64,000 bases of DNA from positions 192,001 through 256,000 of the forward strand of contig JBBFKX010000002.1 in NCBI GenBank assembly GCA_037481815.1. The letters run 5' to 3'. The first letter of the stretch is position 1; each line of letters begins with the position of its first letter. This document shows, piece after piece, positions 1 to 64,000 of the stretch. The DNA is from a candidate division WOR-3 bacterium (GTDB lineage Bacteria > Hydrothermota > 32-111). The translations under genes were made by a program, and so were the position numbers. The notes under the pieces were generated by a model that saw only the letters and a list, made by a program, of their open reading frames with translations, was not told the origin of the DNA and did not search any database.

Positions 1-224
1 ACTTTTGTTGACGACTGACCAGCGAGATGAAAGATGTAATCATACTCATTTTTTTCAAAAAATTCGAGTACTCTTTTTTTATCTGTTAAATCGAGTTTAT
101 ATGATGTGTATTCTAAAAATTTGTCAACAAAGTATGTCCCCTCAACAATATATTTATCTTTTAACACTTCATAAAGATATGAGGCAACAAACCCTTCAGC
201 ACCTGTTATTAGAACTTTTTTCAT
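1..224 (-). CDS. NAD-dependent epimerase/dehydratase (Gmd/Rmd-like extended SDR), N-terminal part; runs off the window
   Basis: Not in the ORF track. Manual translation from ATG at 224 (ATGA overlap with the upstream stop): MKKVLITGAEGFVASYL...YDYIFHLAGQSSTK, with Rossmann TGxxGFxx and HLAxQ motifs. Confidence 0.85.
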   Translation of the reverse strand, partial: MKKVLITGAEGFVASYLYEVLKDKYIVEGTYFVDKFLEYTSYKLDLTDKKRVLEFFEKNEYDYIFHLAGQSSTK

Positions 225-952
225 AATCCCTCTTTCAGTCGATCTGCAAGTATCTTTGGTAATCTTTCTTCATTTATCTTTCTCATAGCGCTCTCTATAT
301 CATATTCAACCCTATGGAAGTTGATTACCATCTCATCTTTATCAAAAACAACAAAAGATGCTCTATTATCTCCATCCCTTGGTTGTCCAACAGATCCTAC
401 ATTTATTATGTATCTTGAATTATCTTCAATTTTTATCGTTTCATTTTGAACCATTTTAACATCGCCAAAGATCTTTTTGTAAACAACAGGTATATGTGTG
501 TGTCCTATAAAAAGTATTTTAAACTTCTCATAGTAAAACTCGTCATCAGCCTCATAGATTGAAGTTATATAGTTCCAGTATGAAGGATTCTGTAAATTAG
601 AATGAGAGAATTTCAAATCAGTTAAAGACAGAGTGTATTCAAGTTTTTTTATTCTTTCTAAATGATCTTTTCTTATTACTTTTTTCGTCCAGAGAATAGA
701 TTCCTTTGCAGAATAGTTAAAAAATCTGATGTTCGTTTTTCCTATAACACCACATTCATGGTTTCCCAGCAAAACTTTATCCGTGAGTGAAAATATTTTT
801 TCCAAACATTCGTTTGGTTGTGCACCATAACCTATAACATCTCCAAGACAGATAACTTCTGGAAAAGGATGATAATTTTTTTCTACAAAATCGATAACCG
901 ATTTTAGAGCATCATAGTTTGAATGTATATCAGAAAAAATCAAAAACTTCAT
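221..952 (-). CDS. Calcineurin-like metallophosphoesterase (YfcE/MJ0936-like)
   Basis: Motifs SDIHSN, LGDVIGYG, GNHE, GHTH, NVGSVGQPRDG. Confidence 0.9.
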   Translation of the reverse strand: MKFLIFSDIHSNYDALKSVIDFVEKNYHPFPEVICLGDVIGYGAQPNECLEKIFSLTDKVLLGNHECGVIGKTNIRFFNYSAKESILWTKKVIRKDHLERIKKLEYTLSLTDLKFSHSNLQNPSYWNYITSIYEADDEFYYEKFKILFIGHTHIPVVYKKIFGDVKMVQNETIKIEDNSRYIINVGSVGQPRDGDNRASFVVFDKDEMVINFHRVEYDIESAMRKINEERLPKILADRLKEGL

Positions 953-1380
953 TTAAATTCTGGTAAATATTTTTCTTTGTTCTTTAAAATTTTATCAAGT
1001 ATGCCGTTGACGAATCCCCCAGAATCTGAAGTTGAATATAGTTTTGCTATCTCTATCGCTTCATCTATCGCAACTATATCAGGAACATTATCCTGAAGGA
1101 AAATTTCAACGAGGGCAATCCGTAGAATATTTTTATCGATTACAGCCATTCTGTGTATCGACCAATTTTTTGTAACACCATCGATCAACTCGTTTAACTT
1201 ATCAAAAAAGAGTGTCACCTTTTTAATGATGTTTAAACTATAATCTTTTACATCATCAGATAAATTATCCTCAAGTCTGAAAACTTCATCTATGATATTT
1301 TCAAGGTTAGAGAACTCGTTTATCTCGTAGATGTATAAAACTTTTAAAGCGAGAATTCTTGCTTTTCTTCTTTTACCCAC
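949..1380 (-). CDS. nusB: Transcription antitermination factor NusB
   Basis: N-terminal RRKAR, DKNILRIA, AIDEAIEIAK, FVNGILD; follows ribH. Confidence 0.95.
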   Translation of the reverse strand: MGKRRKARILALKVLYIYEINEFSNLENIIDEVFRLEDNLSDDVKDYSLNIIKKVTLFFDKLNELIDGVTKNWSIHRMAVIDKNILRIALVEIFLQDNVPDIVAIDEAIEIAKLYSTSDSGGFVNGILDKILKNKEKYLPEFK

Positions 1381-1382
1381 AC

Positions 1383-1847
1383 TCAGATCCTTTTGTAGAG
1401 GTTTGCAAGTTCCAGAACAGTTTCAGCAGCATCATAACCTTTGTTTCCTGATTTGGTGCCAGCTCTTTCTATTGCCTGATCTGTAGAATCTGCTGTAATT
1501 ATACCAAAAGAGATAGGAATATCAACATCAAGATTCAATTTTGCTATACCTTTTGAAACCTCTGCTGCTATATAATCAAAATGGGGAGTTTCACCTCTTA
1601 TAACAGTACCAAGACATATCACTCCATTTAGATCTTTATTCTTTTTGATAACCATTTTGGTAACCTGTGGAATTTCAAAAGCACCTGGTGCCATATAAAT
1701 TTTTATATCCTTTTCATCAACATTGTGTCTTAAAAGACAATCAACAGCTCCATCGATCAAATTTTTTGAAATAAAATTGTTGAACCTTGAACACACTATC
1801 GCGAACCTCATCCCCTTTCCATCAAGTTTTCCTTCAAACTTTTCCAT
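1383..1847 (-). CDS. ribH: 6,7-dimethyl-8-ribityllumazine synthase
   Basis: SRFN, PGAFEIP, IRGETPHFDY, QAIERAG.KSGNKG. Confidence 0.97.
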   Translation of the reverse strand: MEKFEGKLDGKGMRFAIVCSRFNNFISKNLIDGAVDCLLRHNVDEKDIKIYMAPGAFEIPQVTKMVIKKNKDLNGVICLGTVIRGETPHFDYIAAEVSKGIAKLNLDVDIPISFGIITADSTDQAIERAGTKSGNKGYDAAETVLELANLYKRI

Positions 1848-1855
1848 AAAACCTC

Positions 1856-3055
1856 CTATATATTTTTTAACAGATGTCCAAGTTTTTTCTTTTTCGTTAA
1901 AAGATATTCAAAATTGTTCTCATTCGGTTGTATCTCAATTGGAACCCTTTCGACTATTTTGATCCCATAACCTTCAAGTCCAATTATCTTTTTTGGATTG
2001 TTTGTTAATAATCTTATCGTTGTAAGTCCAAGATCTTTTAAAATCTGTGCACCTATTCCATAATCTCTAAGATCAGCGGGAAATCCAAGTTTTATATTCG
2101 CTTCAACAGTGTCATACCCCTTCTCCTGAAGATGGTACGCTTTGATTTTGTTTACAAGTCCAATACCTCTTCCCTCCTGTCTTAGATAGAGTAAAACACC
2201 CTCTTTCTCTTTTTCAATCATTTCAAGTGAACTCTCAAGTTGTTTCCCACAATCACATTTCTGAGAATGAAATATATCTCCGGTGAAACATTCAGAGTGA
2301 ACTCTCACAAGAACATTTTTTTTACCTTTAACATTCCCTTTTATCAAAGCAACATGTATATGGTTATCGACATCGTTTGAATAGAGCACTATTTTAAATT
2401 TTCCAAAATCTGTCGGCAGTTTCGCCTCCACCTCTTTATGAACAAGTTTATCAGTTTTACACCTGTAAGAGATAAGGTCCTTTATCGTTATAATCTTCAT
2501 CTTAAACTTTTTTGCAATTTTTAACAGTTTAGGTAACCTCGCCATCTTCCCATCATCATCCATAATCTCACATAGAACACCTGCAGGTTTAAGTCCCGCC
2601 ATCCTTGCAAGATCTGATACTGCCTCAGTATGCCCTGCTCTTTTCAAAACACCACCTTTTTCAGCTTTTAGTGGAAACACATGCCCGGGTTTTGCAAAAT
2701 CTTCTGGCTTTGAATTATCATCTATCAGAAGTTTTATCGTGTGCGCTCTATCGTATGCTGATATTCCTGTATCAATGCCTTCTTTCGCATCAACAGAAAC
2801 TGTAAACTTTGTTCCATGAAGAGCAGTATTGTTTTCACACATAAGACGCAATCCCAATCTTGATAGCATCTCGTCAGTCATTGAAACACATATGAGTCCT
2901 CTTCCCTCTTTAGCCATAAAATTGATCTTCTCTGGTGTTACAAGTTCAGCGGCCATGATAAAATCACCTTCATTTTCTCTATCCTCATCATCAACGACTA
3001 TTACTATTTTACCATTTCTGATATCATCAATTGCATCTTCAATCCTGCTAAACAT
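1856..3055 (-). CDS. ribBA: Bifunctional DHBP synthase / GTP cyclohydrolase II
   Basis: [38 protein letters not shown]. Confidence 0.97.
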
Positions 3056-3653
3056 TTCTTTTCTCCTTTAAAAATTTGTAAACATCCTTTGTTATCTGAT
3101 TTATTTCAACATTAACTTTATCTCCAACTTTCAAATTTTTTAAATTTGTTATCTTTATCGTTTCGGGAATGATGTTTAAAACAAAAGAGTTTTCAAAAAC
3201 ACTTTTTATAGTTAAACTTATTCCGTTAACAGCTATAGAATCGTTTTCAACAAGATATTTTCCATATTTGGATCCAACATCAACTTCAAACTCAATCTTG
3301 TTTTTATTCGGTCTTGTTATCCTTTTCACATAACCTGTTGTATCAACATGTCCAAGGAGAATATGTCCCCCAAGTTTATCCTTTAGTGTCAACGATTTTT
3401 CAAGATTGACTTCACTATTTTTTTTATAGAACCTGATGATCGTTCGTTCAGCTGATTCAAATAAAGCATAGAACCTCAAAAAATCTTCTCCTATATGTTC
3501 AACAGTCAGACAAACTCCATCAACTGAGATCGAATCTCCAGATGTCACATCTTTTAGAAAATCTTTTGAAACCTGAACGGTTAAAACATAATCATCAGAT
3601 TTTCTTTTCAAATCATAAATTTTTCCGGTTTCTTTTATGAGTCCTGTAAACAT
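3048..3653 (-). CDS. ribE: Riboflavin synthase alpha chain
   Basis: MFTGLI start, [22 protein letters not shown]. Confidence 0.95.
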
Positions 3654-4705
3654 ATATACCTCTTAAAAATATCTTCTCCAATCTTTTTTTCTTCAACTTG
3701 TTTGAATTTTTTATCTTTTAAAATTTCCTCTATATTAAAATTTATACCATCTTTTAATTTTTTGAAAGATTTATAGATCCACACCTCATCAACAACATCG
3801 TTTTTTAAAGAATCAAGAAAAACACTCTTTCCACCTTCAATGATAAGGGAAATTACTTTATACTCACACAATCTATTTTTCACAAAATCCCAACTCTCTT
3901 TTTTATTATTTACAAAGATATATTTTACATCCTTCCTGTCTTTTAAAACATTTTCAAATTTTTTTGAAACGATTATTATTTTCAACCTTTTCTTATCTTT
4001 AAAAACATTTTTTGAATAATCGAGTTTGTTACTAAAATCAAGGATAATTATTTTTGGTTTATAATTTTTTTCAATATTCCTTGTATCAAGTAAAGGATCA
4101 TCAACATTTATAGTATTTGAACCTACAAGTATACCGTCCACCTGAAACCTTCTTTGATGTAGATCTTTTCGTGATTCAAAACATGTTATATATTTTTCAG
4201 GTAAATTTTTAGAATATATAAAACCATCACTCGATATTGCAACTTTTAAAATCGTATATGTTTTTTTACATGTTATATATTTTTGAAAGTATTTATTTAA
4301 ACTTTTTACCTCTTCTTCACATACACCAACCTGAACATCGTATCCAGCGTCTCTTAAAATTTTTATCGATTTCCCATTCACAGAAGGATTTGGATCCTTC
4401 ATTCCGATCACGATCCTTTTGAATGGGATCTGTTTTATAGTTTCAACACATGGAGGTGTTTTACCCCATACTGAGCATGGCTCGAGTGTGACATATAGTG
4501 TTGAATCAGCAAGTGAAACTGGTGAAGAATTTATCGCTTCTATTTCTGCATGTGGTTTTCCCGATCCCTTATGGTAACCCTTTGAAACAATTTTTCCATC
4601 CTTAACTATTAAAGCACCAACAAGTGGATTTGGGGAAGTTTTCCCTTTTGCTTTCAGTGCTAACTTTATAGCTTTTCTTATAAACTTTTCATCTTCTTTT
4701 AACAT
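3635..4705 (-). CDS. ribD: Bifunctional pyrimidine deaminase/reductase RibD
   Basis: PNPLVGA, HAE, TLEPC...PPC, DDPLL, IEGG. Confidence 0.95.
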   Translation of the reverse strand: MLKEDEKFIRKAIKLALKAKGKTSPNPLVGALIVKDGKIVSKGYHKGSGKPHAEIEAINSSPVSLADSTLYVTLEPCSVWGKTPPCVETIKQIPFKRIVIGMKDPNPSVNGKSIKILRDAGYDVQVGVCEEEVKSLNKYFQKYITCKKTYTILKVAISSDGFIYSKNLPEKYITCFESRKDLHQRRFQVDGILVGSNTINVDDPLLDTRNIEKNYKPKIIILDFSNKLDYSKNVFKDKKRLKIIIVSKKFENVLKDRKDVKYIFVNNKKESWDFVKNRLCEYKVISLIIEGGKSVFLDSLKNDVVDEVWIYKSFKKLKDGINFNIEEILKDKKFKQVEEKKIGEDIFKRYICLQDS

Positions 4706-4731
4706 AAAAAAACCCGATTTTACAATCGGGG
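4706..4731 (-). terminator. Intrinsic terminator (FMN riboswitch expression platform)
   Basis: Minus strand CCCGATT-GTAA-AATCGGG followed by T7, directly abutting the ribD ATG. Confidence 0.85.
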
Positions 4732-4739
4732 CTTATAAC

Positions 4740-4843
4740 TCCTTCTTCCATCCTGACTTTACAGTCGGCACCGTAATTTCAACGGTTCTGCTTTCGCTCG
4801 CGGGCTTTACCGCCGATCGGGATTTTCACCCAGCCCCGAAGGA
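4740..4843 (-). promoter_or_regulatory. FMN riboswitch (RFN element), compact form
   Basis: Minus strand TCCTTCGGGGCTGGGTGAAAATCCCGATCGGCGGTAAAGCCCGCGAG...CCGACTGTAAAGTCAGGATGGAAGAAGGA matches the RFN consensus; lies upstream of ribD. Confidence 0.95.
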
Positions 4844-4849
4844 AATAGT

Positions 4850-4877
4850 ATTATAGATTAAAATTTTTCTTAGTCAA
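4850..4877 (-). promoter_or_regulatory. sigma70 promoter of the riboswitch-rib operon
   Basis: TTGACT-N16-TATAAT; predicted +1 near 4843, the start of riboswitch P1. Confidence 0.8.
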
Positions 4878-4905
4878 TATGATTATATTTTTGAAATTTA
4901 TATTT

Positions 4906-5330
4906 TTATCTAAAAATAATAACTTTTATTGTTTTACTTTTCCCTTCCATTTCTAATCTACAATAATAAATCCCATTCCTCAATCCATCTCTTAATATAT
5001 CAGTTTCACCATAACATATCACATTCTAAGAAATTTTAATTGTTAAAATTTATTATCATTATTTTAATCTTTCATTCTTCAATTATTTTTATTTTGCACA
5101 TCTTAATCCTGTTGATTTTCACGAATTATTATCCCATATGTCAAAGGAACTACCCTCATCATAGTTACTATCTAAATTATTTAAACAACCATAATAACTA
5201 CCTCCACTACCTACTTTGTTTTCCTCTGAAAATACTTTTAGGTTAAAGTGTTCACTTATGAAATAATAATTTTCTTGATACCTGCAAATCCTATATTCTG
5301 CTACATTTCCTGTAATTTTATGACACACAT
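4906..5330 (-). pseudogene. Degraded remnant of a secreted protein with a T9SS-type C-terminal domain
   Basis: Minus frame 5046-4906 reads LTIKIS*NVICYGETDILRDGLRNGIYYCRLEMEGKSKTIKVIIFR*, resembling the CTD ends of 25832..28477 and 54004..58728; stops upstream; 5' limit uncertain. Confidence 0.6.
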
Positions 5331-5437
5331 AAAAATTTATACCCTTTTATGGTATTAAAATCTGTTATAAAAATAATTAAATTTTATCCTCATTTTCAAA
5401 TTATTCACTTTTTATTCGATAATAATGTGTTAATTTC

Positions 5438-5465
5438 TTGACTTTTTTTGATATTGAATTATGAT
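5438..5465 (+). promoter_or_regulatory. sigma70 promoter of the diguanylate cyclase gene
   Basis: TTGACT-N16-TATGAT, 10 nt before ATG 5476; argues against the 5461 start. Confidence 0.6.
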
Positions 5466-5475
5466 TATTTTACAA

Positions 5476-6624
5476 ATGAAAGAAGATAAAGGGAATATTT
5501 TTTACACTGAATTCAACTATGATAAACTCTATTGGCTGATAAATATAAGAACATTACTTTTAATCTGTTTAACTATAATTTTTTCAATTTTATCAATATT
5601 TAAAATCAAAATAAATAACACATTTTCTCCTGAATATCTACTTTTTTGGCAGATGATAGCACTTGTGATCAATTTTTTACTCTATATTGATCTAAAATAT
5701 CTTCAAAACAATAAACACCTGATTATGAACGAGGAAAATTTTAAATATATTGGAATGATTCAAATCGATTTTGATATCCTTTATACGATAGTTACAATTT
5801 TTCTTTCAGGAGGAATAAAATCTCCACTTCTTTTTCTTTTCATTTATAACATAATCACTTCAAACTTTTTGATTCAGGATCGAAATACTTTCTTTTACAC
5901 CCTTATATTAATTGTGCTGATTTTCATCTCTGAATTCAGATTTAGATTCAAGGACACATTCCCATACATAGAGTATAAAACTTTGGAAAAGTTTGAAAAT
6001 ATGGTCTTGATCTCACTCATATTCTTTTTCCTCTTCTACCTTTCAAAATATGTATCGGAAAAACTGAAACAGAAACAGGAAGAGTTGAATAAACTATATC
6101 AGGAAACATACAAGTTATCAATAACTGATAGGTTGACAGGCCTTTATGATCAGACATATTTTAGAGTGAGTGCTTCTGACGCTATTGAGATCGCAAAAAT
6201 CAACAACAATAAACTTGCAATTGTAATGTTTGATATCGATAATTTTAAGGAGTTCAATGATACAAACGGACATCTTATGGGTTCACGCGCATTGGTTCAA
6301 ATAGCACAGATCATGAAAAAAACTTTTAGAAAAACTGACATCCTTGGTAAATATGGAGGAGACGAGTTTATAATACTCTTAAAAGATATAGATGAAAATT
6401 ATATAACATTTGTTCTTGAGAGATTCAAAAGTCAGATAGAAAATTTTAACTTTAATCCCGAAACATCAAGAGTTTCCCATTTGACTATTTCCATAGGTGT
6501 TTCGTTTTTTCCCAAAGATGGTGAAAACCTCGATACACTTATCGATAAAACTGATAAGGCATTATACACTGCAAAAAATTTAGGAAAAAATAATCTATTC
6601 ATTTTTGATGATAGTAAAAAGTAG
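5476..6624 (+). CDS. Membrane-bound diguanylate cyclase (PilS-like TM region + GGDEF)
   Basis: About 5-6 TM segments, then TDRLTGL, DIDNFK.FND.NGH, RKTD I-site and intact GGDEF; ORF track start is 5461. Confidence 0.92.
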   Translation: MKEDKGNIFYTEFNYDKLYWLINIRTLLLICLTIIFSILSIFKIKINNTFSPEYLLFWQMIALVINFLLYIDLKYLQNNKHLIMNEENFKYIGMIQIDFDILYTIVTIFLSGGIKSPLLFLFIYNIITSNFLIQDRNTFFYTLILIVLIFISEFRFRFKDTFPYIEYKTLEKFENMVLISLIFFFLFYLSKYVSEKLKQKQEELNKLYQETYKLSITDRLTGLYDQTYFRVSASDAIEIAKINNNKLAIVMFDIDNFKEFNDTNGHLMGSRALVQIAQIMKKTFRKTDILGKYGGDEFIILLKDIDENYITFVLERFKSQIENFNFNPETSRVSHLTISIGVSFFPKDGENLDTLIDKTDKALYTAKNLGKNNLFIFDDSKK

Positions 6625-8085
6625 TTTTACAATATCAGGATCATAAATTTTTCCAACATTTTCGTTGAAAATTCCTTCAATATGTTTTTCAGTCAACTTA
6701 AAAATATCTTTAAAAACACAATATTCTCCAGCAACTCTAACTATTCTTGAACCAACTGGAATTTTTTTACCGACGAGTTTGTTAAAACCAGTTCCATCAT
6801 AGTTTTCGTAAAGAAATTTAATAATTTTTTGAGCATCTTCAAGCATCACAAGAGGTGCTATAATATCAGCACCTGATACGATCGCCTGTTTTATCTCTAA
6901 AGATTTTTCAGGGTCGAAGTATGTTGGTGCATTGAAGATCTCCTTTGGTTTACTCAAAAGTCCAAGGAGATGCAAAAGAGCCGAATACTGTATATCCCTT
7001 ATTTCATCTTCAGAAAGTTCCATCCTTTTTGCAATTTTTACAGAAAGTGCTGAAACTTTTTCACTGTGTTTTTTTAAACCAGGGAATATCCTATCCTCAA
7101 GATATAAAAAGGCGATCAAGGATTCAAGATAACTTCTTCTTGAATCCTCAAAAAATTTTGCAGATGCAAGAGAATTCGTGATCACGATCCTTGCGATTTC
7201 AAAAAGAACCATTTTTTCATCTTTAATTTTCAATGAATCTATTTCAAATATAAAAACTCCTATGATCAGTTTTCCTAAAAATATCGGCAAAGTAACCGTT
7301 GAGTTGTCCTTTATACCTTTAAGAGAGTACCCGATATTAATTTTGGAAGATTTGAAATATTCAATAAACTGGTTCCTGTTGATTTTGGTTCCAACTGGAA
7401 ACTCTTTTTCAAAATTTCTTTCCTTTTTAACAACGAAATCTCCACTTTTTTCATCAAAAAGAAGAAGAACCAAAGAGTGGGGATTAAAAATCGTATCAAG
7501 TTTTTCAAAAATGTTTAAAGCGTTAGATTCAAAAGATTTGATCACAGAGATCATTTCAGAAAAAGTTTTGAGTTCTTCAATGCTTTTTAAAAGTTCTTTT
7601 AGATAATTATCAAGTTTCTCTTTCTGTTCGGATACCAATTGGTTCGTGTTTAACAGTTCCTCATTCATTTTTTGAATGTCAGCACTCAATCTTTCTTTAT
7701 CAAGTAATAATTGCCTCTTCTCATAAGCGTTTCTGATAACAAGTAACATCGTATCTGCTGTGAATGGCTTTGAGACAAAATCGTAAGCACCACTCCTGAT
7801 GCATGTCATCGCAAGATTAATATCTATTGTTGCTGAGATAACGATTATAGGTGAAAAAGGATTTTCAATCGAAAAATTTGTTATGAAGTCAAAAACATCG
7901 GTTCCTGGCAACGACAGATCCACTATTATTAGAGAATATTGATTCAAAGATAACAGATTTTTAAATTGTACCCCATCGGTTGCAATATCCACATCAACAG
8001 CATCTTTCTTTTCATACTCGATGATCTTTTTTAAAAAATTGGCTACTGTGATTTCGCCATCAGCTACTAAAATTTTTTCTTTCAT
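6595..8085 (-). CDS. Response regulator: REC + coiled coil + GAF-like + degenerate HD-GYP
   Basis: REC (IIVDLSLP, GAYDFVSKPF); HD-GYP-like HSEKV...LLHLLG...ENYDGTGF...IPVGSRIV with catalytic residues altered. Confidence 0.8.
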   Translation of the reverse strand: MKEKILVADGEITVANFLKKIIEYEKKDAVDVDIATDGVQFKNLLSLNQYSLIIVDLSLPGTDVFDFITNFSIENPFSPIIVISATIDINLAMTCIRSGAYDFVSKPFTADTMLLVIRNAYEKRQLLLDKERLSADIQKMNEELLNTNQLVSEQKEKLDNYLKELLKSIEELKTFSEMISVIKSFESNALNIFEKLDTIFNPHSLVLLLFDEKSGDFVVKKERNFEKEFPVGTKINRNQFIEYFKSSKINIGYSLKGIKDNSTVTLPIFLGKLIIGVFIFEIDSLKIKDEKMVLFEIARIVITNSLASAKFFEDSRRSYLESLIAFLYLEDRIFPGLKKHSEKVSALSVKIAKRMELSEDEIRDIQYSALLHLLGLLSKPKEIFNAPTYFDPEKSLEIKQAIVSGADIIAPLVMLEDAQKIIKFLYENYDGTGFNKLVGKKIPVGSRIVRVAGEYCVFKDIFKLTEKHIEGIFNENVGKIYDPDIVKLLFTIIKNE

Positions 8086-8086
8086 T

Positions 8087-11000
8087 TTAACTTTTCAAAG
8101 GCAGTTTTATTATAAAAGAGACACCATTTTCTCTGTTAACAGCGAATATTGTCCCATTGTGTTCTTTTATTATATTAAATGAGATTGCAAGACCAAGACC
8201 AGTACCACCGCTTTTTGTTGTAAAAAATGGTGCAAAAATCTTTGAGAGGTTCTCTTCGGGTATTCTGGGACCATCGTTATAGATATCTATAACAAGAAAA
8301 TTATCTTCTTTTTTAATCGAAATCTCAATATGACCATTTTTTACAATCGATTGAATAGCATTCAAAAGTATATTCATAAAAACTTCTATCATCTGTTCTT
8401 CGTCAACCATTATCTCCTGAATATCCTCATTTATATTCACATTCAAAGAAATGTTTGTTTCTTCAAGTTTATTCTTTACCATCTCAACCGCATGGTTTAA
8501 TACATCGAGAATGTTCACTTTTGAAAGGAGTACAGTTTTTGCTTTTGCAAAAGATGTCATATCGTTCACAAGTCTGTCCAATCTTTTAACCTCTTTAATC
8601 ACAAGATCTATTGACTCAGTGAGTATATCATCATCCTTAAGCCGCATCTTCAAAAATTCCATTCCGGTTAAAATTCCTGACAGAGGATTTTTGATCTCGT
8701 GCGCCATACCTGCTGCCATCTGTCCAAGCATCGCAAGATTCTCTTTCGCTTTCAATTCATTCTGAATCTTTTTGATTTCAGAAAGATCCTGAATTATACA
8801 TACGAGTTCAAGATCCTTTTCAAACTTTATAGGTGTAATACTTATACCACAGGGAACGTGTCCTCTCTTTTTACTCTTTAAAATTATCTCATCTCTGAAC
8901 AAAGGTTTTTCACTTTTAATAACATTATCAATTATTCCATTTTTATCCTCAAAAAGATCAAGATAATGCATGTTGAAAATCTCATCGGGTTCGTATTCAC
9001 CAATTTTTAAAAGTGAATTGTTAAAATGTATAATCTTACCATTTTTATCTATGTAAACTACACCAGAAGGTATGTTGTTCAAAATCAGATCGGAAATCTG
9101 TAAATCTTTTGAGGATTCTTCGAATCTTGATATGGCAATGATCGCAGTGTTTGCAAGTGTTTCAAGGAACTGTTTATCCGACTGAGAAAAATATCCACTC
9201 TTTTTGTTATCAACACACAATACCCCTAACGTTCTCCCAAGAAACTTTAAAGGAACATTTATAAGATTCTCTACCCTATAATATTTTGATAATGATTTTA
9301 TCGGTTTAAAATATTCACTTTTGGTTACATCGTTTAAAATCAAAGAGTTCCCTGTTTTATAAACATATCCAGCAGCACTATCTGACATATCTTTTATCTT
9401 TTTCAATTTTTCGATTTCTATGCCCAAAGATGCTTTAAAAACAAGTTTCCCATTCTCCTGAAAAAGAAGTGAGGCATAGGTTCCATCAACAATTTTAACA
9501 GCAGATTCAAGTAGATATTTGAAAAACTCTTCAATGCTTTTCACATATATAAGTTTTTCGGTCAGATTACTGATAATATTATACTGTTTCAACTTTCTTT
9601 CGTTTTCATCAAATAGTAGTGCACTCTCAAATTTGATATAAAGTTCCTGAACTATCGCGTTAAAAGTATAATCGTAAATTTTTGTTTTAAGGTTACGATC
9701 AGAAAAAACGATCAGAAGAAATTTATCCTGTTTGTTAACAAAAATGGGTAAAACGGTTGCATATCGTATCTCTTTTTTGAAAAATTCTTTGCTTATTTTG
9801 GGATCATCAAAAAAGTTTGTAACACTCTGATTTATATCTTGTTCAAAATAATATTTTTTCTTGTTCAAAAGGATATTTTTCAACTGTTCATTTTCGAAGT
9901 ATGTTTCTTTAATTTGGTAACTTTCATCTTCGTTTTTTTCAAGGAGCAATGTCGCTTTACTTTTAAGTAAACTTCCAAGAGTCGTTGTAACTATTTTTGA
10001 TAGAAATTTTAGATTCAAAGAACTTCTTAAACTCGTAAAAATTTTGTACAGAATCGTCAACTGTTCAATCTTGTTTTCCGAGTCCATCTGTAAAAGGAGA
10101 GATTTTATAAAACTTGCTGAATTGTTCGATATTATCTTTACTAGTTCAAAATCTTTATCAGTAAAAGGAATCTTCCCAAACCTTGTCAACATTAAAACTC
10201 CAACGAGTTCTCCTTTAAAAATTATCGGTACACATATTCCCGCCTGTGATTGTTTTTTATAACCTTTTGTGTATTCGATATTGGGAAACTTTAAAAGATC
10301 ATCAAGCATCAAAGGTTCTTTCGTGAGAGCAACTGTTCCAGAAACACCTCTACCGACAATAAAATCTCTCTCCATCAATTCCTTTTCATCTATACCTATC
10401 GCTGAAACAGCTCTTAGTTTCTCCTCTTCTGTTTTTACAAGTATAAAACCCCTATCAGCATTTATCTCTGACATTAAAAATTCAAGAAGATTTCTGAAAC
10501 TCTTTTTATAATCTTTATCCTGTGATAATATCTTTGAAACTTTTAATATCACTTCAAGTTTTTTTAAACTTTCATTCTTCTCTTCATAAAGATAAGATTT
10601 ATCGAATATGTTTCCAACCTGTTCGTAAAATGTCTGTATAAAATCCTTTTTGAATCGGTCATTTGCAACATCTTCATCAAATTCTGTGATTATTTTACCA
10701 AAAACCTTTTTGTTGTATATTATAGGTAAATAAACAACATTTTTTACACTTTTATTAACATTTAATTCATCCAATCTTGAACCATAATAATAAAGTACAT
10801 TTTCATCTCTTAAATTTTTAAAATGATCCAGATACTTATTTTTTATTTTGTTCAACTCAAATGTTGTACCATCAAGTTTAAAATATTCATCTTTTAAAAT
10901 ATCAATATAATAAACATTCTTGGGTTTAAGATTCTTAAAATAGTATTTCAAAACCTGAGGAATTAAAATTTTTATATCAATGTTTGAGGAAAAAAGGTTA

Positions 11001-12034
11001 TTCAAATTGTTTACGATTTCTGTTTTCTTTTGAACAAAGTAATACTCTTCTTCTATCATCTTTTTCTCTGTAATGTCCTCTATCAGAATAACAACCCCAA
11101 CACATCTTCCATTCTCTATCAAAGGATAACCATAAAGGTTTTGAACAAGTTCTTTTTTTAACCTTGTGGAATACCTCTTAACTCCAAGCATTCTTCTCGT
11201 CTTTTTTGTCTCTATTATCTCTGCAAGTATTTTATCGAGTTTCAATTCAAGTAGATCAGGGAAAAGATCGAAAATATTTTTTCCGATCATTTCAGAGTTG
11301 GTGAACTTATATTTTTCCGCTGTGAATTTGTTGAACTTGATTATATTCCCTTCTCTGTCCAGAACAATTATCCCCTGTGCAATAGCATCAAAGACAAGAT
11401 TCTGAATCCTTTTTAAACCTTCTATCTCTTTTGTCCATATCTCCTTTTCCTTGAGATCATAAATTATTACTATGGAATAATCTTCCCACGGAAAAATACT
11501 AACCTTTACAGAGCTGGCATTCCCATTTATATCGTACATTTCTATAAAAAGTTCCTGTTTGGTCTTCTTTTTCAGCGATACTATCGTTTTTTCAAGATGG
11601 TCTGGTAAAACATATTCACTAAAATATGTTGCATTACCTAAATATGTATCTCCATATTTTATCTGAAACGATTGGTTTGAAAGTATAACCTTTAAATCTT
11701 TATCAAGAAAACATACAGAAGAATCTATACTATCAAGGAGTTCTGCAAGGAGGTATATGTCCATTATGGATGAAGTGTTCACTTCACTTTTTAAAAATAT
11801 GATGATCTTTTCATAGTTTGGAAAATTAAAATAAATATATTCACCAGAAGAATTATATGAGAAAATATCCTTTTTAAATTTTACCGATGATAAAAATTTT
11901 TTTATATCAAAATCTTTTTCAACGAATTTCTCTTTCCGGTAATCGGATACCACTCTTCCATCATAGGTTGACAAAATGAATGAAATATTTTTTAATTTTA
12001 AAAAATCAAGAAAAGATGTTAAAACATTTCTCAT
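8087..12034 (-). CDS. Large cytoplasmic multi-PAS/GAF sensor histidine kinase
   Basis: PAS ([26 protein letters not shown]), several GAF repeats (CVPII..LVGVL; NVPL..TLGVL), AHEIKNPL H-box, N/G boxes ([20 protein letters not shown]); no TM segment. Confidence 0.9.
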
Positions 12035-12042
12035 AATCTTCC

Positions 12043-12300
12043 CTATAAATTTATCAGGTTTTCTAAATGCTTCTTCGCATCAGTGTTGTTTTTATCAATT
12101 TCCAGAACCTTTTTAAAACATTCTTTCGCTTTTTCAATATCGTTTATACTTTCGTAAACTATTCCAAGGTTATAATATATATCAGCATCATCGGGAAACA
12201 GGGTTAATCCCTCCTCAAAAATTTTTATCGCTTTTTTGAAGTTCTGGTTCTGGAAATAAAAAAAACCTGCTTCAAGAATTTTTTCTTTATCTGGTTCCAT
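12043..12300 (-). CDS. Small tetratricopeptide repeat protein
   Basis: TPR pattern A.IYYNLG.VY......KA.ECFKKVLEID. Confidence 0.85.
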   Translation of the reverse strand: MEPDKEKILEAGFFYFQNQNFKKAIKIFEEGLTLFPDDADIYYNLGIVYESINDIEKAKECFKKVLEIDKNNTDAKKHLENLINL

Positions 12301-12312
12301 TTTTAAATAATA

Positions 12313-13008
12313 TTATAAATTTTCAATCTTTTCAAGATCTTCTTTCAAACCGATCATGACAAGTATATCCCCTTCTATAATCCTTTCTTTCGGAGATGGT
12401 GATATTATCGTATTTTCTTCAAAACTCAGTTTGTATGAATCGGTTGTTGAGGGCTGTTTCCTTTTGATCGCGATTATGTTTATATCATATCTTTTTCTTA
12501 TGTCTATCTCCTCTATAGTTTTCCCAACAAAAATTTCAGGAGTTTTTATCTCAACAAGATTATATGAAGGTGAAAGTTCGATAATGTCAAAAATTGATGG
12601 AGAGATAAGGGTATTTGCAAGCCGATCTGCACTTTCAAGTTCTGGATATATTATTCTGTCGACACCGATCTTTTCAAGAACTTTTCCATGTTTTTGATCA
12701 CTCGCTTTCGCAATAACCTTTCTTATTTTTAAGTCCTCTTTCAAAAACGAGGAAAGAAGTATACTTGTTGCTATATCCTTTATAGCGATAATAGCGACAT
12801 CAACATCCATAAGACCAACTTCTTTTAATCCTTTTTCATCAAGTGCATTCAACTGTATAGCATGTGTAACTTTATTTGAAATATCATCAATTTTACCTTC
12901 ATCAGAATCTATTGCTATCACCTCATATCCTTTCTCTGAAAGTTTTGTAGCTACATGATATCCAAAACTGCTAAGCCCTATAACTGCAAAAAACTTTTTA
13001 TCAGACAT
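12313..13008 (-). CDS. ktrA: KtrA/TrkA family K+ uptake regulatory subunit
   Basis: RCK_N (IGLSSFG, IAKA..HGKVLEKIGVDRIIYPE) and RCK_C (INIIAIKR, GDILV); adjacent to ktrB. Confidence 0.9.
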   Translation of the reverse strand: MSDKKFFAVIGLSSFGYHVATKLSEKGYEVIAIDSDEGKIDDISNKVTHAIQLNALDEKGLKEVGLMDVDVAIIAIKDIATSILLSSFLKEDLKIRKVIAKASDQKHGKVLEKIGVDRIIYPELESADRLANTLISPSIFDIIELSPSYNLVEIKTPEIFVGKTIEEIDIRKRYDINIIAIKRKQPSTTDSYKLSFEENTIISPSPKERIIEGDILVMIGLKEDLEKIENL

Positions 13009-13017
13009 AAAACCTCC

Positions 13018-14397
13018 TTATCCAACAAGGATCTTTGCCTTTGGATACTGGAATGAATCTCTCCTATCTTTTGTTAAAAATATGTTCACAGCGGTCAAAA
13101 CTCCAACTCTTCCGATCAGCATCACAAACATTATAACAAACTTTCCCAAAGGAGTAAAATTCGCAACAAGTGAAACGTTTGGAAGTTTTCCACCCAAAGA
13201 TAAACCAACAGTTCCATACGCTGAAATGACTTCAAAAATCACTCTAAATGGCTCATCATTTTCACTGACAAGAAGGATCAAAATCGCAAAAACAACAATG
13301 AATATCGTAATCGTGAATATAAAATATGACTTCATTATCATTTCCTCATCCACCCTTCTTTTAAAAATGTTGAGATTCCTTCTTCCTCTGAGATTGTTTA
13401 TCATATAACTGACAACAAGATAAAAAGTTGTTGTTTTTATACCACCACCGGTTCCTCCAGGAGATGCTCCTATAAACATAAGTATTATCAAAAGAAAGAT
13501 TGATGAACTATTCAACAGAGCAAAATCAATCGTATTAAAACCTGCTGTTCTTGGAGTTACGATTTGAAACAAAGAGTTAAAAATCTTTCCAAAAATATCC
13601 AGTTCCTTTAAGGACGAGTTACTTTCAAACATAAAGAATAAAAAGAAAGGAATCACGATAAGAAGAGAAGTCATTATTATCACTATTTTTGAATGATTCT
13701 CAAATCTTTTATAATAAAATCTGTTTTTATATACATCTCTAACAACTATAAATCCAATTCCTCCTAAAACTATCAATACGATAACTGTTAAAATAATAAT
13801 CGGATCGTTTCTGAAATCATACAGGTTCGTTGAAAAGGTTGAAAAACCTGCATTACAAAAAGATGATATCGAATGAAAAATGGAACAGAATATCGCATCA
13901 GGAACATTTTCAATAACCTGAATGAACCTGAAAAACATTATTACACTTCCTAAAAGTTCAACTGAGAAAACAAACAATAAAAGTTTTAAAATATAACTTT
14001 TAATCTCTTTACTGGAAAACTTTTGAAATTCTTGAAGAGTTTGAAACCTGATGTTTGAATCAACCCTTTTCGCTATCGCAAGCGTAAAAAAAGTTGAAAT
14101 CATAACATATCCGAGGCCACCAATCTGGATCAAAAGTAATATGATAAACTTTCCAAAAGGGGAGAAAAAAGTTGCAGTATCTTTAACTATCAAACCTGTA
14201 ACACATACAGCAGAGGTTGAAGTAAAAAGCGCATCTATAAAATTGATATTAACTTTCGGATCAGCATGAGAAATAGGCAAAGAAAGAAGGAGTGCTCCCG
14301 AAATTATAAAAACAATATATCCAAAAATGATCACAAGGGAAGGGTTCACCTTCTTCACTGTAAAATCATTTTCAAAATAATATTTTTGCTGTTTCAT
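13018..14397 (-). CDS. ktrB: KtrB/TrkH family K+ uptake membrane subunit
   Basis: Four filter motifs VTGL, NAGF, TAGF, TVGL; PGGTGGGIKTT; GRVG. Confidence 0.92.
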   Translation of the reverse strand: MKQQKYYFENDFTVKKVNPSLVIIFGYIVFIISGALLLSLPISHADPKVNINFIDALFTSTSAVCVTGLIVKDTATFFSPFGKFIILLLIQIGGLGYVMISTFFTLAIAKRVDSNIRFQTLQEFQKFSSKEIKSYILKLLLFVFSVELLGSVIMFFRFIQVIENVPDAIFCSIFHSISSFCNAGFSTFSTNLYDFRNDPIIILTVIVLIVLGGIGFIVVRDVYKNRFYYKRFENHSKIVIIMTSLLIVIPFFLFFMFESNSSLKELDIFGKIFNSLFQIVTPRTAGFNTIDFALLNSSSIFLLIILMFIGASPGGTGGGIKTTTFYLVVSYMINNLRGRRNLNIFKRRVDEEMIMKSYFIFTITIFIVVFAILILLVSENDEPFRVIFEVISAYGTVGLSLGGKLPNVSLVANFTPLGKFVIMFVMLIGRVGVLTAVNIFLTKDRRDSFQYPKAKILVG

Positions 14398-16687
14398 AAA
14401 TGTTTTTCACAAAATAAAATTTTAAATCCTTTTTAACCTTTTTCGGTATTTTTGATAAATTTGATCTATTCTTTTCCGGAATGATTATATTTTTGATCCC
14501 ATCTATCTGTGCTGCAACGATTTTTTCAAACAAACCACCAACAGGTAAAACATTCCCTGTTAAAGTTATCTCCCCTGTCATTGCAAAACCACCTTTTACA
14601 GGTTTTTTAGTTAACGCTGAGATCAGCGATACAACAAGCGTTATACCCGCAGATGGTCCATCTTTAGGTATCGCTCCTTCTGGGATGTGTATATGTGTAT
14701 CAAATTTTTTATAGAATTCAGGATCTATGTCAAAAAGTTTATAGTTTTTTCTCAAATAACTTATCGCTGTAGCAGCAGATTCTTTCATCACATCACCAAT
14801 CTGTCCTGTTAATTGAACATTTCCATTGCCTTCCAATATAACAGTTTCAACAGTCAAAACTTTTCCACCATTTGGAGTCCAGGCAAGGCCGTTTACAATT
14901 CCAGGTATATTTCTTTTCTCTTTCGTTCTTTCAATATAAAGTTCAGGGCCAAGATATTTTACAACCTCTTCTTTTCCAATTTTTTTATTTTTTATCTTTT
15001 CACCGATCGCTATCTCTTTTGCTCTCTTTCCCATTATCGCCTGTATATTTTTTTCAAGTCCTCTTATTCCAGCCTCTGGAGAATAGTTTCGTATTATTTT
15101 TACTAACGCTTCATTTTCAAACTGTATATCATTTTTCCTCAAACCTGATCTTTTCATCATTCTGGGAATCAAGAATTTTTTTGAGATTTCAACCTTTTCA
15201 AATTCAAGGTATCCCGGGATCTCGATTATCTCCATTCGATCCCTTAAAGCTGGAGGAATCGTATGAACAACATTAGCGGTGCAGATGAAAAGAACCTTTG
15301 AAAGATCGTATTCCAATTCAAGATAATTATCTGAAAAACTGTTGTTTATCTGAGGATCGAGGATCTCAAGAAAAGCGTTCGAAGGATCACCTCTATAATC
15401 CCCACCAAGTTTATCTATCTCATCAAGCATGAATACTGGATTTATGACTCCTGCTCTTTTCATCATCTGAATTATTCTGCCTGGCATAGCACCAACATAT
15501 GTTCTTCTGTGACCCTTTATCTCCGATTCATCTTTAATCCCACCAAGAGAAATCCTTACAAACTTTCTTCCCATAGCTTCAGCTATCGATTGACCGAGCG
15601 AGGTTTTTCCAACACCTGGAGCCCCAACAAAACATAGTATATGACCTTTACTATCCTTTGATAACTTTAAAACTGAAAGATACTCAAGAATCCTTTCTTT
15701 CACCTGAGTCAATCCATAATGATTCTTCGTAAGAATCTTTTTTGCAAGTTTAATATCAAAATTATCCTGTGTCATCTTTTTCCACGGAAGTGAAAGGAGC
15801 CAATCAAGATAGTTCTTAATGATATTATATTCCGGGGAATATGTTGTCAACGATTTCAACCTGTTCGCTTCTTCAAGTGCTTTTTCTTTTGCGTGTTCAG
15901 TTAGATCAGATTTCAAAATTTTATTTTTTATTTTTGAAAATTCATCTTCCTGTTCAAAAGAATATCCAAGTTCTCTGTTGATTATTCTCAACTGTTCTTT
16001 AAGAAAAGATTTTCTTGCATCCTCTTTACTCTTTTCAATAACCTCATCGTATATTCTCTTCTCGATTTTTTTCTTTTCGATTTCTTGGCTGATAAATACA
16101 AGTAGATTTTTGATACGGGTCTCGACATCGGTTTCAAGTATAAAACTGTTGAAGGATTGTTTATCAAGGTCTATCAATGAAATCAACTCTTCGGAAAGTA
16201 GAAAAAGATCCTTTTCTGAATTAATTTTGTATAAAGAATCATAATAAGTGTTGTTATAATTTGATAGTTCTTTAAAGTTCTTTTTTAAAAGATTCAAATA
16301 CGCTTCAGAGAGATTCTCATCTTTTATTTCCTTAAAATAAACTTTTTCACATTTAACCTTTTTATAGTTGTTATAATCTATAACCTTTATAATCTTGACA
16401 TAATCAACAGGAGAAACAAACAATCTTAAAACCCTCTCACCAACATTTTCTTTTTTTAACACTTTCAAAATTAAACCTGACAGATGTTCATTATCAAAAC
16501 ATTTTAAAACTATAAATTCCCCTTCCGAGATTTCAATTTTCTGAAAATCGATATCTACCTTATCGATAAGATCAATTTTCTTTAGAGTTTTTAGGGAAAA
16601 TTTTTGATCACTGTTTTTAAAGGAGAGATCTATTAAAAGAAACAATGAATCAAAGGAAAAATTTTCTTTTTCAACCATATCAACCAT
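14372..16687 (-). CDS. lon: ATP-dependent Lon protease
   Basis: [29 protein letters not shown] (Ser), downstream Lys (GLFEK); divergent N domain. Confidence 0.95.
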
Positions 16688-17861
16688 TTTTGAAAAACTC
16701 TTTGAGATCTTTTTCGGTGACTTTCACCACTTTTATATCATCCCTCTCAGGTATTTCAAACATTATATCAAGCATATACGATTCGATTATAGATTTCAAG
16801 CCCCTCGCTCCCGTTTTCTTCTCTTCTGCTTGTTTCGCAATAAAATCAAGAGCACCATCTGTGAACTCAAGTTTCTTTCCATCAAGTAAAAGAAGTTTTT
16901 CATATTGTTTTATTATAGAATTTTCAGGTTCATATAAAATCTTTACAAGTTCTTCATGTGTTAGTTCAAAAAGTGGGGCTATTATTGGAAACCTTCCGAT
17001 AAATTCAGGTATCATTCCAAAATTGATAAAATCTCTGTGTTCTACTTTTTTCAGAACCATCCTGTCAAAATCATCTTTATCAACATTATCATTTTTGAAA
17101 CCTATTGTTGTTTTATCCATTCTTTCTTTGATTATCTGATCGATCGAGTTGAATGCACCCCCCGCTATAAAAAGAATGTTGGTTGTATCAAGCTGAATAT
17201 ATTTTTGTTCAGGGTGTTTCCTTCCACCATAGGGTGGGATGTTGGCTATCGTTCCTTCAAGTATCTTCAAAAGTGCCTGCTGAACACCTTCTCCAGAAAC
17301 ATCTCTTGTGATCGATGGATTTCCAGCATTTTTACTACCTATCTTATCAATCTCATCAATATAACATATTCCCACCTTTGCTCTTTCAAGATCAAAATCG
17401 GATGATATGATCAATCTGAGAAGTATGTTTTCAACATCCTCTCCAACATATCCTGCTTCAGTTAAAGATGTAGCATCAGAGATTGAGAAAGGAACATCAA
17501 GAATCTGAGCTAAGGTTCTTGCTATCAAGGTTTTTCCAACTCCTGTAGGTCCAAAAAGAAGAATGTTTGACTTTTCTATCCCTCCTTTAACTCCTAATTT
17601 TATTCTTTTGTAATGGTTATAAACACCAACTGAAACAACCTTTTTGGCATATTCCTGACCTACTATGTACTTATCAAGTTCATGCTTTATTTCTTTTGGA
17701 GTTGGAAGTTTTTTTATAATCCAATCATTTTCTTTGCTGTCTTGTTCTTTTTGTACAAGAAGTCCAGCACATTGAAAACAAAATTTTTTGTTATTTAATA
17801 CTATATAATCAGAAGATATCTCTTTCAAACATCCTTCACATCGATTTTCATTTTTTTTCAT
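16680..17861 (-). CDS. clpX: Clp protease ATPase subunit ClpX
   Basis: [36 protein letters not shown] loop, TGARGL. Confidence 0.96.
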
Positions 17862-18447
17862 TTATTTTCCTTGATGTTATAACACTATCAATGATTCCAT
17901 AATCTTTTGCCTCATCAGCACTCATCCAGAAATCTCTATCAGAATCAACCTCTATCTGTTTCAAATCTTTTCCTGTGTGAAGTGAGATTATCTCGTTGAG
18001 TTTCTGTTTTATTCTTAAAATCTCCTTTGCATGTATCTCTATATCTGATGCCTGTCCCTGAACTCCTCCCATCGGTTGATGTATCAGTATCCTTGAATTC
18101 GGTAAAGCGAACCTTTTTCCCTTTGCTCCAGCCATAAGTATAACAGCTGCCATACTCGCTGCAACTCCCATACAGATTGTTGATACATCACATTTGATAT
18201 ACTGCATCGTATCGTAGATCGCAAGTCCACTGCTAACTATTCCACCATTCGAGTTGATATAAAGGTTTATATCTTTATCTGGATTATCGGCTTCAAGAAA
18301 CAACATCTGTGCTATGATCAGATTCGCTGTCTCATCATCGATCGGTCCACCAAGAAAAATTATTCGATCAACAAGAAGTCGAGAGTATATATCGTATCCT
18401 CTCTCTCCTCTTCCAGTTCTTTCAACAACCATCGGAATAAGAGTCAT
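17848..18447 (-). CDS. clpP: Clp protease proteolytic subunit
   Basis: DIYSRLL, AASMA (Ser), IHQP (His), DRD. Confidence 0.97.
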
Positions 18448-18466
18448 AAAAACTCCTTTTTTAATT

Positions 18467-19705
18467 TTAAACTATTTCCACTCTGCTGTTTATAAGATCC
18501 ATCGCTTTATTGTAAATTATTGATTTTTCGATTTCCTCTCTCACACCTTCATCATCTGCCATCTCTCTCACTTTTGAGTTTGGATGCTGTTTTATTTTGT
18601 TTATTTCATCCTGAATCTCTTCCTCTGTTGCTTTTATATTTTCCTGCAAGGATATTCTTGTTAAGATTATCTCTCTCTTTGCTCTCCAGACAGCATAGTT
18701 AAGGTATAGTTCCTGAAGTTTTTCATCATTTTCAAACTCTTTTCTTCCTGAATTTTTCAAAGAGTTCAATATCGATTCAAGATGCATCTGAACAAGAGAT
18801 TTCGGTGGTTCAAAAGGATTCTGTTCTATAATATAGTTTATGATCTTCTCTTCCTTTTCAAGTTCATAATCTCTGTTAATATCGTTTTCAAGCCGTTTTC
18901 TTGTGATATCCTTCAAACTCTGAAAACTTTCAAATCCAAAGTTTTTAGCAAAAACTTCATCATCGTTTTCAACAATTTTTCTTTTGACCTGTTTTACATC
19001 TATTCCTATCGTTACCTTCTTTCCTTTGAGTAATTCATCCTGGTAATCCTCAGGATACTGATAATCGAATTCTACTTTATCTCCCCTCTTTTTACCCTTT
19101 AAATTTTCTATGAAAACAGGAAGTATCTCTCCTTCAGTTAATTCGATCGAAAAATCTTTATAGTTTAAATCCTCGATCTCTTTTCCATCTTGATCTTTAA
19201 AACTCAAATCGACTATCGCAATGTCTCCTATCTCTATTTCACCTTCTTTATCCTCAATTTTTGCATAAAGATTTTTCAAAAGTTTTATATTGTTCTGTAT
19301 CATTTCATCATCAACATCTTTCTTTTTTATGTTTATTTTTATTTTGTCATAATTTTTGATCTCGATTTCTGGATAGATATCAAATTCAACAACAAAATTG
19401 ATTTTTTCAATCCCTTTTTCAACTTTTGAAACTACAGGTCTTGAAAGAATATGGAATTCCCTTTCTTTCAAAACATTTAAAAAACCTCTCTGAATGAGTT
19501 TTTCCTCTGTTTCCTCTTCTATCTGAGTTTTGTATTTACTTTCGATTAGATTCTCTGGAACTTTACCAGGTCTGAAGCCATCAATTTTAACTTCATTTTT
19601 GATTTCCTGTAAAACTCGTTTGTATTCAACAAGAAACTCTTCGTTGGTAAAACTTATGTTTAAAACAACATGCCAGTTTTCCTTCTGTTCAAAATTGTAT
19701 TCCAT
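18467..19705 (-). CDS. tig: Trigger factor
   Basis: GFRPGKVP signature; tRNA-Leu-tig-clpP-clpX-lon synteny. Confidence 0.93.
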
Positions 19706-19724
19706 AAATACTCCTTATATTTTA

Positions 19725-19806
19725 TGCGAAAGGGGGGAGTTGAACCCCCACAGTGTTACCTACTGGATCCTAAGTCCAGCGCGTCTGCCAATTCCGCCAC
19801 TTTCGC
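19725..19806 (-). tRNA. tRNA-Leu (anticodon TAG), CCA not encoded
   Basis: GCGAAAGTGGCGGAATTGGCAGACGCGCTGGACTTAGGATCCAG...GGGGGTTCAACTCCCCCCTTTCGCA; long variable arm; followed by TAA rather than CCA. Confidence 0.95.
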
Positions 19807-19820
19807 GGATTTAATTTTTT

Positions 19821-19849
19821 ATTTTATATAATAAAATTATATCTGTCAA
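19821..19849 (-). promoter_or_regulatory. sigma70 promoter of tRNA-Leu/tig operon
   Basis: TTGACA-N17-TAAAAT, 14 nt before the mature tRNA. Confidence 0.7.
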
Positions 19850-19883
19850 TAATGATGGGAACTATGTAAAGTAAAAAAATCAG

Positions 19884-20864
19884 TTATTTTACCCTATCAA
19901 GATTTTCCTTATATTTTTTTGTATCCTCGTTATTTTCACCATTCTCTTTTTTGGATAGATCGTAGGCTTTCTGATAATACTTTTTAGCATCCGATTTTTT
20001 CCCTAACTTTTCATAAGCAAGACCCATATTGTTATAAGTATTTGCAAGTTCAATGTTATTTTTCGACTTCTCAAAAACCTCAGTAGCCTTTTTATAATAT
20101 TCAAGGGCTTTATTGTATTCACCCGTATAATCGTATAACACACCATAGTCGTTGTATGTTACACCTAATTGATTGTTATTGTACCCACCATTAACCTTTA
20201 AAACACTTAGAGATTTTTCAAAATATGGTTGTGCACCTTCATAATCATCTGAATTTATATAAAGCCAGGCAAGTGTTCTATAATCTACACCAACAAGGGT
20301 ATCATTTTTTCCATAAGTTTTTTCTTCAACCTCTATCATTTTTTTCATATATTTTATAGCGTTAGGATAATCATAAGCGTATTCATAAATCTGATAAAGA
20401 TCATAGTAAGGCATAATAAGATTTTCGTTGTAATCACCATAACTGTTGTTTTCCTCAAACCAGTTTACTGCATCTAAGAGATTTTCAGTTGCAAGATCAT
20501 CGTAAAAATAATCAAAATAAAGATCTCCAAGATTTGTTTTAACTATCGCAACATTCTTCTTCTCAGCATCACCACTCGCTTTGAAGGCGGTTATACTTTT
20601 ATTGAAATATGTTTCAGATTCATCAAACTTATCAAGTTTTTTCGATATGAGTCCAAGGATATTGTAAGCATGTCCTGCCTCAACACTTTTTGAATCATAC
20701 TTATTTAAAGTGTAATCGAGTAATTCTTGCGCTTTTTTATATCCCATCTCATAGTTTCCATTTGTGTAATAATTGTTTACGGTATCATATTTATCCTGCC
20801 ATTCATCAGCAAAAGCAAAAAGAGTAAAAATTAACATAATAACCAAAACAAAAAACTTTTTCAT
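19884..20864 (-). CDS. Exported TPR-repeat protein
   Basis: Signal peptide MKKFFVLVIMLIFTLFAFA; long (kinesin light chain-like) TPRs such as LANTYNNMGLAY. Confidence 0.8.
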   Translation of the reverse strand: MKKFFVLVIMLIFTLFAFADEWQDKYDTVNNYYTNGNYEMGYKKAQELLDYTLNKYDSKSVEAGHAYNILGLISKKLDKFDESETYFNKSITAFKASGDAEKKNVAIVKTNLGDLYFDYFYDDLATENLLDAVNWFEENNSYGDYNENLIMPYYDLYQIYEYAYDYPNAIKYMKKMIEVEEKTYGKNDTLVGVDYRTLAWLYINSDDYEGAQPYFEKSLSVLKVNGGYNNNQLGVTYNDYGVLYDYTGEYNKALEYYKKATEVFEKSKNNIELANTYNNMGLAYEKLGKKSDAKKYYQKAYDLSKKENGENNEDTKKYKENLDRVK

Positions 20865-20887
20865 TTCTCCTCCTTCTGTTAAAAAAG

Positions 20888-21076
20888 TTATTTTTTGTTA
20901 CAGGTGTTTATTTTAAAGGGAACATAGAGAAGACAAAAACCTGTTATTGCGGTTATAAGTAATATTCCCCCAAAAATGTAAAAGATCCATAATTTTGTAA
21001 TATAACCTATCACAGTAAAAATTAATGAGAGAACTATCCTGATTATCCTATCGATCTTTCCAACATTACATTTCAT
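20888..21076 (-). CDS. DUF2892 (YgaP-like) small membrane protein
   Basis: NVGKIDRIIR...TAITGFC.LY.PF.INT; AGGAGG SD before ATG 21076. Confidence 0.85.
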   Translation of the reverse strand: MKCNVGKIDRIIRIVLSLIFTVIGYITKLWIFYIFGGILLITAITGFCLLYVPFKINTCNKK

Positions 21077-21093
21077 TTTTCCTCCTTTAAAAA

Positions 21094-21432
21094 TCATCCT
21101 GGTGGCCAGTTCATCTTTCTTCCACCAAGGATATGGAAATGAAGATGAAAAACTGACTGCCCCGCTTCTGTTCCAACATTCGAAACGACTCTATAACTTT
21201 CAAGACCGACTTTTTTCGCAACTTTTGAAATATTTTCAACCAAAACACTTATCAAGTTTTTGTCATCCTCATCTATCTTATCGATCGATTCAATATGTTT
21301 TTTGGGTATAAGGAGTATGTGAACCGGTGCCTGTGGAGAGATATCCTTAAAAGCTATACACAGATCATCCTCATAAACGATCTGAGAATTTATCTCCTTT
21401 TTTGCGATTTTACAAAAAATACAATCAGTCAT
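21094..21432 (-). CDS. hinT: Histidine triad nucleotide-binding protein
   Basis: DCIFCKI, GQSVFHLHFH, WPPG. Confidence 0.93.
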   Translation of the reverse strand: MTDCIFCKIAKKEINSQIVYEDDLCIAFKDISPQAPVHILLIPKKHIESIDKIDEDDKNLISVLVENISKVAKKVGLESYRVVSNVGTEAGQSVFHLHFHILGGRKMNWPPG

Positions 21433-22108
21433 TCTTTGCCCCTTTGAGATAATGTATTATTGAAAGAAAAGCAACCGCAAAAGTTTCGGTTCTTAATACA
21501 GCAACATCAAAGAAGAAAGGTTTTACTCCATTTTTTATCAAGAACTCCTCCTCCTCTTTTGTGAATCCCGAAGGTGGTCCAATAAAAATATTAACAGATT
21601 CGCTTTTAAATTCAATAGTTTTTTTTGTCTTGTTCTCAAGTGAACCAAAAAATGAATCGATACTCCTATCAAAATCAAGTTTAAAAAGTTCTACTGGTTC
21701 ATTGTAAACTGGAACTTTAAACCTTCTTGATTGTTTTACAGCAGATTTCAAGATTGAAAAAACTCGATCCTTTTTCAAAGGATATTTTTCACTTTTTTGT
21801 GTTATAACAGGATTGAAAGATCTAACACCAAGTTCAGTGCATTTTTCAAAAATAAACTTCATCCTGTTTTTATCACATAATCCAAAATAGAGGTTTACAA
21901 ATTCATTTTCATTCGAATGATCAACCTTGATCAATTCATATATGTTACCATTCTTATCAACAGTACCAGAATACAGTATTCCATCCCCTGTTGTGAACAA
22001 TATTTTTGAAGGAACTCTTATCCTGTAAACTGTAAGGTGGTGCAGTTCATCTTCTGGAAGAAAAAATTTTTCACCTTTTTTTTCTGCAAAAAAAATCGGT
22101 TCAACCAT
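21425..22108 (-). CDS. rsmE: 16S rRNA m3U1498 methyltransferase
   Basis: HHL.V.R, EKCTELGV, AVKQS.R, IGPPSGF, LRTETFA; follows dnaJ. Confidence 0.85.
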   Translation of the reverse strand: MVEPIFFAEKKGEKFFLPEDELHHLTVYRIRVPSKILFTTGDGILYSGTVDKNGNIYELIKVDHSNENEFVNLYFGLCDKNRMKFIFEKCTELGVRSFNPVITQKSEKYPLKKDRVFSILKSAVKQSRRFKVPVYNEPVELFKLDFDRSIDSFFGSLENKTKKTIEFKSESVNIFIGPPSGFTKEEEEFLIKNGVKPFFFDVAVLRTETFAVAFLSIIHYLKGAKND

Positions 22109-23229
22109 CAAAGAATCTTTTCAAGTTCTTTCAAAAGATTTTTTACTCTTAAATCGACATTTTGTGGAACCTCAATGTTGACTTTCACAAGTAAATCTCC
22201 AACTTTTTTTGGATTATTCGGATCGGGTAAACCTTTTCCCTTAATAACAAAAGTTTTTCCTGATTCGGTCCCCTGTGGGATTTTCAACTTTATCTTTTTA
22301 CCATCTATTGTATCAATCGTGACTTCACCACCTAAAACCGCTGTTGGGTATTTGATATAAATTTCAGTTTTGAGATTATCATCCTCTCGAACAAATCTTT
22401 TGTGTGGAACCTCCTGAAAAACGATGATAAGATCACCATATCTGCCACCATTTTTTCCAGCATTTCCCTCTCCCTGTATTCTCATATAAGAGTTATCGTA
22501 AACCCCGGCAGGTATATCAACTTTCACACTGTGCTCAACTTTAACAACACCTTCTCCAAAACAATCTTTACACTTTTTACCAACAACCTTTCCATCTCCT
22601 GAACATGTCGGACATGTTGCGACCTGAACTATTGTTCCAAACATCGATTGTTTCTTATATTTCCTCTGCCCTGTTCCTTTACAATCCGGACAAACCGTGA
22701 TATCTGTTCCACCTTTACCATCACATGTTTTACACTTCTCATATCTTGTATATTTTAAAGTTTTTGTGGTTCCAGAATATATCTCTTCAAGAGTTAATCT
22801 CAAATTTATTTTTATATCTTTACCTTTTCGCTCCTGTTCATAATATTTTTCACTTCTTCTTTCGGAAAACCCTCCACCGAACAGATCCTCAAAAATAGAC
22901 GAACCAAAACCTCCCCTTGAACCAAAGAACTCTTTAAAGATATCTGAAATATCCTCAGCGTGAGAAAAATCCTGCCAGCTGAAACCACCCTGACTGAACT
23001 GACCGGATACTCCTTCATATCCATAGGTATCATAGAGTTTTCTTTTTTCAGGATCGATCAGAACCTCATACGCCTCCGATATCTCTTTAAACTTTTTTTC
23101 AGCTTCCTCTTTGTTGTCCTTGTTCAGATCAGGATGATATTTTTTCGCAAGCGCCCGATACGCCTTTTTTATTTCCTCGGGCGTTGCGTTTCTATCAACA
23201 TTTAAAATTTTATAGTAATCCTTTTCCAT
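22108..23229 (-). CDS. dnaJ: Chaperone DnaJ
   Basis: HPD J-domain, G/F region, four CxxCxGxG repeats. Confidence 0.97.
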
Positions 23230-23235
23230 CTTTTA

Positions 23236-25775
<2,540 letters not shown>

Positions 25776-25800
25776 AGTATTTCCCTATCTTTTTTATGTT

Positions 25801-25828
25801 AATTTAATTTAAGTTTCCTTCCTGTCAA
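25801..25828 (-). promoter_or_regulatory. sigma70-type promoter of grpE-dnaK-dnaJ
   Basis: TTGACA-N16-TAAATT; no CIRCE seen. Confidence 0.55.
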
Positions 25829-25831
25829 GGT

Positions 25832-28477
25832 TTAATTTATAAAAGTAAATTTTTTCGTTAGAACTCTTTCAGGCAGTTCAACCCTTATGAAATATATTCC
25901 ATTACGAAGTTCAGGATTCAAAATCAACTCAGTTTTGTCCTTAACAAAATAAGAAGAAGTTAAATAAACTAACCTTCCGGAACTATCATAAATTTTAATT
26001 TTAGCAAACACACTTTTATCGGTTATATAATTTATCTTTACCTTCCCGGAAGTGTAAAATTCAAGATGAAATTGAAAATCTTTAAATTCGAGTTTTTCAT
26101 CAAGAGTATAGTAAGGTGAAAACTTTGCAAAGAAAACACCATATTCGTTATCTGAAATAAAAACTCTTTTTGAAAGTGTATCTACCAAAACTTTTTCAAC
26201 TCTGTTATTTGGATAAAAACTTGATATTTCATTAAGTCCTTCAAATGTATATATCCCAAAACCTTTTGTGTTGTTATAACCTACAAGACCATTTTCAATA
26301 AGAGACAACCTGTTCGTTGTTCCAATATTTTTGCTTTCAACAAAAACGGGATTCAAAGGATCTGTGATGTTATATCTTACAATTCCTGAATTTACAGCCG
26401 CAAGATAAAGATTGTTATCTTTTATTTCACAGAAGGATTCATTATAACTTGTTGAGAATAGTGATATTTTTGTAACACCATTTGAAGGATAAGATGTTTT
26501 CATGATATAGATTCCGTTCAGAAGATCGGTTAGATAAAATATAGAATCCACTATAGCGGTTGAGGTATAATATTTAAGAGTTCCCTCACTGAAACTTCCA
26601 GCATTTTCAAACTTATAATCAGATTTGATATTTAAAACATAGAAAACCGATTGGGTTGTCAGAAATATAACATTATCTTTAATATCTAAATCTGAAATAT
26701 TCTGAACAACTTTAAACGAATCTATCAAGGAAGTTGAATTCAGATTAAAAGTGTGTATGGAGTTGTCGGTTACTAAAACAAAAATCGAATCGTTAATCAT
26801 TTTAAATCTTTTGTAGTTACGGCCATCATAATATATCTGTGAAACTTCAATAAGAGTTGTGTCCGAAAGATCAAGTTCATACAAGCCATAAGTTCCTGCA
26901 CAAACCCATACGTTTCCATTTACAAAATCGATATCGTATGTATTCGATAGATCAAAAGTATAAGATTTCAAATTGATATTGTTTGTGTCAGAACAATCTA
27001 TTATGTTCAAAGGATTGTAAACACCATCCGTAGCGATCAAAGAGGATAAAATGTTATAAAATTCTGCTGAGATATGGACCTGCCCTGAAATTTCTGGTGT
27101 AAAGTATGAGAAAGTATCAAAAGTTTCATTTATAAAATTTTTTGTTGTAAAATTGTTATTCGTCCAGTAAAGTTTTGTTGAAAAGAGTGAATCAGAGATA
27201 TTTTTAAAATAAATTTTTCCTTTTAATCCCTTAAAATATTTTCTGCTATTAATATTAAGGTTACCTGTTCTAAAACTGTTACCACCTGCAGGTTTAACTT
27301 CATAAACACAGGAATAGGATAATTCTCCATTGACATAGGTGTAAAGATTCCAGAAAGGTTCAGTGTAATCCCATGTGTTATGTACCTGCACAAGAGTATC
27401 TGTTCCACCATCATCATAACCTATTCCAACAACAGAGTGACCGATATATTCTCCCTGATAGTAATAGTTTAAAACAGCCCAATGCACAGGTCTTATCGAA
27501 TCGATTTCATTTTTTATATATCTATAAAAAAAGGTATCAGAAGTTTGACCATAAACATGTTGTCCTAAAGTAAACGAATATGGATGGTTTGTGTTCGCAA
27601 AAGTTGAATGTGCAGGTTTTATACTGTAAACAGATGTCCCACCTTCGTAAATCGAATCGGTATTCATAAGTATTGCAAGTTGTCTCTGTGTAGAGGGAAC
27701 ATTGTATCTATACGAGCCCAAAACATTATCATACCTTGTAAAGTAATAATCTACAAAATCACCATATCCTCTGGTATCATAATAGGAAAAGATCATAGCA
27801 GAAGATGTTGGAGAACATCCATAGGACCATAGAACAAAAGGAACATCTGGAATATAGTTTGTCGATTTTTTATCAGAAATTTTATATTCTCCTTTTAACA
27901 CCTTTTGCCATTTATCACTTATAACATCATTTTTTTTAAAACCAATTTTTTTGTATGTTTTATAAGTTGCAAGATCGAGAACACCATCTTTGTTTTCATA
28001 AAAGAATCTGCCAAAACCTGCATAGTATAAAGTTTTTCCATCTTCTAAATTGAAATATCGTTTTAATTTTTTCCAGTTTGTTATGAAATATGGGATCCCT
28101 TGTGAATACTCAAGGATCACGTTGTTTTCCTTCCTTGCAGAAATTATGATATAACCAACCCTATCTTTAAATGATAAAATTTCTCCATAAAAATTTTTAT
28201 TTTCAAGATCTTCTATTTGAACTAACAAACTATTAAAATCAACTTTTTCATCATATGAAAAGAAAAACATGTATGCGTAAAGATGATCATCGAGGTATGA
28301 AAGGTATAAAGGTTCTTCATTTAAAATGTACTTTGAATCCAAACTTTTGACTTTTGAAAGAGCAATATTCATGGCAGTTTGAAGATCCACAAAATTATCT
28401 TCGATAACAGGTATTTTAAACTGGGCAAAGATCGATATCGCGATGAGCGGGAACAAAAAAACAAAAAATTTTTTCAT
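25832..28477 (-). CDS. Secreted papain-like cysteine peptidase (C10/C39-like) with beta-propeller/LVIVD-like repeats and T9SS-type CTD
   Basis: Signal peptide; prodomain-like GYIIISA...ILEYS; GCSPTS (Cys), GHSVVGIGY (His), VHNTW (Asn); CTD IKIYDSSGRLV...LRNGIYFIRV...TKKF. Confidence 0.75.
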   Translation of the reverse strand: MKKFFVFLFPLIAISIFAQFKIPVIEDNFVDLQTAMNIALSKVKSLDSKYILNEEPLYLSYLDDHLYAYMFFFSYDEKVDFNSLLVQIEDLENKNFYGEILSFKDRVGYIIISARKENNVILEYSQGIPYFITNWKKLKRYFNLEDGKTLYYAGFGRFFYENKDGVLDLATYKTYKKIGFKKNDVISDKWQKVLKGEYKISDKKSTNYIPDVPFVLWSYGCSPTSSAMIFSYYDTRGYGDFVDYYFTRYDNVLGSYRYNVPSTQRQLAILMNTDSIYEGGTSVYSIKPAHSTFANTNHPYSFTLGQHVYGQTSDTFFYRYIKNEIDSIRPVHWAVLNYYYQGEYIGHSVVGIGYDDGGTDTLVQVHNTWDYTEPFWNLYTYVNGELSYSCVYEVKPAGGNSFRTGNLNINSRKYFKGLKGKIYFKNISDSLFSTKLYWTNNNFTTKNFINETFDTFSYFTPEISGQVHISAEFYNILSSLIATDGVYNPLNIIDCSDTNNINLKSYTFDLSNTYDIDFVNGNVWVCAGTYGLYELDLSDTTLIEVSQIYYDGRNYKRFKMINDSIFVLVTDNSIHTFNLNSTSLIDSFKVVQNISDLDIKDNVIFLTTQSVFYVLNIKSDYKFENAGSFSEGTLKYYTSTAIVDSIFYLTDLLNGIYIMKTSYPSNGVTKISLFSTSYNESFCEIKDNNLYLAAVNSGIVRYNITDPLNPVFVESKNIGTTNRLSLIENGLVGYNNTKGFGIYTFEGLNEISSFYPNNRVEKVLVDTLSKRVFISDNEYGVFFAKFSPYYTLDEKLEFKDFQFHLEFYTSGKVKINYITDKSVFAKIKIYDSSGRLVYLTSSYFVKDKTELILNPELRNGIYFIRVELPERVLTKKFTFIN

Positions 28478-28486
28478 ATATCCCTC

Positions 28487-28825
28487 CTATTTGTTGGGGA
28501 TAACACAGATAAACTTGAAATCCTCTTCAAAAGGATTTTTAAATTGATGTATTTCGTTTGGTTCAACATAAACAAAATCGCCAACTCCTATTTCCCTTTC
28601 CCCCTCAGAGGAAACAACTATACCTTTTCCACTTTCAACTTTTACAAGGTGTTCAAAGTCATGAGTATGAAGGGGTGAATGTCCACCGGGTTTTACCGTA
28701 AAAAGCCGCATGATTATTCTTGTTGAACCTTCTTTTATTCCTATTGGAATCTGCCTTTCAACATTTTTTACACCATCATCTGTCACTATATCTTTTTTAA
28801 CATGATCGATATTGTTTATCTTCAT
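28487..28825 (-). CDS. Cupin domain protein
   Basis: PGG.SPLHTH.FEH...G.G, GDFVYVEPNEIHQF; GAGGAG SD before ATG 28825. Confidence 0.9.
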   Translation of the reverse strand: MKINNIDHVKKDIVTDDGVKNVERQIPIGIKEGSTRIIMRLFTVKPGGHSPLHTHDFEHLVKVESGKGIVVSSEGEREIGVGDFVYVEPNEIHQFKNPFEEDFKFICVIPNK

Positions 28826-28826
28826 A

Positions 28827-29474
28827 TCAATACTCCTCATGTGGATCTTTTTGTTTTATCAACTTCTTGTAATTTTCACCATAATAATCTCTTGCCTTCA
28901 CAATCTTAATCTCTTTCATGTAATCACCTTTTGAGATTTTGTCTAAAACTTCAATCTTTTCAATTACCTGGCCGAAAACCGTATATTTCCCATCAAGATG
29001 TGGTGTTGAATCAAGACATATATAGAATTGACTACCTGCAGAGTTTGGATCCTGTGCTCTTGCCATAGCAACTGTCCCTTTGATATGCTTTATATCGTTA
29101 AATTCAGCATCTATAGTATAACCTGGCCCTCCCATGTTTGTATTATCGGGACTACCCGTCTGGATCACAAATTTTGGTTCCACCCGGAAAATTATCAATC
29201 CGTTGTAAAATTTTTTCAACGATAATGTTAGAAAATTTTTAACATGGTTTGGTGCCTTTTCAGGATAAAATCTTATAACCATCGTATCCTCTTCTTTTCC
29301 ATCTTTTGATTGCCATACGAATAAGGCAAGGTAATCTTTCTTAAAATCAAAATTTTTTAAAGGATCTATAGTTTTCGTTTCCATCTTCTCCTCTTTTTTT
29401 GTTTCATTTTTATCACATCCATAAAATGAAAAGATTAAAAAAATTATAAGAATGCTATAAACGATTCTTTTCAT
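28827..29474 (-). CDS. Cyclophilin-type peptidyl-prolyl isomerase, probable lipoprotein
   Basis: Lipobox-like FYGC; FRVEPKFVIQTG, MAR..DPNSAGSQFYI, HLDGKYTVFG. Confidence 0.92.
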   Translation of the reverse strand: MKRIVYSILIIFLIFSFYGCDKNETKKEEKMETKTIDPLKNFDFKKDYLALFVWQSKDGKEEDTMVIRFYPEKAPNHVKNFLTLSLKKFYNGLIIFRVEPKFVIQTGSPDNTNMGGPGYTIDAEFNDIKHIKGTVAMARAQDPNSAGSQFYICLDSTPHLDGKYTVFGQVIEKIEVLDKISKGDYMKEIKIVKARDYYGENYKKLIKQKDPHEEY

Positions 29475-29484
29475 TTTTAACCTC

Positions 29485-30447
29485 CTATTTTCTTAAGGTT
29501 ATAAGATAAAGATAAACAAGATAAGATATAAGCATAAAAAAAGAACCTTTTTTGCCTATAGAATGTTTTTTCCCAAGAAACATCAGTCCAAAAAGTAAAA
29601 AAGTTGAATACAGTAAAACTAAAATATCAAAGTTGAAAAACTGTTTATAGCCAACATTGTTTATCAAACTGGATATTCCAAGAATAAAAAGAATATTAAA
29701 AATGTTTGATCCGATGATATTTCCTATTGCAATATCACTATTCTTTTTATATGAAGCAACCGCAGATGTCACAAGTTCAGGTAGTGAAGTTCCAACAGCA
29801 ACAACCGTAAGAGAAATGAAAGCTTCTGAAATTTTTAAAAACCTTGCAATAAATATGGCAGAGGAAACAAAAAATTTTGCTGATACGAAAAGAAATATCA
29901 TTCCTGCAATTATGAAAAGAATAGATTTTCTAAAACTAAAAATTTTAATATTCTCTTCCACAACAGGTTCAACTTTTGCAATCTTTATAATATAGTATAA
30001 AAAAAATATAAAAAATATCAAAAACACCATACCTTCACTTCTTGATAGAGAGTTTGAAAAATCTGAACCATTTATAAGATCATCGTTTAAAAAAATAAAA
30101 AGAATAAAGGCGGCAAAGAAGGAAAAAGGAATCTCTTTATAGGTGGTGTTCTTTTTTACAACTATAGGATTTATAAGACCTGAAATACCAAGTATCAAAA
30201 GGATATTTGTGATGTTGGATCCGATTATGTTTCCCAAAACTATATCGTTATGTTTTGAAAAAGAGGAAATAATATTTATAACAAGTTCAGGTAACGATGT
30301 CCCCATTGAGACGAGAGTAAGACCGATAACTATCTGTGATACTTTGAAATGTTTCGCTATCGATGATGAACCAGCAACAAAAAAATCTGCCGACTTTATC
30401 AAAACAAAAAGCGAAACCAAACATATTATTACCTGTAAAAAAAACAT
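29485..30447 (-). CDS. Calcium/sodium antiporter (YrbG/CaCA family)
   Basis: Two alpha repeats GTSLPE...GNIIGSNI; ATG 30447 preferred over TTG 30465 because a promoter lies 6 nt upstream. Confidence 0.9.
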   Translation of the reverse strand: MFFLQVIICLVSLFVLIKSADFFVAGSSSIAKHFKVSQIVIGLTLVSMGTSLPELVINIISSFSKHNDIVLGNIIGSNITNILLILGISGLINPIVVKKNTTYKEIPFSFFAAFILFIFLNDDLINGSDFSNSLSRSEGMVFLIFFIFFLYYIIKIAKVEPVVEENIKIFSFRKSILFIIAGMIFLFVSAKFFVSSAIFIARFLKISEAFISLTVVAVGTSLPELVTSAVASYKKNSDIAIGNIIGSNIFNILFILGISSLINNVGYKQFFNFDILVLLYSTFLLFGLMFLGKKHSIGKKGSFFMLISYLVYLYLITLRK

Positions 30448-30453
30448 AAAAAA

Positions 30454-30481
30454 ATTATATACCAATAAAATTTAAAGTAAA
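30454..30481 (-). promoter_or_regulatory. Probable leaderless sigma70 promoter of the antiporter operon
   Basis: TTTACT-N16-TATAAT-N6-ATG. Confidence 0.6.
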
Positions 30482-30489
30482 TATGAAAA

Positions 30490-32844
30490 TCAAATCACAA
30501 TCTTCTCATTTTTATTCAGTTTACCTGAGATTATTATTTCGGAAAGTTTATTTTCAACAAGAGTTTGGATAACCCTTTTAATAGGTCTTGCACCATATTC
30601 TATTGAATAACCCTCTTCAAGTATCTTATTTTTTGTTTTTTCACTTACTTCGAATTCGATTCCGAACTCCTTCGCTCTCTCTTTAACCTTTGCGAGTTGT
30701 ATCTCTATTATCTTCTCAATCTCTTCTTTTGTGAGATTTTTGAAAACTATTATGTCGTCAAGTCGATTTACAAATTCAGGTTTGAAGTGATTTTTTATCT
30801 CATACATGATTCTTTCTTTGATCATGTCATAATCATCTGAAAAATTTATCCTGCCTGAACCTATATTTGAGGTCATTATTATTATGGTGTTCCTGAAATC
30901 AACAAGATGCCCCTGTCCATCGGTCAACCTTCCATCATCAAGCACCTGAAGTAGAATGTTGTAAATATCGGGATGTGCTTTTTCGATCTCATCGAAAAGA
31001 ATAACAGAAAAAGGCCTTTTTCTTATAACCTCTGTGAGTTGACCTCCCTCCTCGTAGCCAACATAACCGGGTGGTGCACCGATCAATCTACTGACAGAAA
31101 ATTTTTCCATATATTCACTCATATCTATTCTGACGAGAGCATCCTCTGTATCAAATAAAAACTCTGCTAAAGATTTAGCAACCTCAGTTTTTCCAACCCC
31201 AGTTGGACCAACGAAAAGAAATGAACCAATAGGCCTTTTTGGATCAGATAATCCTGCTCTTGATCTTCTTATCGCATTTGAAATCTGTCTGATCGCTTCT
31301 TCCTGACCAACAACCCTTCTGTGTAATCTTTCTTCCATTTTTAAAAGTTTCTCTTTCTCACTTTCAACCATTCTCGAAACAGGTATTCCTGTCCATTTGG
31401 AAACTATCTGAGCCACCATATCTCCATCAACTTCAGTTTTCAATTTATTCTTTTTGATCCATTCATCTTTTTTCTTTTTCAACTCTTCAGATATTTTATC
31501 ACTCTCTTTTTTCAACTCTGCTGCTTTCTCATAATCTTTTCTGATGACAGCACTCTCACCATCCTCCTGGATCTTCTTTAACCTGTTTTCAAGAACCTTA
31601 ATCTCTTCTGGCATCGAGAAAATCTGAAGTTTTAATCTTGCGGATGCCTCATCTATCAGATCTATCGCTTTGTCAGGTAACCTTCTGTCAGTTATATACC
31701 TGTAGGATAGTTTGGCTGCCTGAACCAAAGCATCATCGGTGATCTTAACTTTGTGATGTTCCTCATATTTTTTTCTGAGACCTTTTAAGATTTCAATCGT
31801 CTGATCCACGGTTGGTTCTTTCACGAGTATCGGCTGGAATCTCCTTTCAAGTGCTCGATCCTTTTCTATATATTTTCTGTACTCATCGATAGTCGTTGCA
31901 CCTATAACCTGCATCTCACCTCTTGCAAGTGCTGGCTTTAACATATTTGAAGCATCAAGCGAACCTTCTGCTCTTCCAGCACCAACAAGATTATGCAATT
32001 CATCTATGAAAAGTATTATTTTACCATTCGATTTAACAATCTCATCAACAAGAAGTTTTAATCTTTGCTCAAACTCGCCTCGAAACTGAGTTCCGGCAAC
32101 AAGAGCACCCATATCGAGTCCCAGTATCTTTCTTGATTTTAAATTATCTGGAACATCACCTTCAACTATCTTTTGCGCGAGTCCCTCAACGATTGCGGTT
32201 TTCCCTACCCCCGCTTCTCCAATAAGAACAGGATTATTTTTTGTCCTTCTTGAAAGTATCTCTATAGCTCTTTCAACCTCTTCCTCTCTTCCTATAACTG
32301 GATCGAGTTTTTTCAACCTTGCAAGTTCAGTAAAATCTCTTGTGTATTTTTTCAACACATTATAGTTTTTCTCAGCATTTTCACTTGTGATCCTCTGATT
32401 TCCCCTAAGATCCTGTAAAACATCATAAACTTTTTCCTTCGTGATATTGTATCTTGTGAAAATATTGTTCACTGTTTTATTTGAAATGTCAAAAAGCCCA
32501 AGAAAGAGATGTTCTGAGCCAAGATATTCGTCCTTCATCCTTTCCCTTTCACGATCAGCATTATCAAAGAGTTGTTCAGTATCATAAGTGATATAAACCT
32601 GATAACCACTACCATGTTCTATATAGGGAAGATTGTTTAACTCTTTATCAACATCATCGATTATACTTCTTCTGTTTATTTTCAATTCCTCTATTATCGA
32701 TGGAACAATCGATTCATCACTGGCAAGGAGACCTCTTAGAATATGGAGAGGGGTGAGTTCAGTATGTTTTTTTTGTCTTAAAATTTCCTGTGCAACACCT
32801 ATCGCTGATCTTGCGCCTTCAGTTAATCTATCAAAATTGATCAT
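30490..32844 (-). CDS. clpC: ClpC/ClpB-family AAA+ chaperone (short UVR-like middle domain, so ClpC-like)
   Basis: Clp N repeats, [35 protein letters not shown]-domain; GGAGG SD before ATG 32844. Confidence 0.8.
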   Translation of the reverse strand: MINFDRLTEGARSAIGVAQEILRQKKHTELTPLHILRGLLASDESIVPSIIEELKINRRSIIDDVDKELNNLPYIEHGSGYQVYITYDTEQLFDNADRERERMKDEYLGSEHLFLGLFDISNKTVNNIFTRYNITKEKVYDVLQDLRGNQRITSENAEKNYNVLKKYTRDFTELARLKKLDPVIGREEEVERAIEILSRRTKNNPVLIGEAGVGKTAIVEGLAQKIVEGDVPDNLKSRKILGLDMGALVAGTQFRGEFEQRLKLLVDEIVKSNGKIILFIDELHNLVGAGRAEGSLDASNMLKPALARGEMQVIGATTIDEYRKYIEKDRALERRFQPILVKEPTVDQTIEILKGLRKKYEEHHKVKITDDALVQAAKLSYRYITDRRLPDKAIDLIDEASARLKLQIFSMPEEIKVLENRLKKIQEDGESAVIRKDYEKAAELKKESDKISEELKKKKDEWIKKNKLKTEVDGDMVAQIVSKWTGIPVSRMVESEKEKLLKMEERLHRRVVGQEEAIRQISNAIRRSRAGLSDPKRPIGSFLFVGPTGVGKTEVAKSLAEFLFDTEDALVRIDMSEYMEKFSVSRLIGAPPGYVGYEEGGQLTEVIRKRPFSVILFDEIEKAHPDIYNILLQVLDDGRLTDGQGHLVDFRNTIIIMTSNIGSGRINFSDDYDMIKERIMYEIKNHFKPEFVNRLDDIIVFKNLTKEEIEKIIEIQLAKVKERAKEFGIEFEVSEKTKNKILEEGYSIEYGARPIKRVIQTLVENKLSEIIISGKLNKNEKIVI

Positions 32845-32861
32845 AATAAACCTCCACCAAA

Positions 32862-32889
32862 AATATAATTCTGGCAGAGGTTCTGTCAA
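32862..32889 (-). promoter_or_regulatory. sigma70 promoter of clpC
   Basis: TTGACA-N16-TATATT. Confidence 0.65.
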
Positions 32890-32893
32890 GATT

Positions 32894-33697
32894 TCATTCT
32901 ACAATGTAAGGGAAAATTATTCCATAAGTTGAATATCCCACGGAATCATCTTCAAGAGTTTGTTTTGTGAAACCATCTATAAGCATTCTATATGTTTTTT
33001 TGATAAATGGAACCCTGAATGTTTGTGTATAAAGATTTTCTGAAGAGTAAACCATTTCTTTTCTTTTCAGATAAGAATGAACAAAAAACCTTGATGTTGT
33101 ATCTGTTGAAAAAACTGATAACTGTATGAGTGTTCCAGATGGAAGAGAAATTATTTCGTTCTTTCCAAAATAGGATGTATCCATTTTTATCATCGTATCG
33201 ATGATACCATCAGCGAAAATTTTTATTGAATCAATTTTAATATCTGAAGGATTTTTCGTATAAATATATGTATCGGTCATTTTAACAAGACGCCATCCGT
33301 TATGATAATCGAGGGTTGTATCTTTTTTGAAAAAACAATATTTTACGATTGTATCGATATAAGGTTTTGCGATGTGAACAGTGTCTGAATCTGAAATATA
33401 CCAGAGGTTCATATCCCCTGGGAATATGATTTTAACAGTTGCATAAGCAGAATCACCGATAACATCAATATCAATATCATAACTTATACTGTCATCTTCC
33501 GACTTTGTTCTATACCAGAGGAATGGTTCTATCTGTGTTTTTACTTCAGTCGTCTCCTCATCAGCATCGTAGGTTAAAAAAATTATATCCTGCAAGGAAT
33601 ATATCAGATCATCAATGGATGCCTCATCACTTTTTTTGTTGAGAGCACAGGAAAGAAAAAGCATTATCATTAGAAGAAAAAGAAAAAATTTTTTCAT
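32894..33697 (-). CDS. Hypothetical lipoprotein
   Basis: Lipobox FLSC after a hydrophobic leader; beta-rich. Confidence 0.7.
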   Translation of the reverse strand: MKKFFLFLLMIMLFLSCALNKKSDEASIDDLIYSLQDIIFLTYDADEETTEVKTQIEPFLWYRTKSEDDSISYDIDIDVIGDSAYATVKIIFPGDMNLWYISDSDTVHIAKPYIDTIVKYCFFKKDTTLDYHNGWRLVKMTDTYIYTKNPSDIKIDSIKIFADGIIDTMIKMDTSYFGKNEIISLPSGTLIQLSVFSTDTTSRFFVHSYLKRKEMVYSSENLYTQTFRVPFIKKTYRMLIDGFTKQTLEDDSVGYSTYGIIFPYIVE

Positions 33698-34212
33698 AAC
33701 CTCTCCTTTTTTAAATTTTTTAAAAATATTCTTTCACCAATAAAGAACTCCTTTGCGATATCACTTTTATAATCAGGATAAGTCCAGTCAAGATACTTTA
33801 TTCCGTCTTTCGTGAAAATGAATGTAACCTCACAATAGATCCCTTCTCCAAGGTATATCCTGTGGGAATAATTTTTTGTCGTCAGAAGTTGAACATTGTT
33901 TAAAGTTATAACACCTGGATCTATATTTATCTTTCTTTTACCATCAATTCTGAATCTGTTTTCTATATCTATTGAAATCTTTTTCTTTTCAAAAAATGAC
34001 TCAAGTCCTATAGGTTCATCAAAAGATATCCATTCACGGATAACATGTTCTCCTATCTCATCATCATAATAATGGGAAAAATCTGAAAACTCCAGGGTTT
34101 TCGAAAAATTTTTTATTTCTCCAAAAGCATCCCTTATATCTGATAACGCTTTATACCTTATACTCGTATCACTGTAAAGTAAACCACAGAAAAGAATATT
34201 GTTTTCCATCAA
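33694..34212 (-). CDS. DUF4416 family protein
   Basis: YYDDEIG, RKINIDPG, TTKNYSHRIYL..GIY.E, WTYPDY. Confidence 0.85.
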   Translation of the reverse strand: MMENNILFCGLLYSDTSIRYKALSDIRDAFGEIKNFSKTLEFSDFSHYYDDEIGEHVIREWISFDEPIGLESFFEKKKISIDIENRFRIDGKRKINIDPGVITLNNVQLLTTKNYSHRIYLGEGIYCEVTFIFTKDGIKYLDWTYPDYKSDIAKEFFIGERIFLKNLKKERL

Positions 34213-34991
34213 TACAACTTTTTTAAAATGTCAAAAAGAAAAAATACGATAAAGGAAGACAATGAAAGAAAAGGAACAAACGGAATCTCTGGATCAGATC
34301 TTTTTCTATAATAAAAAAAGTAAGCAATAAGTCCTAAAACTCCCGCTATTATAAAAACATAAAAAATCAAAGGATAACCGATAAAAAGACCTATAAAAGA
34401 TGAAACATAAATATCTCCTTCTCCCATCCCTTCCTTTTTCATGACTTTTGAAGCAAGAAATCTCACGACAAAAATAAATAAACCACCAACAAAACCTCCA
34501 ATTATCGATTCTTTGAAATCGAGAAACGGCAGTTTGAAAACTTCACTCTCACCTGTAACACTCAAAAGAAAGATTGAAACATATAATAAATAGATTATCA
34601 CAGGTATAACAAAAACAGGAACGAATACATTTTTTGTTTTTAGATCTATGAACGAACTTACAAGAAGTGTTGAAAAGAGCACGATGTAAACTATCGATAA
34701 AAGGTTGAATCCAACCTTTATGAAAATTAAAAGGAAGATCAGACCAGTAAGAAGTTCAACTATTGGATAAATTATGCTTATCTTTGTCTTACAATGCCTG
34801 CATTTCCCTTTGAGTATTATATATGAAAAAAGCGGTATATTGTCGTACCATTTTATACTCGTTTTACAAACAGGACAAAATGATGACGGTAGCACTATAG
34901 ATCTTTTTTCTGGAATTCTGTAGATCAGAACATTGAAAAAAGAACCAAAAACAAGACCGAATATGAAAACCATAATATAGTAAAATATCAT
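34209..34991 (-). CDS. pilD: Prepilin peptidase / N-methyltransferase
   Basis: GSFFNV.IYR.P, two CxxC pairs, FIDL, MGEGD, IPFVPFL. Confidence 0.93.
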   Translation of the reverse strand: MIFYYIMVFIFGLVFGSFFNVLIYRIPEKRSIVLPSSFCPVCKTSIKWYDNIPLFSYIILKGKCRHCKTKISIIYPIVELLTGLIFLLIFIKVGFNLLSIVYIVLFSTLLVSSFIDLKTKNVFVPVFVIPVIIYLLYVSIFLLSVTGESEVFKLPFLDFKESIIGGFVGGLFIFVVRFLASKVMKKEGMGEGDIYVSSFIGLFIGYPLIFYVFIIAGVLGLIAYFFYYRKRSDPEIPFVPFLSLSSFIVFFLFDILKKLY

Positions 34992-35770
34992 TCTTTCTCC
35001 CTTACTATGACTGTATCTTCAAAAATTTTCACTGCAATTCCAAAAGGTAAAAAATCAAGTTTTTTCATTTCACCTTTCAGGTAAACATAGATATTTTCCT
35101 TATTCTCTTTTAAAACTCTGTTGAAGTGTTCCATCAACAGTACTATTATATTATATTTTGCTCCATCTTTCTGATACCTGTTATCGGTGTTGTTGTAGAT
35201 TTCACTCCATAATTTAACTGCTGTGATATAATCACCTTCCTTCTTTTTAGAAGCGGCTGCAAATGTTTTACAAAAATATGGTGCATCCTTTTTAGTTGAA
35301 CTGAAAAGAAACCATCTGTACGCTTTTTCATAATCTTTCAGATAGATGTAATACAAAAAACCTTTAACAAAAGGACTTTCCCATCTTTCAGGTAAATTTA
35401 TCATCCCTTTATCAAGAAGTTTAAATCCAAGATCTGGTCTTTTCTGATCATAGGTTACAACGGTTCCACCAAAAGTATAACATTGTAAAAAATTCGAATC
35501 AAGATCTGTTATCACATCAAAAAGTTTATATAAAAATTGAAGATTTTTATCTGTCAACATATGTTGACCATAATATTGAACCGTCTGAAACCACATCAGA
35601 TTCGTGAAAGTTGTTTTATAATCAAGGGATATATCTTTTATAAATTTTCCCGAAGGGAAATACAAAAGTTCATTTTCAAATTTTTTCTTATTTTCAGGTA
35701 AATTTTGAAGAATGTTTGCAAAAAATGTTATGAGCAAAAAGAGAAGAAAAATTTTAAAAAATACTCTCAT
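34988..35770 (-). CDS. Pilus accessory protein (PilG of Myxococcus / Xap-like, TPR-like)
   Basis: N-terminal TM, W....QYYG, TDLD..F, LL.KG....P..W; lies next to a pilin-linked ABC module. Confidence 0.55.
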   Translation of the reverse strand: MRVFFKIFLLFLLITFFANILQNLPENKKKFENELLYFPSGKFIKDISLDYKTTFTNLMWFQTVQYYGQHMLTDKNLQFLYKLFDVITDLDSNFLQCYTFGGTVVTYDQKRPDLGFKLLDKGMINLPERWESPFVKGFLYYIYLKDYEKAYRWFLFSSTKKDAPYFCKTFAAASKKKEGDYITAVKLWSEIYNNTDNRYQKDGAKYNIIVLLMEHFNRVLKENKENIYVYLKGEMKKLDFLPFGIAVKIFEDTVIVREKE

Positions 35771-36537
35771 AGAAATTCTTTTTTTCTAAAAATTAAAGTT
35801 GAAGCATATAAGAGTAAACATGTATAGATAAAAGTATAGGTGACTGAAAATATGATAAAATTCAACGATACAGGTATATTGTTAACTGCATAAACTTTGA
35901 TATCAAGGTAGTAAAAGTTTGGAATAACAAGCATTATAAATTTGAGAAAAGTTTTTAGGATAAAAGTTGGCGCTTTCTGGATCAAATATGATAAGTTGTT
36001 TACAAAGAAACCAGCGATATAAGTAAAAAATGTGAATATAGAAGAAAGAACAGGTGTTGAGAATGTTGAATAGAATATCGCAATCGCTGAAAGAAGAATC
36101 GATTGCAGGAATATGTTGATTATTGAATAAAGAAGAGTGATGTTAAAAGTGATCTTATTTATCAAAAGAATAAATATAAAAAACACAGATGTGATAAAAG
36201 TGAAACAAAAAATTATCGAAAACAGTCCAAAGAATTTTCCTAAAACTATTTCATCCCGTGAAACAGGTTTTGTTATAAGAATAAATATCGTTTTCTTTTC
36301 GATTTCCTGAAATATCAACCTTGTTCCAGAAAAAAAGATTATGAACAATGAAAAGAGAGAGATCGTTGAAAGACCACTATCTTTAACAAGTCGATTCAAT
36401 TCACCCAGCGCTAAAGGATTTAAGGTTAACGAAAGAATTATGACAAGGAAAGATAATGAAAGGGAAAAAATTATTATTCGATGTCTTACCGATTCTTTAA
36501 AAACTATCGTTGATATAGAAAATATGTTTTTCATCAT
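35767..36537 (-). CDS. ABC transporter permease (PilI-like)
   Basis: 6 TM; EIEKKTI..L.TKPVSR..IVLGKF. Confidence 0.8.
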   Translation of the reverse strand: MMKNIFSISTIVFKESVRHRIIIFSLSLSFLVIILSLTLNPLALGELNRLVKDSGLSTISLFSLFIIFFSGTRLIFQEIEKKTIFILITKPVSRDEIVLGKFFGLFSIIFCFTFITSVFFIFILLINKITFNITLLYSIINIFLQSILLSAIAIFYSTFSTPVLSSIFTFFTYIAGFFVNNLSYLIQKAPTFILKTFLKFIMLVIPNFYYLDIKVYAVNNIPVSLNFIIFSVTYTFIYTCLLLYASTLIFRKKEFL

Positions 36538-37460
36538 CTCTCCATAAGTTTCATAAAATAATCTTCAAGAGAAAACTCTCTTGGAATAAAGGAAACTATT
36601 TTACCACCATTTTCATTTACAATCTTCACAATTTCTGAAGCAACATCTTCTTTTTCAATTGTGATAAAAACTTTTTTTTCATGAATAGAGAAAAATTTAG
36701 AGATCTCTTTAAACTTTTTAATTTTTTCAAGAATTTTTTCGTTTGAAAATATTTCAATATCGATCTCTTTGATTTCCCGCTTTATGATCTCATGAACATA
36801 ACCTGTTCCAACTATCTCTCCTTTGTTGATCACACAAACTTTGTCGGCGATCATTTCAATATCGGGGAGAATGTGCGTAGAAAATATGACTGTCTTGCCT
36901 CTTTTTTTCGCTGTCAGTATTATATCTTTAATATCTTTTCTTCCTATAGGATCAAGTCCTGACATCGGTTCATCGAGTATCAGAAGTTGTGGATCGTTTA
37001 TCAGAGCAACAGCAATTCCAAGACGCTGAACCATACCTTTTGAAAAAGTTCCAACTTTTGAATTCATGCTATTTTCAAGTCCAACAAGTGAAATCAAAGT
37101 TTTAATCCTGTCAGATAAAATCTGTTTTTTAATGTTAAACAATGTACCAATATGTTCAAGTGTCTCATACGCAGTTAAAAAAGGATAGAATGATGGATTT
37201 TCAGGCAGAAATCCAATCTTTTCTCTGACACTTTTTTCAAAAATGTTTTTTCCAAATATTGAAACTGTTCCTTCTGTTGGTTTTAAAATTCCCATGATGA
37301 TTTTTAAAGTTGTTGACTTCCCCGCACCGTTTGGACCAAGAAATCCAAAAATTTCATTATCAAGAACATCAAAACTGATACCTTTTAAAGCAAGAAAAGT
37401 TTTGAATGGGAACTGTGTTTTATAAATCTTTTTTACATTTGAAATTTCTAAAATTTTCAT
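36534..37460 (-). CDS. ABC transporter ATPase (PilH-like)
   Basis: GPNGAGKST, FSKGM, LILDEP, STH; directly downstream of the pilin. Confidence 0.88.
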   Translation of the reverse strand: MKILEISNVKKIYKTQFPFKTFLALKGISFDVLDNEIFGFLGPNGAGKSTTLKIIMGILKPTEGTVSIFGKNIFEKSVREKIGFLPENPSFYPFLTAYETLEHIGTLFNIKKQILSDRIKTLISLVGLENSMNSKVGTFSKGMVQRLGIAVALINDPQLLILDEPMSGLDPIGRKDIKDIILTAKKRGKTVIFSTHILPDIEMIADKVCVINKGEIVGTGYVHEIIKREIKEIDIEIFSNEKILEKIKKFKEISKFFSIHEKKVFITIEKEDVASEIVKIVNENGGKIVSFIPREFSLEDYFMKLMER

Positions 37461-37467
37461 ATTTTTT

Positions 37468-37476
37468 ATTATAGCA
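37468..37476 (-). promoter_or_regulatory. Extended -10 promoter (probably leaderless) for the ABC-pilD genes
   Basis: TGCTATAAT-N7-ATG just after the pilin terminator; no SD. Confidence 0.55.
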
Positions 37477-37504
37477 AAAAAAAGGGGCTTTGAAAAGCCC
37501 CTTT
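37476..37504 (-). terminator. Intrinsic terminator after the major pilin gene
   Basis: AAAGGGGCTT-TTCA-AAGCCCC-T8 on the minus strand. Confidence 0.9.
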
Positions 37505-37527
37505 ATACAAAGTTAAAAAATTAATTT

Positions 37528-37950
37528 TTACTCTGTTGTTCCAGGTGTTAAAATAAGATCAACCAAAGTATCTTTTCCAAAACCTGTTATCTTGTAATCC
37601 TGTCCTGCTGCTGCTCCACCATCAGGGTTTGGTGTTTCATAACCAACAATACCCTGTGCATTAGCTTCAGCTAACCAAACATATGCTCCCCCATCACCTA
37701 CTGCCTGTGTATATGGATTTTTGAAGTTCTGTGGGAGGTAACTTGCTGTAACATCTGTCTGTGGATAAACACCACCTGAATCTACAGAAATTGTCTCAAT
37801 TGCAACCTGGAAAGTGTGCATGTTTGCTTTGACTGAAGATATTTTTGCTTTGTCAATGATCTGAACAAAGTTTGGTATCGCTATTGCAGCAAGAATACCA
37901 ATGATGACCACGACGATCATGAGTTCGATAAGTGTAAAACCTTTTTTCAT
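37528..37950 (-). CDS. pilA: Type IVa pilin (probable major pilin)
   Basis: MKKG|FTLIELMIVVVIIGILAAIAIPNF; strong AGGAGG SD and its own terminator. Confidence 0.9.
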   Translation of the reverse strand: MKKGFTLIELMIVVVIIGILAAIAIPNFVQIIDKAKISSVKANMHTFQVAIETISVDSGGVYPQTDVTASYLPQNFKNPYTQAVGDGGAYVWLAEANAQGIVGYETPNPDGGAAAGQDYKITGFGKDTLVDLILTPGTTE

Positions 37951-37984
37951 TTTTCCTCCTTGTTTTAGGTTTACTTATCTTGTA

Positions 37985-38001
37985 AACAAATTTTATACCA
38001 A
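37985..38001 (-). promoter_or_regulatory. Putative sigma54 (-24/-12) promoter of pilin 1
   Basis: TTGGTATAAAATTTGTT = GG-N10-GT (one mismatch to GC); PilR encoded nearby. Confidence 0.6.
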
Positions 38002-38050
38002 ATCTAACTTTCAATTTTTTATTGATTTATTAAAAACTCAAAGAACAAAA

Positions 38051-38069
38051 CTTTTGCATTTTGCAAAAA
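38051..38069. repeat. Palindromic motif copy 1 (candidate PilR enhancer)
   Basis: CTTTTGCATTTTGCAAAAA, identical to 38550..38568. Confidence 0.75.
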
Positions 38070-38471
38070 TCAAAAAAGATGTGTAGCTGGTGTCAATTCA
38101 AGTAAAGTTGAATCGGTATCTTTCCCATAACCAGTAATTCTATAAAAATCAAAAGAACCTTCATATTCAACAACACCTTCAATATTAGTTTCCTCCGCAT
38201 TCTGTATCGCAGGTGAAAGATTACTGTAAGGATTTTTGAAATTCTGTGGTAAAGCATCAACAAAACCTTCAATGTTTGGGAAATATTCAAGATATGTTTT
38301 TTCTGCTGCCTTTGTCTCAACTGTCATCTGAGTTGTATGCATATTTGATACTACACTTGCTGCCTTTGCCCTGTCAACTAGTTTATAAAAATTGGGGATT
38401 GCAATCGCTGTTAATATACCTATTATTACAACAACGATCATCAGTTCAATAAGCGTAAAACCTTTTTTCAT
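38070..38471 (-). CDS. Second type IV pilin (paralog of 37528..37950)
   Basis: MKKG|FTLIELMIVVVIIGILTAIAIPNF; shares LPQNFKNPY and ITG(F/Y)GKDT with pilin 1. Confidence 0.88.
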   Translation of the reverse strand: MKKGFTLIELMIVVVIIGILTAIAIPNFYKLVDRAKAASVVSNMHTTQMTVETKAAEKTYLEYFPNIEGFVDALPQNFKNPYSNLSPAIQNAEETNIEGVVEYEGSFDFYRITGYGKDTDSTLLELTPATHLF

Positions 38472-38483
38472 ACAAAAAATATA

Positions 38484-38500
38484 AGCAAAAAATATTCCAA
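38484..38500 (-). promoter_or_regulatory. Putative sigma54 promoter of pilin 2
   Basis: TTGGAATATTTTTTGCT = GG-N10-GC. Confidence 0.7.
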
Positions 38501-38549
38501 AGATAAGTTATTATTTTTTAATATTTAAATAAAATTCGAAAAGATTTTC

Positions 38550-38568
38550 CTTTTGCATTTTGCAAAAA
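38550..38568. repeat. Palindromic motif copy 2 (candidate PilR enhancer)
   Basis: CTTTTGCATTTTGCAAAAA, same distance from the GG as copy 1. Confidence 0.75.
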
Positions 38569-38617
38569 AGTAAAAAATTTTTCTTTCTTTTTTTTCTTTT
38601 AATGTTATAATTTGTTT

Positions 38618-39733
38618 ATGAAAAAAATTTTACTCATGACATTTTCTAATATAAAATCGGATTCCAGAGTTTTAAGATACATTAAATCTTTCGATGAAAC
38701 TTACACTGTTTATCTTATCGGTAATGGAGATTTTTTGCCTGAAAACAAAAATCTTATCTATATCAACATAAATTATAAATCAAGAAGGAAAAACAAGTCG
38801 ATTTTTGAGTTTTTGTATTACAATTTCTATTTGAAATTTAAAGCATTTGTACTTATAAAACTCATCAAGCCAGATTTTATACATTCAAACGATTTTGAAA
38901 CATTTCTTCCATCATATCTTGCATTTTTGAATAAAAAAAATAAACTGATATATGATTCACATGAGATCTGGTGTGAAAGAGCAGGTGTAAAGAAGAATAT
39001 TATTATAAAAATTCTCAATTATTTTGAATATTTGCTTGAAAAATCTTTTACAAAAAAGATCAGGTATTTTATTACAGTTTCTGATTCGATCAAACTTTAT
39101 TTTGAAAAAAGATATAAAATCAAAAATCTTTATGTTATCAGAAATGTCCCAACTTTTTTTGATAACAACGAGATTGAAAAAAATATTCTTGATTCTGTTA
39201 AAGATGAGAAAAGGTTGAAATTTGTTTATATCGGTCCATTATCTTATGAACGGAATATTCCTTTTTTGATAGGTATCTTTAAAGATTTTGAAAACGATTT
39301 TCATTTAACTTTAATCGGGAAAAATTTTTTAAAATTACCAGATTACCAAAATATAAAAATTTTTGATAACATAGATGAAAATAAAGTAATTCCAACTTTA
39401 AAGTTTTTCGATATCGGTGTTCATCCTTTAAAACTTGATAACCTAAATCATAAATTTTCTTTACCGAACAAAATTTTTCAATATATGGCATCATCCCTTG
39501 CATTGTTCGTTTATGAAAATCCCGAAACTTTAAAAATTATAGAAAAATATAAAAATGGTTTCACTGCCGATTTTTCAGATCATAAAAATGTTGCTGAAAG
39601 ATTGAAACTCTTCCAGAAGACAGACATCAAAAGAATGAAGGAAAATTCATATAGAGGTTTTTTAGAAGAGTACAACTGGGATAACGAAAAAAAGGTTTAC
39701 CAGAAGATACTTAAAAAAATTACAAATCTTTAA
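38618..39733 (+). CDS. Glycosyltransferase family 4 (GT-B)
   Basis: DSRV.R, IHSND, IYDSHE, ITVS, PNKIFQYMA; ATG 38618 is 6 nt after TGTTATAAT. Confidence 0.85.
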   Translation: MKKILLMTFSNIKSDSRVLRYIKSFDETYTVYLIGNGDFLPENKNLIYININYKSRRKNKSIFEFLYYNFYLKFKAFVLIKLIKPDFIHSNDFETFLPSYLAFLNKKNKLIYDSHEIWCERAGVKKNIIIKILNYFEYLLEKSFTKKIRYFITVSDSIKLYFEKRYKIKNLYVIRNVPTFFDNNEIEKNILDSVKDEKRLKFVYIGPLSYERNIPFLIGIFKDFENDFHLTLIGKNFLKLPDYQNIKIFDNIDENKVIPTLKFFDIGVHPLKLDNLNHKFSLPNKIFQYMASSLALFVYENPETLKIIEKYKNGFTADFSDHKNVAERLKLFQKTDIKRMKENSYRGFLEEYNWDNEKKVYQKILKKITNL

Positions 39734-41072
39734 TATTGTAATATCTGATTTTTCTATAAAGAGTTGATAGATTTATTCCAAGTGCCACACTTGCCTGTTT
39801 TTTATCGTAGTTAAAATATTTTAAAGTATCCTCAATAAGTTTTTTTTCAACATCTTCGATTTTCTGTGGAACAAAAACTGCCTGATCGGTTTGAACTTTT
39901 AAACTCGAAAGTAGTGGAATATCCGATTTTTTTATTTCAAAATTATCTTTTATCACTATTATCCTTTCAACTATATTCATAAGTTCTCTTACATTACCAG
40001 GCCAGGAATATTCGGTTAAAACATTATAAACTTCCGGGTCAACCTTTTTTATAGTTTTGCCCATCTTTTTTGAATAGTAGTCAACATAGTAATCAAAAAT
40101 CTTTGGAATATCTTTCTTCCTTTCTCTTAAAGGCGGAAGATCTATCCTTACAACATTCAACCTGTAAAAAAGATCCAATCTGAATCTATTATTTTTTACT
40201 TCTTCATCTATATTTTTATTGGTTGCTGATATTATTCTGACATCAACAGGTATCGGTTCTGTTGAACCAACTGGAACAACCTCTTTTTCCTGTAAAACTC
40301 TCAGAAGTTTTGCCTGAAGAACAAAGTCCATCTCAGATATCTCGTCTAGAAAAAGTGTTCCCATATCAGCGACCTTGATTAGTCCATCCTTATTCGTGTA
40401 TGCACCTGTAAAAGCACCTTTTTTGTAACCGAAAAGTTCACTTTCTATAAGATTCGGATTCAATGCAGCACAGTTGAAAGAAACAAAGTTTTTGTCTCTT
40501 CTTTTTGAGTTGTTGTGTATCATCCTTGCGATCAACTCTTTTCCTGTTCCACTCTCTCCAGTTATCAGAACCGTTGAGTCAGTTTTTGAAATATCGTTTA
40601 AGTTCTTTAAAATAATTTTGATCTTTTCATCCTCTCCAATAAAATCTGATGGTATTTGAAAATTTTCCCTTTCTTTAAGATAGATGTAGTTTAACTTCTC
40701 ATCCCTATTCTTCAAAGCCCTATCCACAATCTCGACAAGATAATCAGAATCCTCAACCTTTTCGAGAAAATCGAAAGCACCATTTCTGAGAGCATCGAGC
40801 AAAAGTTCCTGTGTTTTTCCAAATGCGGTTATAAGGATAACATTGACGATTGGATCTATCTCCCTTAGCCGTTTTAAAAGTTCTATTCCCGACATCTCTT
40901 TCATCTTTATATCAGATATCACAAGATCGATGTTCTCGTTTTTGAATTTTTCCAAAGCATCCTCGGGGCTTGTTGTAAATGTGGTTTTGTATCCCAAATT
41001 TTTTAGTTTGTAATCAAGAACTTTACATCTGTTCAGATCATCATCAACTATAAGAATATGATACTTATTCAA
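39720..41072 (-). CDS. pilR: sigma54-dependent response regulator (PilR)
   Basis: REC, GESGTGKE, GAFTGA, WPGNVREL, Fis HTH; paired with pilS in the pil locus. Confidence 0.85.
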   Translation of the reverse strand: MNKYHILIVDDDLNRCKVLDYKLKNLGYKTTFTTSPEDALEKFKNENIDLVISDIKMKEMSGIELLKRLREIDPIVNVILITAFGKTQELLLDALRNGAFDFLEKVEDSDYLVEIVDRALKNRDEKLNYIYLKERENFQIPSDFIGEDEKIKIILKNLNDISKTDSTVLITGESGTGKELIARMIHNNSKRRDKNFVSFNCAALNPNLIESELFGYKKGAFTGAYTNKDGLIKVADMGTLFLDEISEMDFVLQAKLLRVLQEKEVVPVGSTEPIPVDVRIISATNKNIDEEVKNNRFRLDLFYRLNVVRIDLPPLRERKKDIPKIFDYYVDYYSKKMGKTIKKVDPEVYNVLTEYSWPGNVRELMNIVERIIVIKDNFEIKKSDIPLLSSLKVQTDQAVFVPQKIEDVEKKLIEDTLKYFNYDKKQASVALGINLSTLYRKIRYYNIKDL

Positions 41073-42606
41073 TGTTCCTCCTGAATTTCAAAGTAAATTC
41101 AGTATAACCTTTTTCGCTTTTAAAATCAATCTCTCCTGAATGTTCATCTTTCACGATCTTGTAAACTATCGAAAGTCCAAGTCCAGTTCCTTTCGTCTTG
41201 TTCGTTGTAAAAGGTTGAAATATTTTTGCTTTTAAATCTTGATCAATACCTTTTCCATTATCGATGAACTTTAAAACATCGTATCCATTTTCCCGCTCAT
41301 ACACAACCTTCACAACACCATTTTCAAGACCATCTATTGCATCAAAACTGTTATCAAGAAGGTTTATAAAAACCTGTTTAAGACCTGTTCTTTCAGCAAA
41401 AATCATAGCATTTTCAAAATTTTCAAATCTTACCTTTTTATATTTTTCATCACACAGAAAAAGTTCTCCTAAAAACTCCTTTAAATTTATAAGTGTTGGT
41501 TCGATTTTTCTTACTCGAGCATATTCAAGAAACTGGTTCACAAGTAAGTTCAACCTTTCGACCTCTTCGAAAAGAATGTTGAACATCGGATGAGACCTGT
41601 ATTCATCTTTTAGTTCCCCAAGAAGAATCCTGGCACTCTCTTTTATGTTCGAAACAGGATTTCTTATCTCATGTGCAAGTGATGCTGAAAGTTGTCCAAT
41701 CGTTTCAAGTTTGTCCTTTATTCTCAACCTTCTCTCATATTCGACTATATCGGTTATGTCGTTGATGAAAATCATTATAAATGTTTCACCACTCTTCTCG
41801 TTGTAAATTTTATCGACCTGCAACTGGTAAGTTTTATTTTCTCTTGTAAAATTTTTTCTCTCTCCCTTCTGAACAAGATCAAAAATCTCCTGATCAACAT
41901 TTTTAAACTCGATATTTGAAGATATGTTTTTAAAAAGTTCTCTACTTTTTTTGTTGAAATCTGTTATTAAATAATTCTTATCAAGAAGGATTATCGTGTA
42001 CGGTATATGATCTAAAAGGTCTTTCAACTTCGCCGAATATTTAAAAAGTTCAATCTTCCTTGCCTGTAACCTTTCAGAAAGAAAACCACTCACTGCAGCC
42101 ACAAGAAAGAAGGAAAGAATATAGATATACACTCTTATGATTAACTCTTCAAGATTGACCTGTGGCTGTGGTAAAGGTCGATAGGGTGATATTATAAAAC
42201 CAAAATACTCTCCAAATACAAAAAATGAATATGCAAAGGTTGATAGTATCGCAGTTAAAAAACTACCTTTCGCGAAAATAAAAAAACTTGCTGCGATGAT
42301 GTTTACAAAATATAAAATTTCAAAAAAATTGTTCGATCCGCCAGTAAAATAAACTATACCAACGATCAGAAGGTTATCATAGATTATCTGAACATAATTG
42401 TAGAAAGTATAAAATTTTTTTGTTCTGAGTAAAATCAAAATAAAAACACTGAAAAGGATAGTTAAAATCAGTATCGAAAAATGTGGAATAAGATTGAATT
42501 TCATTCCCCTTAAACGGGAAAATATCCCAAGTAGAGGAAGTGTCAATACTATGAAAAACCTTATAAGGATATACCAGAAATATTTTTTGTCTATATCTTT
42601 AAACAT
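41065..42606 (-). CDS. pilS: Membrane sensor histidine kinase (PilS)
   Basis: 6 TM with QIIYD..TGG, PAS, AHEIRNP, GTGLGL; follows pilC. Confidence 0.85.
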   Translation of the reverse strand: MFKDIDKKYFWYILIRFFIVLTLPLLGIFSRLRGMKFNLIPHFSILILTILFSVFILILLRTKKFYTFYNYVQIIYDNLLIVGIVYFTGGSNNFFEILYFVNIIAASFFIFAKGSFLTAILSTFAYSFFVFGEYFGFIISPYRPLPQPQVNLEELIIRVYIYILSFFLVAAVSGFLSERLQARKIELFKYSAKLKDLLDHIPYTIILLDKNYLITDFNKKSRELFKNISSNIEFKNVDQEIFDLVQKGERKNFTRENKTYQLQVDKIYNEKSGETFIMIFINDITDIVEYERRLRIKDKLETIGQLSASLAHEIRNPVSNIKESARILLGELKDEYRSHPMFNILFEEVERLNLLVNQFLEYARVRKIEPTLINLKEFLGELFLCDEKYKKVRFENFENAMIFAERTGLKQVFINLLDNSFDAIDGLENGVVKVVYERENGYDVLKFIDNGKGIDQDLKAKIFQPFTTNKTKGTGLGLSIVYKIVKDEHSGEIDFKSEKGYTEFTLKFRRNIE

Positions 42607-42617
42607 TCAATACTATA

Positions 42618-43820
42618 TCACCCAGCAACAAGAGTTATCATCTTGAACATCGGAAGATACATCGCTACCATCATTCCACCGACAACAGTTGCAAGAACAA
42701 CCATTATAAGTGGTTCAAGTGCTGACATAAGTGCTTCAACAGCAGCATCAACCTCTTCATCATAAAAGTCAGCAACTTTTATAAGCATCGATTCAAGACC
42801 ACCAGTTTCCTCTCCGATCCTGATCATCTGCACAACCATTGGAGGAAAAACTTTTTCTTTAGAAAGTGGAAGAGATATCGATTCACCTTCCTGTATCGCG
42901 GTTCTCGCTTTCAGTATCGCTGCCTCAACAATAACATTTCCAGCGGTTTTTGCAGTTGTTTCAAGTGCTGAGATAATGTTGACACCTGACGAAAGGAGTG
43001 TCGCAAGTGTTCGTGAAAATCTCGCAACAACCTGTTTTCTCTGCAGATCTCCAAAAACTGGTGCTCCAAGAGCAAGTTTATCAAAAAATACTCTTCCCTG
43101 AGGAGTATTCTGAAAAGATTTTAAAGCCACTATAATTATGACTATAGCAATAATTATAAACACAATATTTTTTCTTAAAAAATTAGAAAGGTTAACAAGT
43201 ATCGCTGTTGGAAGAGGTAGTGTACCACCAAAACTTGTGAACATACTTGCAAAGATCGGAATAACAAATATCAACATAACAGCAACAGCAATAACCATAA
43301 CAACACTTATTATAGCAGGATAAACCATCGCTCCCTTAATTTTTCTTGTTAACGCTTCGTTCTTTTCAAGATATGTTGCAAGACGGCTTAAAATCGTTTC
43401 AAGAGCACCACCTTCCTCACCTGCTTTCACCATGTTCACATAAAGTTCAGAAAAAGCGTTCTTATGTTTTCTCATCGCATCAGCAAGAGTGAGACCACTT
43501 TCAACATCGCTTATCATTTCCGAGAGAACTTTTTTAAAAGGTTTACTTTCTGTCTGCTCATGAAGAATTCTTAAACATTGCATCAACGGAAGTCCTGCTG
43601 CTATCATCGTTGAGAATTGTCTTGTAAAGATGGATATAACTTTTGTTGGAATTCCACCGCCTCCACCAATTTCTATCGATGTCCAATCCATACTTAAAGA
43701 AATTATCTGATATCCTTGTGCTTTTAAAATCTGCTCTGCTTTTTGCTTGTTTGGTGCTTCTATGGAATCCTCTTTAATTTTGCCATCTCTACCTTTTGCT
43801 TTGTATTTAAACTTTGCCAT
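42618..43820 (-). CDS. pilC: Type IV pilus platform protein
   Basis: FTRQFSTM..AGLP, AGEEGG.L, IGEETG.L, LEP, MYLPMF. Confidence 0.95.
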   Translation of the reverse strand: MAKFKYKAKGRDGKIKEDSIEAPNKQKAEQILKAQGYQIISLSMDWTSIEIGGGGGIPTKVISIFTRQFSTMIAAGLPLMQCLRILHEQTESKPFKKVLSEMISDVESGLTLADAMRKHKNAFSELYVNMVKAGEEGGALETILSRLATYLEKNEALTRKIKGAMVYPAIISVVMVIAVAVMLIFVIPIFASMFTSFGGTLPLPTAILVNLSNFLRKNIVFIIIAIVIIIVALKSFQNTPQGRVFFDKLALGAPVFGDLQRKQVVARFSRTLATLLSSGVNIISALETTAKTAGNVIVEAAILKARTAIQEGESISLPLSKEKVFPPMVVQMIRIGEETGGLESMLIKVADFYDEEVDAAVEALMSALEPLIMVVLATVVGGMMVAMYLPMFKMITLVAG

Positions 43821-43835
43821 CTATTCCCCCTTTTA

Positions 43836-44927
43836 TTAAATATTAACATTTCCTGTCTTTCTATATTCAGCAAGCATCTTTTCAAGTTCTTCTGGCTCCT
43901 TCGAAGCAGCCATCATGTTTTCAAGTGTTATCTGACCTGTTCTATAGAGTTCAAACAACGCCTGGTTCATCGTTTGCATTCCATATTTTTTTCCTGCCTG
44001 TATCATCGAATATATCTGATGTACTTTGTCATCTCTTATTAACGCCTTTATTGCTGGTGTTCCAGCGAGTATCTCCATAGCCATCGCTCTTCCACCCCTT
44101 ATCTTTGGAACGAGTGTTTGAGTCATTATCGCAATTATAACAAAAGCGAGTTGTGCTCTGACCTGGCCCTGCTGTGCTTCAGGGAAAACATCTATGATAC
44201 GGTTTATCGATTCTGCTGCTGAGTTTGTGTGAAGTGTCGCAAAAGTTAGGTGTCCTGTTTCCGATATAGTCAAAGCTGCCTGAATAGTTTCCAGATCTCT
44301 CATCTCACCTATCATCACAATATCAGGATCCTGTCTCAAAGCGTATTTCAAAGCACTTGCAAAAGATTTTGTATCTGAACCAACCTGTCTCTGGTTCACA
44401 ATACATTTTTTATGTTTGAACAAGAACTCTATCGGGTCCTCAACAGTTATTATATGACTTCTCCTTTCCTGATTGATCTGATCGATCATCGCAGCAAGTG
44501 TCGTTGATTTTCCTGAACCTGTTGGACCTGTAACGAGTATGAGTCCTTTTGGTCTTTTTGCGAACTCTGAAACTATTGGAGGTAAACCGAGTTCTTTGTA
44601 TCCTTTTATCTCAAAAGGAATCTGTCTTAAAACCATCGCTACATTTCCGCGTTGTCTGAAAACATTTCCTCTGAACCTTGAAAGGTTAGGAACCGAAATC
44701 GAAAGATCGAGTTCCCAATTCTGTTCAAATGTCTTTTTCTGTTGATCGTTTAAAACAGAATATGCGAGTTGTTCACAGTCCTGTGGTTTCAAAACATCAT
44801 AGTTCATCGGAACTATCTCTCCATCGATTCTGATACATGGAGGTAGTCCTGCTGTTATATGTAAATCTGATGCTTTTCTTTCGACCATCTCAGTTAAAAG
44901 TTGAACTATTGAAGGTAAAGGTGACAT
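43836..44927 (-). CDS. pilT: Retraction ATPase PilT
   Basis: ASDLHI, GPTGSGKST, LRQDPD, ETGHL, AIKALIRD (AIRNLIRE), GMQT. Confidence 0.95.
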   Translation of the reverse strand: MSPLPSIVQLLTEMVERKASDLHITAGLPPCIRIDGEIVPMNYDVLKPQDCEQLAYSVLNDQQKKTFEQNWELDLSISVPNLSRFRGNVFRQRGNVAMVLRQIPFEIKGYKELGLPPIVSEFAKRPKGLILVTGPTGSGKSTTLAAMIDQINQERRSHIITVEDPIEFLFKHKKCIVNQRQVGSDTKSFASALKYALRQDPDIVMIGEMRDLETIQAALTISETGHLTFATLHTNSAAESINRIIDVFPEAQQGQVRAQLAFVIIAIMTQTLVPKIRGGRAMAMEILAGTPAIKALIRDDKVHQIYSMIQAGKKYGMQTMNQALFELYRTGQITLENMMAASKEPEELEKMLAEYRKTGNVNI

Positions 44928-44938
44928 CTATAAACCTC

Positions 44939-46702
44939 CTATTCCATTACAGCTGTTTCTCTTATAACCTCTTCTATAGTAGTTAAACCCTTTTTTACTT
45001 TTATCAAAGCATCATCTCTTAGAGTTTTCATACCCTCTTTCTTCGCCTGCTCTCTCAGTTCGGCAGTTGATGCTCTTGCTAAAATCATCTCTCTGAGTTT
45101 TGGAGAGATCGGCATAACCTCTGTTACAGCCAACCTTCCCTTATAACCCTTTCCACCACAAAAATCACAACCATCTCCCTTTTCATAAACCTGATGACCT
45201 TTCAAAATCATAGGATCAATTCCATAATCCCTTAAGGTTTCCTCATCGTAAACAATCGGTTTTCTACACTTTTCACACACCTTTCTGAGCAACCTCTGCG
45301 CCTGTATCAGATTCAAAGCTGCTGACACAAGAAATGGCTCTATTCCCATATCTATCAATCTGTTGACTGTTGAAGGTGAATCGTTTGTGTGAATCGTTGA
45401 AACAACAAGGTGACCTGTGAGTGCTGCTCTTATCGCGATTTCCGCTGTTTCTGTATCTCTTATCTCTCCAACGAGTATCACGTTTGGTGATTGTCTCAAA
45501 AATGCTCTTAAAGCGGATGCAAAAGTGAAGCCAATATCCGGGTTGACCTGCACCTGATTTATTCCGTAAAGATTATACTCTATTGGATCCTCTGCTGTCA
45601 TTATCTGTATATCCGGGGTATTCAGAGATGATAGAGCAGAATATAGTGTTGTTGATTTTCCCGAACCTGTTGGACCTGTGACAAGAACTATTCCGTAAGG
45701 TTTATGTATGGCTGCCTGGAATTTTTCGAGGTTGTCCGGCTCAAATCCAAGTTTAGTCATCTCAAGTTGTAATGCTGATTTATCGAGTATTCTCATAACA
45801 ACCTTTTCACCAAAAAGCACAGGTATAATTGAAACTCTGAGGTCTATCTGTTTATCGTAGACCTTCAACCTTATTCTTCCATCCTGCGGGATGTTATGGA
45901 CTGCAATATCAAGTTCTGACATCAATTTTATTCTTGAAACTATTCCTGCCTTCAGTTCGTATGGGGGTCTTATAAGTTCAGTTAAAACTCCATCAACTCT
46001 CAGTCGAACTCTCAAATAATTTTCAAATGGTTCGATATGTATATCGGACGCTTTCAATTCAACAGCTTTTGTAAAAATATAGTTTACAATTTTAACAACC
46101 GGCTTGTCCTCCGCTGCGGAAGCACCATCGATAACTATCTCTTTCGAATCAGCTTCTCCAACAACCTCTACATCATCGTCTCCAAGAGTAATATCCTCAT
46201 CTATGTCAAGATTTACTTCTTCGTCAATATCAAGATCTATATCTATATCATCCTCTTCTGAGAACTCACTCACCTGAGTTTGTGCTTCCCTGTATTTACC
46301 GAGTGCTTTCTGGAGTGAATTTTCAGTTGTAACAACAGGAATGACATCGAGTCCAGTTTTGAATTTAACATCATCTATAGCGTTGAGATTTGCAGGATTC
46401 ACCATCGCAAGAAAGAGCATATTCCCGGTTTTCTTGTATGGGATCATCATATGTTTTGTTGCGAGTTCCTCTGGTATAAGATTCAATATTTGAATGGGAA
46501 TCTCTTCTTTATCAATGAGAATAAATTCGGTTTTAAAATATTTTGCAAGAAATTTTGCGATTTTCTCTTCTGTGGAAAAACCTAAACTCACAACCGACTT
46601 TATAAAAGATTCACCGGTCTCTTTCTGTCTTTCAAATACCTTTCCAACCTGTTCCCTGTTCAAAATTCCTGCTGAAGTGAAAAGATTTGCAAGTGTTTGC
46701 AT
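44939..46702 (-). CDS. pilB: Extension ATPase PilB (copy 2, degenerate MshEN)
   Basis: ASDIHIEP, PQDGR, GPTGSGKST, TGHLV, tetracysteine, GYKGR. Confidence 0.9.
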   Translation of the reverse strand: MQTLANLFTSAGILNREQVGKVFERQKETGESFIKSVVSLGFSTEEKIAKFLAKYFKTEFILIDKEEIPIQILNLIPEELATKHMMIPYKKTGNMLFLAMVNPANLNAIDDVKFKTGLDVIPVVTTENSLQKALGKYREAQTQVSEFSEEDDIDIDLDIDEEVNLDIDEDITLGDDDVEVVGEADSKEIVIDGASAAEDKPVVKIVNYIFTKAVELKASDIHIEPFENYLRVRLRVDGVLTELIRPPYELKAGIVSRIKLMSELDIAVHNIPQDGRIRLKVYDKQIDLRVSIIPVLFGEKVVMRILDKSALQLEMTKLGFEPDNLEKFQAAIHKPYGIVLVTGPTGSGKSTTLYSALSSLNTPDIQIMTAEDPIEYNLYGINQVQVNPDIGFTFASALRAFLRQSPNVILVGEIRDTETAEIAIRAALTGHLVVSTIHTNDSPSTVNRLIDMGIEPFLVSAALNLIQAQRLLRKVCEKCRKPIVYDEETLRDYGIDPMILKGHQVYEKGDGCDFCGGKGYKGRLAVTEVMPISPKLREMILARASTAELREQAKKEGMKTLRDDALIKVKKGLTTIEEVIRETAVME

Positions 46703-46703
46703 A

Positions 46704-48434
46704 TTACCTTAAAGCGGTCTCCTTTACAACCTCAAGTATATCTGTTACACCCTGTTTCAGTTTTCTTAAAGCAACCTCTCTCATCGTTACCAAACCATTT
46801 TCGATAGCAATTTTTTCAAGATCATCGGTTGTCAATTTTTTCATTATCGCTTTTCTTATTTCAGGTGTTATATCCATAACCTCAAAGATTCCAACCATTC
46901 CCTTATAACCAGTTCCACCACATTTTTCACATCCAGCACCTTTATAAAGTTTCGCTCCCCCGATCTCTTCAGGTGAAAAACCAAGACGATTCAACTCTTC
47001 ATCAGATATGTTATGTGGAATTTTACAGTTCTCACAGATCCTTCTCAACAATCTCTGTGATACTATACAGTTTACAGTTGAAGATATTAAAAACGGTTCA
47101 ACTCCCATATTTATCAATCTTGTTATAGTTCCAGCGGTTGAATTTGTGTGAACTGATGATAAAACAAGGTGTCCTGTCAAAGATGCTCTTATAGCGATTT
47201 CCGCTGTCTCTCTATCTCTTATCTCTCCAACCATTATAACATTTGGATCCTGTCTGAGATACGCTCTTAATGCTGATGCAAAAGTTAATCCAACCGACTC
47301 TGCAACCTGTAACTGGTTCACACCGTCAAGTGAGAACTCTACCGGATCCTCTGCGGTGGTTATGTTTATCTCAGGACTGTTTATCTTTGAAAGACATGTA
47401 TAAAGTGTTGTTGTTTTTCCTGAACCTGTTGGACCGGTTATCAATATTATCCCAACAGGGTTTCTTAATGATTTCATCAATTTTTTTTCAAGATCTGGAT
47501 CAAAACCAAGTTTATCGAATTCAAAATCAACCTTTTCTCTATCAAGGATTCTCATAGCAACCTTTTCGCCATACATCGTAGGGACTGTCGCAACACGGAT
47601 ATCTATCGGTTTTCCATGAACTTTTACCTTTATCCTACCATCCTGAGGTAATCTCGCTTCCTGAAGTTTCATATGAGCCATAACTTTTATTCTTGAAACG
47701 ATAGATTTTCTGAATTGCCATTTTGGAGGATTTTCTATAGGTCTTAAAACTCCATCTATTCTGTACCTAATCCTTAACGATTGATCGTATGGCTCAATAT
47801 GTATATCAGATGCACCCTCTTCTACCGCTTTAGTGATAAGGTTGTTTACTATTTTGACTATTGGTCCACTATCAACTGATGCTGCAAGATCACTCACAAC
47901 CTCATCCGCTTTTTCATTTTCATCCTTTTTTATGACTTCAACATTCTCTTCAACTATATCGTTCAGATCGATGTTATCAAGGTTGTCTATATCAACTTCA
48001 ATATCATCCTCTTTGGGATAATACCTATCGATGAATTCAAGAATCGATCTTTCAGATGATATCAAAGGGATAATCGTGTGTGCAATCGTAAACTGAATGT
48101 CCTGTATAACAAACATGTCCGCAGGATTAGCCATCGCAAGGTAAAGCGTCTTGCCCTCTCTTCTCACTGGAAAAATCGTATGCTGTCTTGCAAGTTTACC
48201 TGGAATTATTTGAAGCAAAGATTCATCAACCTGAATCTCTTCGAGGTTAACTGCCTGAACTTTATACTGTTTTGAAAGAAATTCGATAAGTTTTTTTTCA
48301 GAAGTGTATCCGAGTTCAACAAGAACTGTCCCTAATTTTTTGTTTGTCTGTTTTTGAACTTTTAATGCTTCATTGAGTTGCTGGTTATTTATGATTCCAG
48401 CACTTATTAAAAGTTCTCCTAATCTTTCAGCCAT
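46704..48434 (-). CDS. pilB: Extension ATPase PilB (copy 1, intact MshEN motif)
   Basis: RLGELLISAGII....L..AL..Q N-terminus; GPTGSGKTT, LRQDP, TGHLV, tetracysteine. Confidence 0.9.
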   Translation of the reverse strand: MAERLGELLISAGIINNQQLNEALKVQKQTNKKLGTVLVELGYTSEKKLIEFLSKQYKVQAVNLEEIQVDESLLQIIPGKLARQHTIFPVRREGKTLYLAMANPADMFVIQDIQFTIAHTIIPLISSERSILEFIDRYYPKEDDIEVDIDNLDNIDLNDIVEENVEVIKKDENEKADEVVSDLAASVDSGPIVKIVNNLITKAVEEGASDIHIEPYDQSLRIRYRIDGVLRPIENPPKWQFRKSIVSRIKVMAHMKLQEARLPQDGRIKVKVHGKPIDIRVATVPTMYGEKVAMRILDREKVDFEFDKLGFDPDLEKKLMKSLRNPVGIILITGPTGSGKTTTLYTCLSKINSPEINITTAEDPVEFSLDGVNQLQVAESVGLTFASALRAYLRQDPNVIMVGEIRDRETAEIAIRASLTGHLVLSSVHTNSTAGTITRLINMGVEPFLISSTVNCIVSQRLLRRICENCKIPHNISDEELNRLGFSPEEIGGAKLYKGAGCEKCGGTGYKGMVGIFEVMDITPEIRKAIMKKLTTDDLEKIAIENGLVTMREVALRKLKQGVTDILEVVKETALR

Positions 48435-48441
48435 ACAATTT

Positions 48442-48469
48442 ATTTTATTATTTTATTTTTTTAAGTCAA
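48442..48469 (-). promoter_or_regulatory. Probable leaderless sigma70 promoter of the pilB-pilB-pilT-pilC-pilS-pilR operon
   Basis: TTGACT-N16-TAAAAT-N7-ATG; -35 lies inside the pyrG 3' end. Confidence 0.65.
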
Positions 48470-50207
48470 GTTTTAATTTCAAAGATGCTCTTACAAAACC
48501 AAAGAAAAGAGGGGATGGAGAAAATATAGTTGATCTGAATTCGGGATGTGATTGTGTTGCAACAAAGAACCTATGATTCTTTAACTCTATAAACTCCATC
48601 AACTTTTCATCCTTTGATACGTTGTGATATCCTGAAAAAATTATTCCATTTTTTTCAAGTGTTTCAACGAACTGGTTGTTCACCTCATATCTGTGTCTAT
48701 GTCTCTCAAGAATAACCGGTTTATCTTTTTCAATATAACCAAGACGAAAACTGTTTTCCTTATCTTTTTTCAAAATTTCAATATAATATTTATCTTCATC
48801 TATTCTTCCGGTTTCTTTATACAATCTGTACACAAGTGTTCCTTCCACAAGATGTGCAGCGTATGCACCAAGTCTCATCGTTCCACCATACCTTGATTCT
48901 TTGATAACATTTTTCTGATTTTCTATGAAATGGATCACAGGGTATTTCGTATAAGGATCTATTTCAACAGAGTTTGCGTTTTCAAGTTTACAAACATTTC
49001 TTGCAAATTCAACTATAGCAAGTTGCATACCAAAACATAGACCAAGATAAGGTATGTTGTTCTCTCTTGCAAATCTTATAACTTTTATTTTACCTTCAAC
49101 TCCATCTTTTCCAAATCCACCTGGAACGATGAATCCATTATATTTTTTAAGATCCTTTTTGTCAATTTTTCCGTTCTCAACATCCTGTGCTGAAATCCAA
49201 TCGATTTTTACACCACAATCGTTTTTCGCACCGGAATGCTCCAGTGCCTGGGCAACAGAAATGTATGAATCTTTTAAAGAAAATTCTCCTATATCGATGT
49301 ATTTCCCTACCATTGCAATATTGATAATATCTTTTGGATTCTCGATGATGTTAACCGTTTTTTCGAGAAAACTCCAATCAGGTCTTTTTCTTGCTTTTAA
49401 TGAAAACTCTTTCAAAATCTTTTTTCCAAGTTCATCTTTTTCAAAATTTAAAGGAACCCTGTAAAGTGTATCAATATCTGGAGCAGAAATTACATGTTCA
49501 GAATCTATGTTCGCATATATTTCAATTTTTTTCTTTCTCACACTATCAAGAGGTTCCTTTGCTCTGCAAAGGATGAAATTTGGAAAAATTCCATGTTCGG
49601 AGAGGAGTTTTATCGCCTGTTGTGTTGGTTTCGTTTTCATCTCTCCAATGTGTTTCGGTGTTGGAAGATAGGTTATAAGAACATATTTTACATTCTCTTC
49701 TCCTATCTCCCGTTCAAGTGATTTTACAGCAAAAAGATAGGGGATATTTTCATAATCCCCTATCGTTCCGCCAATTTCTATCAAAACAAATTCATATCCA
49801 TTTCCTATCTCTTTGATCCTTCTTTTTATCTCATCCGAAATGTGCGGTATGAGTTGAACCGTCTGTCCTAAAAATTTTCCCTTCCTTTCATCTTCGATAA
49901 CTTTTGAGTAGACCTGTCCTGTTGTGATATTATTTTTTTTACTGAAATGCTGGTTTAAAAATCTTTCGTAATTTCCAAGATCCTGATCTATCTCACCACC
50001 ATCATCTGTCACCCATACCTCACCATGCTCGGTAGGTCTTAAAGTTCCAGCATCAAAATTTATATACGGATCAATCTTTATAGTCGTAACTTTATAACCA
50101 TAATTTTTAAGTATCATTCCTATAGATGCTGTAGCAATACCTTTTCCTACACCACTTAACACTCCTCCGGTCACAACTATAAATTTAGGAAATTTATTTT
50201 TTTTCAT
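48453..50207 (-). CDS. pyrG: CTP synthase
   Basis: GGVLSGVGKG, KTKPTQ, VPGGFG, GLCFGMQ, ERHRHRYE, HPE. Confidence 0.97.
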   Translation of the reverse strand: MKKNKFPKFIVVTGGVLSGVGKGIATASIGMILKNYGYKVTTIKIDPYINFDAGTLRPTEHGEVWVTDDGGEIDQDLGNYERFLNQHFSKKNNITTGQVYSKVIEDERKGKFLGQTVQLIPHISDEIKRRIKEIGNGYEFVLIEIGGTIGDYENIPYLFAVKSLEREIGEENVKYVLITYLPTPKHIGEMKTKPTQQAIKLLSEHGIFPNFILCRAKEPLDSVRKKKIEIYANIDSEHVISAPDIDTLYRVPLNFEKDELGKKILKEFSLKARKRPDWSFLEKTVNIIENPKDIINIAMVGKYIDIGEFSLKDSYISVAQALEHSGAKNDCGVKIDWISAQDVENGKIDKKDLKKYNGFIVPGGFGKDGVEGKIKVIRFARENNIPYLGLCFGMQLAIVEFARNVCKLENANSVEIDPYTKYPVIHFIENQKNVIKESRYGGTMRLGAYAAHLVEGTLVYRLYKETGRIDEDKYYIEILKKDKENSFRLGYIEKDKPVILERHRHRYEVNNQFVETLEKNGIIFSGYHNVSKDEKLMEFIELKNHRFFVATQSHPEFRSTIFSPSPLFFGFVRASLKLKLDLKK

Positions 50208-50214
50208 AATAGAC

Positions 50215-51828
50215 CTACTCTGTCTTATCTGTGAAAATTATTCTTCTCTTTTCAACATCGATATCGACAACCTTAAGTTCAATTTCACTATCTTTAACAT
50301 ACTCGTTTGAAAGGTTCTCGGACTGTTTTGCTATCAATCTCTGTGGAATCAGCCCCTTTACTCCATCATCAAGTGTAACATATATACTTTTATCTTTTAT
50401 TTCTGTGATTTTTCCTTTTACTATGTCTCCTTCTCTATAATTCTCGATAGGATCCTTTTGAAGTTGTTTTATCCCAAGAGAGATCCTCTGTTTTTCATTA
50501 TCGATGTTAACAACAACACATTCGACCTCATCGCCAACCTTATAAAGATCCTCAATTTTCGAAACCTTGTTATCCCATGAGATATTTGAGATGTGTAAAA
50601 GGCCTTCTATTCCTGGAGATATTTCAACGAATGCACCAAATTTTTGAATCTTTGTGATCTTTCCTTTAACCTTCTGGCCAACACTGATACTATCATAAGG
50701 GTTATCACTCAACTGTTTTAAACCCAAAGATATCCTTTCATTCTTTTTGTCTATACTGAGAACTATCGCTTCAACAGTATCACCAACCTGCATTATCTCT
50801 TGTGGTTTTTTTACATGTTGTGTCCAGGACATCTCTGATATGTGAATCAGACCTTCAACACCTTTTTCTATTTCAACAAATGCTCCATAATCTTCTATTG
50901 AGACAACCTTTCCTTTGACCCTACTACCAACTGGATATTTTTCTTCAATGTTTTCCCATGGATATGGAGTCAACTGTTTCATACCAAGATTGATTCTTCC
51001 TTTTTCCCTGTTGATCGCTGTTATAACGACTTTGACCTTATCATTCAAACTCAAAATTTCTGAAGGATGAACCAATCTTCCCCACGACATATCTGTTATA
51101 TAAAGAAGCCCATCAACTCCCTTTTCAATTTCGATAAAAGCACCAAAATCTGTTATATTTTTTACAACACCTTCAACAATATCACCAACTTTAAGATTAT
51201 TTAAGAATTCAAACTTTTTGCTTTCCTTTTCACTCTCAAGTATCAACCTTCGTGAAACGACTATGTTTCTTCTCTTATAGTTTAACTTTATAACCCTGAA
51301 CTCTGTTTTTAAACCAATAAGAGCATTCATATCCTCAACAGGCTGAAGATCTATCTGTGAACCAGGTAAAAATGCCTCAACTCCCATCAGATCAACGATC
51401 ATTCCACCTTTGACCTGTTTTTTGATTATTCCAGTTATGTTCGTCCCCTTTTCATATGACTCGTTTATTTTTGGCCAGATATTGATAAACTGAGCCTTTT
51501 TCAGAGATATATCAGCAAAACCATCCTCATTCTCAAATGCCTCGAGAAAAACTGGCACTATATCTCCCACTTTAACCTTTTCAGGTTCACTGAAATCTGA
51601 AAGAGGTATGACACCTTCAGATTTTAAACCAACTTCGATGATAACATCTTTGTCTGTTATTCTGACCACTCTTCCGTTAACAACCCTTGATTGTTCATCC
51701 TCATCCTTTTTTGAGAAAATATCAAGGTCATAACTTTTGAATGAATCATCATAGAGTTTTTTCATCTGCTCTGCTGAAAAATCTCTGTTGATGATGATTT
51801 CGACCGATTCATTTCTTTTTTCTTCCAT
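50215..51828 (-). CDS. rpsA: 30S ribosomal protein S1
   Basis: Repeated S1 domains (FGAFVEI..G.EGL.HIS), GLKSEG, AFLPGSQID. Confidence 0.95.
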   Translation of the reverse strand: MEEKRNESVEIIINRDFSAEQMKKLYDDSFKSYDLDIFSKKDEDEQSRVVNGRVVRITDKDVIIEVGLKSEGVIPLSDFSEPEKVKVGDIVPVFLEAFENEDGFADISLKKAQFINIWPKINESYEKGTNITGIIKKQVKGGMIVDLMGVEAFLPGSQIDLQPVEDMNALIGLKTEFRVIKLNYKRRNIVVSRRLILESEKESKKFEFLNNLKVGDIVEGVVKNITDFGAFIEIEKGVDGLLYITDMSWGRLVHPSEILSLNDKVKVVITAINREKGRINLGMKQLTPYPWENIEEKYPVGSRVKGKVVSIEDYGAFVEIEKGVEGLIHISEMSWTQHVKKPQEIMQVGDTVEAIVLSIDKKNERISLGLKQLSDNPYDSISVGQKVKGKITKIQKFGAFVEISPGIEGLLHISNISWDNKVSKIEDLYKVGDEVECVVVNIDNEKQRISLGIKQLQKDPIENYREGDIVKGKITEIKDKSIYVTLDDGVKGLIPQRLIAKQSENLSNEYVKDSEIELKVVDIDVEKRRIIFTDKTE

Positions 51829-52693
51829 TTTTCTTTTCCTCCTTATCTATTTTTTTTAAATATTTTCTTACATCCTCTATTATCCAGTCAGGTGTTGATG
51901 CACCTGCAACTATTCCCACTTTTTCGCTTTTTAAAATTTTATTTTTCAAACTCTCAAGTTCTTTTGATGTTTCAATATGGAAGGTATCTTTGTTCAACTG
52001 GGAACATATCTGATACAACCTTTTTGTATTCCCGCTGTTTTTTCCACCTATTACAAGCATAAGATCAACCTTTTTGGCAACATCTATCGCTGATCTCTGC
52101 CTTAAAGATGTTGCACTACAGATTGTATTAACCACATATATCTCTTTAAAATGTTCCATCAGTTCGTTCACAATCTCCTTGAACTTTTCAAGTGATTGGG
52201 TTGTCTGAGATATTATGCCGATCTTTCTTGCTTTAATATTAAAAGTATGTTTTACATCCTCTTTTTTTTCAATTACAATACCTTTGTTGTCTATCTGACT
52301 GTTGATCGCAAGGACTTCTGGATGATCCTTTTCCCCGAATATAATAACCTGATAACCTTCTTTAAAAAGTTTTATAGCATAGTTGTGTGCATTCGCAACA
52401 AATGGACATGTAGCATCAATATACTCGATCTTTTTTCTTTTTAATTTTTCTAAAAGTTCCTTCTCAACACCATGTGTCCTCAAAATCAATTTCCCATCTT
52501 TCATCTCTGAAACATCTTTTAAAGGGAAAATCCCTTTTTCTTTCAAACTATCAACAACCTGAGGATTATGTATGATCGGGCCAAGGGTGTATAAAGGTTT
52601 TTCTTTTGAGTCCCTCTCAAGATCCTCAATTATTTTCATCGCCCTTTTAACACCAAAACAGAATCCAGAATTTTTAGCAACTATGATTTTCAT
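51809..52693 (-). CDS. ispH: 4-hydroxy-3-methylbut-2-enyl diphosphate reductase
   Basis: GFCFGVKRA, DATCPFV, HPEV, QTT, TICSAT, AGASTP. Confidence 0.96.
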   Translation of the reverse strand: MKIIVAKNSGFCFGVKRAMKIIEDLERDSKEKPLYTLGPIIHNPQVVDSLKEKGIFPLKDVSEMKDGKLILRTHGVEKELLEKLKRKKIEYIDATCPFVANAHNYAIKLFKEGYQVIIFGEKDHPEVLAINSQIDNKGIVIEKKEDVKHTFNIKARKIGIISQTTQSLEKFKEIVNELMEHFKEIYVVNTICSATSLRQRSAIDVAKKVDLMLVIGGKNSGNTKRLYQICSQLNKDTFHIETSKELESLKNKILKSEKVGIVAGASTPDWIIEDVRKYLKKIDKEEKKNGRKKK

Positions 52694-53324
52694 TTCCAAG
52701 CCTCTCGATTTCTTTCATTATTATTGAAGTCACGATCTTTGAATTTTTTGAATTTGGTGGTAACTCAGGTAACACTATCGGTTCACCAACGATCAATTCG
52801 ATTCTATCCAATCTTAAAAGTTGTCTTAAAAATGGTTTGTCAGTATTTTTTAAAAATATTGGAATGATTTTCGCTCTACTCTTTAAAGCGATATACCCTA
52901 CACCACTTTTACCTTCAAGTAGTTTATCAGTCTTATTCCTTGTTCCTTCCGGAAAGATTACAAGATAGTTTTCATTCTCAAGTGCTTCCAGCGCCTTTTT
53001 TATTGCTGTTGCATCCATACCTGTTCTATCAAGCGGAATCGCATGCAAGATTTTTAAAATCTTTGTAAAAAATGGGTTTATCTGGAACAACTCTTTTTTT
53101 GCAAGAAGATAAACATCAAAACTTCTTCTAAAAGAATAGGCAAAGGTACCAACAAGTGGTGGATCGTTAAACGACCTATGGTTGGCAACAAGAATTAACT
53201 TTCTTTCTTTTAATTTTATTTTACCTTTTACCTTTGCACCGAGTAAAAAATGGTAATAGAAATTGGCAAGGAAATATATAAAATTATACGCCTGCCTTGC
53301 GCTTCTTCGCCTCCTGGATAACAA
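52674..53324 (-). CDS. plsC: 1-acyl-sn-glycerol-3-phosphate acyltransferase
   Basis: NHRSFND, AKKELF, FPEGTR; start uncertain (TTG inside cmk). Confidence 0.85.
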   Translation of the reverse strand: MLSRRRRSARQAYNFIYFLANFYYHFLLGAKVKGKIKLKERKLILVANHRSFNDPPLVGTFAYSFRRSFDVYLLAKKELFQINPFFTKILKILHAIPLDRTGMDATAIKKALEALENENYLVIFPEGTRNKTDKLLEGKSGVGYIALKSRAKIIPIFLKNTDKPFLRQLLRLDRIELIVGEPIVLPELPPNSKNSKIVTSIIMKEIERLGNENHSC

Positions 53325-53958
53325 TGTCTATCTGTTCCTCCTTACTCAGATTAGTAGTATCAATCAGAATAGCATCTTCTGCCATTCTTAAAGGTGCATT
53401 TTCTCTGTTTCTGTCCCTGTTGTCTCTATCGATAATTTCCTGTTTCAATTTTTCAAAATCAACATCTATACCTTTTTCGATATACTCTTTGTATCGTCTT
53501 TTTGCCCTTTCTTCAACAGAACAATCGAAAAAGAATTTTAAATCAGCATCTGGAAAAACGACCGTTCCAATATCTCTTCCTTCAGCCACGAGCGAGTACT
53601 TTTTCCCCATCTCTCTCTGTAGTTTTACAAGTCGTTCTCTCACCTTAGAAAATGTAGATACTTTGGATGCTGTTTGAGAGATTTTTTCGTTTCTTATTTT
53701 ATCACTTATGTCTTCGCCATTTAAAAGAATTTTCAATTCGCCTGCGTTATTTTCAAGTTCTATTTTAACATTATCGACGATTTGATTTATTGCATCTTCA
53801 TCCTGTGGATCAATATTTTTTGAAAGAACATAGTAAGCGAACGCTCTATACATTGCACCTGTATCTAGGTAGGTTATGTTTAACTTTTTTGCAACACCTT
53901 TTGCTGTAGTTGTCTTACCACTTGCAGCAGGTCCATCTATCGCAATTATAAAATTCAT
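53284..53958 (-). CDS. cmk: Cytidylate kinase
   Basis: DGPAASGKTT, LDTGAMYR, EGRDIGTVVFP. Confidence 0.97.
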   Translation of the reverse strand: MNFIIAIDGPAASGKTTTAKGVAKKLNITYLDTGAMYRAFAYYVLSKNIDPQDEDAINQIVDNVKIELENNAGELKILLNGEDISDKIRNEKISQTASKVSTFSKVRERLVKLQREMGKKYSLVAEGRDIGTVVFPDADLKFFFDCSVEERAKRRYKEYIEKGIDVDFEKLKQEIIDRDNRDRNRENAPLRMAEDAILIDTTNLSKEEQIDIVIQEAKKRKAGV

Positions 53959-53964
53959 TCAATT

Positions 53965-53992
53965 ATTATATTTATGATAATCTTTAAGTCAA
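53965..53992 (-). promoter_or_regulatory. Probable leaderless sigma70 promoter of cmk-plsC-ispH-rpsA-pyrG
   Basis: TTGACT-N16-TATAAT-N6-ATG. Confidence 0.75.
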
Positions 53993-54003
53993 CATTTAAT
54001 TTT

Positions 54004-57000
54004 TCATTTCAACAACAGGATTTTTTCCTTTATTTTTTTATTTTTATTTTTTAACTCTCCAACAAGAAAATAAGTTCCTTTCGATACATAAGAGTTTGAA
54101 TGGTTTTTTAAGTTCCATTTGAATATATAACCACCTCTTTCAATCTTACTATCAAAAATCGTTTTTACAAATGAACCTTTATTATCAACTATATAAAGTT
54201 TGAGTTCATCAAATACTGGAACGTTGACTTTGATTTTCACATCCTTTCCAAAGTTAAAACCATTAACAAGGTCCATTTTAAAAACTGTATCATTTCTTCC
54301 AAGGTTGTATGCTTGCTCAAATCCCTGATAACCGCAAACAAAATATCCACCTGTTTGATACGCTGATGATAAAGGATCATACACAAAAGCTCTCCAAAAG
54401 TAGGTTTTTCCAATTTCAAGTTCATTCTGTTCGTTAAGGGTTATCGAAGCGATTTCACCGGAAGCATAAGCAGGTTTACTCCATAAAGATGAATCAACTC
54501 TCATATCGAAATCTCTTACTATGTTTGAAAATAAAGAATCAGTAGATATTTCAATATGATATTTCAAAACTGTATCAGGATCAGCATCAGAAGCGGTCAT
54601 CGACAACGTCGGCCTATTAGAAACAATCTCTCCATTTACAGGTGAAAGAAGTATAAGATCTGTTGGTTTCGAATTTAAAACTATACCATCTGACTCTAAA
54701 ACATCAGAAAATATACCTGCGTTGTTTTCCGCAAAAAGATGTATGTGATAATTCACATATCTTACGACTCCACTTATTGATGCTCCATTAGCAAAAGTGT
54801 TAAGAGTGCAAACTTTTACCGTTTGGTGATCTGATGTTTTTAAGGAAACATAAAGTCCCTTTATACCACTCTCATCATCTTTTGGTATACCGTTCCACGA
54901 AAAATTCAGATTGTTTTTATAAGGTATCATTGTACCCTCATCAACAACAGGTCCTGAAATTCCATACGGCTTTGTTGAATCAACTGTAGCAAAAAGTGTT
55001 GCTTTCGAAACAATTCCATAGTTATCTTTAACCTCTATGAAAAGATTGTGATCCCTTCTATCAGCAAGAAGAGTACACTGGTATGTTGGTTGATATGGTC
55101 TGAAAATTCCTTTATCTATTATATTTTCAGAAAATCTAACAGAATCAGGAACTATAGATTTTGAAACATTCAAATATAGTGTTGGATATCTTGTAGAAAC
55201 ATACCTTGAGGTTGAATTGTTGAAAAGTGGATTAAAATTGATTCCATCTTTGTCATAATCGATATATTTTGTTATCGTTGAAGACCAGTTACCCATCTCA
55301 TCTTTAAATCTGACCGATATACCTTTGGTTCCCTCAAGTGTATCGGCAAATGGGAAAACAAGACCTGTAGTTACTGGAACGATCACTCCATTCACCTCTG
55401 CACTTATACTTTTTGAAAGGTCATCATAAGCATATAGATCCACTGTACAGTATGGGAGAGTTGTAAACAGAGCACCGTGGTTTACTGAAAGTGAACAGTT
55501 GTATGGTGGTTGATTGTCAAAAATAATGTTATCGTATATTTTCCCAAAACCTAATCCGTTTTTAAAAAACTGTCCATATACTGTTTTACTTCCCTGGTTT
55601 GTAGTCAAAGACCAGTTTATGTTCTCATAGTTTGAAAAGTAAGTGTTTCTTAAAGAAAAGTTTTCATAGTTTGATATCCATAAAGAATCTGGAGCTGAAT
55701 ATATTTTAAACGCAAGGTCTGTTACAACACCACCATAAGGATACCAGTTGCCCGCTGTTGGTGAATAATAGGTTTGTCCATCAGGATATGGGTTCATATA
55801 ACTTACCATACAAACACCATTAAAAGTTGAACCAAAAAGATCAGTGTAAAGAACAATATGATAAAGCGAATCTGGATCAACATTAACTGGAGGATTTAAA
55901 CTTATATATTTCCAGGAAGAATCGGATACAGGTGGCAGGAAACCATAACCTAACATTCTGTTCGGGATATGATAAGAACCCGATAGTGTATCAGAATAGA
56001 TTGCAGCATAAATACCAGGTGAATTTACATTCTTTGTAACTATTCCGATCGCTGAAATTTTATCAGTATGAGGTATAAAAGATTGTGCTAAAGGCATTCC
56101 TCCATACTCATACTCATAAGTTGTATTACTTGATGTTATGATCTTTGGAAAAGCTTTTACCGTAACATTTGTGTTGTTAGTATATTCAGAATCATCGTTT
56201 ATAGTTAAACTTCCTCTTTCAACAAAATTTATAGTTTTTTCAACTCTATCGCCTTCTATTTTTTCACTGTTGAAAAATTTTACATAGACAGTATAAACTC
56301 CAGGTTCAGATGGTATATCAATACTTATCCTGTCTGTGGTATAAGGAAGATCGTATTTTGTATAATCGAGGTATCCATTAACACCTGTCTCAACATATCT
56401 AACAGGGAAAAAAGAATCTGTTGCAACAAGATTCATCGAAACTTTTGGAGAAAATACTATCGTATCAGGATTAACTATGTTTCCATTTGGTCCATTTACA
56501 ACCATTATAAGAGAATCCTTAACAGGTGTTGATTGGTTTCCAGCAAGATCCTTAAAAGAATACCAGTAGTATGTCCAACCATTTGTTGCTGGCTTATCGA
56601 GAGGTAGATCGATCACTATAAAACTATCAATTCCAACATTTTTAATGTTGAATTCACTCCATGGCAAAAGGTTTGTTCTGATCAAAACTGAATAAAATCC
56701 TGAATAGTTGTCAGTTGCTTTGAATTTTACCTTTGGAGTTTTTAACCAACTAACGATATATTTTCCGTTACTATAATAGTAGTTATCAACATAGGTCCTT
56801 GTTCCAGTTGGAGGGATGGTATCATAACTGTTCAGAAAAAATTCTTTTGCTAGATGTTGATTTGAACCAACATGAATGTAAGTATAGAAGGGTTGAAAAG
56901 CAGGGTGTGTGACTTTAACAAGATATTTGAATGTGGTATCTGAAAGAGGCATTACTCTTTTGAATTTGAAATATCCAATGCTATCAGTGATCACATTATA

Positions 57001-58728
57001 ACTTCCCAAAGAAACTTTCGCGTTTGAAATGGGATCCCCTTTGGTGTTAAAAACTTTACCTTCGAGTGTTGAATAAACATTCATAGATACAGTATCAACA
57101 TATCCTGTTATCGGAATGTTGTTTGTAACAATATAAAATGAGGTTGGAGCATAGTTCGAAGTTGAGTCTGGAATAGCACTACATAAAACAGTGTCGTTTC
57201 CTGGACAATTTGCTGTAAAACAATTCAAAGAAGGGTAAAATTCTTTCACTCCATCGTTTGAACTTATCGTGAAACTCTTCACATCCATGAAAGCTTTATT
57301 CAAAGAATCAAGCAATGTCACCGTTAATAATTTCGTTGGTGGTACAACTGTTTCAACAAAAGAATAGGTGTTATTGGTATAAACTATCTCTTCCACATTT
57401 CTATCAGGATTGATTTCTGCAGTTATGTAATGATCACCAGGTGTAGAAAATGTATAATTAACAAAAGCCCACCCATAGCCTGTTGGGTATAAAGAATCTG
57501 TTTCAACCTCTAAAGTATCAATATTATCAATGACAATTCTTATAATGGTTTTATCTGACATATTATGATCATCGATGTTTGAATAAGAGATTCCTATTTG
57601 AGTTGAAATTCCTGCCTGGGTGAAAAGTACAGGATGTCCCCAATTATCAACAGAAAAAACTAGAATCTTGTCAATTTTCAAATCTGGTCTGAACAAAGGT
57701 TCTCCAACGACCTTTATTGGAATCTGTATATACTTATCATATTCAGATACCGGTATATCCCAGACAAGACTTCTAACACCAAGAAACTCATAAAAATCGT
57801 TATCAATCCAATATGTTGAAGCGATAGTGATCCCGAATGATGATAGAGCAAGTCCGATTCTTCTATAGAGATCAATATTATAGTATGGATTTCTTATATA
57901 TAGATATCCTTGTGAGTTTTGTAAAGCAAAAGAATCAACATAAACTTTCAAAAATAAGGTATCCTCTCTGCTATTTATGGTTCTTAAATAGATCGGAGAT
58001 TTAATAATACTTCCATCACCCTCGGTTAACATTAAAACCTTTCCATTTTCAATTTTAAATCCTCCACAAAGTTTTAATGATAATATATCGAAAAGTCCTA
58101 AAACATCTGAAGCACCAGAAGAACCATCATCTTTTGGAATAACACTCAAAGTATCCCCATCACTATCGACTATTGTAGCAACTTTACCACCACTTGAAGA
58201 TGCACCTTTTATATCTGGAATCAAACTTAAAAAATCAATATAATCATCACCTTTTGCTTTTTCTCCAGGATAAAATGGAGGATTATCACTCGATTCTATA
58301 TTTAGATTGAAATCAAATCCCAATGATGGACCAGTTGCCCATGTCCCGCCCAAAAGTCCAAACAATCTTGTTTTTATACCCACTCCAGCACACGCACCAA
58401 AATTTGAATATATGACCGGTTTTGAACCCTTAACTGGTTTTGTGATAATCTTAACACGCAACGATTCACCCTGAATAACCGAATCGGTGTCATAGATCAC
58501 ATGTATCTCAAGATCAGAATAAAGATTACATGAAGCAAGTCCAACTGCAAATTCAGCATATGCTTGATACCATTCCAAAGGATCAGTAATTGACTCATAA
58601 ATATCTATACCATCTCCAGAATTATTTTCACTATGTTTTAAAGGAATAGTTTTTTTATAATCTATAACAGTTGAATTTAAATAGATAAAAAAAACAAAGG
58701 ATAATACGAAAACAAAATATTTTCTCAT
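54004..58728 (-). CDS. Large secreted multidomain protein (CARDB, carboxypeptidase-regulatory-like, Ig/FN3 repeats, FlgD/T9SS-type CTD)
   Basis: Signal peptide; PDLKI...INPDRNVEE..YTNN; GKV....GDPISNAKV...TDSIGYF; DTIPP/DNQPP/DSTKP linkers; IVDNKG..VKTI...W...VSKGTYF. Confidence 0.7.
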   Translation of the reverse strand: MRKYFVFVLSFVFFIYLNSTVIDYKKTIPLKHSENNSGDGIDIYESITDPLEWYQAYAEFAVGLASCNLYSDLEIHVIYDTDSVIQGESLRVKIITKPVKGSKPVIYSNFGACAGVGIKTRLFGLLGGTWATGPSLGFDFNLNIESSDNPPFYPGEKAKGDDYIDFLSLIPDIKGASSSGGKVATIVDSDGDTLSVIPKDDGSSGASDVLGLFDILSLKLCGGFKIENGKVLMLTEGDGSIIKSPIYLRTINSREDTLFLKVYVDSFALQNSQGYLYIRNPYYNIDLYRRIGLALSSFGITIASTYWIDNDFYEFLGVRSLVWDIPVSEYDKYIQIPIKVVGEPLFRPDLKIDKILVFSVDNWGHPVLFTQAGISTQIGISYSNIDDHNMSDKTIIRIVIDNIDTLEVETDSLYPTGYGWAFVNYTFSTPGDHYITAEINPDRNVEEIVYTNNTYSFVETVVPPTKLLTVTLLDSLNKAFMDVKSFTISSNDGVKEFYPSLNCFTANCPGNDTVLCSAIPDSTSNYAPTSFYIVTNNIPITGYVDTVSMNVYSTLEGKVFNTKGDPISNAKVSLGSYNVITDSIGYFKFKRVMPLSDTTFKYLVKVTHPAFQPFYTYIHVGSNQHLAKEFFLNSYDTIPPTGTRTYVDNYYYSNGKYIVSWLKTPKVKFKATDNYSGFYSVLIRTNLLPWSEFNIKNVGIDSFIVIDLPLDKPATNGWTYYWYSFKDLAGNQSTPVKDSLIMVVNGPNGNIVNPDTIVFSPKVSMNLVATDSFFPVRYVETGVNGYLDYTKYDLPYTTDRISIDIPSEPGVYTVYVKFFNSEKIEGDRVEKTINFVERGSLTINDDSEYTNNTNVTVKAFPKIITSSNTTYEYEYGGMPLAQSFIPHTDKISAIGIVTKNVNSPGIYAAIYSDTLSGSYHIPNRMLGYGFLPPVSDSSWKYISLNPPVNVDPDSLYHIVLYTDLFGSTFNGVCMVSYMNPYPDGQTYYSPTAGNWYPYGGVVTDLAFKIYSAPDSLWISNYENFSLRNTYFSNYENINWSLTTNQGSKTVYGQFFKNGLGFGKIYDNIIFDNQPPYNCSLSVNHGALFTTLPYCTVDLYAYDDLSKSISAEVNGVIVPVTTGLVFPFADTLEGTKGISVRFKDEMGNWSSTITKYIDYDKDGINFNPLFNNSTSRYVSTRYPTLYLNVSKSIVPDSVRFSENIIDKGIFRPYQPTYQCTLLADRRDHNLFIEVKDNYGIVSKATLFATVDSTKPYGISGPVVDEGTMIPYKNNLNFSWNGIPKDDESGIKGLYVSLKTSDHQTVKVCTLNTFANGASISGVVRYVNYHIHLFAENNAGIFSDVLESDGIVLNSKPTDLILLSPVNGEIVSNRPTLSMTASDADPDTVLKYHIEISTDSLFSNIVRDFDMRVDSSLWSKPAYASGEIASITLNEQNELEIGKTYFWRAFVYDPLSSAYQTGGYFVCGYQGFEQAYNLGRNDTVFKMDLVNGFNFGKDVKIKVNVPVFDELKLYIVDNKGSFVKTIFDSKIERGGYIFKWNLKNHSNSYVSKGTYFLVGELKNKNKKIKEKILLLK

Positions 58729-58748
58729 AATTCCTCCATTTTATTATA

Positions 58749-58776
58749 ATTTTAACAAAAAATAAGTTTAAATCAA
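58749..58776 (-). promoter_or_regulatory. sigma70 promoter of the large secreted protein gene
   Basis: TTGATT-N16-TAAAAT, divergent from the gntR promoter. Confidence 0.5.
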
Positions 58777-58785
58777 TAAATCAAG

Positions 58786-58823
58786 TTGAAAAATTATTTT
58801 TTGTATATATAATAGATACAAAA
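58786..58823 (+). promoter_or_regulatory. gntR promoter with overlapping palindromic operator
   Basis: TTGAAA-N16-TATAAT; inverted repeat TTTTGTATATAT-A-ATAGATACAAAA (58799..58823) covers the -10. Confidence 0.7.
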
Positions 58824-58833
58824 TGGAGGAAAA

Positions 58834-59211
58834 ATGAATATTTTGATAGACACAGAATCACCAATTCCTGTCTACCAGCAAATAAAAAATCAACTGAAAG
58901 GAATGATAATATCAAAAGAACTTTCAAAAGGAGTAAAGATCCCGAGTATAAGAGATCTTGCATCAATGCTGGGAGTTTCGATCAACACGGTTGCAAGGGC
59001 ATACTATGAACTTGAAAAAGACGGATTTTTAAAACTCGATGGAAGAAGGGGAAGTGAAATAGTTGATAGCCCTGAACCCGATGAAAATCAGAAGAAAGAA
59101 TTTCTGGTAAAATTAACAGAAGAATACCTTTTAAGAACAAAAGAATTTTTATATTCAAAAGAAGAAATTTTGAAAATCGTTAAAGAAAAATATGATGAAA
59201 TCTATTATTGA
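58834..59211 (+). CDS. GntR family regulator, YtrA subfamily
   Basis: PVYQQI, PSIRDLA..LGVSINTVARAY.ELE; short 125 aa. Confidence 0.9.
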   Translation: MNILIDTESPIPVYQQIKNQLKGMIISKELSKGVKIPSIRDLASMLGVSINTVARAYYELEKDGFLKLDGRRGSEIVDSPEPDENQKKEFLVKLTEEYLLRTKEFLYSKEEILKIVKEKYDEIYY

Positions 59212-60547
59212 CCGCAATCTCCCTCAAAAAGAGATCCTTCATTTTCTAAAATCTTTTAAAAATGAGAATTACTTTTTTGTTGGCGGTTTTGTTAGAGATT
59301 TTCTTTTAGGAAAAAAAGATTTTGAAGATTTTGATGTTTTAGTGATAACGGAAAACTTTGAAAAAGAATTATCAAATTTAAAAGTGAAACCCATCATTGT
59401 TAACGATAGGTTCAACACTTTAAGATTTTTTATTGAAGGGAAACAAATTGATATCACTTTTGCAAAATCTTTAACCGACGATTTAAAAAGACGAGATTTT
59501 ACAATAAACAGTATTGCAATGGACAATAAGGGAAACATAATCGATCCCCACGGTTACAAAAAAGATTTAAGAAAAAAAATTATAAGATTATCAAATGAAA
59601 ATTCCTTTAAAGATGATCCTTTAAGAATTTTGAGAGCGTTCAGATTCAGATATGAACTTAATTTCAAATTTTCAAAAGGATTAAGAAATTTTATCCTCGA
59701 AAGTAAATATCTTTTAAAAAATGTTGCAAAGGAAAGAATTTCTTTTGAATTAAAAAAAATTTTATCATATGAAAATGGTGAAACGATTTTCAAAGATTTA
59801 AAGGATTATGGTATACTTGAAATAATTTTTCCCGAAGTCGATAAAACCAAAAATTTCGTTCATAAAAAATTTAAAAGCAGATATTTGTTGAACCATCTTA
59901 TAAACACAGTTTTTGCTGCAAAAAAAATTTCAAAACAAAATGTTCCAGAGGAATGGAAAGTTTATTTCAAAAAATATTATTATGAAGTTTATTTAGCATC
60001 TTTTTTTCATGATATAAAAAAACCTGAATCCTTTAAAATTTTAAATAAAAGACAGACATTTTTTAACCATGATCTTCTCTCTTCAATTTATGTTGAAAAA
60101 GTTTTAAAGGAGAGTTTAAAACTCTCAAATGAAGAAACAAAAAGGATTCAAAAACTCGTCAAAAATCATATGAGACCACATTATCTTTTAAATTCCAAAA
60201 ATTTAACAGAGAAAGGACTTTATAAAATTTTAAAAGATAATGGGGATGATCTTGAAGGTCTTTTTTTAGTTTCTATGGCTGATCAACTATCAAGCGAAGG
60301 TATCTTCGATGAAAGGTATATAAAACTTTATCAGGACATAAAACTTTTTGAAAAAAAACTTAAAGATAAAAAAATAAATTTTATATCCGGTAAAGATATC
60401 CTTGAAAAATTCAAAATAAAACCTGGTCCACTCGTTGGAAAGATGATAAAAGAGGGTAACTATTTTGCGATCAAAAATTCGATAACAGATAAAGAAAAGA
60501 TCTTGGCTTACCTTGAACAGAAATTTGGAAAATTTCAAAAATCCTGA
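59192..60547 (+). CDS. Class II tRNA nucleotidyltransferase with HD-like region (probably CC-adding)
   Basis: VGGFVRD..DFD, DLKRRDFTINS, DDPLRILRAFRF, ERI..EL, HDI.K. Confidence 0.85.
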   Translation: MMKSIIDRNLPQKEILHFLKSFKNENYFFVGGFVRDFLLGKKDFEDFDVLVITENFEKELSNLKVKPIIVNDRFNTLRFFIEGKQIDITFAKSLTDDLKRRDFTINSIAMDNKGNIIDPHGYKKDLRKKIIRLSNENSFKDDPLRILRAFRFRYELNFKFSKGLRNFILESKYLLKNVAKERISFELKKILSYENGETIFKDLKDYGILEIIFPEVDKTKNFVHKKFKSRYLLNHLINTVFAAKKISKQNVPEEWKVYFKKYYYEVYLASFFHDIKKPESFKILNKRQTFFNHDLLSSIYVEKVLKESLKLSNEETKRIQKLVKNHMRPHYLLNSKNLTEKGLYKILKDNGDDLEGLFLVSMADQLSSEGIFDERYIKLYQDIKLFEKKLKDKKINFISGKDILEKFKIKPGPLVGKMIKEGNYFAIKNSITDKEKILAYLEQKFGKFQKS

Positions 60548-61212
60548 ATTACACCATCCACAAGTTTAACAACCCTATCACCATGTTTTACAAGTTCTTC
60601 GTTATGGGTTATTATAAGAAAAGTTGTTTTTCTTTCAAAATTTATTTTTTTGAAAATTTCCATAATATTTTCAGAATTTTTCGAATCCAGGTTTCCAGTT
60701 GGTTCATCTGCGAGGATGATTTCGGGATCATTGATTAGAGCCCTTGCTATTGCAACTCTTTGTTGTTCACCGCCAGAAAGTTCGTTGGGTTTATGGTAAA
60801 TCCTATCAGAGAGAGAAAGTGAGTCTAAAAGTTCTATAGATTTTTTCTTCGATTTAAAAAAATTTTTTGTTAAAAAAAGATGTGGAAGCATCACATTTTC
60901 GTATGCAAGGAACTCGTTTAAAAGGTAGTGAAACTGAAAGATGAAACCGATCTTTTGATTTCTCCATCTCGCTTTGCTTCTATCATCAAGTGAATGTATC
61001 AGTTCATTTCTAAAAAACACCTTTCCATCCGACGGGGAATCAAGTGTTCCAAGGATATGTAAGAGTGTTGACTTACCAGCACCTGAAGGTCCAAGAATAA
61101 AAGTGATTTTTCCCTCTTCGATTTCAAGATTTATTCCTTTTAAAACATCGATTTTTTTGTCCTTTACAAAATATGATTTTTTTAAGTCGACTATTTTAAA
61201 AATACTATTCAT
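60535..61212 (-). CDS. lolD: Lipoprotein-releasing ABC ATPase
   Basis: [39 protein letters not shown]. Confidence 0.9.
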
Positions 61213-62419
61213 ATTTTATCGCTCTTACTGGATCCATTTTTGATGCCTTGTACGCTGGATAAATAGTCGATACAATTGAAACAACAGAGGTAAGAATCAA
61301 AACAAAAATTACATCCCAGAATTGAACATCAACTGGGAGTTTATCCAAAAGATAAACTTCTCCAGGAAGATCAATAAACTTATACTTTGAAAGCAGAAAA
61401 CATAAAAATAACCCGAGTACTAGTCCTGCTATCGTTCCAATTATATTGATAATAAGTCCCTGATAGATATATATCCTTAAAATATCTTTTTCGGAAAGTC
61501 CCAGAGTTTTTAAAACACCGATCTCTGTTGTTTTTTCCATAACAACCATAATCAATGTTGTGATTATATTGAACGCAGCAACTATAACAACAAGTAGTAA
61601 CAGAAGAAACATTATTTTCTTTTCGAGAGCAAGTGCAGCGAATAGTGATCCGTTGAGTTCTATCCAGTTGTTCGTTCGATATGGATAACCAAGTTTTTTT
61701 TCAATTTTTTTTGCAACCTTCGGTGCGTTGTATATATCTTTTATTCTCAATTCAAGTCCAGTAACTTTACCTTTGAGGCCAAAAATTTCAGATGCTTTCT
61801 TTAAAGGTATATAAACAAGTTCAGCATTATATTGGTACATTCCTGCATCGAATATCCCCGTTACGGTAAATTCACTGATCTTTGGAATCAAAGAACCAAA
61901 AGTTTCTGTTGAACCAAAAGGGGTTGCTATTCTTACTATATCTCCTGTGTGAACTCTTAATTCTTCTGCAAGATCAACTCCCAGAATCAATTCATCATCC
62001 TTTTCAGGAAATCTTCCGAATTTCAAGTGTTTTTTGAAAATTTTGTAGGTGACACTGTCTTCGAGACAGAAACCTCTTATGATTATTCCATTCGTCCAGT
62101 TTTCAAACTGGATCAGACCTTTTGAATAGATAAAAGGTGTAATACTAACAACATCATCAAAAACTTTTAAACTGTCTTCTATTTCCTTATAGTTATCTAT
62201 CGGCTCGTTGAAATATTTTAAAACTATGATGTGGGAATTAACATCAACTATTCTTTCCTTAACATCCTTCTGGAATCCGTTCATAACAGAAAGAACAACG
62301 ATCAACGCTGCAACTCCAATGAATACTCCACCTATGGCTATTGCTGTAACAATGTAACCAAAAAAAGTTTTTCTTGCACCAAAAAGATGTTTTAACGCTA
62401 TAAAAAAAGAGTAGTTCAT
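61205..62419 (-). CDS. lolE: Lipoprotein-releasing ABC permease LolC/E
   Basis: VLSVMNGF, LVVIVAAFNI, EIGVLKTLG, YPAYKAS..DP. Confidence 0.85.
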   Translation of the reverse strand: MNYSFFIALKHLFGARKTFFGYIVTAIAIGGVFIGVAALIVVLSVMNGFQKDVKERIVDVNSHIIVLKYFNEPIDNYKEIEDSLKVFDDVVSITPFIYSKGLIQFENWTNGIIIRGFCLEDSVTYKIFKKHLKFGRFPEKDDELILGVDLAEELRVHTGDIVRIATPFGSTETFGSLIPKISEFTVTGIFDAGMYQYNAELVYIPLKKASEIFGLKGKVTGLELRIKDIYNAPKVAKKIEKKLGYPYRTNNWIELNGSLFAALALEKKIMFLLLLLVVIVAAFNIITTLIMVVMEKTTEIGVLKTLGLSEKDILRIYIYQGLIINIIGTIAGLVLGLFLCFLLSKYKFIDLPGEVYLLDKLPVDVQFWDVIFVLILTSVVSIVSTIYPAYKASKMDPVRAIKYE

Positions 62420-63867
62420 TTTTCAGGTTTTAAAAGTGGAAAGAGAACGACATCCCTTATCGAATCCCTGTCAGTCAAAAGCATAACTGTTCTATCGATG
62501 CCGATTCCGACTCCACCAGTTGGAGGCATTCCATACATCAACGCTTCGATGTAATCCTCATCCATCACAAATGCTTCTACATCTCCAAGTTTCCTCTCCT
62601 CAATCTGTTTTAAAAATCTCTCTCTTTGATCTAAAGGATCATTGAGCTCTGAAAAGGAATTACCTATCTCCATTCCACATACGATCGCTTCGAACCTTTC
62701 AACAACTCCATCTTTTTCTCTATGTTTTCTTGCAAGAGGAGAAATTTCGATCGGATGGTTTATCACAAATGAAGGTTGAACTATTTTTTTCTGAACAAGT
62801 TCTGAAAAGAGTTCATCGAGAATTTTTCCAAAAGTTTTTTTACCTTCAATATCAACTTCAAATTTTTTCGCAACACTTTTTAACTTTTCAACAGATGCGC
62901 CTTTCAGATCCTCTCCAACCACATCGTTCAAAGAATCATAAAAATCGATACGTTTCCATGGTTTTTCAAACGATATTTCCTGATTCTGATAAACTATTTT
63001 TTTTTCAGGAACAAGTTTCAAAAACATATTCTCAACAAGTTCCATCATATCATTATAATCAGCATATGCCTGATAAAATTCAACCTGGGTGAACTCTGGA
63101 TTATGTGTCCTGTCTATTCCCTCATTTCTAAAATCTTTTGCAAACTCATAAACTCTGTTGATACCTCCAACGATCAACCTTTTCAGATAGAGTTCATTTG
63201 CTATTCTTAAATACAAAGTCATATCATGGGCGTTATGATGCGTTATAAAAGGTTGAGCAAAAGCGCCTCCATATATCGGCTGTAATATCGGAGTTTCAAC
63301 CTCTACAAAACCGTTTGAGTTTAAAAAATCTCTTATTCTGTTGATTATCTCGGTTCTTTTTAAGAAAACTTTTTTTGAATCATCGTTAACAATAAGATCA
63401 AGATATCTTTTCCTGTATCTTATCTCAATATCCTTCAAACCATGAAATTTTTCAGGTAAAGGTTTCAAAGCTTTTGAAAGTATTTCAACATCCTGAACAA
63501 AAATTGTCAACTCACCACTATGGGTTTTAAAAAGTTTTCCGGTAACTCCTATAATATCTCCTATATCATAAAATTTTACCTCATTGAATTTGTTTTCACC
63601 GATAACATCCTTTTTAATATAGAGTTGTATTCTATCGAGTTGATCTTTGATGTCCCAGAAGATAACTTTTCCATGTTTTCTTTCTGAAACTATTCTTCCT
63701 GCGATTTTTATCTGAAGATCTTTATCAAGAAAATCATCCTGTTTTTCTATGAGTTCTTTAATAGTATGGGTGAATTCAAAATTATACTTATAACATTCAA
63801 CATTCATCTTTTTAAGGTTTTCAAGATTCTCCAGCATCTGTTTTTCAAGAATGTTCATCTCATCCAT
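62416..63867 (-). CDS. lysS: Lysyl-tRNA synthetase (class II)
   Basis: [40 protein letters not shown]. Confidence 0.97.
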
Positions 63868-64000
63868 TTTCTCTCCTCTCTTTTGCTTTCATTATAAGAT
63901 ACTCTTTTATAAACCTTTCAAGGTTTCCATCAAGAACATCATCAACATCACTCGTCTCATATCTTGTCCTTAAATCCTTTATCATTTTATAAGGATACAG
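63860..64000 (-). CDS. prfB: Peptide chain release factor 2, C-terminal fragment
   Basis: Manual translation [35 protein letters not shown]...NG*; prfB-lysS synteny. Confidence 0.88.

What the first reader, a model, noticed from the sequence alone, without database searches (positions are those of the whole stretch)
5476..6624. Diguanylate cyclase with a PilS-like membrane sensor: a candidate pilin-sensing c-di-GMP circuit
Seen: the DGC TM region aligns by eye with PilS of this window: WLINIR vs WYILIR in TM1, and QIDFDILYTIVTIFLSGGIKSPLLFLFIYNII vs QIIYDNLLIVGIVYFTGGSNNFFEILYFVNII, including the intramembrane Arg and Asp. GGDEF and the RxxD I-site are intact. Known: P. aeruginosa PilS senses inner-membrane pilin through TM contacts, and MshEN domains bind c-di-GMP. 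Inference: this DGC could turn the membrane pilin pool into c-di-GMP, read by the MshEN-bearing PilB (46704..48434), giving a second loop parallel to PilSR. This TM fold also occurs in unrelated sensors, so the ligand is not proven.
Basis: partly seen in the sequence, partly recalled or inferred. Interest (0 to 1): 0.8.

Follow-up and report, generated by a model that had tools for sequence, protein, structure and literature searches.

The report
Membrane-sensor c-di-GMP cyclase, PilS/RegB-type
This gene encodes an apparently active c-di-GMP synthase whose six-helix membrane sensor is a real but distant relative of the pilin sensor PilS, yet nothing found here ties it to pilin, and its constant gene partner is a response regulator with an HD-GYP domain.

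Summary
Window 5476..6624 (+) encodes a 382-aa protein with a Pfam 6TM_PilS membrane domain, an intact GGDEF domain and an RxxD I-site. It aligns with this window's PilS far above chance.

The pilin-sensing reading is not supported.
In RegB the matching Arg and loop bind ubiquinone.
- Family profiles and the best tree put this domain outside the PilS clade, nearest to other GGDEF and HD-GYP proteins. An AU test does not reject a PilS origin.
- No pilus gene flanks the cyclase in any of 11 related loci. All 11 have a response-regulator gene directly 3' of it. That regulator is REC plus degenerate HD-GYP in this family, and REC plus canonical HD-GYP in the one complete sister-lineage locus.

Output through MshEN ATPases is plausible. 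The genome has no PilZ, and PilB1 keeps the MshEN c-di-GMP motif. The input signal is unknown.

It has noted six-helix membrane cyclases with single-pass partners in other phyla.

The parts
5476..6624 (+). Diguanylate cyclase gene (382 aa from Met at 5476; the ORF is open from an upstream ATG at 5461)
   Evidence: start by alignment with 6 of 6 homologs
5518..6081 (+). 6TM_PilS-family membrane sensor domain (residues 20-207 of the 387-aa frame)
   Evidence: Pfam PF25323, E 1.1e-10. The AF2 model shows six helices plus a beta hairpin between helices 5 and 6.
6121..6594 (+). GGDEF catalytic domain (residues 221-378), with RxxD I-site at 6328..6339 and GGDEF motif at 6355..6369
   Evidence: Pfam E 1e-40; motifs invariant in 17 of 17 relatives; closest solved chains are diguanylate cyclases
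6595..8085 (-). Response regulator: REC, an unassigned middle region, and a degenerate HD-GYP domain. It is convergent with the cyclase gene and overlaps its 3' end by 30 nt.
   Evidence: Pfam Response_reg and HD_5. HDxGK reads HLLGL and HHExxDGxGYP reads YENYDGTGFN. The position is conserved in related loci.
8087..12034 (-). 1315-aa cytoplasmic PAS/GAF histidine kinase, the presumed partner of the response regulator
   Evidence: Pfam; conserved upstream of the regulator in 5 of 5 scanned related loci
12043..12300 (-). 85-aa TPR protein, part of the conserved block
   Evidence: orthologs carry TPR repeats
41065..42606 (-). PilS, the only other 6TM_PilS protein of the genome. It is the comparator, not part of the module.
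46704..48434 (-). PilB1, candidate c-di-GMP receptor (inferred). The MshEN double motif sits at residues 4-56 (48267..48425).
   Evidence: motif definition from PMC5013675
37528..38471 (-).
   Evidence: Pfam N_methyl; N-termini MKKG/FTLIELMIVVVIIGIL with Glu5

Best explanation
The gene encodes a membrane-embedded, signal-regulated diguanylate cyclase. Six transmembrane helices of the PilS/RegB superfamily form the sensor. In the model the sixth helix runs on without a break as a long linker into a catalytically competent GGDEF domain that has product feedback through its RxxD I-site. The sensor probably reads a cue inside or at the membrane, through a conserved polar cluster: TM1 Trp and Arg, TM3 Asp-x-Asp, the GGxxS loop and the TM4 Tyr-Asn. 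Which cue it reads is unknown, and nothing found here singles out pilin. The cyclase works as one half of a conserved pair with a response regulator that carries an HD-GYP domain. That domain is canonical in the sister lineage. In this family it is degenerate and under a 1315-aa PAS/GAF kinase, so here the partner is more likely a regulator or c-di-GMP effector than a phosphodiesterase. The c-di-GMP made is most plausibly read by MshEN-type ATPases, which are the only recognisable receptors in the genome. Shown: domains, motifs, homology, gene neighbourhood and genome census. Inferred: enzyme activity, the pairing, the receptor and the existence of a membrane ligand.
For: - Domains and motifs.
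- Predicted structure: six helices, with residues 173-216 forming one continuous helix (TM6 plus linker) into the GGDEF domain; mean pLDDT 80.6.
- The sensor is modular. Of the 34 nearest TM-domain hits among 1.84 billion representatives, outputs include PAS-less kinases, PAS kinases, GGDEF, GAF-GGDEF, GAF-HD-GYP and a cupin.
- Family members with known ligands differ from one another: PilS senses pilin (passages), RegB binds ubiquinone and GrtK senses ammonia.
- Gene pairing in family f1: REC plus HD_5 directly 3' of the cyclase is Pfam-confirmed in 6 genomes (the window, and 5 loci). Same-sized ORFs sit at that position in 3 more loci.
- Gene pairing in the sister genus g7: 3 of 3 loci have a REC gene directly downstream in tandem. 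The one complete copy has canonical HDIGK and HHERYDGKGYP.
- The pairing survives a change from convergent to tandem orientation, while the upstream flank differs among genera.
- Genome census: 5 GGDEF, 1 EAL, 4 HD_5, 0 PilZ and 4 MshEN. An intact double MshEN motif occurs in PilB1 and in one further ATPase.
Against: - No ligand, enzyme activity or protein contact has been tested.
- The synteny evidence comes from two related families only, so part of it may be inherited gene order.
- In this family the HD-GYP partner has lost the HD and HHE metal ligands (6 of 6 aligned orthologs), so a simple synthase/hydrolase pair does not apply here.
- Some facts fit the pilin reading and are not explained by mine. 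TM4 Asn130 is shared by 15 of 15 family cyclases and 10 of 10 family PilS proteins, but by only 2 of 37 other rows.
- The AU test does not reject a common origin of the two (p 0.215).
- Where both genes are on one contig they lie 36.5 kb apart (G000, G004, G005) or 11 kb apart (G006).
- Four other GGDEF proteins (one reading AGDEF) could equally feed the MshEN ATPases.
Confidence: 0.55

Rival explanations
1. One reading: the TM domain binds the N-terminal helix of membrane-stored pilin as PilS does. The cyclase would then convert the pilin pool into c-di-GMP, which PilB1 reads through its MshEN domain, forming a loop parallel to PilSR.
For: - Real homology to PilS.
- The genome has exactly two 6TM_PilS proteins, PilS and this one. 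Twelve of the 14 genomes of the family show the same pair. The other two are G003, whose cyclase only the protein search finds, and G009, with a single contig-end match.
- TM4 Asn is shared only by family cyclases (15 of 15) and family PilS (10 of 10), and the loop Ser matches the PilS clade (15 of 18 rows).
- The AU test does not reject cyclase plus PilS as one clade (p 0.215).
- In G006 the cyclase is four genes from pilB1.
- Both pilins have the classic FTLIE N-terminus.
- PilB1 keeps the MshEN motif and no PilZ was found.
- Precedents: PilA-PilS, and PilA to PleC to PleD to c-di-GMP in Caulobacter (passages of PMC6058289 and PMC7196804).
Against: - The cited Arg, Asp and GG are superfamily-wide and serve ubiquinone binding in RegB.
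- The best tree has a PilS clade (SH-aLRT 99) without the cyclases.
- The family cyclase HMM scores the family PilS TM regions at only 8-20 bits, with one row scoring nothing, against 27-61 bits for the non-orthologous metagenome hits.
- hhalign gives 72 against family PilS and 168 against other GGDEF/HD-GYP proteins.
- The loop Pro is present in 11 of 15 cyclases and 0 of 18 PilS-clade rows.
- No pilus gene lies within about 6.5 kb in any of the 8 f1 loci, and none was seen in the shorter g7 contigs.
- 6TM_PilS proteins occur in 113 of 272 genomes of the phylum, but the cyclase form occurs only in family f1 and genus g7.
- No sigma-54-like element was found upstream of the cyclase gene.
Confidence: 0.12
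2. RegB-like redox sensing: the TM pocket binds a membrane quinone, and the cyclase reports the redox state of the quinone pool.
For: - The only NCBIfam models hit by the TM part are ActS/PrrB/RegB (E 1.2e-4) and RegB (E 2.6e-4), and they score better than for the window's PilS TM region (4e-3 and 0.1).
- The TM1 Arg and the GGxx-P loop are conserved.
- The PAS-less kinases that score well against the cyclase profile carry GGxENPF-type loops.
Against: - RegB's ubiquinone-binding Asn is Ser in 15 of 15 cyclases, its Phe is Leu in 11 of 15, and the Gln38 equivalent is Leu, Val or Ile in 15 of 15 (residues from PMC3000548).
- The NCBIfam scores (19-21 bits) lie far below the cut-offs (350 and 570).
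- No NuoH and no cytochrome bd were found in a genome that is 95% complete. Three UbiA-family genes leave quinone synthesis open.
Confidence: 0.08
3. The TM domain senses nothing specific. It anchors, dimerises or localises the cyclase, and regulation comes from the REC-HD-GYP partner and its PAS/GAF kinase by protein contact, as RpfG contacts GGDEF proteins in Xanthomonas.
For: - The pairing with a REC(-HD-GYP) gene is conserved in 11 of 11 loci.
- The GGDEF domain keeps the DxD motif that RpfG-type contacts use (sequence; passages of PMC3749722).
- The passages of PMC6058289 list, among its references, a paper on the role of the PilS TM domain in polar targeting.
Against: - Polar residues buried in TM helices (W25, R30, D103, D105, S121, N130) are invariant in 15 of 15 family cyclases although overall TM identity falls to 34%. 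That is more constraint than an anchor needs.
- The GYP motif needed for RpfG-type contacts is itself degenerate in this family.
Confidence: 0.15

Closest known systems
PilS of Pseudomonas aeruginosa (PilS-PilR pilin autoregulation)
   Same: N-terminal six-helix membrane domain of the same Pfam family (PF25323), with no periplasmic domain. Shares the TM1 W...R, the TM3 Asp and the GG loop.
   Different: The output is GGDEF, not PAS-HisKA-HATPase. The gene is not beside pilR or pilus genes. The TM domain lies outside the PilS clade in the best tree and carries a loop Pro absent from 18 of 18 PilS-clade rows. The PilS residues that contact PilA could not be checked: Kilmury and Burrows 2016 is not held.
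RegB/PrrB/ActS redox sensor kinases (Rhodobacter and relatives)
   Same: Same TM superfamily. The TM1 Arg and the GGxx-P- loop between TM3 and TM4 are kept. These are the only named NCBIfam models hit by the TM part.
   Different: The ubiquinone-binding Asn, Phe and Gln are replaced. There is no kinase core and no redox Cys. Scores are far below the family cut-offs.
Caulobacter PilA to PleC to PleD pathway
   Same: It shows that a membrane pilin pool can be turned into c-di-GMP (passages of PMC7196804).
   Different: There the sensor is a two-helix periplasmic-domain kinase, and the cyclase is a separate response regulator. Here sensor and cyclase are one protein, and pilin input is unsupported.
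Xanthomonas RpfG (REC-HD-GYP) with GGDEF proteins, and P. aeruginosa PA2572 (inactive YN-GYP variant)
   Same: A REC-HD-GYP regulator is functionally coupled to GGDEF proteins, with pilus motility as output. There is a precedent for a catalytically dead HD-GYP variant acting as a regulator (passages of PMC3749722).
   Different: Coupling here is inferred from gene order only. In this family the HD, HHE and GYP motifs are all altered. No PilZ adaptor was found in the genome.
GrtK of Burkholderia glumae
   Same: A 6TM_PilS-family sensor reported to have a ligand unrelated to pili, namely ammonia (passages of PMC12918730).
   Different: It is a histidine kinase from a different phylum. No direct sequence comparison was made here.
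MshE/PilB MshEN c-di-GMP receptors (Vibrio cholerae MshE)
   Same: PilB1 residues 4-27 match the strict 24-residue motif. A 5-residue spacer and a second motif copy follow.
   Different: The second copy starts with Lys instead of Arg and has Thr at one hydrophobic position. Binding is untested. The tandem paralog PilB2 has lost both motifs.

Membership tests
GGDEF diguanylate cyclase (active enzyme) | GG(D/E)EF active-site motif and the upstream DxD/N..D metal and GTP-binding residues | tested here: met
   YGGDEF and FDIDNFKEFND are present and invariant in 17 of 17 relatives. Pfam E 1e-40.
GGDEF diguanylate cyclase (active enzyme) | RxxD I-site five residues before GGDEF | tested here: met
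   R290-K-T-D293, then ILGKY, then GGDEF. R and D are invariant in 17 of 17.
GGDEF diguanylate cyclase (active enzyme) | Synthesis of c-di-GMP from GTP | not testable with these tools
   Needs an enzyme assay.
Pfam PF25323 6TM_PilS | Score above the curated gathering threshold | tested here: met
   41.9 bits against 27. The whole-genome search gives 43.9 bits.
Pfam PF25323 6TM_PilS | Six transmembrane helices without a large periplasmic domain | tested here: met
   AF2 model: helices 4-41, 52-78, 86-111, 117-132, 136-151 and 173-216, with loops of 12 residues or fewer apart from one beta hairpin. This is a prediction only.
PilS sensu stricto (pilin-sensing kinase of type IVa pili) | PAS-HisKA-HATPase transmitter that acts on PilR | tested here: not met
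   The only cytoplasmic domain is GGDEF.
PilS sensu stricto (pilin-sensing kinase of type IVa pili) | Gene beside pilR or pilus genes | tested here: not met
   The window's pilus cluster starts about 28 kb away. No pilus gene lies within about 6.5 kb in 8 of 8 f1 loci.
PilS sensu stricto (pilin-sensing kinase of type IVa pili) | TM domain groups with bona fide PilS proteins | tested here: inconclusive
   The best tree has a PilS clade of 18 rows (SH-aLRT 99) that excludes the cyclases. The AU test does not reject cyclase plus family PilS as one clade (p 0.215).
PilS sensu stricto (pilin-sensing kinase of type IVa pili) | Direct intramembrane binding of the pilin N-terminus | not testable with these tools
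   Needs two-hybrid, cross-linking or reconstitution experiments.
RegB/PrrB/ActS redox kinases | GGXXNPF loop with Asn and Phe essential for ubiquinone, plus TM1 Arg31 and Gln38 (PMC3000548) | tested here: not met
   The loop reads GGIKSPL. Ser replaces Asn in 15 of 15 cyclases and Leu replaces Phe in 11 of 15. Arg is kept, and the Gln position is Leu, Val or Ile.
RegB/PrrB/ActS redox kinases | NCBIfam equivalog cut-off | tested here: not met
   21 and 19.4 bits against cut-offs of 350 and 570.
MshEN c-di-GMP receptor (applied to PilB1, 46704..48434) | Two 24-residue RLGxx(L/V/I)(L/V/I)xxG(L/V/I)(L/V/I)xxxxLxxxLxxQ motifs joined by 5 residues | tested here: inconclusive
   Motif I is strict at residues 4-27 and the spacer is 5 residues. 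Motif II at residues 33-56 starts with K and has T at one hydrophobic position.
HD-GYP phosphodiesterase (applied to the neighbour, 6595..8085) | HDxGK and HHExxDGxGYP motifs (PMC3749722) | tested here: not met
   The window protein reads HLLGL and YENYDGTGFN. The same losses occur in 6 of 6 aligned family orthologs. The g7 counterpart keeps both motifs.

The most novel reading that the evidence does not exclude
A one-protein pilin-pool sensor. In this reading a PilS-derived six-helix domain reads membrane-stored pilin and answers directly with c-di-GMP. The MshEN domain of the pilus extension ATPase PilB1 reads that signal, in a bacterium where no PilZ was found. The cyclase's fixed partner, a dead HD-GYP response regulator, would bridge the signal to the pilus motors in an RpfG-like complex. 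This would be a post-translational pilin feedback loop beside the transcriptional PilSR loop. The lineage-specific TM4 Asn shared by cyclase and PilS would mark the common pilin-binding site.
Probability: 0.1. Interest if true: 0.75.

Novelty: new member of a known kind. Interest (0 to 1): 0.33.

Why it matters
Membrane-embedded sensor domains without periplasmic parts are among the least understood inputs of c-di-GMP signalling. This work shows that the PilS/RegB six-helix module is a portable sensor. It is joined to kinases, cyclases, HD-GYP domains and even a cupin.

It also defines a small, clean test case. The organism has a 1.6-Mb genome with five GGDEF proteins, no PilZ found, and MshEN ATPases as its only recognisable receptors. 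The cyclase always comes with a REC-HD-GYP partner.

If the ligand of this branch were found, it would say how one fold reads pilin, quinone or ammonia. As it stands, the finding is an uncharacterised member of a known class, not a demonstrated pilin circuit.

Tried and rejected
- Complex prediction of the cyclase TM domain (residues 1-212, 17-row alignment) with mature pilin 37528..37950. The verdict was 'no answer' with score 0.00 and the controls were not run. It is neither evidence for nor against binding.
- ESM Atlas look-up of the TM part. It gave weak, mixed hits (MASE2, 6TM_PilS, MASE11, MASE6/7; scores 0.90-0.93), and the method has not been measured for parts of proteins. Not used.
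- Source names for 10 of the nearest hits. Only generic names came back.
- Genome-contig scan with a TM-only alignment (after one search found no conserved stretch). Of 76 pattern matches, 7 were relatives, all of the same family. No distant 6TM-GGDEF contexts were gained.
- NCBIfam hit no PilS-named model with either TM part at E up to 1. The RegB hits therefore cannot be weighed against a PilS score.
- Quinone test. It is inconclusive: no NuoH and no cytochrome bd, but three UbiA-family genes.
- Sigma-54 promoter pattern. There were 23 matches against 14.0 expected, and none lies upstream of the cyclase. The sigma-70-like site at 5438..5465 is only a consensus match (24 found against 18.8 expected).
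- Adjacent single-pass membrane partner, a lead from earlier scan notes. The 231-233-aa ORF upstream of the cyclase in two relatives looks by eye like a lipoprotein, with a signal peptide and a Cys. It gave no tblastn match in this genome.
- Kilmury and Burrows 2016 is not held. What is said about PilS-PilA contacts rests on citing passages and recall.
- Literature. A search for PilS + diguanylate cyclase + transmembrane + pilin found 18 papers, of which 16 were listed by title and abstract start. None describes a PilS-type membrane cyclase. A search for 6TM_PilS / PF25323 / 'PilS-like transmembrane' found 1 paper, on GrtK.
Full report
**What is there**

The ORF 5461..6624 (+) gives 387 aa.

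Pfam finds GGDEF at residues 221-378 (E 1e-40). It also finds PF25323, the 'PilS-like transmembrane domain', at residues 20-207 (E 1.1e-10, 41.9 bits, cut-off 27). The PilS of the window (41065..42606, -) has the same TM family plus HisKA and HATPase_c.

The local alignment score of 125 was reached by none of 1000 full shuffles (maximum 92) and none of 1000 block shuffles that keep the local hydrophobic pattern (maximum 115). A profile of 13 family cyclases matches a profile of 13 family PilS proteins with 96.8% probability (E 2.7e-10, 175 columns).

The catalytic side looks competent. FDIDNFKEFND, YGGDEF and the RKTD I-site five residues upstream are present and invariant in 17 of 17 relatives. 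The nearest solved chains are all diguanylate cyclases, and all 46 of them match only from residue 186 on, so the membrane part has no solved relative by sequence.

An AlphaFold2 model built on 17 sequences (mean pLDDT 80.6) shows six helices, a short beta hairpin between helices 5 and 6, and a sixth helix that runs on unbroken (173-216) into the GGDEF domain.

**How specific is the likeness to PilS?**

PF25323 is not a pilin-sensor family. A paper that uses it describes it as covering PilS, RegB and related kinases, and reports a member, GrtK, that senses ammonia (passages of PMC12918730).

A full HMMER search with the TM part against 1.84 billion representatives gave only 35 hits at E up to 0.001. 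The best hit outside the protein's own cluster is another 6TM-GGDEF protein. The 34 hits scanned carry kinases without PAS, kinases with PAS, GGDEF, GAF-GGDEF, GAF-HD-GYP and a cupin. The module is portable.

- TM1 Trp in 59 of 60 rows and TM1 Arg in 57 of 60.
- TM3 Asp (D105) in 62 of 62.
- The two loop Gly in 62 and 61 of 62.

In RegB the matching Arg31 and the GGXXNPF loop between TM3 and TM4 bind ubiquinone (passages of PMC3000548). These residues mark a conserved pocket, not a pilin site.

The only named NCBIfam models hit by the TM part are ActS/PrrB/RegB and RegB (E 1.2e-4 and 2.6e-4). They lie far below their cut-offs but score better than for the window's own PilS TM region. The RegB quinone residues are not kept: Asn is Ser in 15 of 15 cyclases, Phe is Leu in 11 of 15, and the Gln38 position is Leu, Val or Ile. 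The protein is neither a RegB nor a PilS in the strict sense.

Family-specific HMMs separate the groups:
- The cyclase HMM scores this family's PilS TM domains at 8-20 bits, with one row scoring nothing. It scores the non-orthologous metagenome hits at 27-61 bits.
- The PilS HMM scores PAS-kinases from elsewhere at 64-108 bits, and the cyclases at 13-33 bits or nothing.

hhalign scores for the cyclase profile are 72 against family PilS, 115 against the rest of the PilS clade, 139 against the PAS-less kinase clade and 168 against the nearest GGDEF/HD-GYP rows. The PilS clade scores 194 against the PAS-less clade.

These comparison rows were picked by likeness to the cyclase, which favours it. 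Even so, they show that many proteins with other outputs are closer to it than PilS is.

A quick IQ-TREE tree of 62 rows has a PilS clade of 18 rows (SH-aLRT 99) without the cyclases and a cyclase clade of 15 rows (98). Six of 68 sequences were dropped beforehand because their matched TM stretch was shorter than 170 residues. The deep forks are weak, in effect a three-way split. An AU test does not reject cyclases plus family PilS as one clade (delta lnL 17.3, p 0.215), so a PilS origin is not excluded.

Two single positions pull in opposite directions:
- The loop Pro is present in 11 of 15 cyclases and in 29 of 29 non-PilS rows, but in 0 of 18 PilS-clade rows.
- The TM4 Asn is present in 15 of 15 cyclases and 10 of 10 family PilS proteins, but in only 2 of 37 other rows.

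**Distribution and neighbours**

The genome holds exactly two 6TM_PilS proteins, PilS and this cyclase. It is 1.58 Mb in 20 contigs and 95% complete. Twelve of the 14 genomes of its family show the same pair. One more has the cyclase only by protein search, and one has a single contig-end match.

In 272 genomes of the phylum, 113 have a 6TM_PilS match. The cyclase form is confined to this family (12 of 13 other genomes) plus a weaker sister form in one genus of the next family (3 of 3). That sister genus also has PilS. The other genus of that family has PilS fragments, and no cyclase was found there (genomes 84-87% complete). Co-occurrence with pili therefore says little.

Gene order says more. 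Of 9 loci fetched from other genomes of the family, I listed the ORFs around the cyclase in 8. In all 8 the cyclase gene is followed, convergently and with overlapping 3' ends, by an ORF of about 1490 nt, then one of about 3950 nt, one of 255 nt and one of about 695 nt.

I gave Pfam 40 of the 85 listed ORFs. In 5 of 5 loci scanned these are REC+HD_5, a PAS/GAF histidine kinase of 1315-1337 aa, a TPR protein and TrkA, as in the window. The upstream flank differs among genera:
- The riboflavin operon in this genus.
- plsC-lytB-rpsA in G006.
- DUF58 (with a BatA-like gene in one locus) in two others.
- lepA in another.

No pilus gene lies within about 6.5 kb in any of the 8. In G006 the cyclase block abuts the plsC-lytB-rpsA-pyrG-pilB1-pilB2 string, four genes from pilB1. 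In this genus the distance to PilS is 36.5 kb.

In the sister genus the cyclase is followed in tandem by a REC gene in 3 of 3 loci. Two of these are cut by contig ends. The complete one is REC-HD-GYP with canonical HDIGK and HHERYDGKGYP. The pairing of this cyclase with a REC-HD-GYP gene thus survives a change of orientation and of flanks.

In the window's family the HD-GYP domain is degenerate in 6 of 6 aligned orthologs (motif definitions from passages of PMC3749722):
- HDxGK reads HL(L/I)GL.
- HHE reads (Y/F)EN.
- GYP reads G-FN or G(L/I/M)P.

The same review describes RpfG, a REC-HD-GYP regulator that contacts GGDEF proteins and through them the pilus motors. It also describes PA2572, an inactive YN-GYP variant with a regulatory role.

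**Output**

The genome has 5 GGDEF proteins (one reading AGDEF), 1 EAL, 4 HD_5, no PilZ and 4 MshEN domains.

- PilB1 (46704..48434) has the strict 24-residue MshEN motif at residues 4-27, a 5-residue spacer and a second copy that starts with Lys and has one Thr at a hydrophobic position.
- A second ATPase elsewhere in the genome has both copies strict.
- PilB2 and a MshEN-T2SSE-REC fusion have lost the motifs (motif from passages of PMC5013675).

MshEN ATPases are thus the only recognisable c-di-GMP receptors. That makes an effect on pili plausible for any of the cyclases, not for this one in particular.

**Verdict**

This is a real, apparently active membrane-sensor diguanylate cyclase. It belongs to a separate, lineage-restricted branch of the PilS/RegB six-helix sensor superfamily and is paired with a REC-HD-GYP regulator.

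It is not excluded either. I put it at about 0.1.

The architecture is already labelled by Pfam in public data, but I found no paper on it. It does hold notes on six-helix membrane GGDEF cyclases paired with single-pass membrane partners in other phyla. I found no such partner gene here.

Noticed in passing
window 4736..4847 (-): FMN riboswitch (Rfam RF00050, 112 bits) ahead of the ribD-ribE-ribBA-ribH-nusB string. It leaves about 600 bp of AT-rich spacer before the cyclase gene.
   Followed up: partly
window 6595..8085 (-): This REC protein has an unassigned 200-residue middle region and an HD-GYP domain that has lost the HD, HHE and GYP signatures in 6 of 6 aligned family orthologs. It is a candidate non-enzymatic regulator or c-di-GMP effector.
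   Followed up: partly
window 44939..48434 (-): There are two tandem PilB paralogs. PilB1 keeps the MshEN c-di-GMP motif and PilB2 has lost both copies. The pair is also present in G006 (L028).
   Followed up: partly
G000:C1:202326-205831 (L062 4326..7831): A paralogous REC-HD_5 protein (475 aa) sits directly upstream of a MshEN-T2SSE ATPase fused to a C-terminal REC domain (663 aa). A HisKA protein, a sigma-54 activator and a hybrid PAS kinase follow. HD-GYP-type regulators thus recur next to pilus-type ATPases in this genome.
   Followed up: partly
G000:C1:755143-756825 (L063 5140..6825): A stand-alone MshEN-T2SSE ATPase (561 aa) has both c-di-GMP motif copies strict. No pilus or secretion genes were recognised among the eight neighbouring ORFs scanned; they include a helicase, a histidine phosphatase and a PEBP-family protein.
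   Followed up: partly
window 38484..38499 (-): A sigma-54-like -24/-12 element (TGGAAT-N5-TTGCT, 2 mismatches) lies just upstream of the second pilin gene. Window-wide the pattern gives 23 matches against 14 expected.
   Followed up: no
window 25832..28477 (-) and 54004..58728 (-): Two large proteins of 881 and 1574 aa. The first has a Peptidase_C39-like domain and a type IX secretion C-terminal sorting tail. The second has only a CarboxypepD_reg hit and a weak FlgD_ig hit.
   Followed up: no
TM alignment column of cyclase Asn130 (window about 5848..5850): The TM4 Asn is shared by 15 of 15 family cyclases and 10 of 10 family PilS proteins but by only 2 of 37 other superfamily rows, where His is usual. 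The cause is unknown.
   Followed up: partly
L025 9196..9894 (-), L027 9224..9916 (-): A 231-233-aa ORF with a signal peptide and a Cys (lipoprotein-like by eye) lies between ribD and the cyclase in two relatives. It gave no tblastn match in this genome.
   Followed up: partly

Follow-up and report, generated by a model that had tools for sequence, protein, structure and literature searches.

Genomic context of the twin pilB genes

The window, a 64,000-nucleotide stretch of DNA from a candidate division WOR-3 bacterium, contains a type IV pilus operon with the gene order pilB-pilB-pilT-pilC-pilS-pilR-pilin (Table 1). The twin pilB genes are at the operon head and are hereafter called UP (upstream) and DN (downstream); as proposed in the initial annotation, both are full length and 1 bp apart, with base 46703 alone between them and the junction reading ...AGG TAA t ATG.... 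As for the genes that follow, pilT starts 11 nt past DN, the pilS-like and pilR-like genes are named from their sequence and position, and the two pilins are identical over their initial 20 residues; pilM and the secretin gene are sited outside the operon, elsewhere in the genome. Regarding the number of copies, a single pilB is present in 72 of the 79 PilB loci of other lineages, within the flanks examined, in agreement with the view that canonical loci carry only one.

Table 1. Features of the pil operon in the window; positions are those of the window.
Feature	Position	Strand	Length	Description	Basis
pilB-UP	46704..48434	-	576 aa	Upstream extension ATPase, intact MshEN c-di-GMP motif (HMM)	ORF
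UP residues 4-56	48267..48425	-		Tandem 24-residue MshEN half-sites (RLG..., KLG...), 5-residue spacer	NF053729
UP codon M513	46896..46898	-		GYKGM, 8 residues past the fourth Cys	Equivalent of EpsE R441
UP/DN spacer	46703..46703	-	1 base	Between TAA stop and ATG start	
pilB-DN	44939..46702	-	587 aa	Downstream extension ATPase, degenerate c-di-GMP motif	ORF
DN residues 3-55	46538..46696	-		Degenerate MshEN region (TLA..., SFI...)	NF053729
DN codon S405	45488..45490	-		RQSP for RQDP	
pilT	43836..44927	-	363 aa	Retraction ATPase	Pfam T2SSE, 165.7 bits
pilC	42618..43820	-	400 aa	Platform protein	Pfam T2SSF, two domains
pilS-like	41065..42606	-	513 aa	Sensor kinase	Sequence and position
pilR-like	39720..41072	-	450 aa	Sigma-54 response regulator	Sequence and position
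Type IV pilin 1	38070..38471	-	133 aa	N-terminal MKKGFTLIELM...	N_methyl, 37.7 bits
Type IV pilin 2	37528..37950	-	140 aa		N_methyl, 39.9 bits

Family assignment and integrity of both copies

UP and DN have 44% amino acid identity over 591 columns (BLASTP), and both possess the Pfam T2SSE domain (453.5 and 450.3 bits, respectively) and the MshEN/T2SSE_N domain PF05157. With the NCBI equivalog models, UP scored 681.2 and DN 679.2 bits for PilB (TIGR02538), both barely above the cut-off of 675.65 bits. The corresponding values were 579.0 and 579.3 bits for GspE (TIGR02533), under its cut-off of 630.25, and 446.7 and 445.5 bits for TfpB (NF053534), under its cut-off of 850; by these scores, neither copy groups with GspE, a possibility raised in the initial annotation. 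The closest solved structures to UP are those of Geobacter PilB (6olj and 5tsg), with an E value of about 1e-168.

Regarding the ATPase motifs, listed for PilB as in PMC5424180, both proteins have the Walker A motif, the Asp box, the atypical Walker B motif with its catalytic Glu, and the His box, together with the arginine fingers of the N2 domain (the PQDGR and RVS arginines). The catalytic motifs, these arginines and the four Cys do not vary inside the UP clade or inside the DN clade, and the tetracysteine zinc motif occurs as two CxxC pairs in all 41 UP and DN rows; both proteins also retain a counterpart of R394, the inter-chain Arg of EpsE, as R464 in UP and R473 in DN. Both proteins are predicted to hydrolyse ATP. 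The linkers are acidic in both, as initially described, with 19 Asp/Glu out of 51 residues in UP (140-190) and 25 out of 61 in DN (140-200).

Both genes are under purifying selection: against a same-genus genome, dN/dS was 0.038 for UP and 0.023 for DN, the ratios being rough with a within-genus dS of about 1-1.8, and a similarly rough within-genus value of about 0.06 was obtained for the degenerate first 57 residues of DN. Only within-genus ratios were used because dS is saturated beyond the genus, and it is undefined against two of the other genomes (G008 and G012). No stop codon or frameshift occurred in any UP or DN match of the 41-genome survey. With all the ATPase motifs kept and dN/dS of about 0.02-0.04, UP and DN both qualify as intact ATPases of the PilB type; the decay of one copy, contemplated at the outset, was not found.

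Age and conservation of the pair

In the phylogeny, the UP proteins form one clade (20 rows, SH-aLRT 100) and the DN proteins another (21 rows, SH-aLRT 99), each covering the same nine families: f1, to which the window belongs, f2, f4, f6, f7, f11, f12, f14 and f15. Of 41 relatives, 29 have UP and DN side by side, and the two were never found apart where contigs allow; in the pairs that were read (20/20), they are in the same operon with a gap between -4 and +13 nt. At a threshold of E <= 1e-178, 54 of 151 genomes sampled evenly across the phylum have a DN-type orthologue. The pair is an old duplication, conserved in the phylum, which answers the question of its conservation in relatives raised by the initial annotation. 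The two-PilB arrangement is no curiosity, having long been kept by many families of an uncultured phylum; for annotators, the label "pilB, pilB" in genomes of this kind denotes neither an assembly error nor a pair of pseudogenes.

The c-di-GMP binding motif

The MshEN motif, as defined by Wang et al. 2016 (PMC5013675), was evaluated with NF053729, a 53-residue model of the c-di-GMP motif with a cut-off of 38 bits. The N terminus of UP reads RLGELLISAGIINNQQLNEALKVQ-KQTNK-KLGTVLVELGYTSEKKLIEFLSKQ and that of DN reads TLANLFTSAGILNREQVGKVFERQ-KETGE-SFIKSVVSLGFSTEEKIAKFLAKY; UP scored 76.9 bits, above the cut-off, and DN 25.1 bits, below it, and the claim that the motif is kept in the first copy and lost in the second holds for this genome. 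The operon includes no small stand-alone MshEN gene. The label "intact" given to UP refers to its HMM score: its second half-site has Lys in place of the motif Arg and Thr at one hydrophobic position, and it deviates from the published relaxed motif at one position. At the key residues (R9/L10/G11, R38/L39/G40 and Q32/Q61), DN has the substitutions R9T, G11A, R38S, G40I and Q61Y in MshE numbering. Substitution of G11 and G40 abolished binding by MshE, and Xanthomonas XpsE lost c-di-GMP binding via such changes (PMC5013675).

Among the orthologues, NF053729 was passed by all 20 UP proteins, including those of family f2 that have one good half-site only; among the DN proteins, it was passed by none of the six of family f1 and by all 15 of the other families. 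The literal relaxed MshEN regular expression of Wang et al. recovered one of the two half-sites in the UP of the window, and tandem matches in 3 of 20 UP and 5 of 21 DN; it was too strict as a test, with tandem matches in only three UP, and the HMM scores were preferred. With the same expression, all six DN of family f1 have no half-site and every other DN has at least one.

Judged by these scores, the motif loss in DN is a late event, restricted to family f1, where UP would bind c-di-GMP and DN would not. The initial annotation had offered a c-di-GMP-gated and a constitutive motor as one reading of this asymmetry; the asymmetry does not account for the existence of the pair, which occurs in at least nine families and of which both copies pass the model outside f1.

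Substitutions in the ATPase motifs

The Met513 of UP takes the place of the Arg in the GYKGR motif, and it is assigned to the position of EpsE R441 because both residues are 8 past the last Cys (C433 in EpsE); in EpsE, R441 of the GYxGR motif contacts adenine and ribose (PMC5061722). This Arg, which the UP of the window lacks after its zinc motif, is intact in 12 of the 20 UP and in all 21 DN; the Met occurs in the other eight UP, all of families f1 and f2, which form one class. Lacking the Arg that contacts adenine and ribose, the UP of this class may have an altered handling of the nucleotide.

As for the second substitution, the column of S405 in DN contains Ser in 17 proteins, Gly in three and Ala in one, and Asp in none of the 21, whereas Asp is present in all 20 UP, in the five proteins of an orphan clade and in 17 of 17 other PilB-like proteins. 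In this alignment, RQ[not D]P is the hallmark of the entire DN clade. The C-terminal domain has eight further columns that discriminate UP from DN, with substitutions fixed in each clade. The initial annotation had described GYKGM and RQSP as reciprocal changes; both are indeed present, but they do not match each other in distribution, the DN change being clade-wide and that of UP confined to f1 and f2 (8/20).

One pilus machine

The whole-genome search found a single ORF for PilC (T2SSF) in a genome that is 95% complete, so that another platform gene may be missing from the assembly; genome-wide, there is also one secretin and one PilM. Likewise, each of the five relatives tested, from four families, has one PilC, encoded in the same operon as the pair. 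The single PilC, PilM and secretin place both motors on one pilus machine, and UP and DN appear to share the only one of the cell. The genome encodes four PilB/GspE-like ATPases in total, namely UP, DN, another ATPase of the PilB type and a fusion of GspE with a receiver, which makes the use of PilC by UP and DN probable rather than certain.

Regarding the pilins, the region 5-12 kb downstream of the pair was searched in 14 further stretches with a self-made pilin pattern: G001 and G012 showed two pilins and the short G004 stretch a single one, all three being of family f1. The pattern had no match in the other 11 stretches (eight of f4, f7, f11, f12 and f14, two of f1, and one of 1.5 kb of f6), whose pilins may sit elsewhere. 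The suggestion that each pilin, or each machine, has a motor of its own finds no support: PilC, PilM and the secretin are single, all five relatives tested have a single PilC, and paired pilins were seen in f1 loci only.

Interpretation and alternative explanations

Taken together, we favour, with moderate confidence, the reading of UP and DN as two type IVa extension ATPases, both predicted to be catalytically competent, that form a coupled pair and share the work on one machine. Arising from an old duplication, they would have been kept as a co-translated pair heading the motor operon; both would dock on PilC, possibly as separate homohexameric rings that alternate on it. The work could be divided between a motor that starts assembly and another that sustains it, as proposed for the PilB and TfpB of A. 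baylyi. In family f1, where only UP retains the c-di-GMP site, UP would be the sole target of the signal, with DN running independently of it.

A tentative alternative is that UP and DN co-assemble as one mixed, hetero-hexameric PilB ring, whose UP subunits would be the only ones to sense c-di-GMP in family f1. The coupling found in every pair suits separate rings no better than it suits a 1:1 hetero-oligomer. In favour of the mixed ring, the short gaps of all 20 pairs suggest equimolar synthesis, the genes are never apart where contigs allow, there is one PilC docking site, the Arg of the inter-chain contact is retained in both proteins, and their C-terminal domains carry fixed clade-specific substitutions in the eight columns and at RQSP. 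It counts against the mixed ring that PilT and PilU, which are also neighbouring paralogues, are described as distinct motors, and that GYKGM and RQSP are of different evolutionary age. In addition, the arginine fingers and Walker A of Geobacter PilB are at the interface between packing units (PMC5424180), and this interface was read as made of same-chain contacts, hence M513 and S405 would not be a trans-complementing pair. In the literature consulted, a mixed PilB ring is reported for no system; hetero-oligomers of PilB and TfpB are raised as a possibility in a 2024 review (J Bacteriol, PMC11656802). Somewhat more doubtful is an obligate mixed PilB hexamer, in which sensing UP and sensor-less DN subunits alternate or pair and the signal tunes part of the rotary cycle. 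Such a ring would be old and phylum-wide, with its sensors trimmed stepwise: both copies sense in most families, one does in f1, and UP has one good half-site in f2. If true, it would be the first heteromeric extension motor of a type IV pilus.

It is unlikely that signalling or regulation, rather than pilus extension, is the main task of one copy, with UP as a c-di-GMP sensor that might control DN or another output. A precedent exists in the PilB of M. xanthus, to which PMC5544727 attributes a signalling role in the regulation of exopolysaccharide, and the MshEN motif kept in all 20 UP, together with the Met that replaces the nucleotide-contact Arg in the UP of f1 and f2, would fit this role; against it, neither clade shows variation in the catalytic motifs, the Arg is intact in most UP (12/20), the two copies score equally with the PilB equivalog, and both carry the sensor outside f1. 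The chances are slimmer still that one copy belongs to another system, T2SS GspE or MSHA-type MshE, and adjoins pilB by position only: this family is prone to mis-assignment and the genome has four such ATPases, but both copies pass the PilB model and are under the GspE cut-off, the T2SSF gene, the secretin and PilM each occur once, and the same operon houses the two genes in all 20 pairs. Least credible of all is that the duplication is recent and redundant and that one of the copies is in decay; the missing c-di-GMP motif of DN and the one odd motif residue per copy would be expected from it, but the identity is a mere 44%, the copies fall into two orthologous clades over nine families, dN/dS is low (0.02-0.04, reaching only about 0.06 in the DN N-terminal 57 residues), and no surveyed match has a stop or a frameshift.

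In conclusion, the shared work of two coupled extension motors on one machine remains the preferred reading, and the phylum offers a natural series, with the c-di-GMP site on both motors in most families, on UP only in f1, and with a single good half-site on UP in f2. This series could be used to probe both the effect of c-di-GMP on an extension motor and mixed rings of paralogous PilBs.

Comparison with known systems

Pilus extension is usually ascribed to one PilB. The sole studied exception found is that of A. baylyi, where PilB and TfpB are both required for one pilus (Ellison et al. 2021, PMC8213720; PMC11656802); the manner in which they share the machine is left open by the 2024 review (PMC11656802). 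This system is like the present one in having two PilB-family extension ATPases per machine, which in A. baylyi are non-redundant with a proposed division of roles, and in having a regulator that acts on one motor only, CpiA there and, presumably, c-di-GMP here. It differs in that UP and DN are not TfpB proteins, given their NF053534 scores, and both pass the PilB equivalog; moreover, UP and DN are adjacent and translationally coupled, and they come from an uncultured phylum, whereas A. baylyi is one of the Gammaproteobacteria.

The closest solved structures are the PilB of G. metallireducens and G. sulfurreducens (5TSG, 5TSH, 6OLJ and 5ZFR) and of M. xanthus (3JC8), with full-length matches at E values from 1e-162 to 1e-168. 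UP and DN share with them the succession of MshEN N1 domain, linker, N2 domain and C-terminal domain with the Zn motif, and the gene order pilB-pilT-pilC-pilS-pilR-pilA; unlike the present locus, these organisms have one pilB per locus, and their PilB has the Arg of GYKGR, which is Met in UP, and the Asp of RQDP, which is Ser in DN. As for V. cholerae MshE (PMC5013675), UP resembles it in having two 24-residue half-sites and a 5-residue spacer. DN differs from MshE in the substitution of R9, G11, R38, G40 and Q61, and in this it is similar to Xanthomonas XpsE.

Finally, in the PilT/PilU system, PilU depends on PilT, as established experimentally. These proteins of Pseudomonas and Vibrio are like UP and DN in being neighbouring paralogous hexameric motors of one superfamily and of one machine, with the coupling of PilT and PilU mentioned in PMC11656802; they differ in being retraction motors, whereas UP and DN are extension motors.

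Organization of the Locus

The operon carries two adjacent genes for PilB-type ATPases, UP (upstream) and DN (downstream), a single base lying between the stop codon of UP and the start codon of DN; full-length identity of the encoded proteins is 44%.

Genes of the pilB region and related genes of the same genome (G000); positions without a prefix refer to the window, whereas L003, L004 and L128 are other stretches
Feature	Position	Strand	Description
pyrG	48453-50207	-	ORF, first gene of the series before pilB-UP
pilB-UP	46704-48434	-	576 aa; T2SSE ATPase domain and PF05157 N-terminal domain
pilB-DN	44939-46702	-	587 aa; T2SSE ATPase domain and PF05157 N-terminal domain
pilT	43836-44927	-	next after pilB-DN
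pilC	42618-43820	-	next after pilT
PilS-like kinase	41065-42606	-	next after pilC
PilR-like regulator	39720-41072	-	next after PilS-like kinase
ORF	38612-39733	+	373 aa; between PilR-like gene and pilins
Pilin	38070-38471	-	first of tandem pilin paralogues
Pilin	37528-37950	-	second of tandem pilin paralogues
ABC ATPase	36534-37460		behind the pilins
Membrane protein	35767-36537		after the ABC ATPase
Secreted-looking protein	54004-58728	-	1574 aa
Orphan PilB	L003:1483-3168 (G000:C1, about 755149-756813)		third PilB-type ATPase, 561 aa
GspE-receiver	L004:1093-3084 (G000:C1)		GspE-like ATPase, C-terminal receiver domain fused, 663 aa
DUF4388 + TPR protein	L128:2684-4288 (G000:C3)		534 aa

The plus-strand ORF lies in the part of the region with the lowest GC (0.263). 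The tandem pilins are identical in their first 20 residues, and the ABC ATPase and membrane protein genes behind them are, in our view, reminiscent of pilGHI behind pilA in Myxococcus. The 1574-aa protein has a C-terminal end that resembles a type IX sorting tail.

Family Membership and Motifs

Both proteins passed the PilB equivalog model TIGR02538 (UP 681.2 and DN 679.2 bits, cut-off 675.65), and failed those of GspE (TIGR02533; 579.0 and 579.3 bits, cut-off 630.25) and TfpB (NF053534; 446.7 and 445.5 bits, cut-off 850); with both under the GspE cut-off and over that of PilB, neither is of the GspE type. Among solved structures, the PilBs of Geobacter and Myxococcus come nearest. Walker A, the Asp and His boxes, the atypical Gly-Glu Walker B, two N2-domain arginines and the four zinc cysteines occur in both and are invariant within each orthologue set (roles assigned from PMC5424180 and PMC5061722), as is an Arg that precedes the first Cys by three residues and in EpsE makes a contact between chains (PMC5061722).

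The sequence details of the initial annotation (the N-terminal strings, GYKGM in UP, RQSP in DN and the acidic linkers) were all found. Regarding GYKGM, its Met lies 8 residues past the last zinc Cys, and in EpsE the same distance from the last Cys, C433, leads to R441, the nucleotide-contact position (PMC5061722). Met is the residue in 8 of the 20 UP orthologues, each from families f1 (that of the window genome) or f2, which form one class; the other 12 have Arg, like 21/21 DN and 5/5 orphan PilBs. GYKGM is a change fixed in one lineage, at a position of nucleotide contact; it leaves the catalytic residues untouched and could alter nucleotide affinity. As for RQDP, its Asp is replaced in all 21 DN proteins (S 17, G 3, A 1), and kept in UP (20/20), in the orphans (5/5) and in the other PilB-like proteins of the same genomes (17/17); its replacement is a signature of the DN clade, and the literature consulted assigns this Asp no role. 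The changes differ in age, RQSP being clade-wide in DN and GYKGM confined to f1/f2 UP, so they do not form the reciprocal pair first proposed.

Conservation and Age of the Pair

Adjacent DN- and UP-type genes were found on one contig in 29 of 41 genomes (the window's own and 40 relatives); in a further genome, G013, they lie on two contig ends, and in 11 the pair was not found. Among these 41 genomes, nine families have the pair (f1, f2, f4, f6, f7, f11, f12, f14 and f15) and in seven it was not found (f3, f5, f8, f9, f10, f13 and f16). In an even draw across the phylum, a DN-type gene occurs in at least 54 of 151 genomes at E ≤ 1e-178, which divided DN from every other paralogue in the 41-genome search; the count is a lower bound, some true DN orthologues lying at the threshold itself. 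The spacing of the two genes, in every one of the 20 pairs read, lies between an overlap of 4 nt and a gap of 13 nt, taking the first start codon of each ORF as its start.

A quick IQ-TREE of 63 PilB-like proteins from these genomes (LG+G4, SH-aLRT only) separated UP (20 sequences, support 100), DN (21, support 99) and the orphan PilBs (5, support 100), with the family structure repeated in both the UP and DN clades. Once PilBs of other phyla were added, the branching among UP, DN, orphans and canonical PilBs (Myxococcota, Acidobacteriota, Geobacter, others) was not settled, and a topology uniting UP and DN was not rejected (p-AU 0.618); hence, the data are compatible with a single duplication basal to much of the phylum, short of proof. 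Against a same-genus genome, dN/dS was 0.038 for UP, 0.023 for DN and ∼0.06 over DN residues 1-57, rough ratios as dS is near saturation; both copies are intact, free of the decay that had been considered for one of them.

The c-di-GMP Site

N termini were scored against NF053729, an NCBI model of the c-di-GMP motif with 53 positions and a cut-off of 38 bits. All UP (20/20; 50.3-78.0 bits, window UP 76.9), all orphan PilBs (5/5; 74.3-81.5 bits) and the DN of families other than f1 (15/15; 43.7-79.0 bits) passed, and none of the six f1 DN did (23.5-34.3 bits, window DN 25.1). Numbered as in MshE, the substitutions of the window DN are R9T, G11A, R38S, G40I and Q61Y; MshE variants at G11 and G40 bind little or none, and changes of such kind abolish binding in XpsE (Wang et al., PMC5013675). 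The asymmetry initially noticed is therefore real by sequence; it is a late event of a single family, much younger than the duplication. The reverse occurs in family f2, where DN keeps both half-sites and the second half-site of UP (L018, L021, L028) has drifted, with MLA... for RLG... and Val/Leu for the final Gln, its N-terminal domain still scoring 50-63 bits.

c-di-GMP is probably in use in this genome, where a third protein, the DUF4388 + TPR one, has a stretch, seemingly an insertion within its DUF4388 domain, that passes NF053729 (54.5 bits); its gene cluster includes a second pilT, a Ras/Arf-like GTPase, an AAA-type ATPase, CheR and CheB, and lies close to pilM and the secretin gene.

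One Pilus Machine and Several ATPases

The window genome, 95% complete, encodes four PilB/GspE-like and two PilT-like ATPases, and only one T2SSF platform gene (the operon pilC), one secretin and one PilM; pilC is also single in 5/5 relatives from four families, just downstream of their UP-DN pair. Therefore, UP and DN cannot each have a separate machine. The genome has seven pilin-like genes, two being the tandem copies behind the pilB operon; among the downstream stretches examined, such pilins neighbor the pair in f1 loci only, hence they do not track it, and the suggestion of one motor per pilin finds no support here.

With 681.8 bits the orphan PilB is over the cut-off of the PilB model, and its c-di-GMP motif is the best of the genome (81.5 bits). 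No pilus gene is close to it, its neighbors being a 185-aa ORF and a large helicase-like ORF; its orthologues, from f1 and one f12 genome, make up a separate clade. The GspE-receiver protein is devoid of the MshEN motif, and its ATPase may be impaired because the PQDGR arginine is Asn and GYKGR is GFSGI; relatives from other families (L047, L048) have the receiver at the N terminus instead.

Proposed Mechanism

The observation of the initial annotation is confirmed and its interpretation supported in part. Two active, co-translated PilBs would act on a single PilC platform, and we consider it probable, by analogy and with some reserve, that they form separate rings dividing the labor. The main rival, one mixed ring of UP and DN, fits well with the invariably tight gene coupling and with a single docking site, and in a review hetero-oligomers of two extension ATPases are listed as an open question (PMC11656802); still, we rate it as rather unlikely. 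Complex prediction would hardly separate these two readings, since paralogues of a homo-hexamer of known structure should score well under both. Three further readings are much less likely: that one copy acts chiefly as a regulator, catalytic motifs being invariant in both; that one works in another secretion system, both scoring as PilB; and that one is decaying, given the low dN/dS.

Comparison with Other Systems

Among 79 PilB loci from named genomes of other lineages, 72 have a single pilB within the available flanks. The order pilB-pilB-pilT occurs in two: the bin L049, which groups within the clades of the window phylum, next to G033, and Candidatus Fermentibacter daniensis, whose upstream PilB falls in the UP clade (support 95) and whose downstream PilB is a long branch of unresolved placement. 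Five have pilB-pilT-pilB, namely Planctomycetota L118, L123 and L126 and bins L121 and L127 (including UBP18); the two copies of the Planctomycetota loci belong to separate clades.

No publication on adjacent bacterial PilB pairs was found in a literature search whose coverage leaves out most subscription journals; the nearest cases are A. baylyi PilB/TfpB, C. perfringens PilB1/PilB2, cyanobacterial PilB1/PilB2 and archaeal PilB-PilC paralogue sets. A pilus with two extension motors is already known; UP and DN form a conserved natural two-PilB system whose c-di-GMP sites have been lost step by step. The best-documented parallel is A. baylyi where, according to PMC8213720 and PMC11656802, normal piliation requires both PilB and TfpB, neither replaces the other, and the roles proposed for them are initiation of assembly by one and its continuation by the other.
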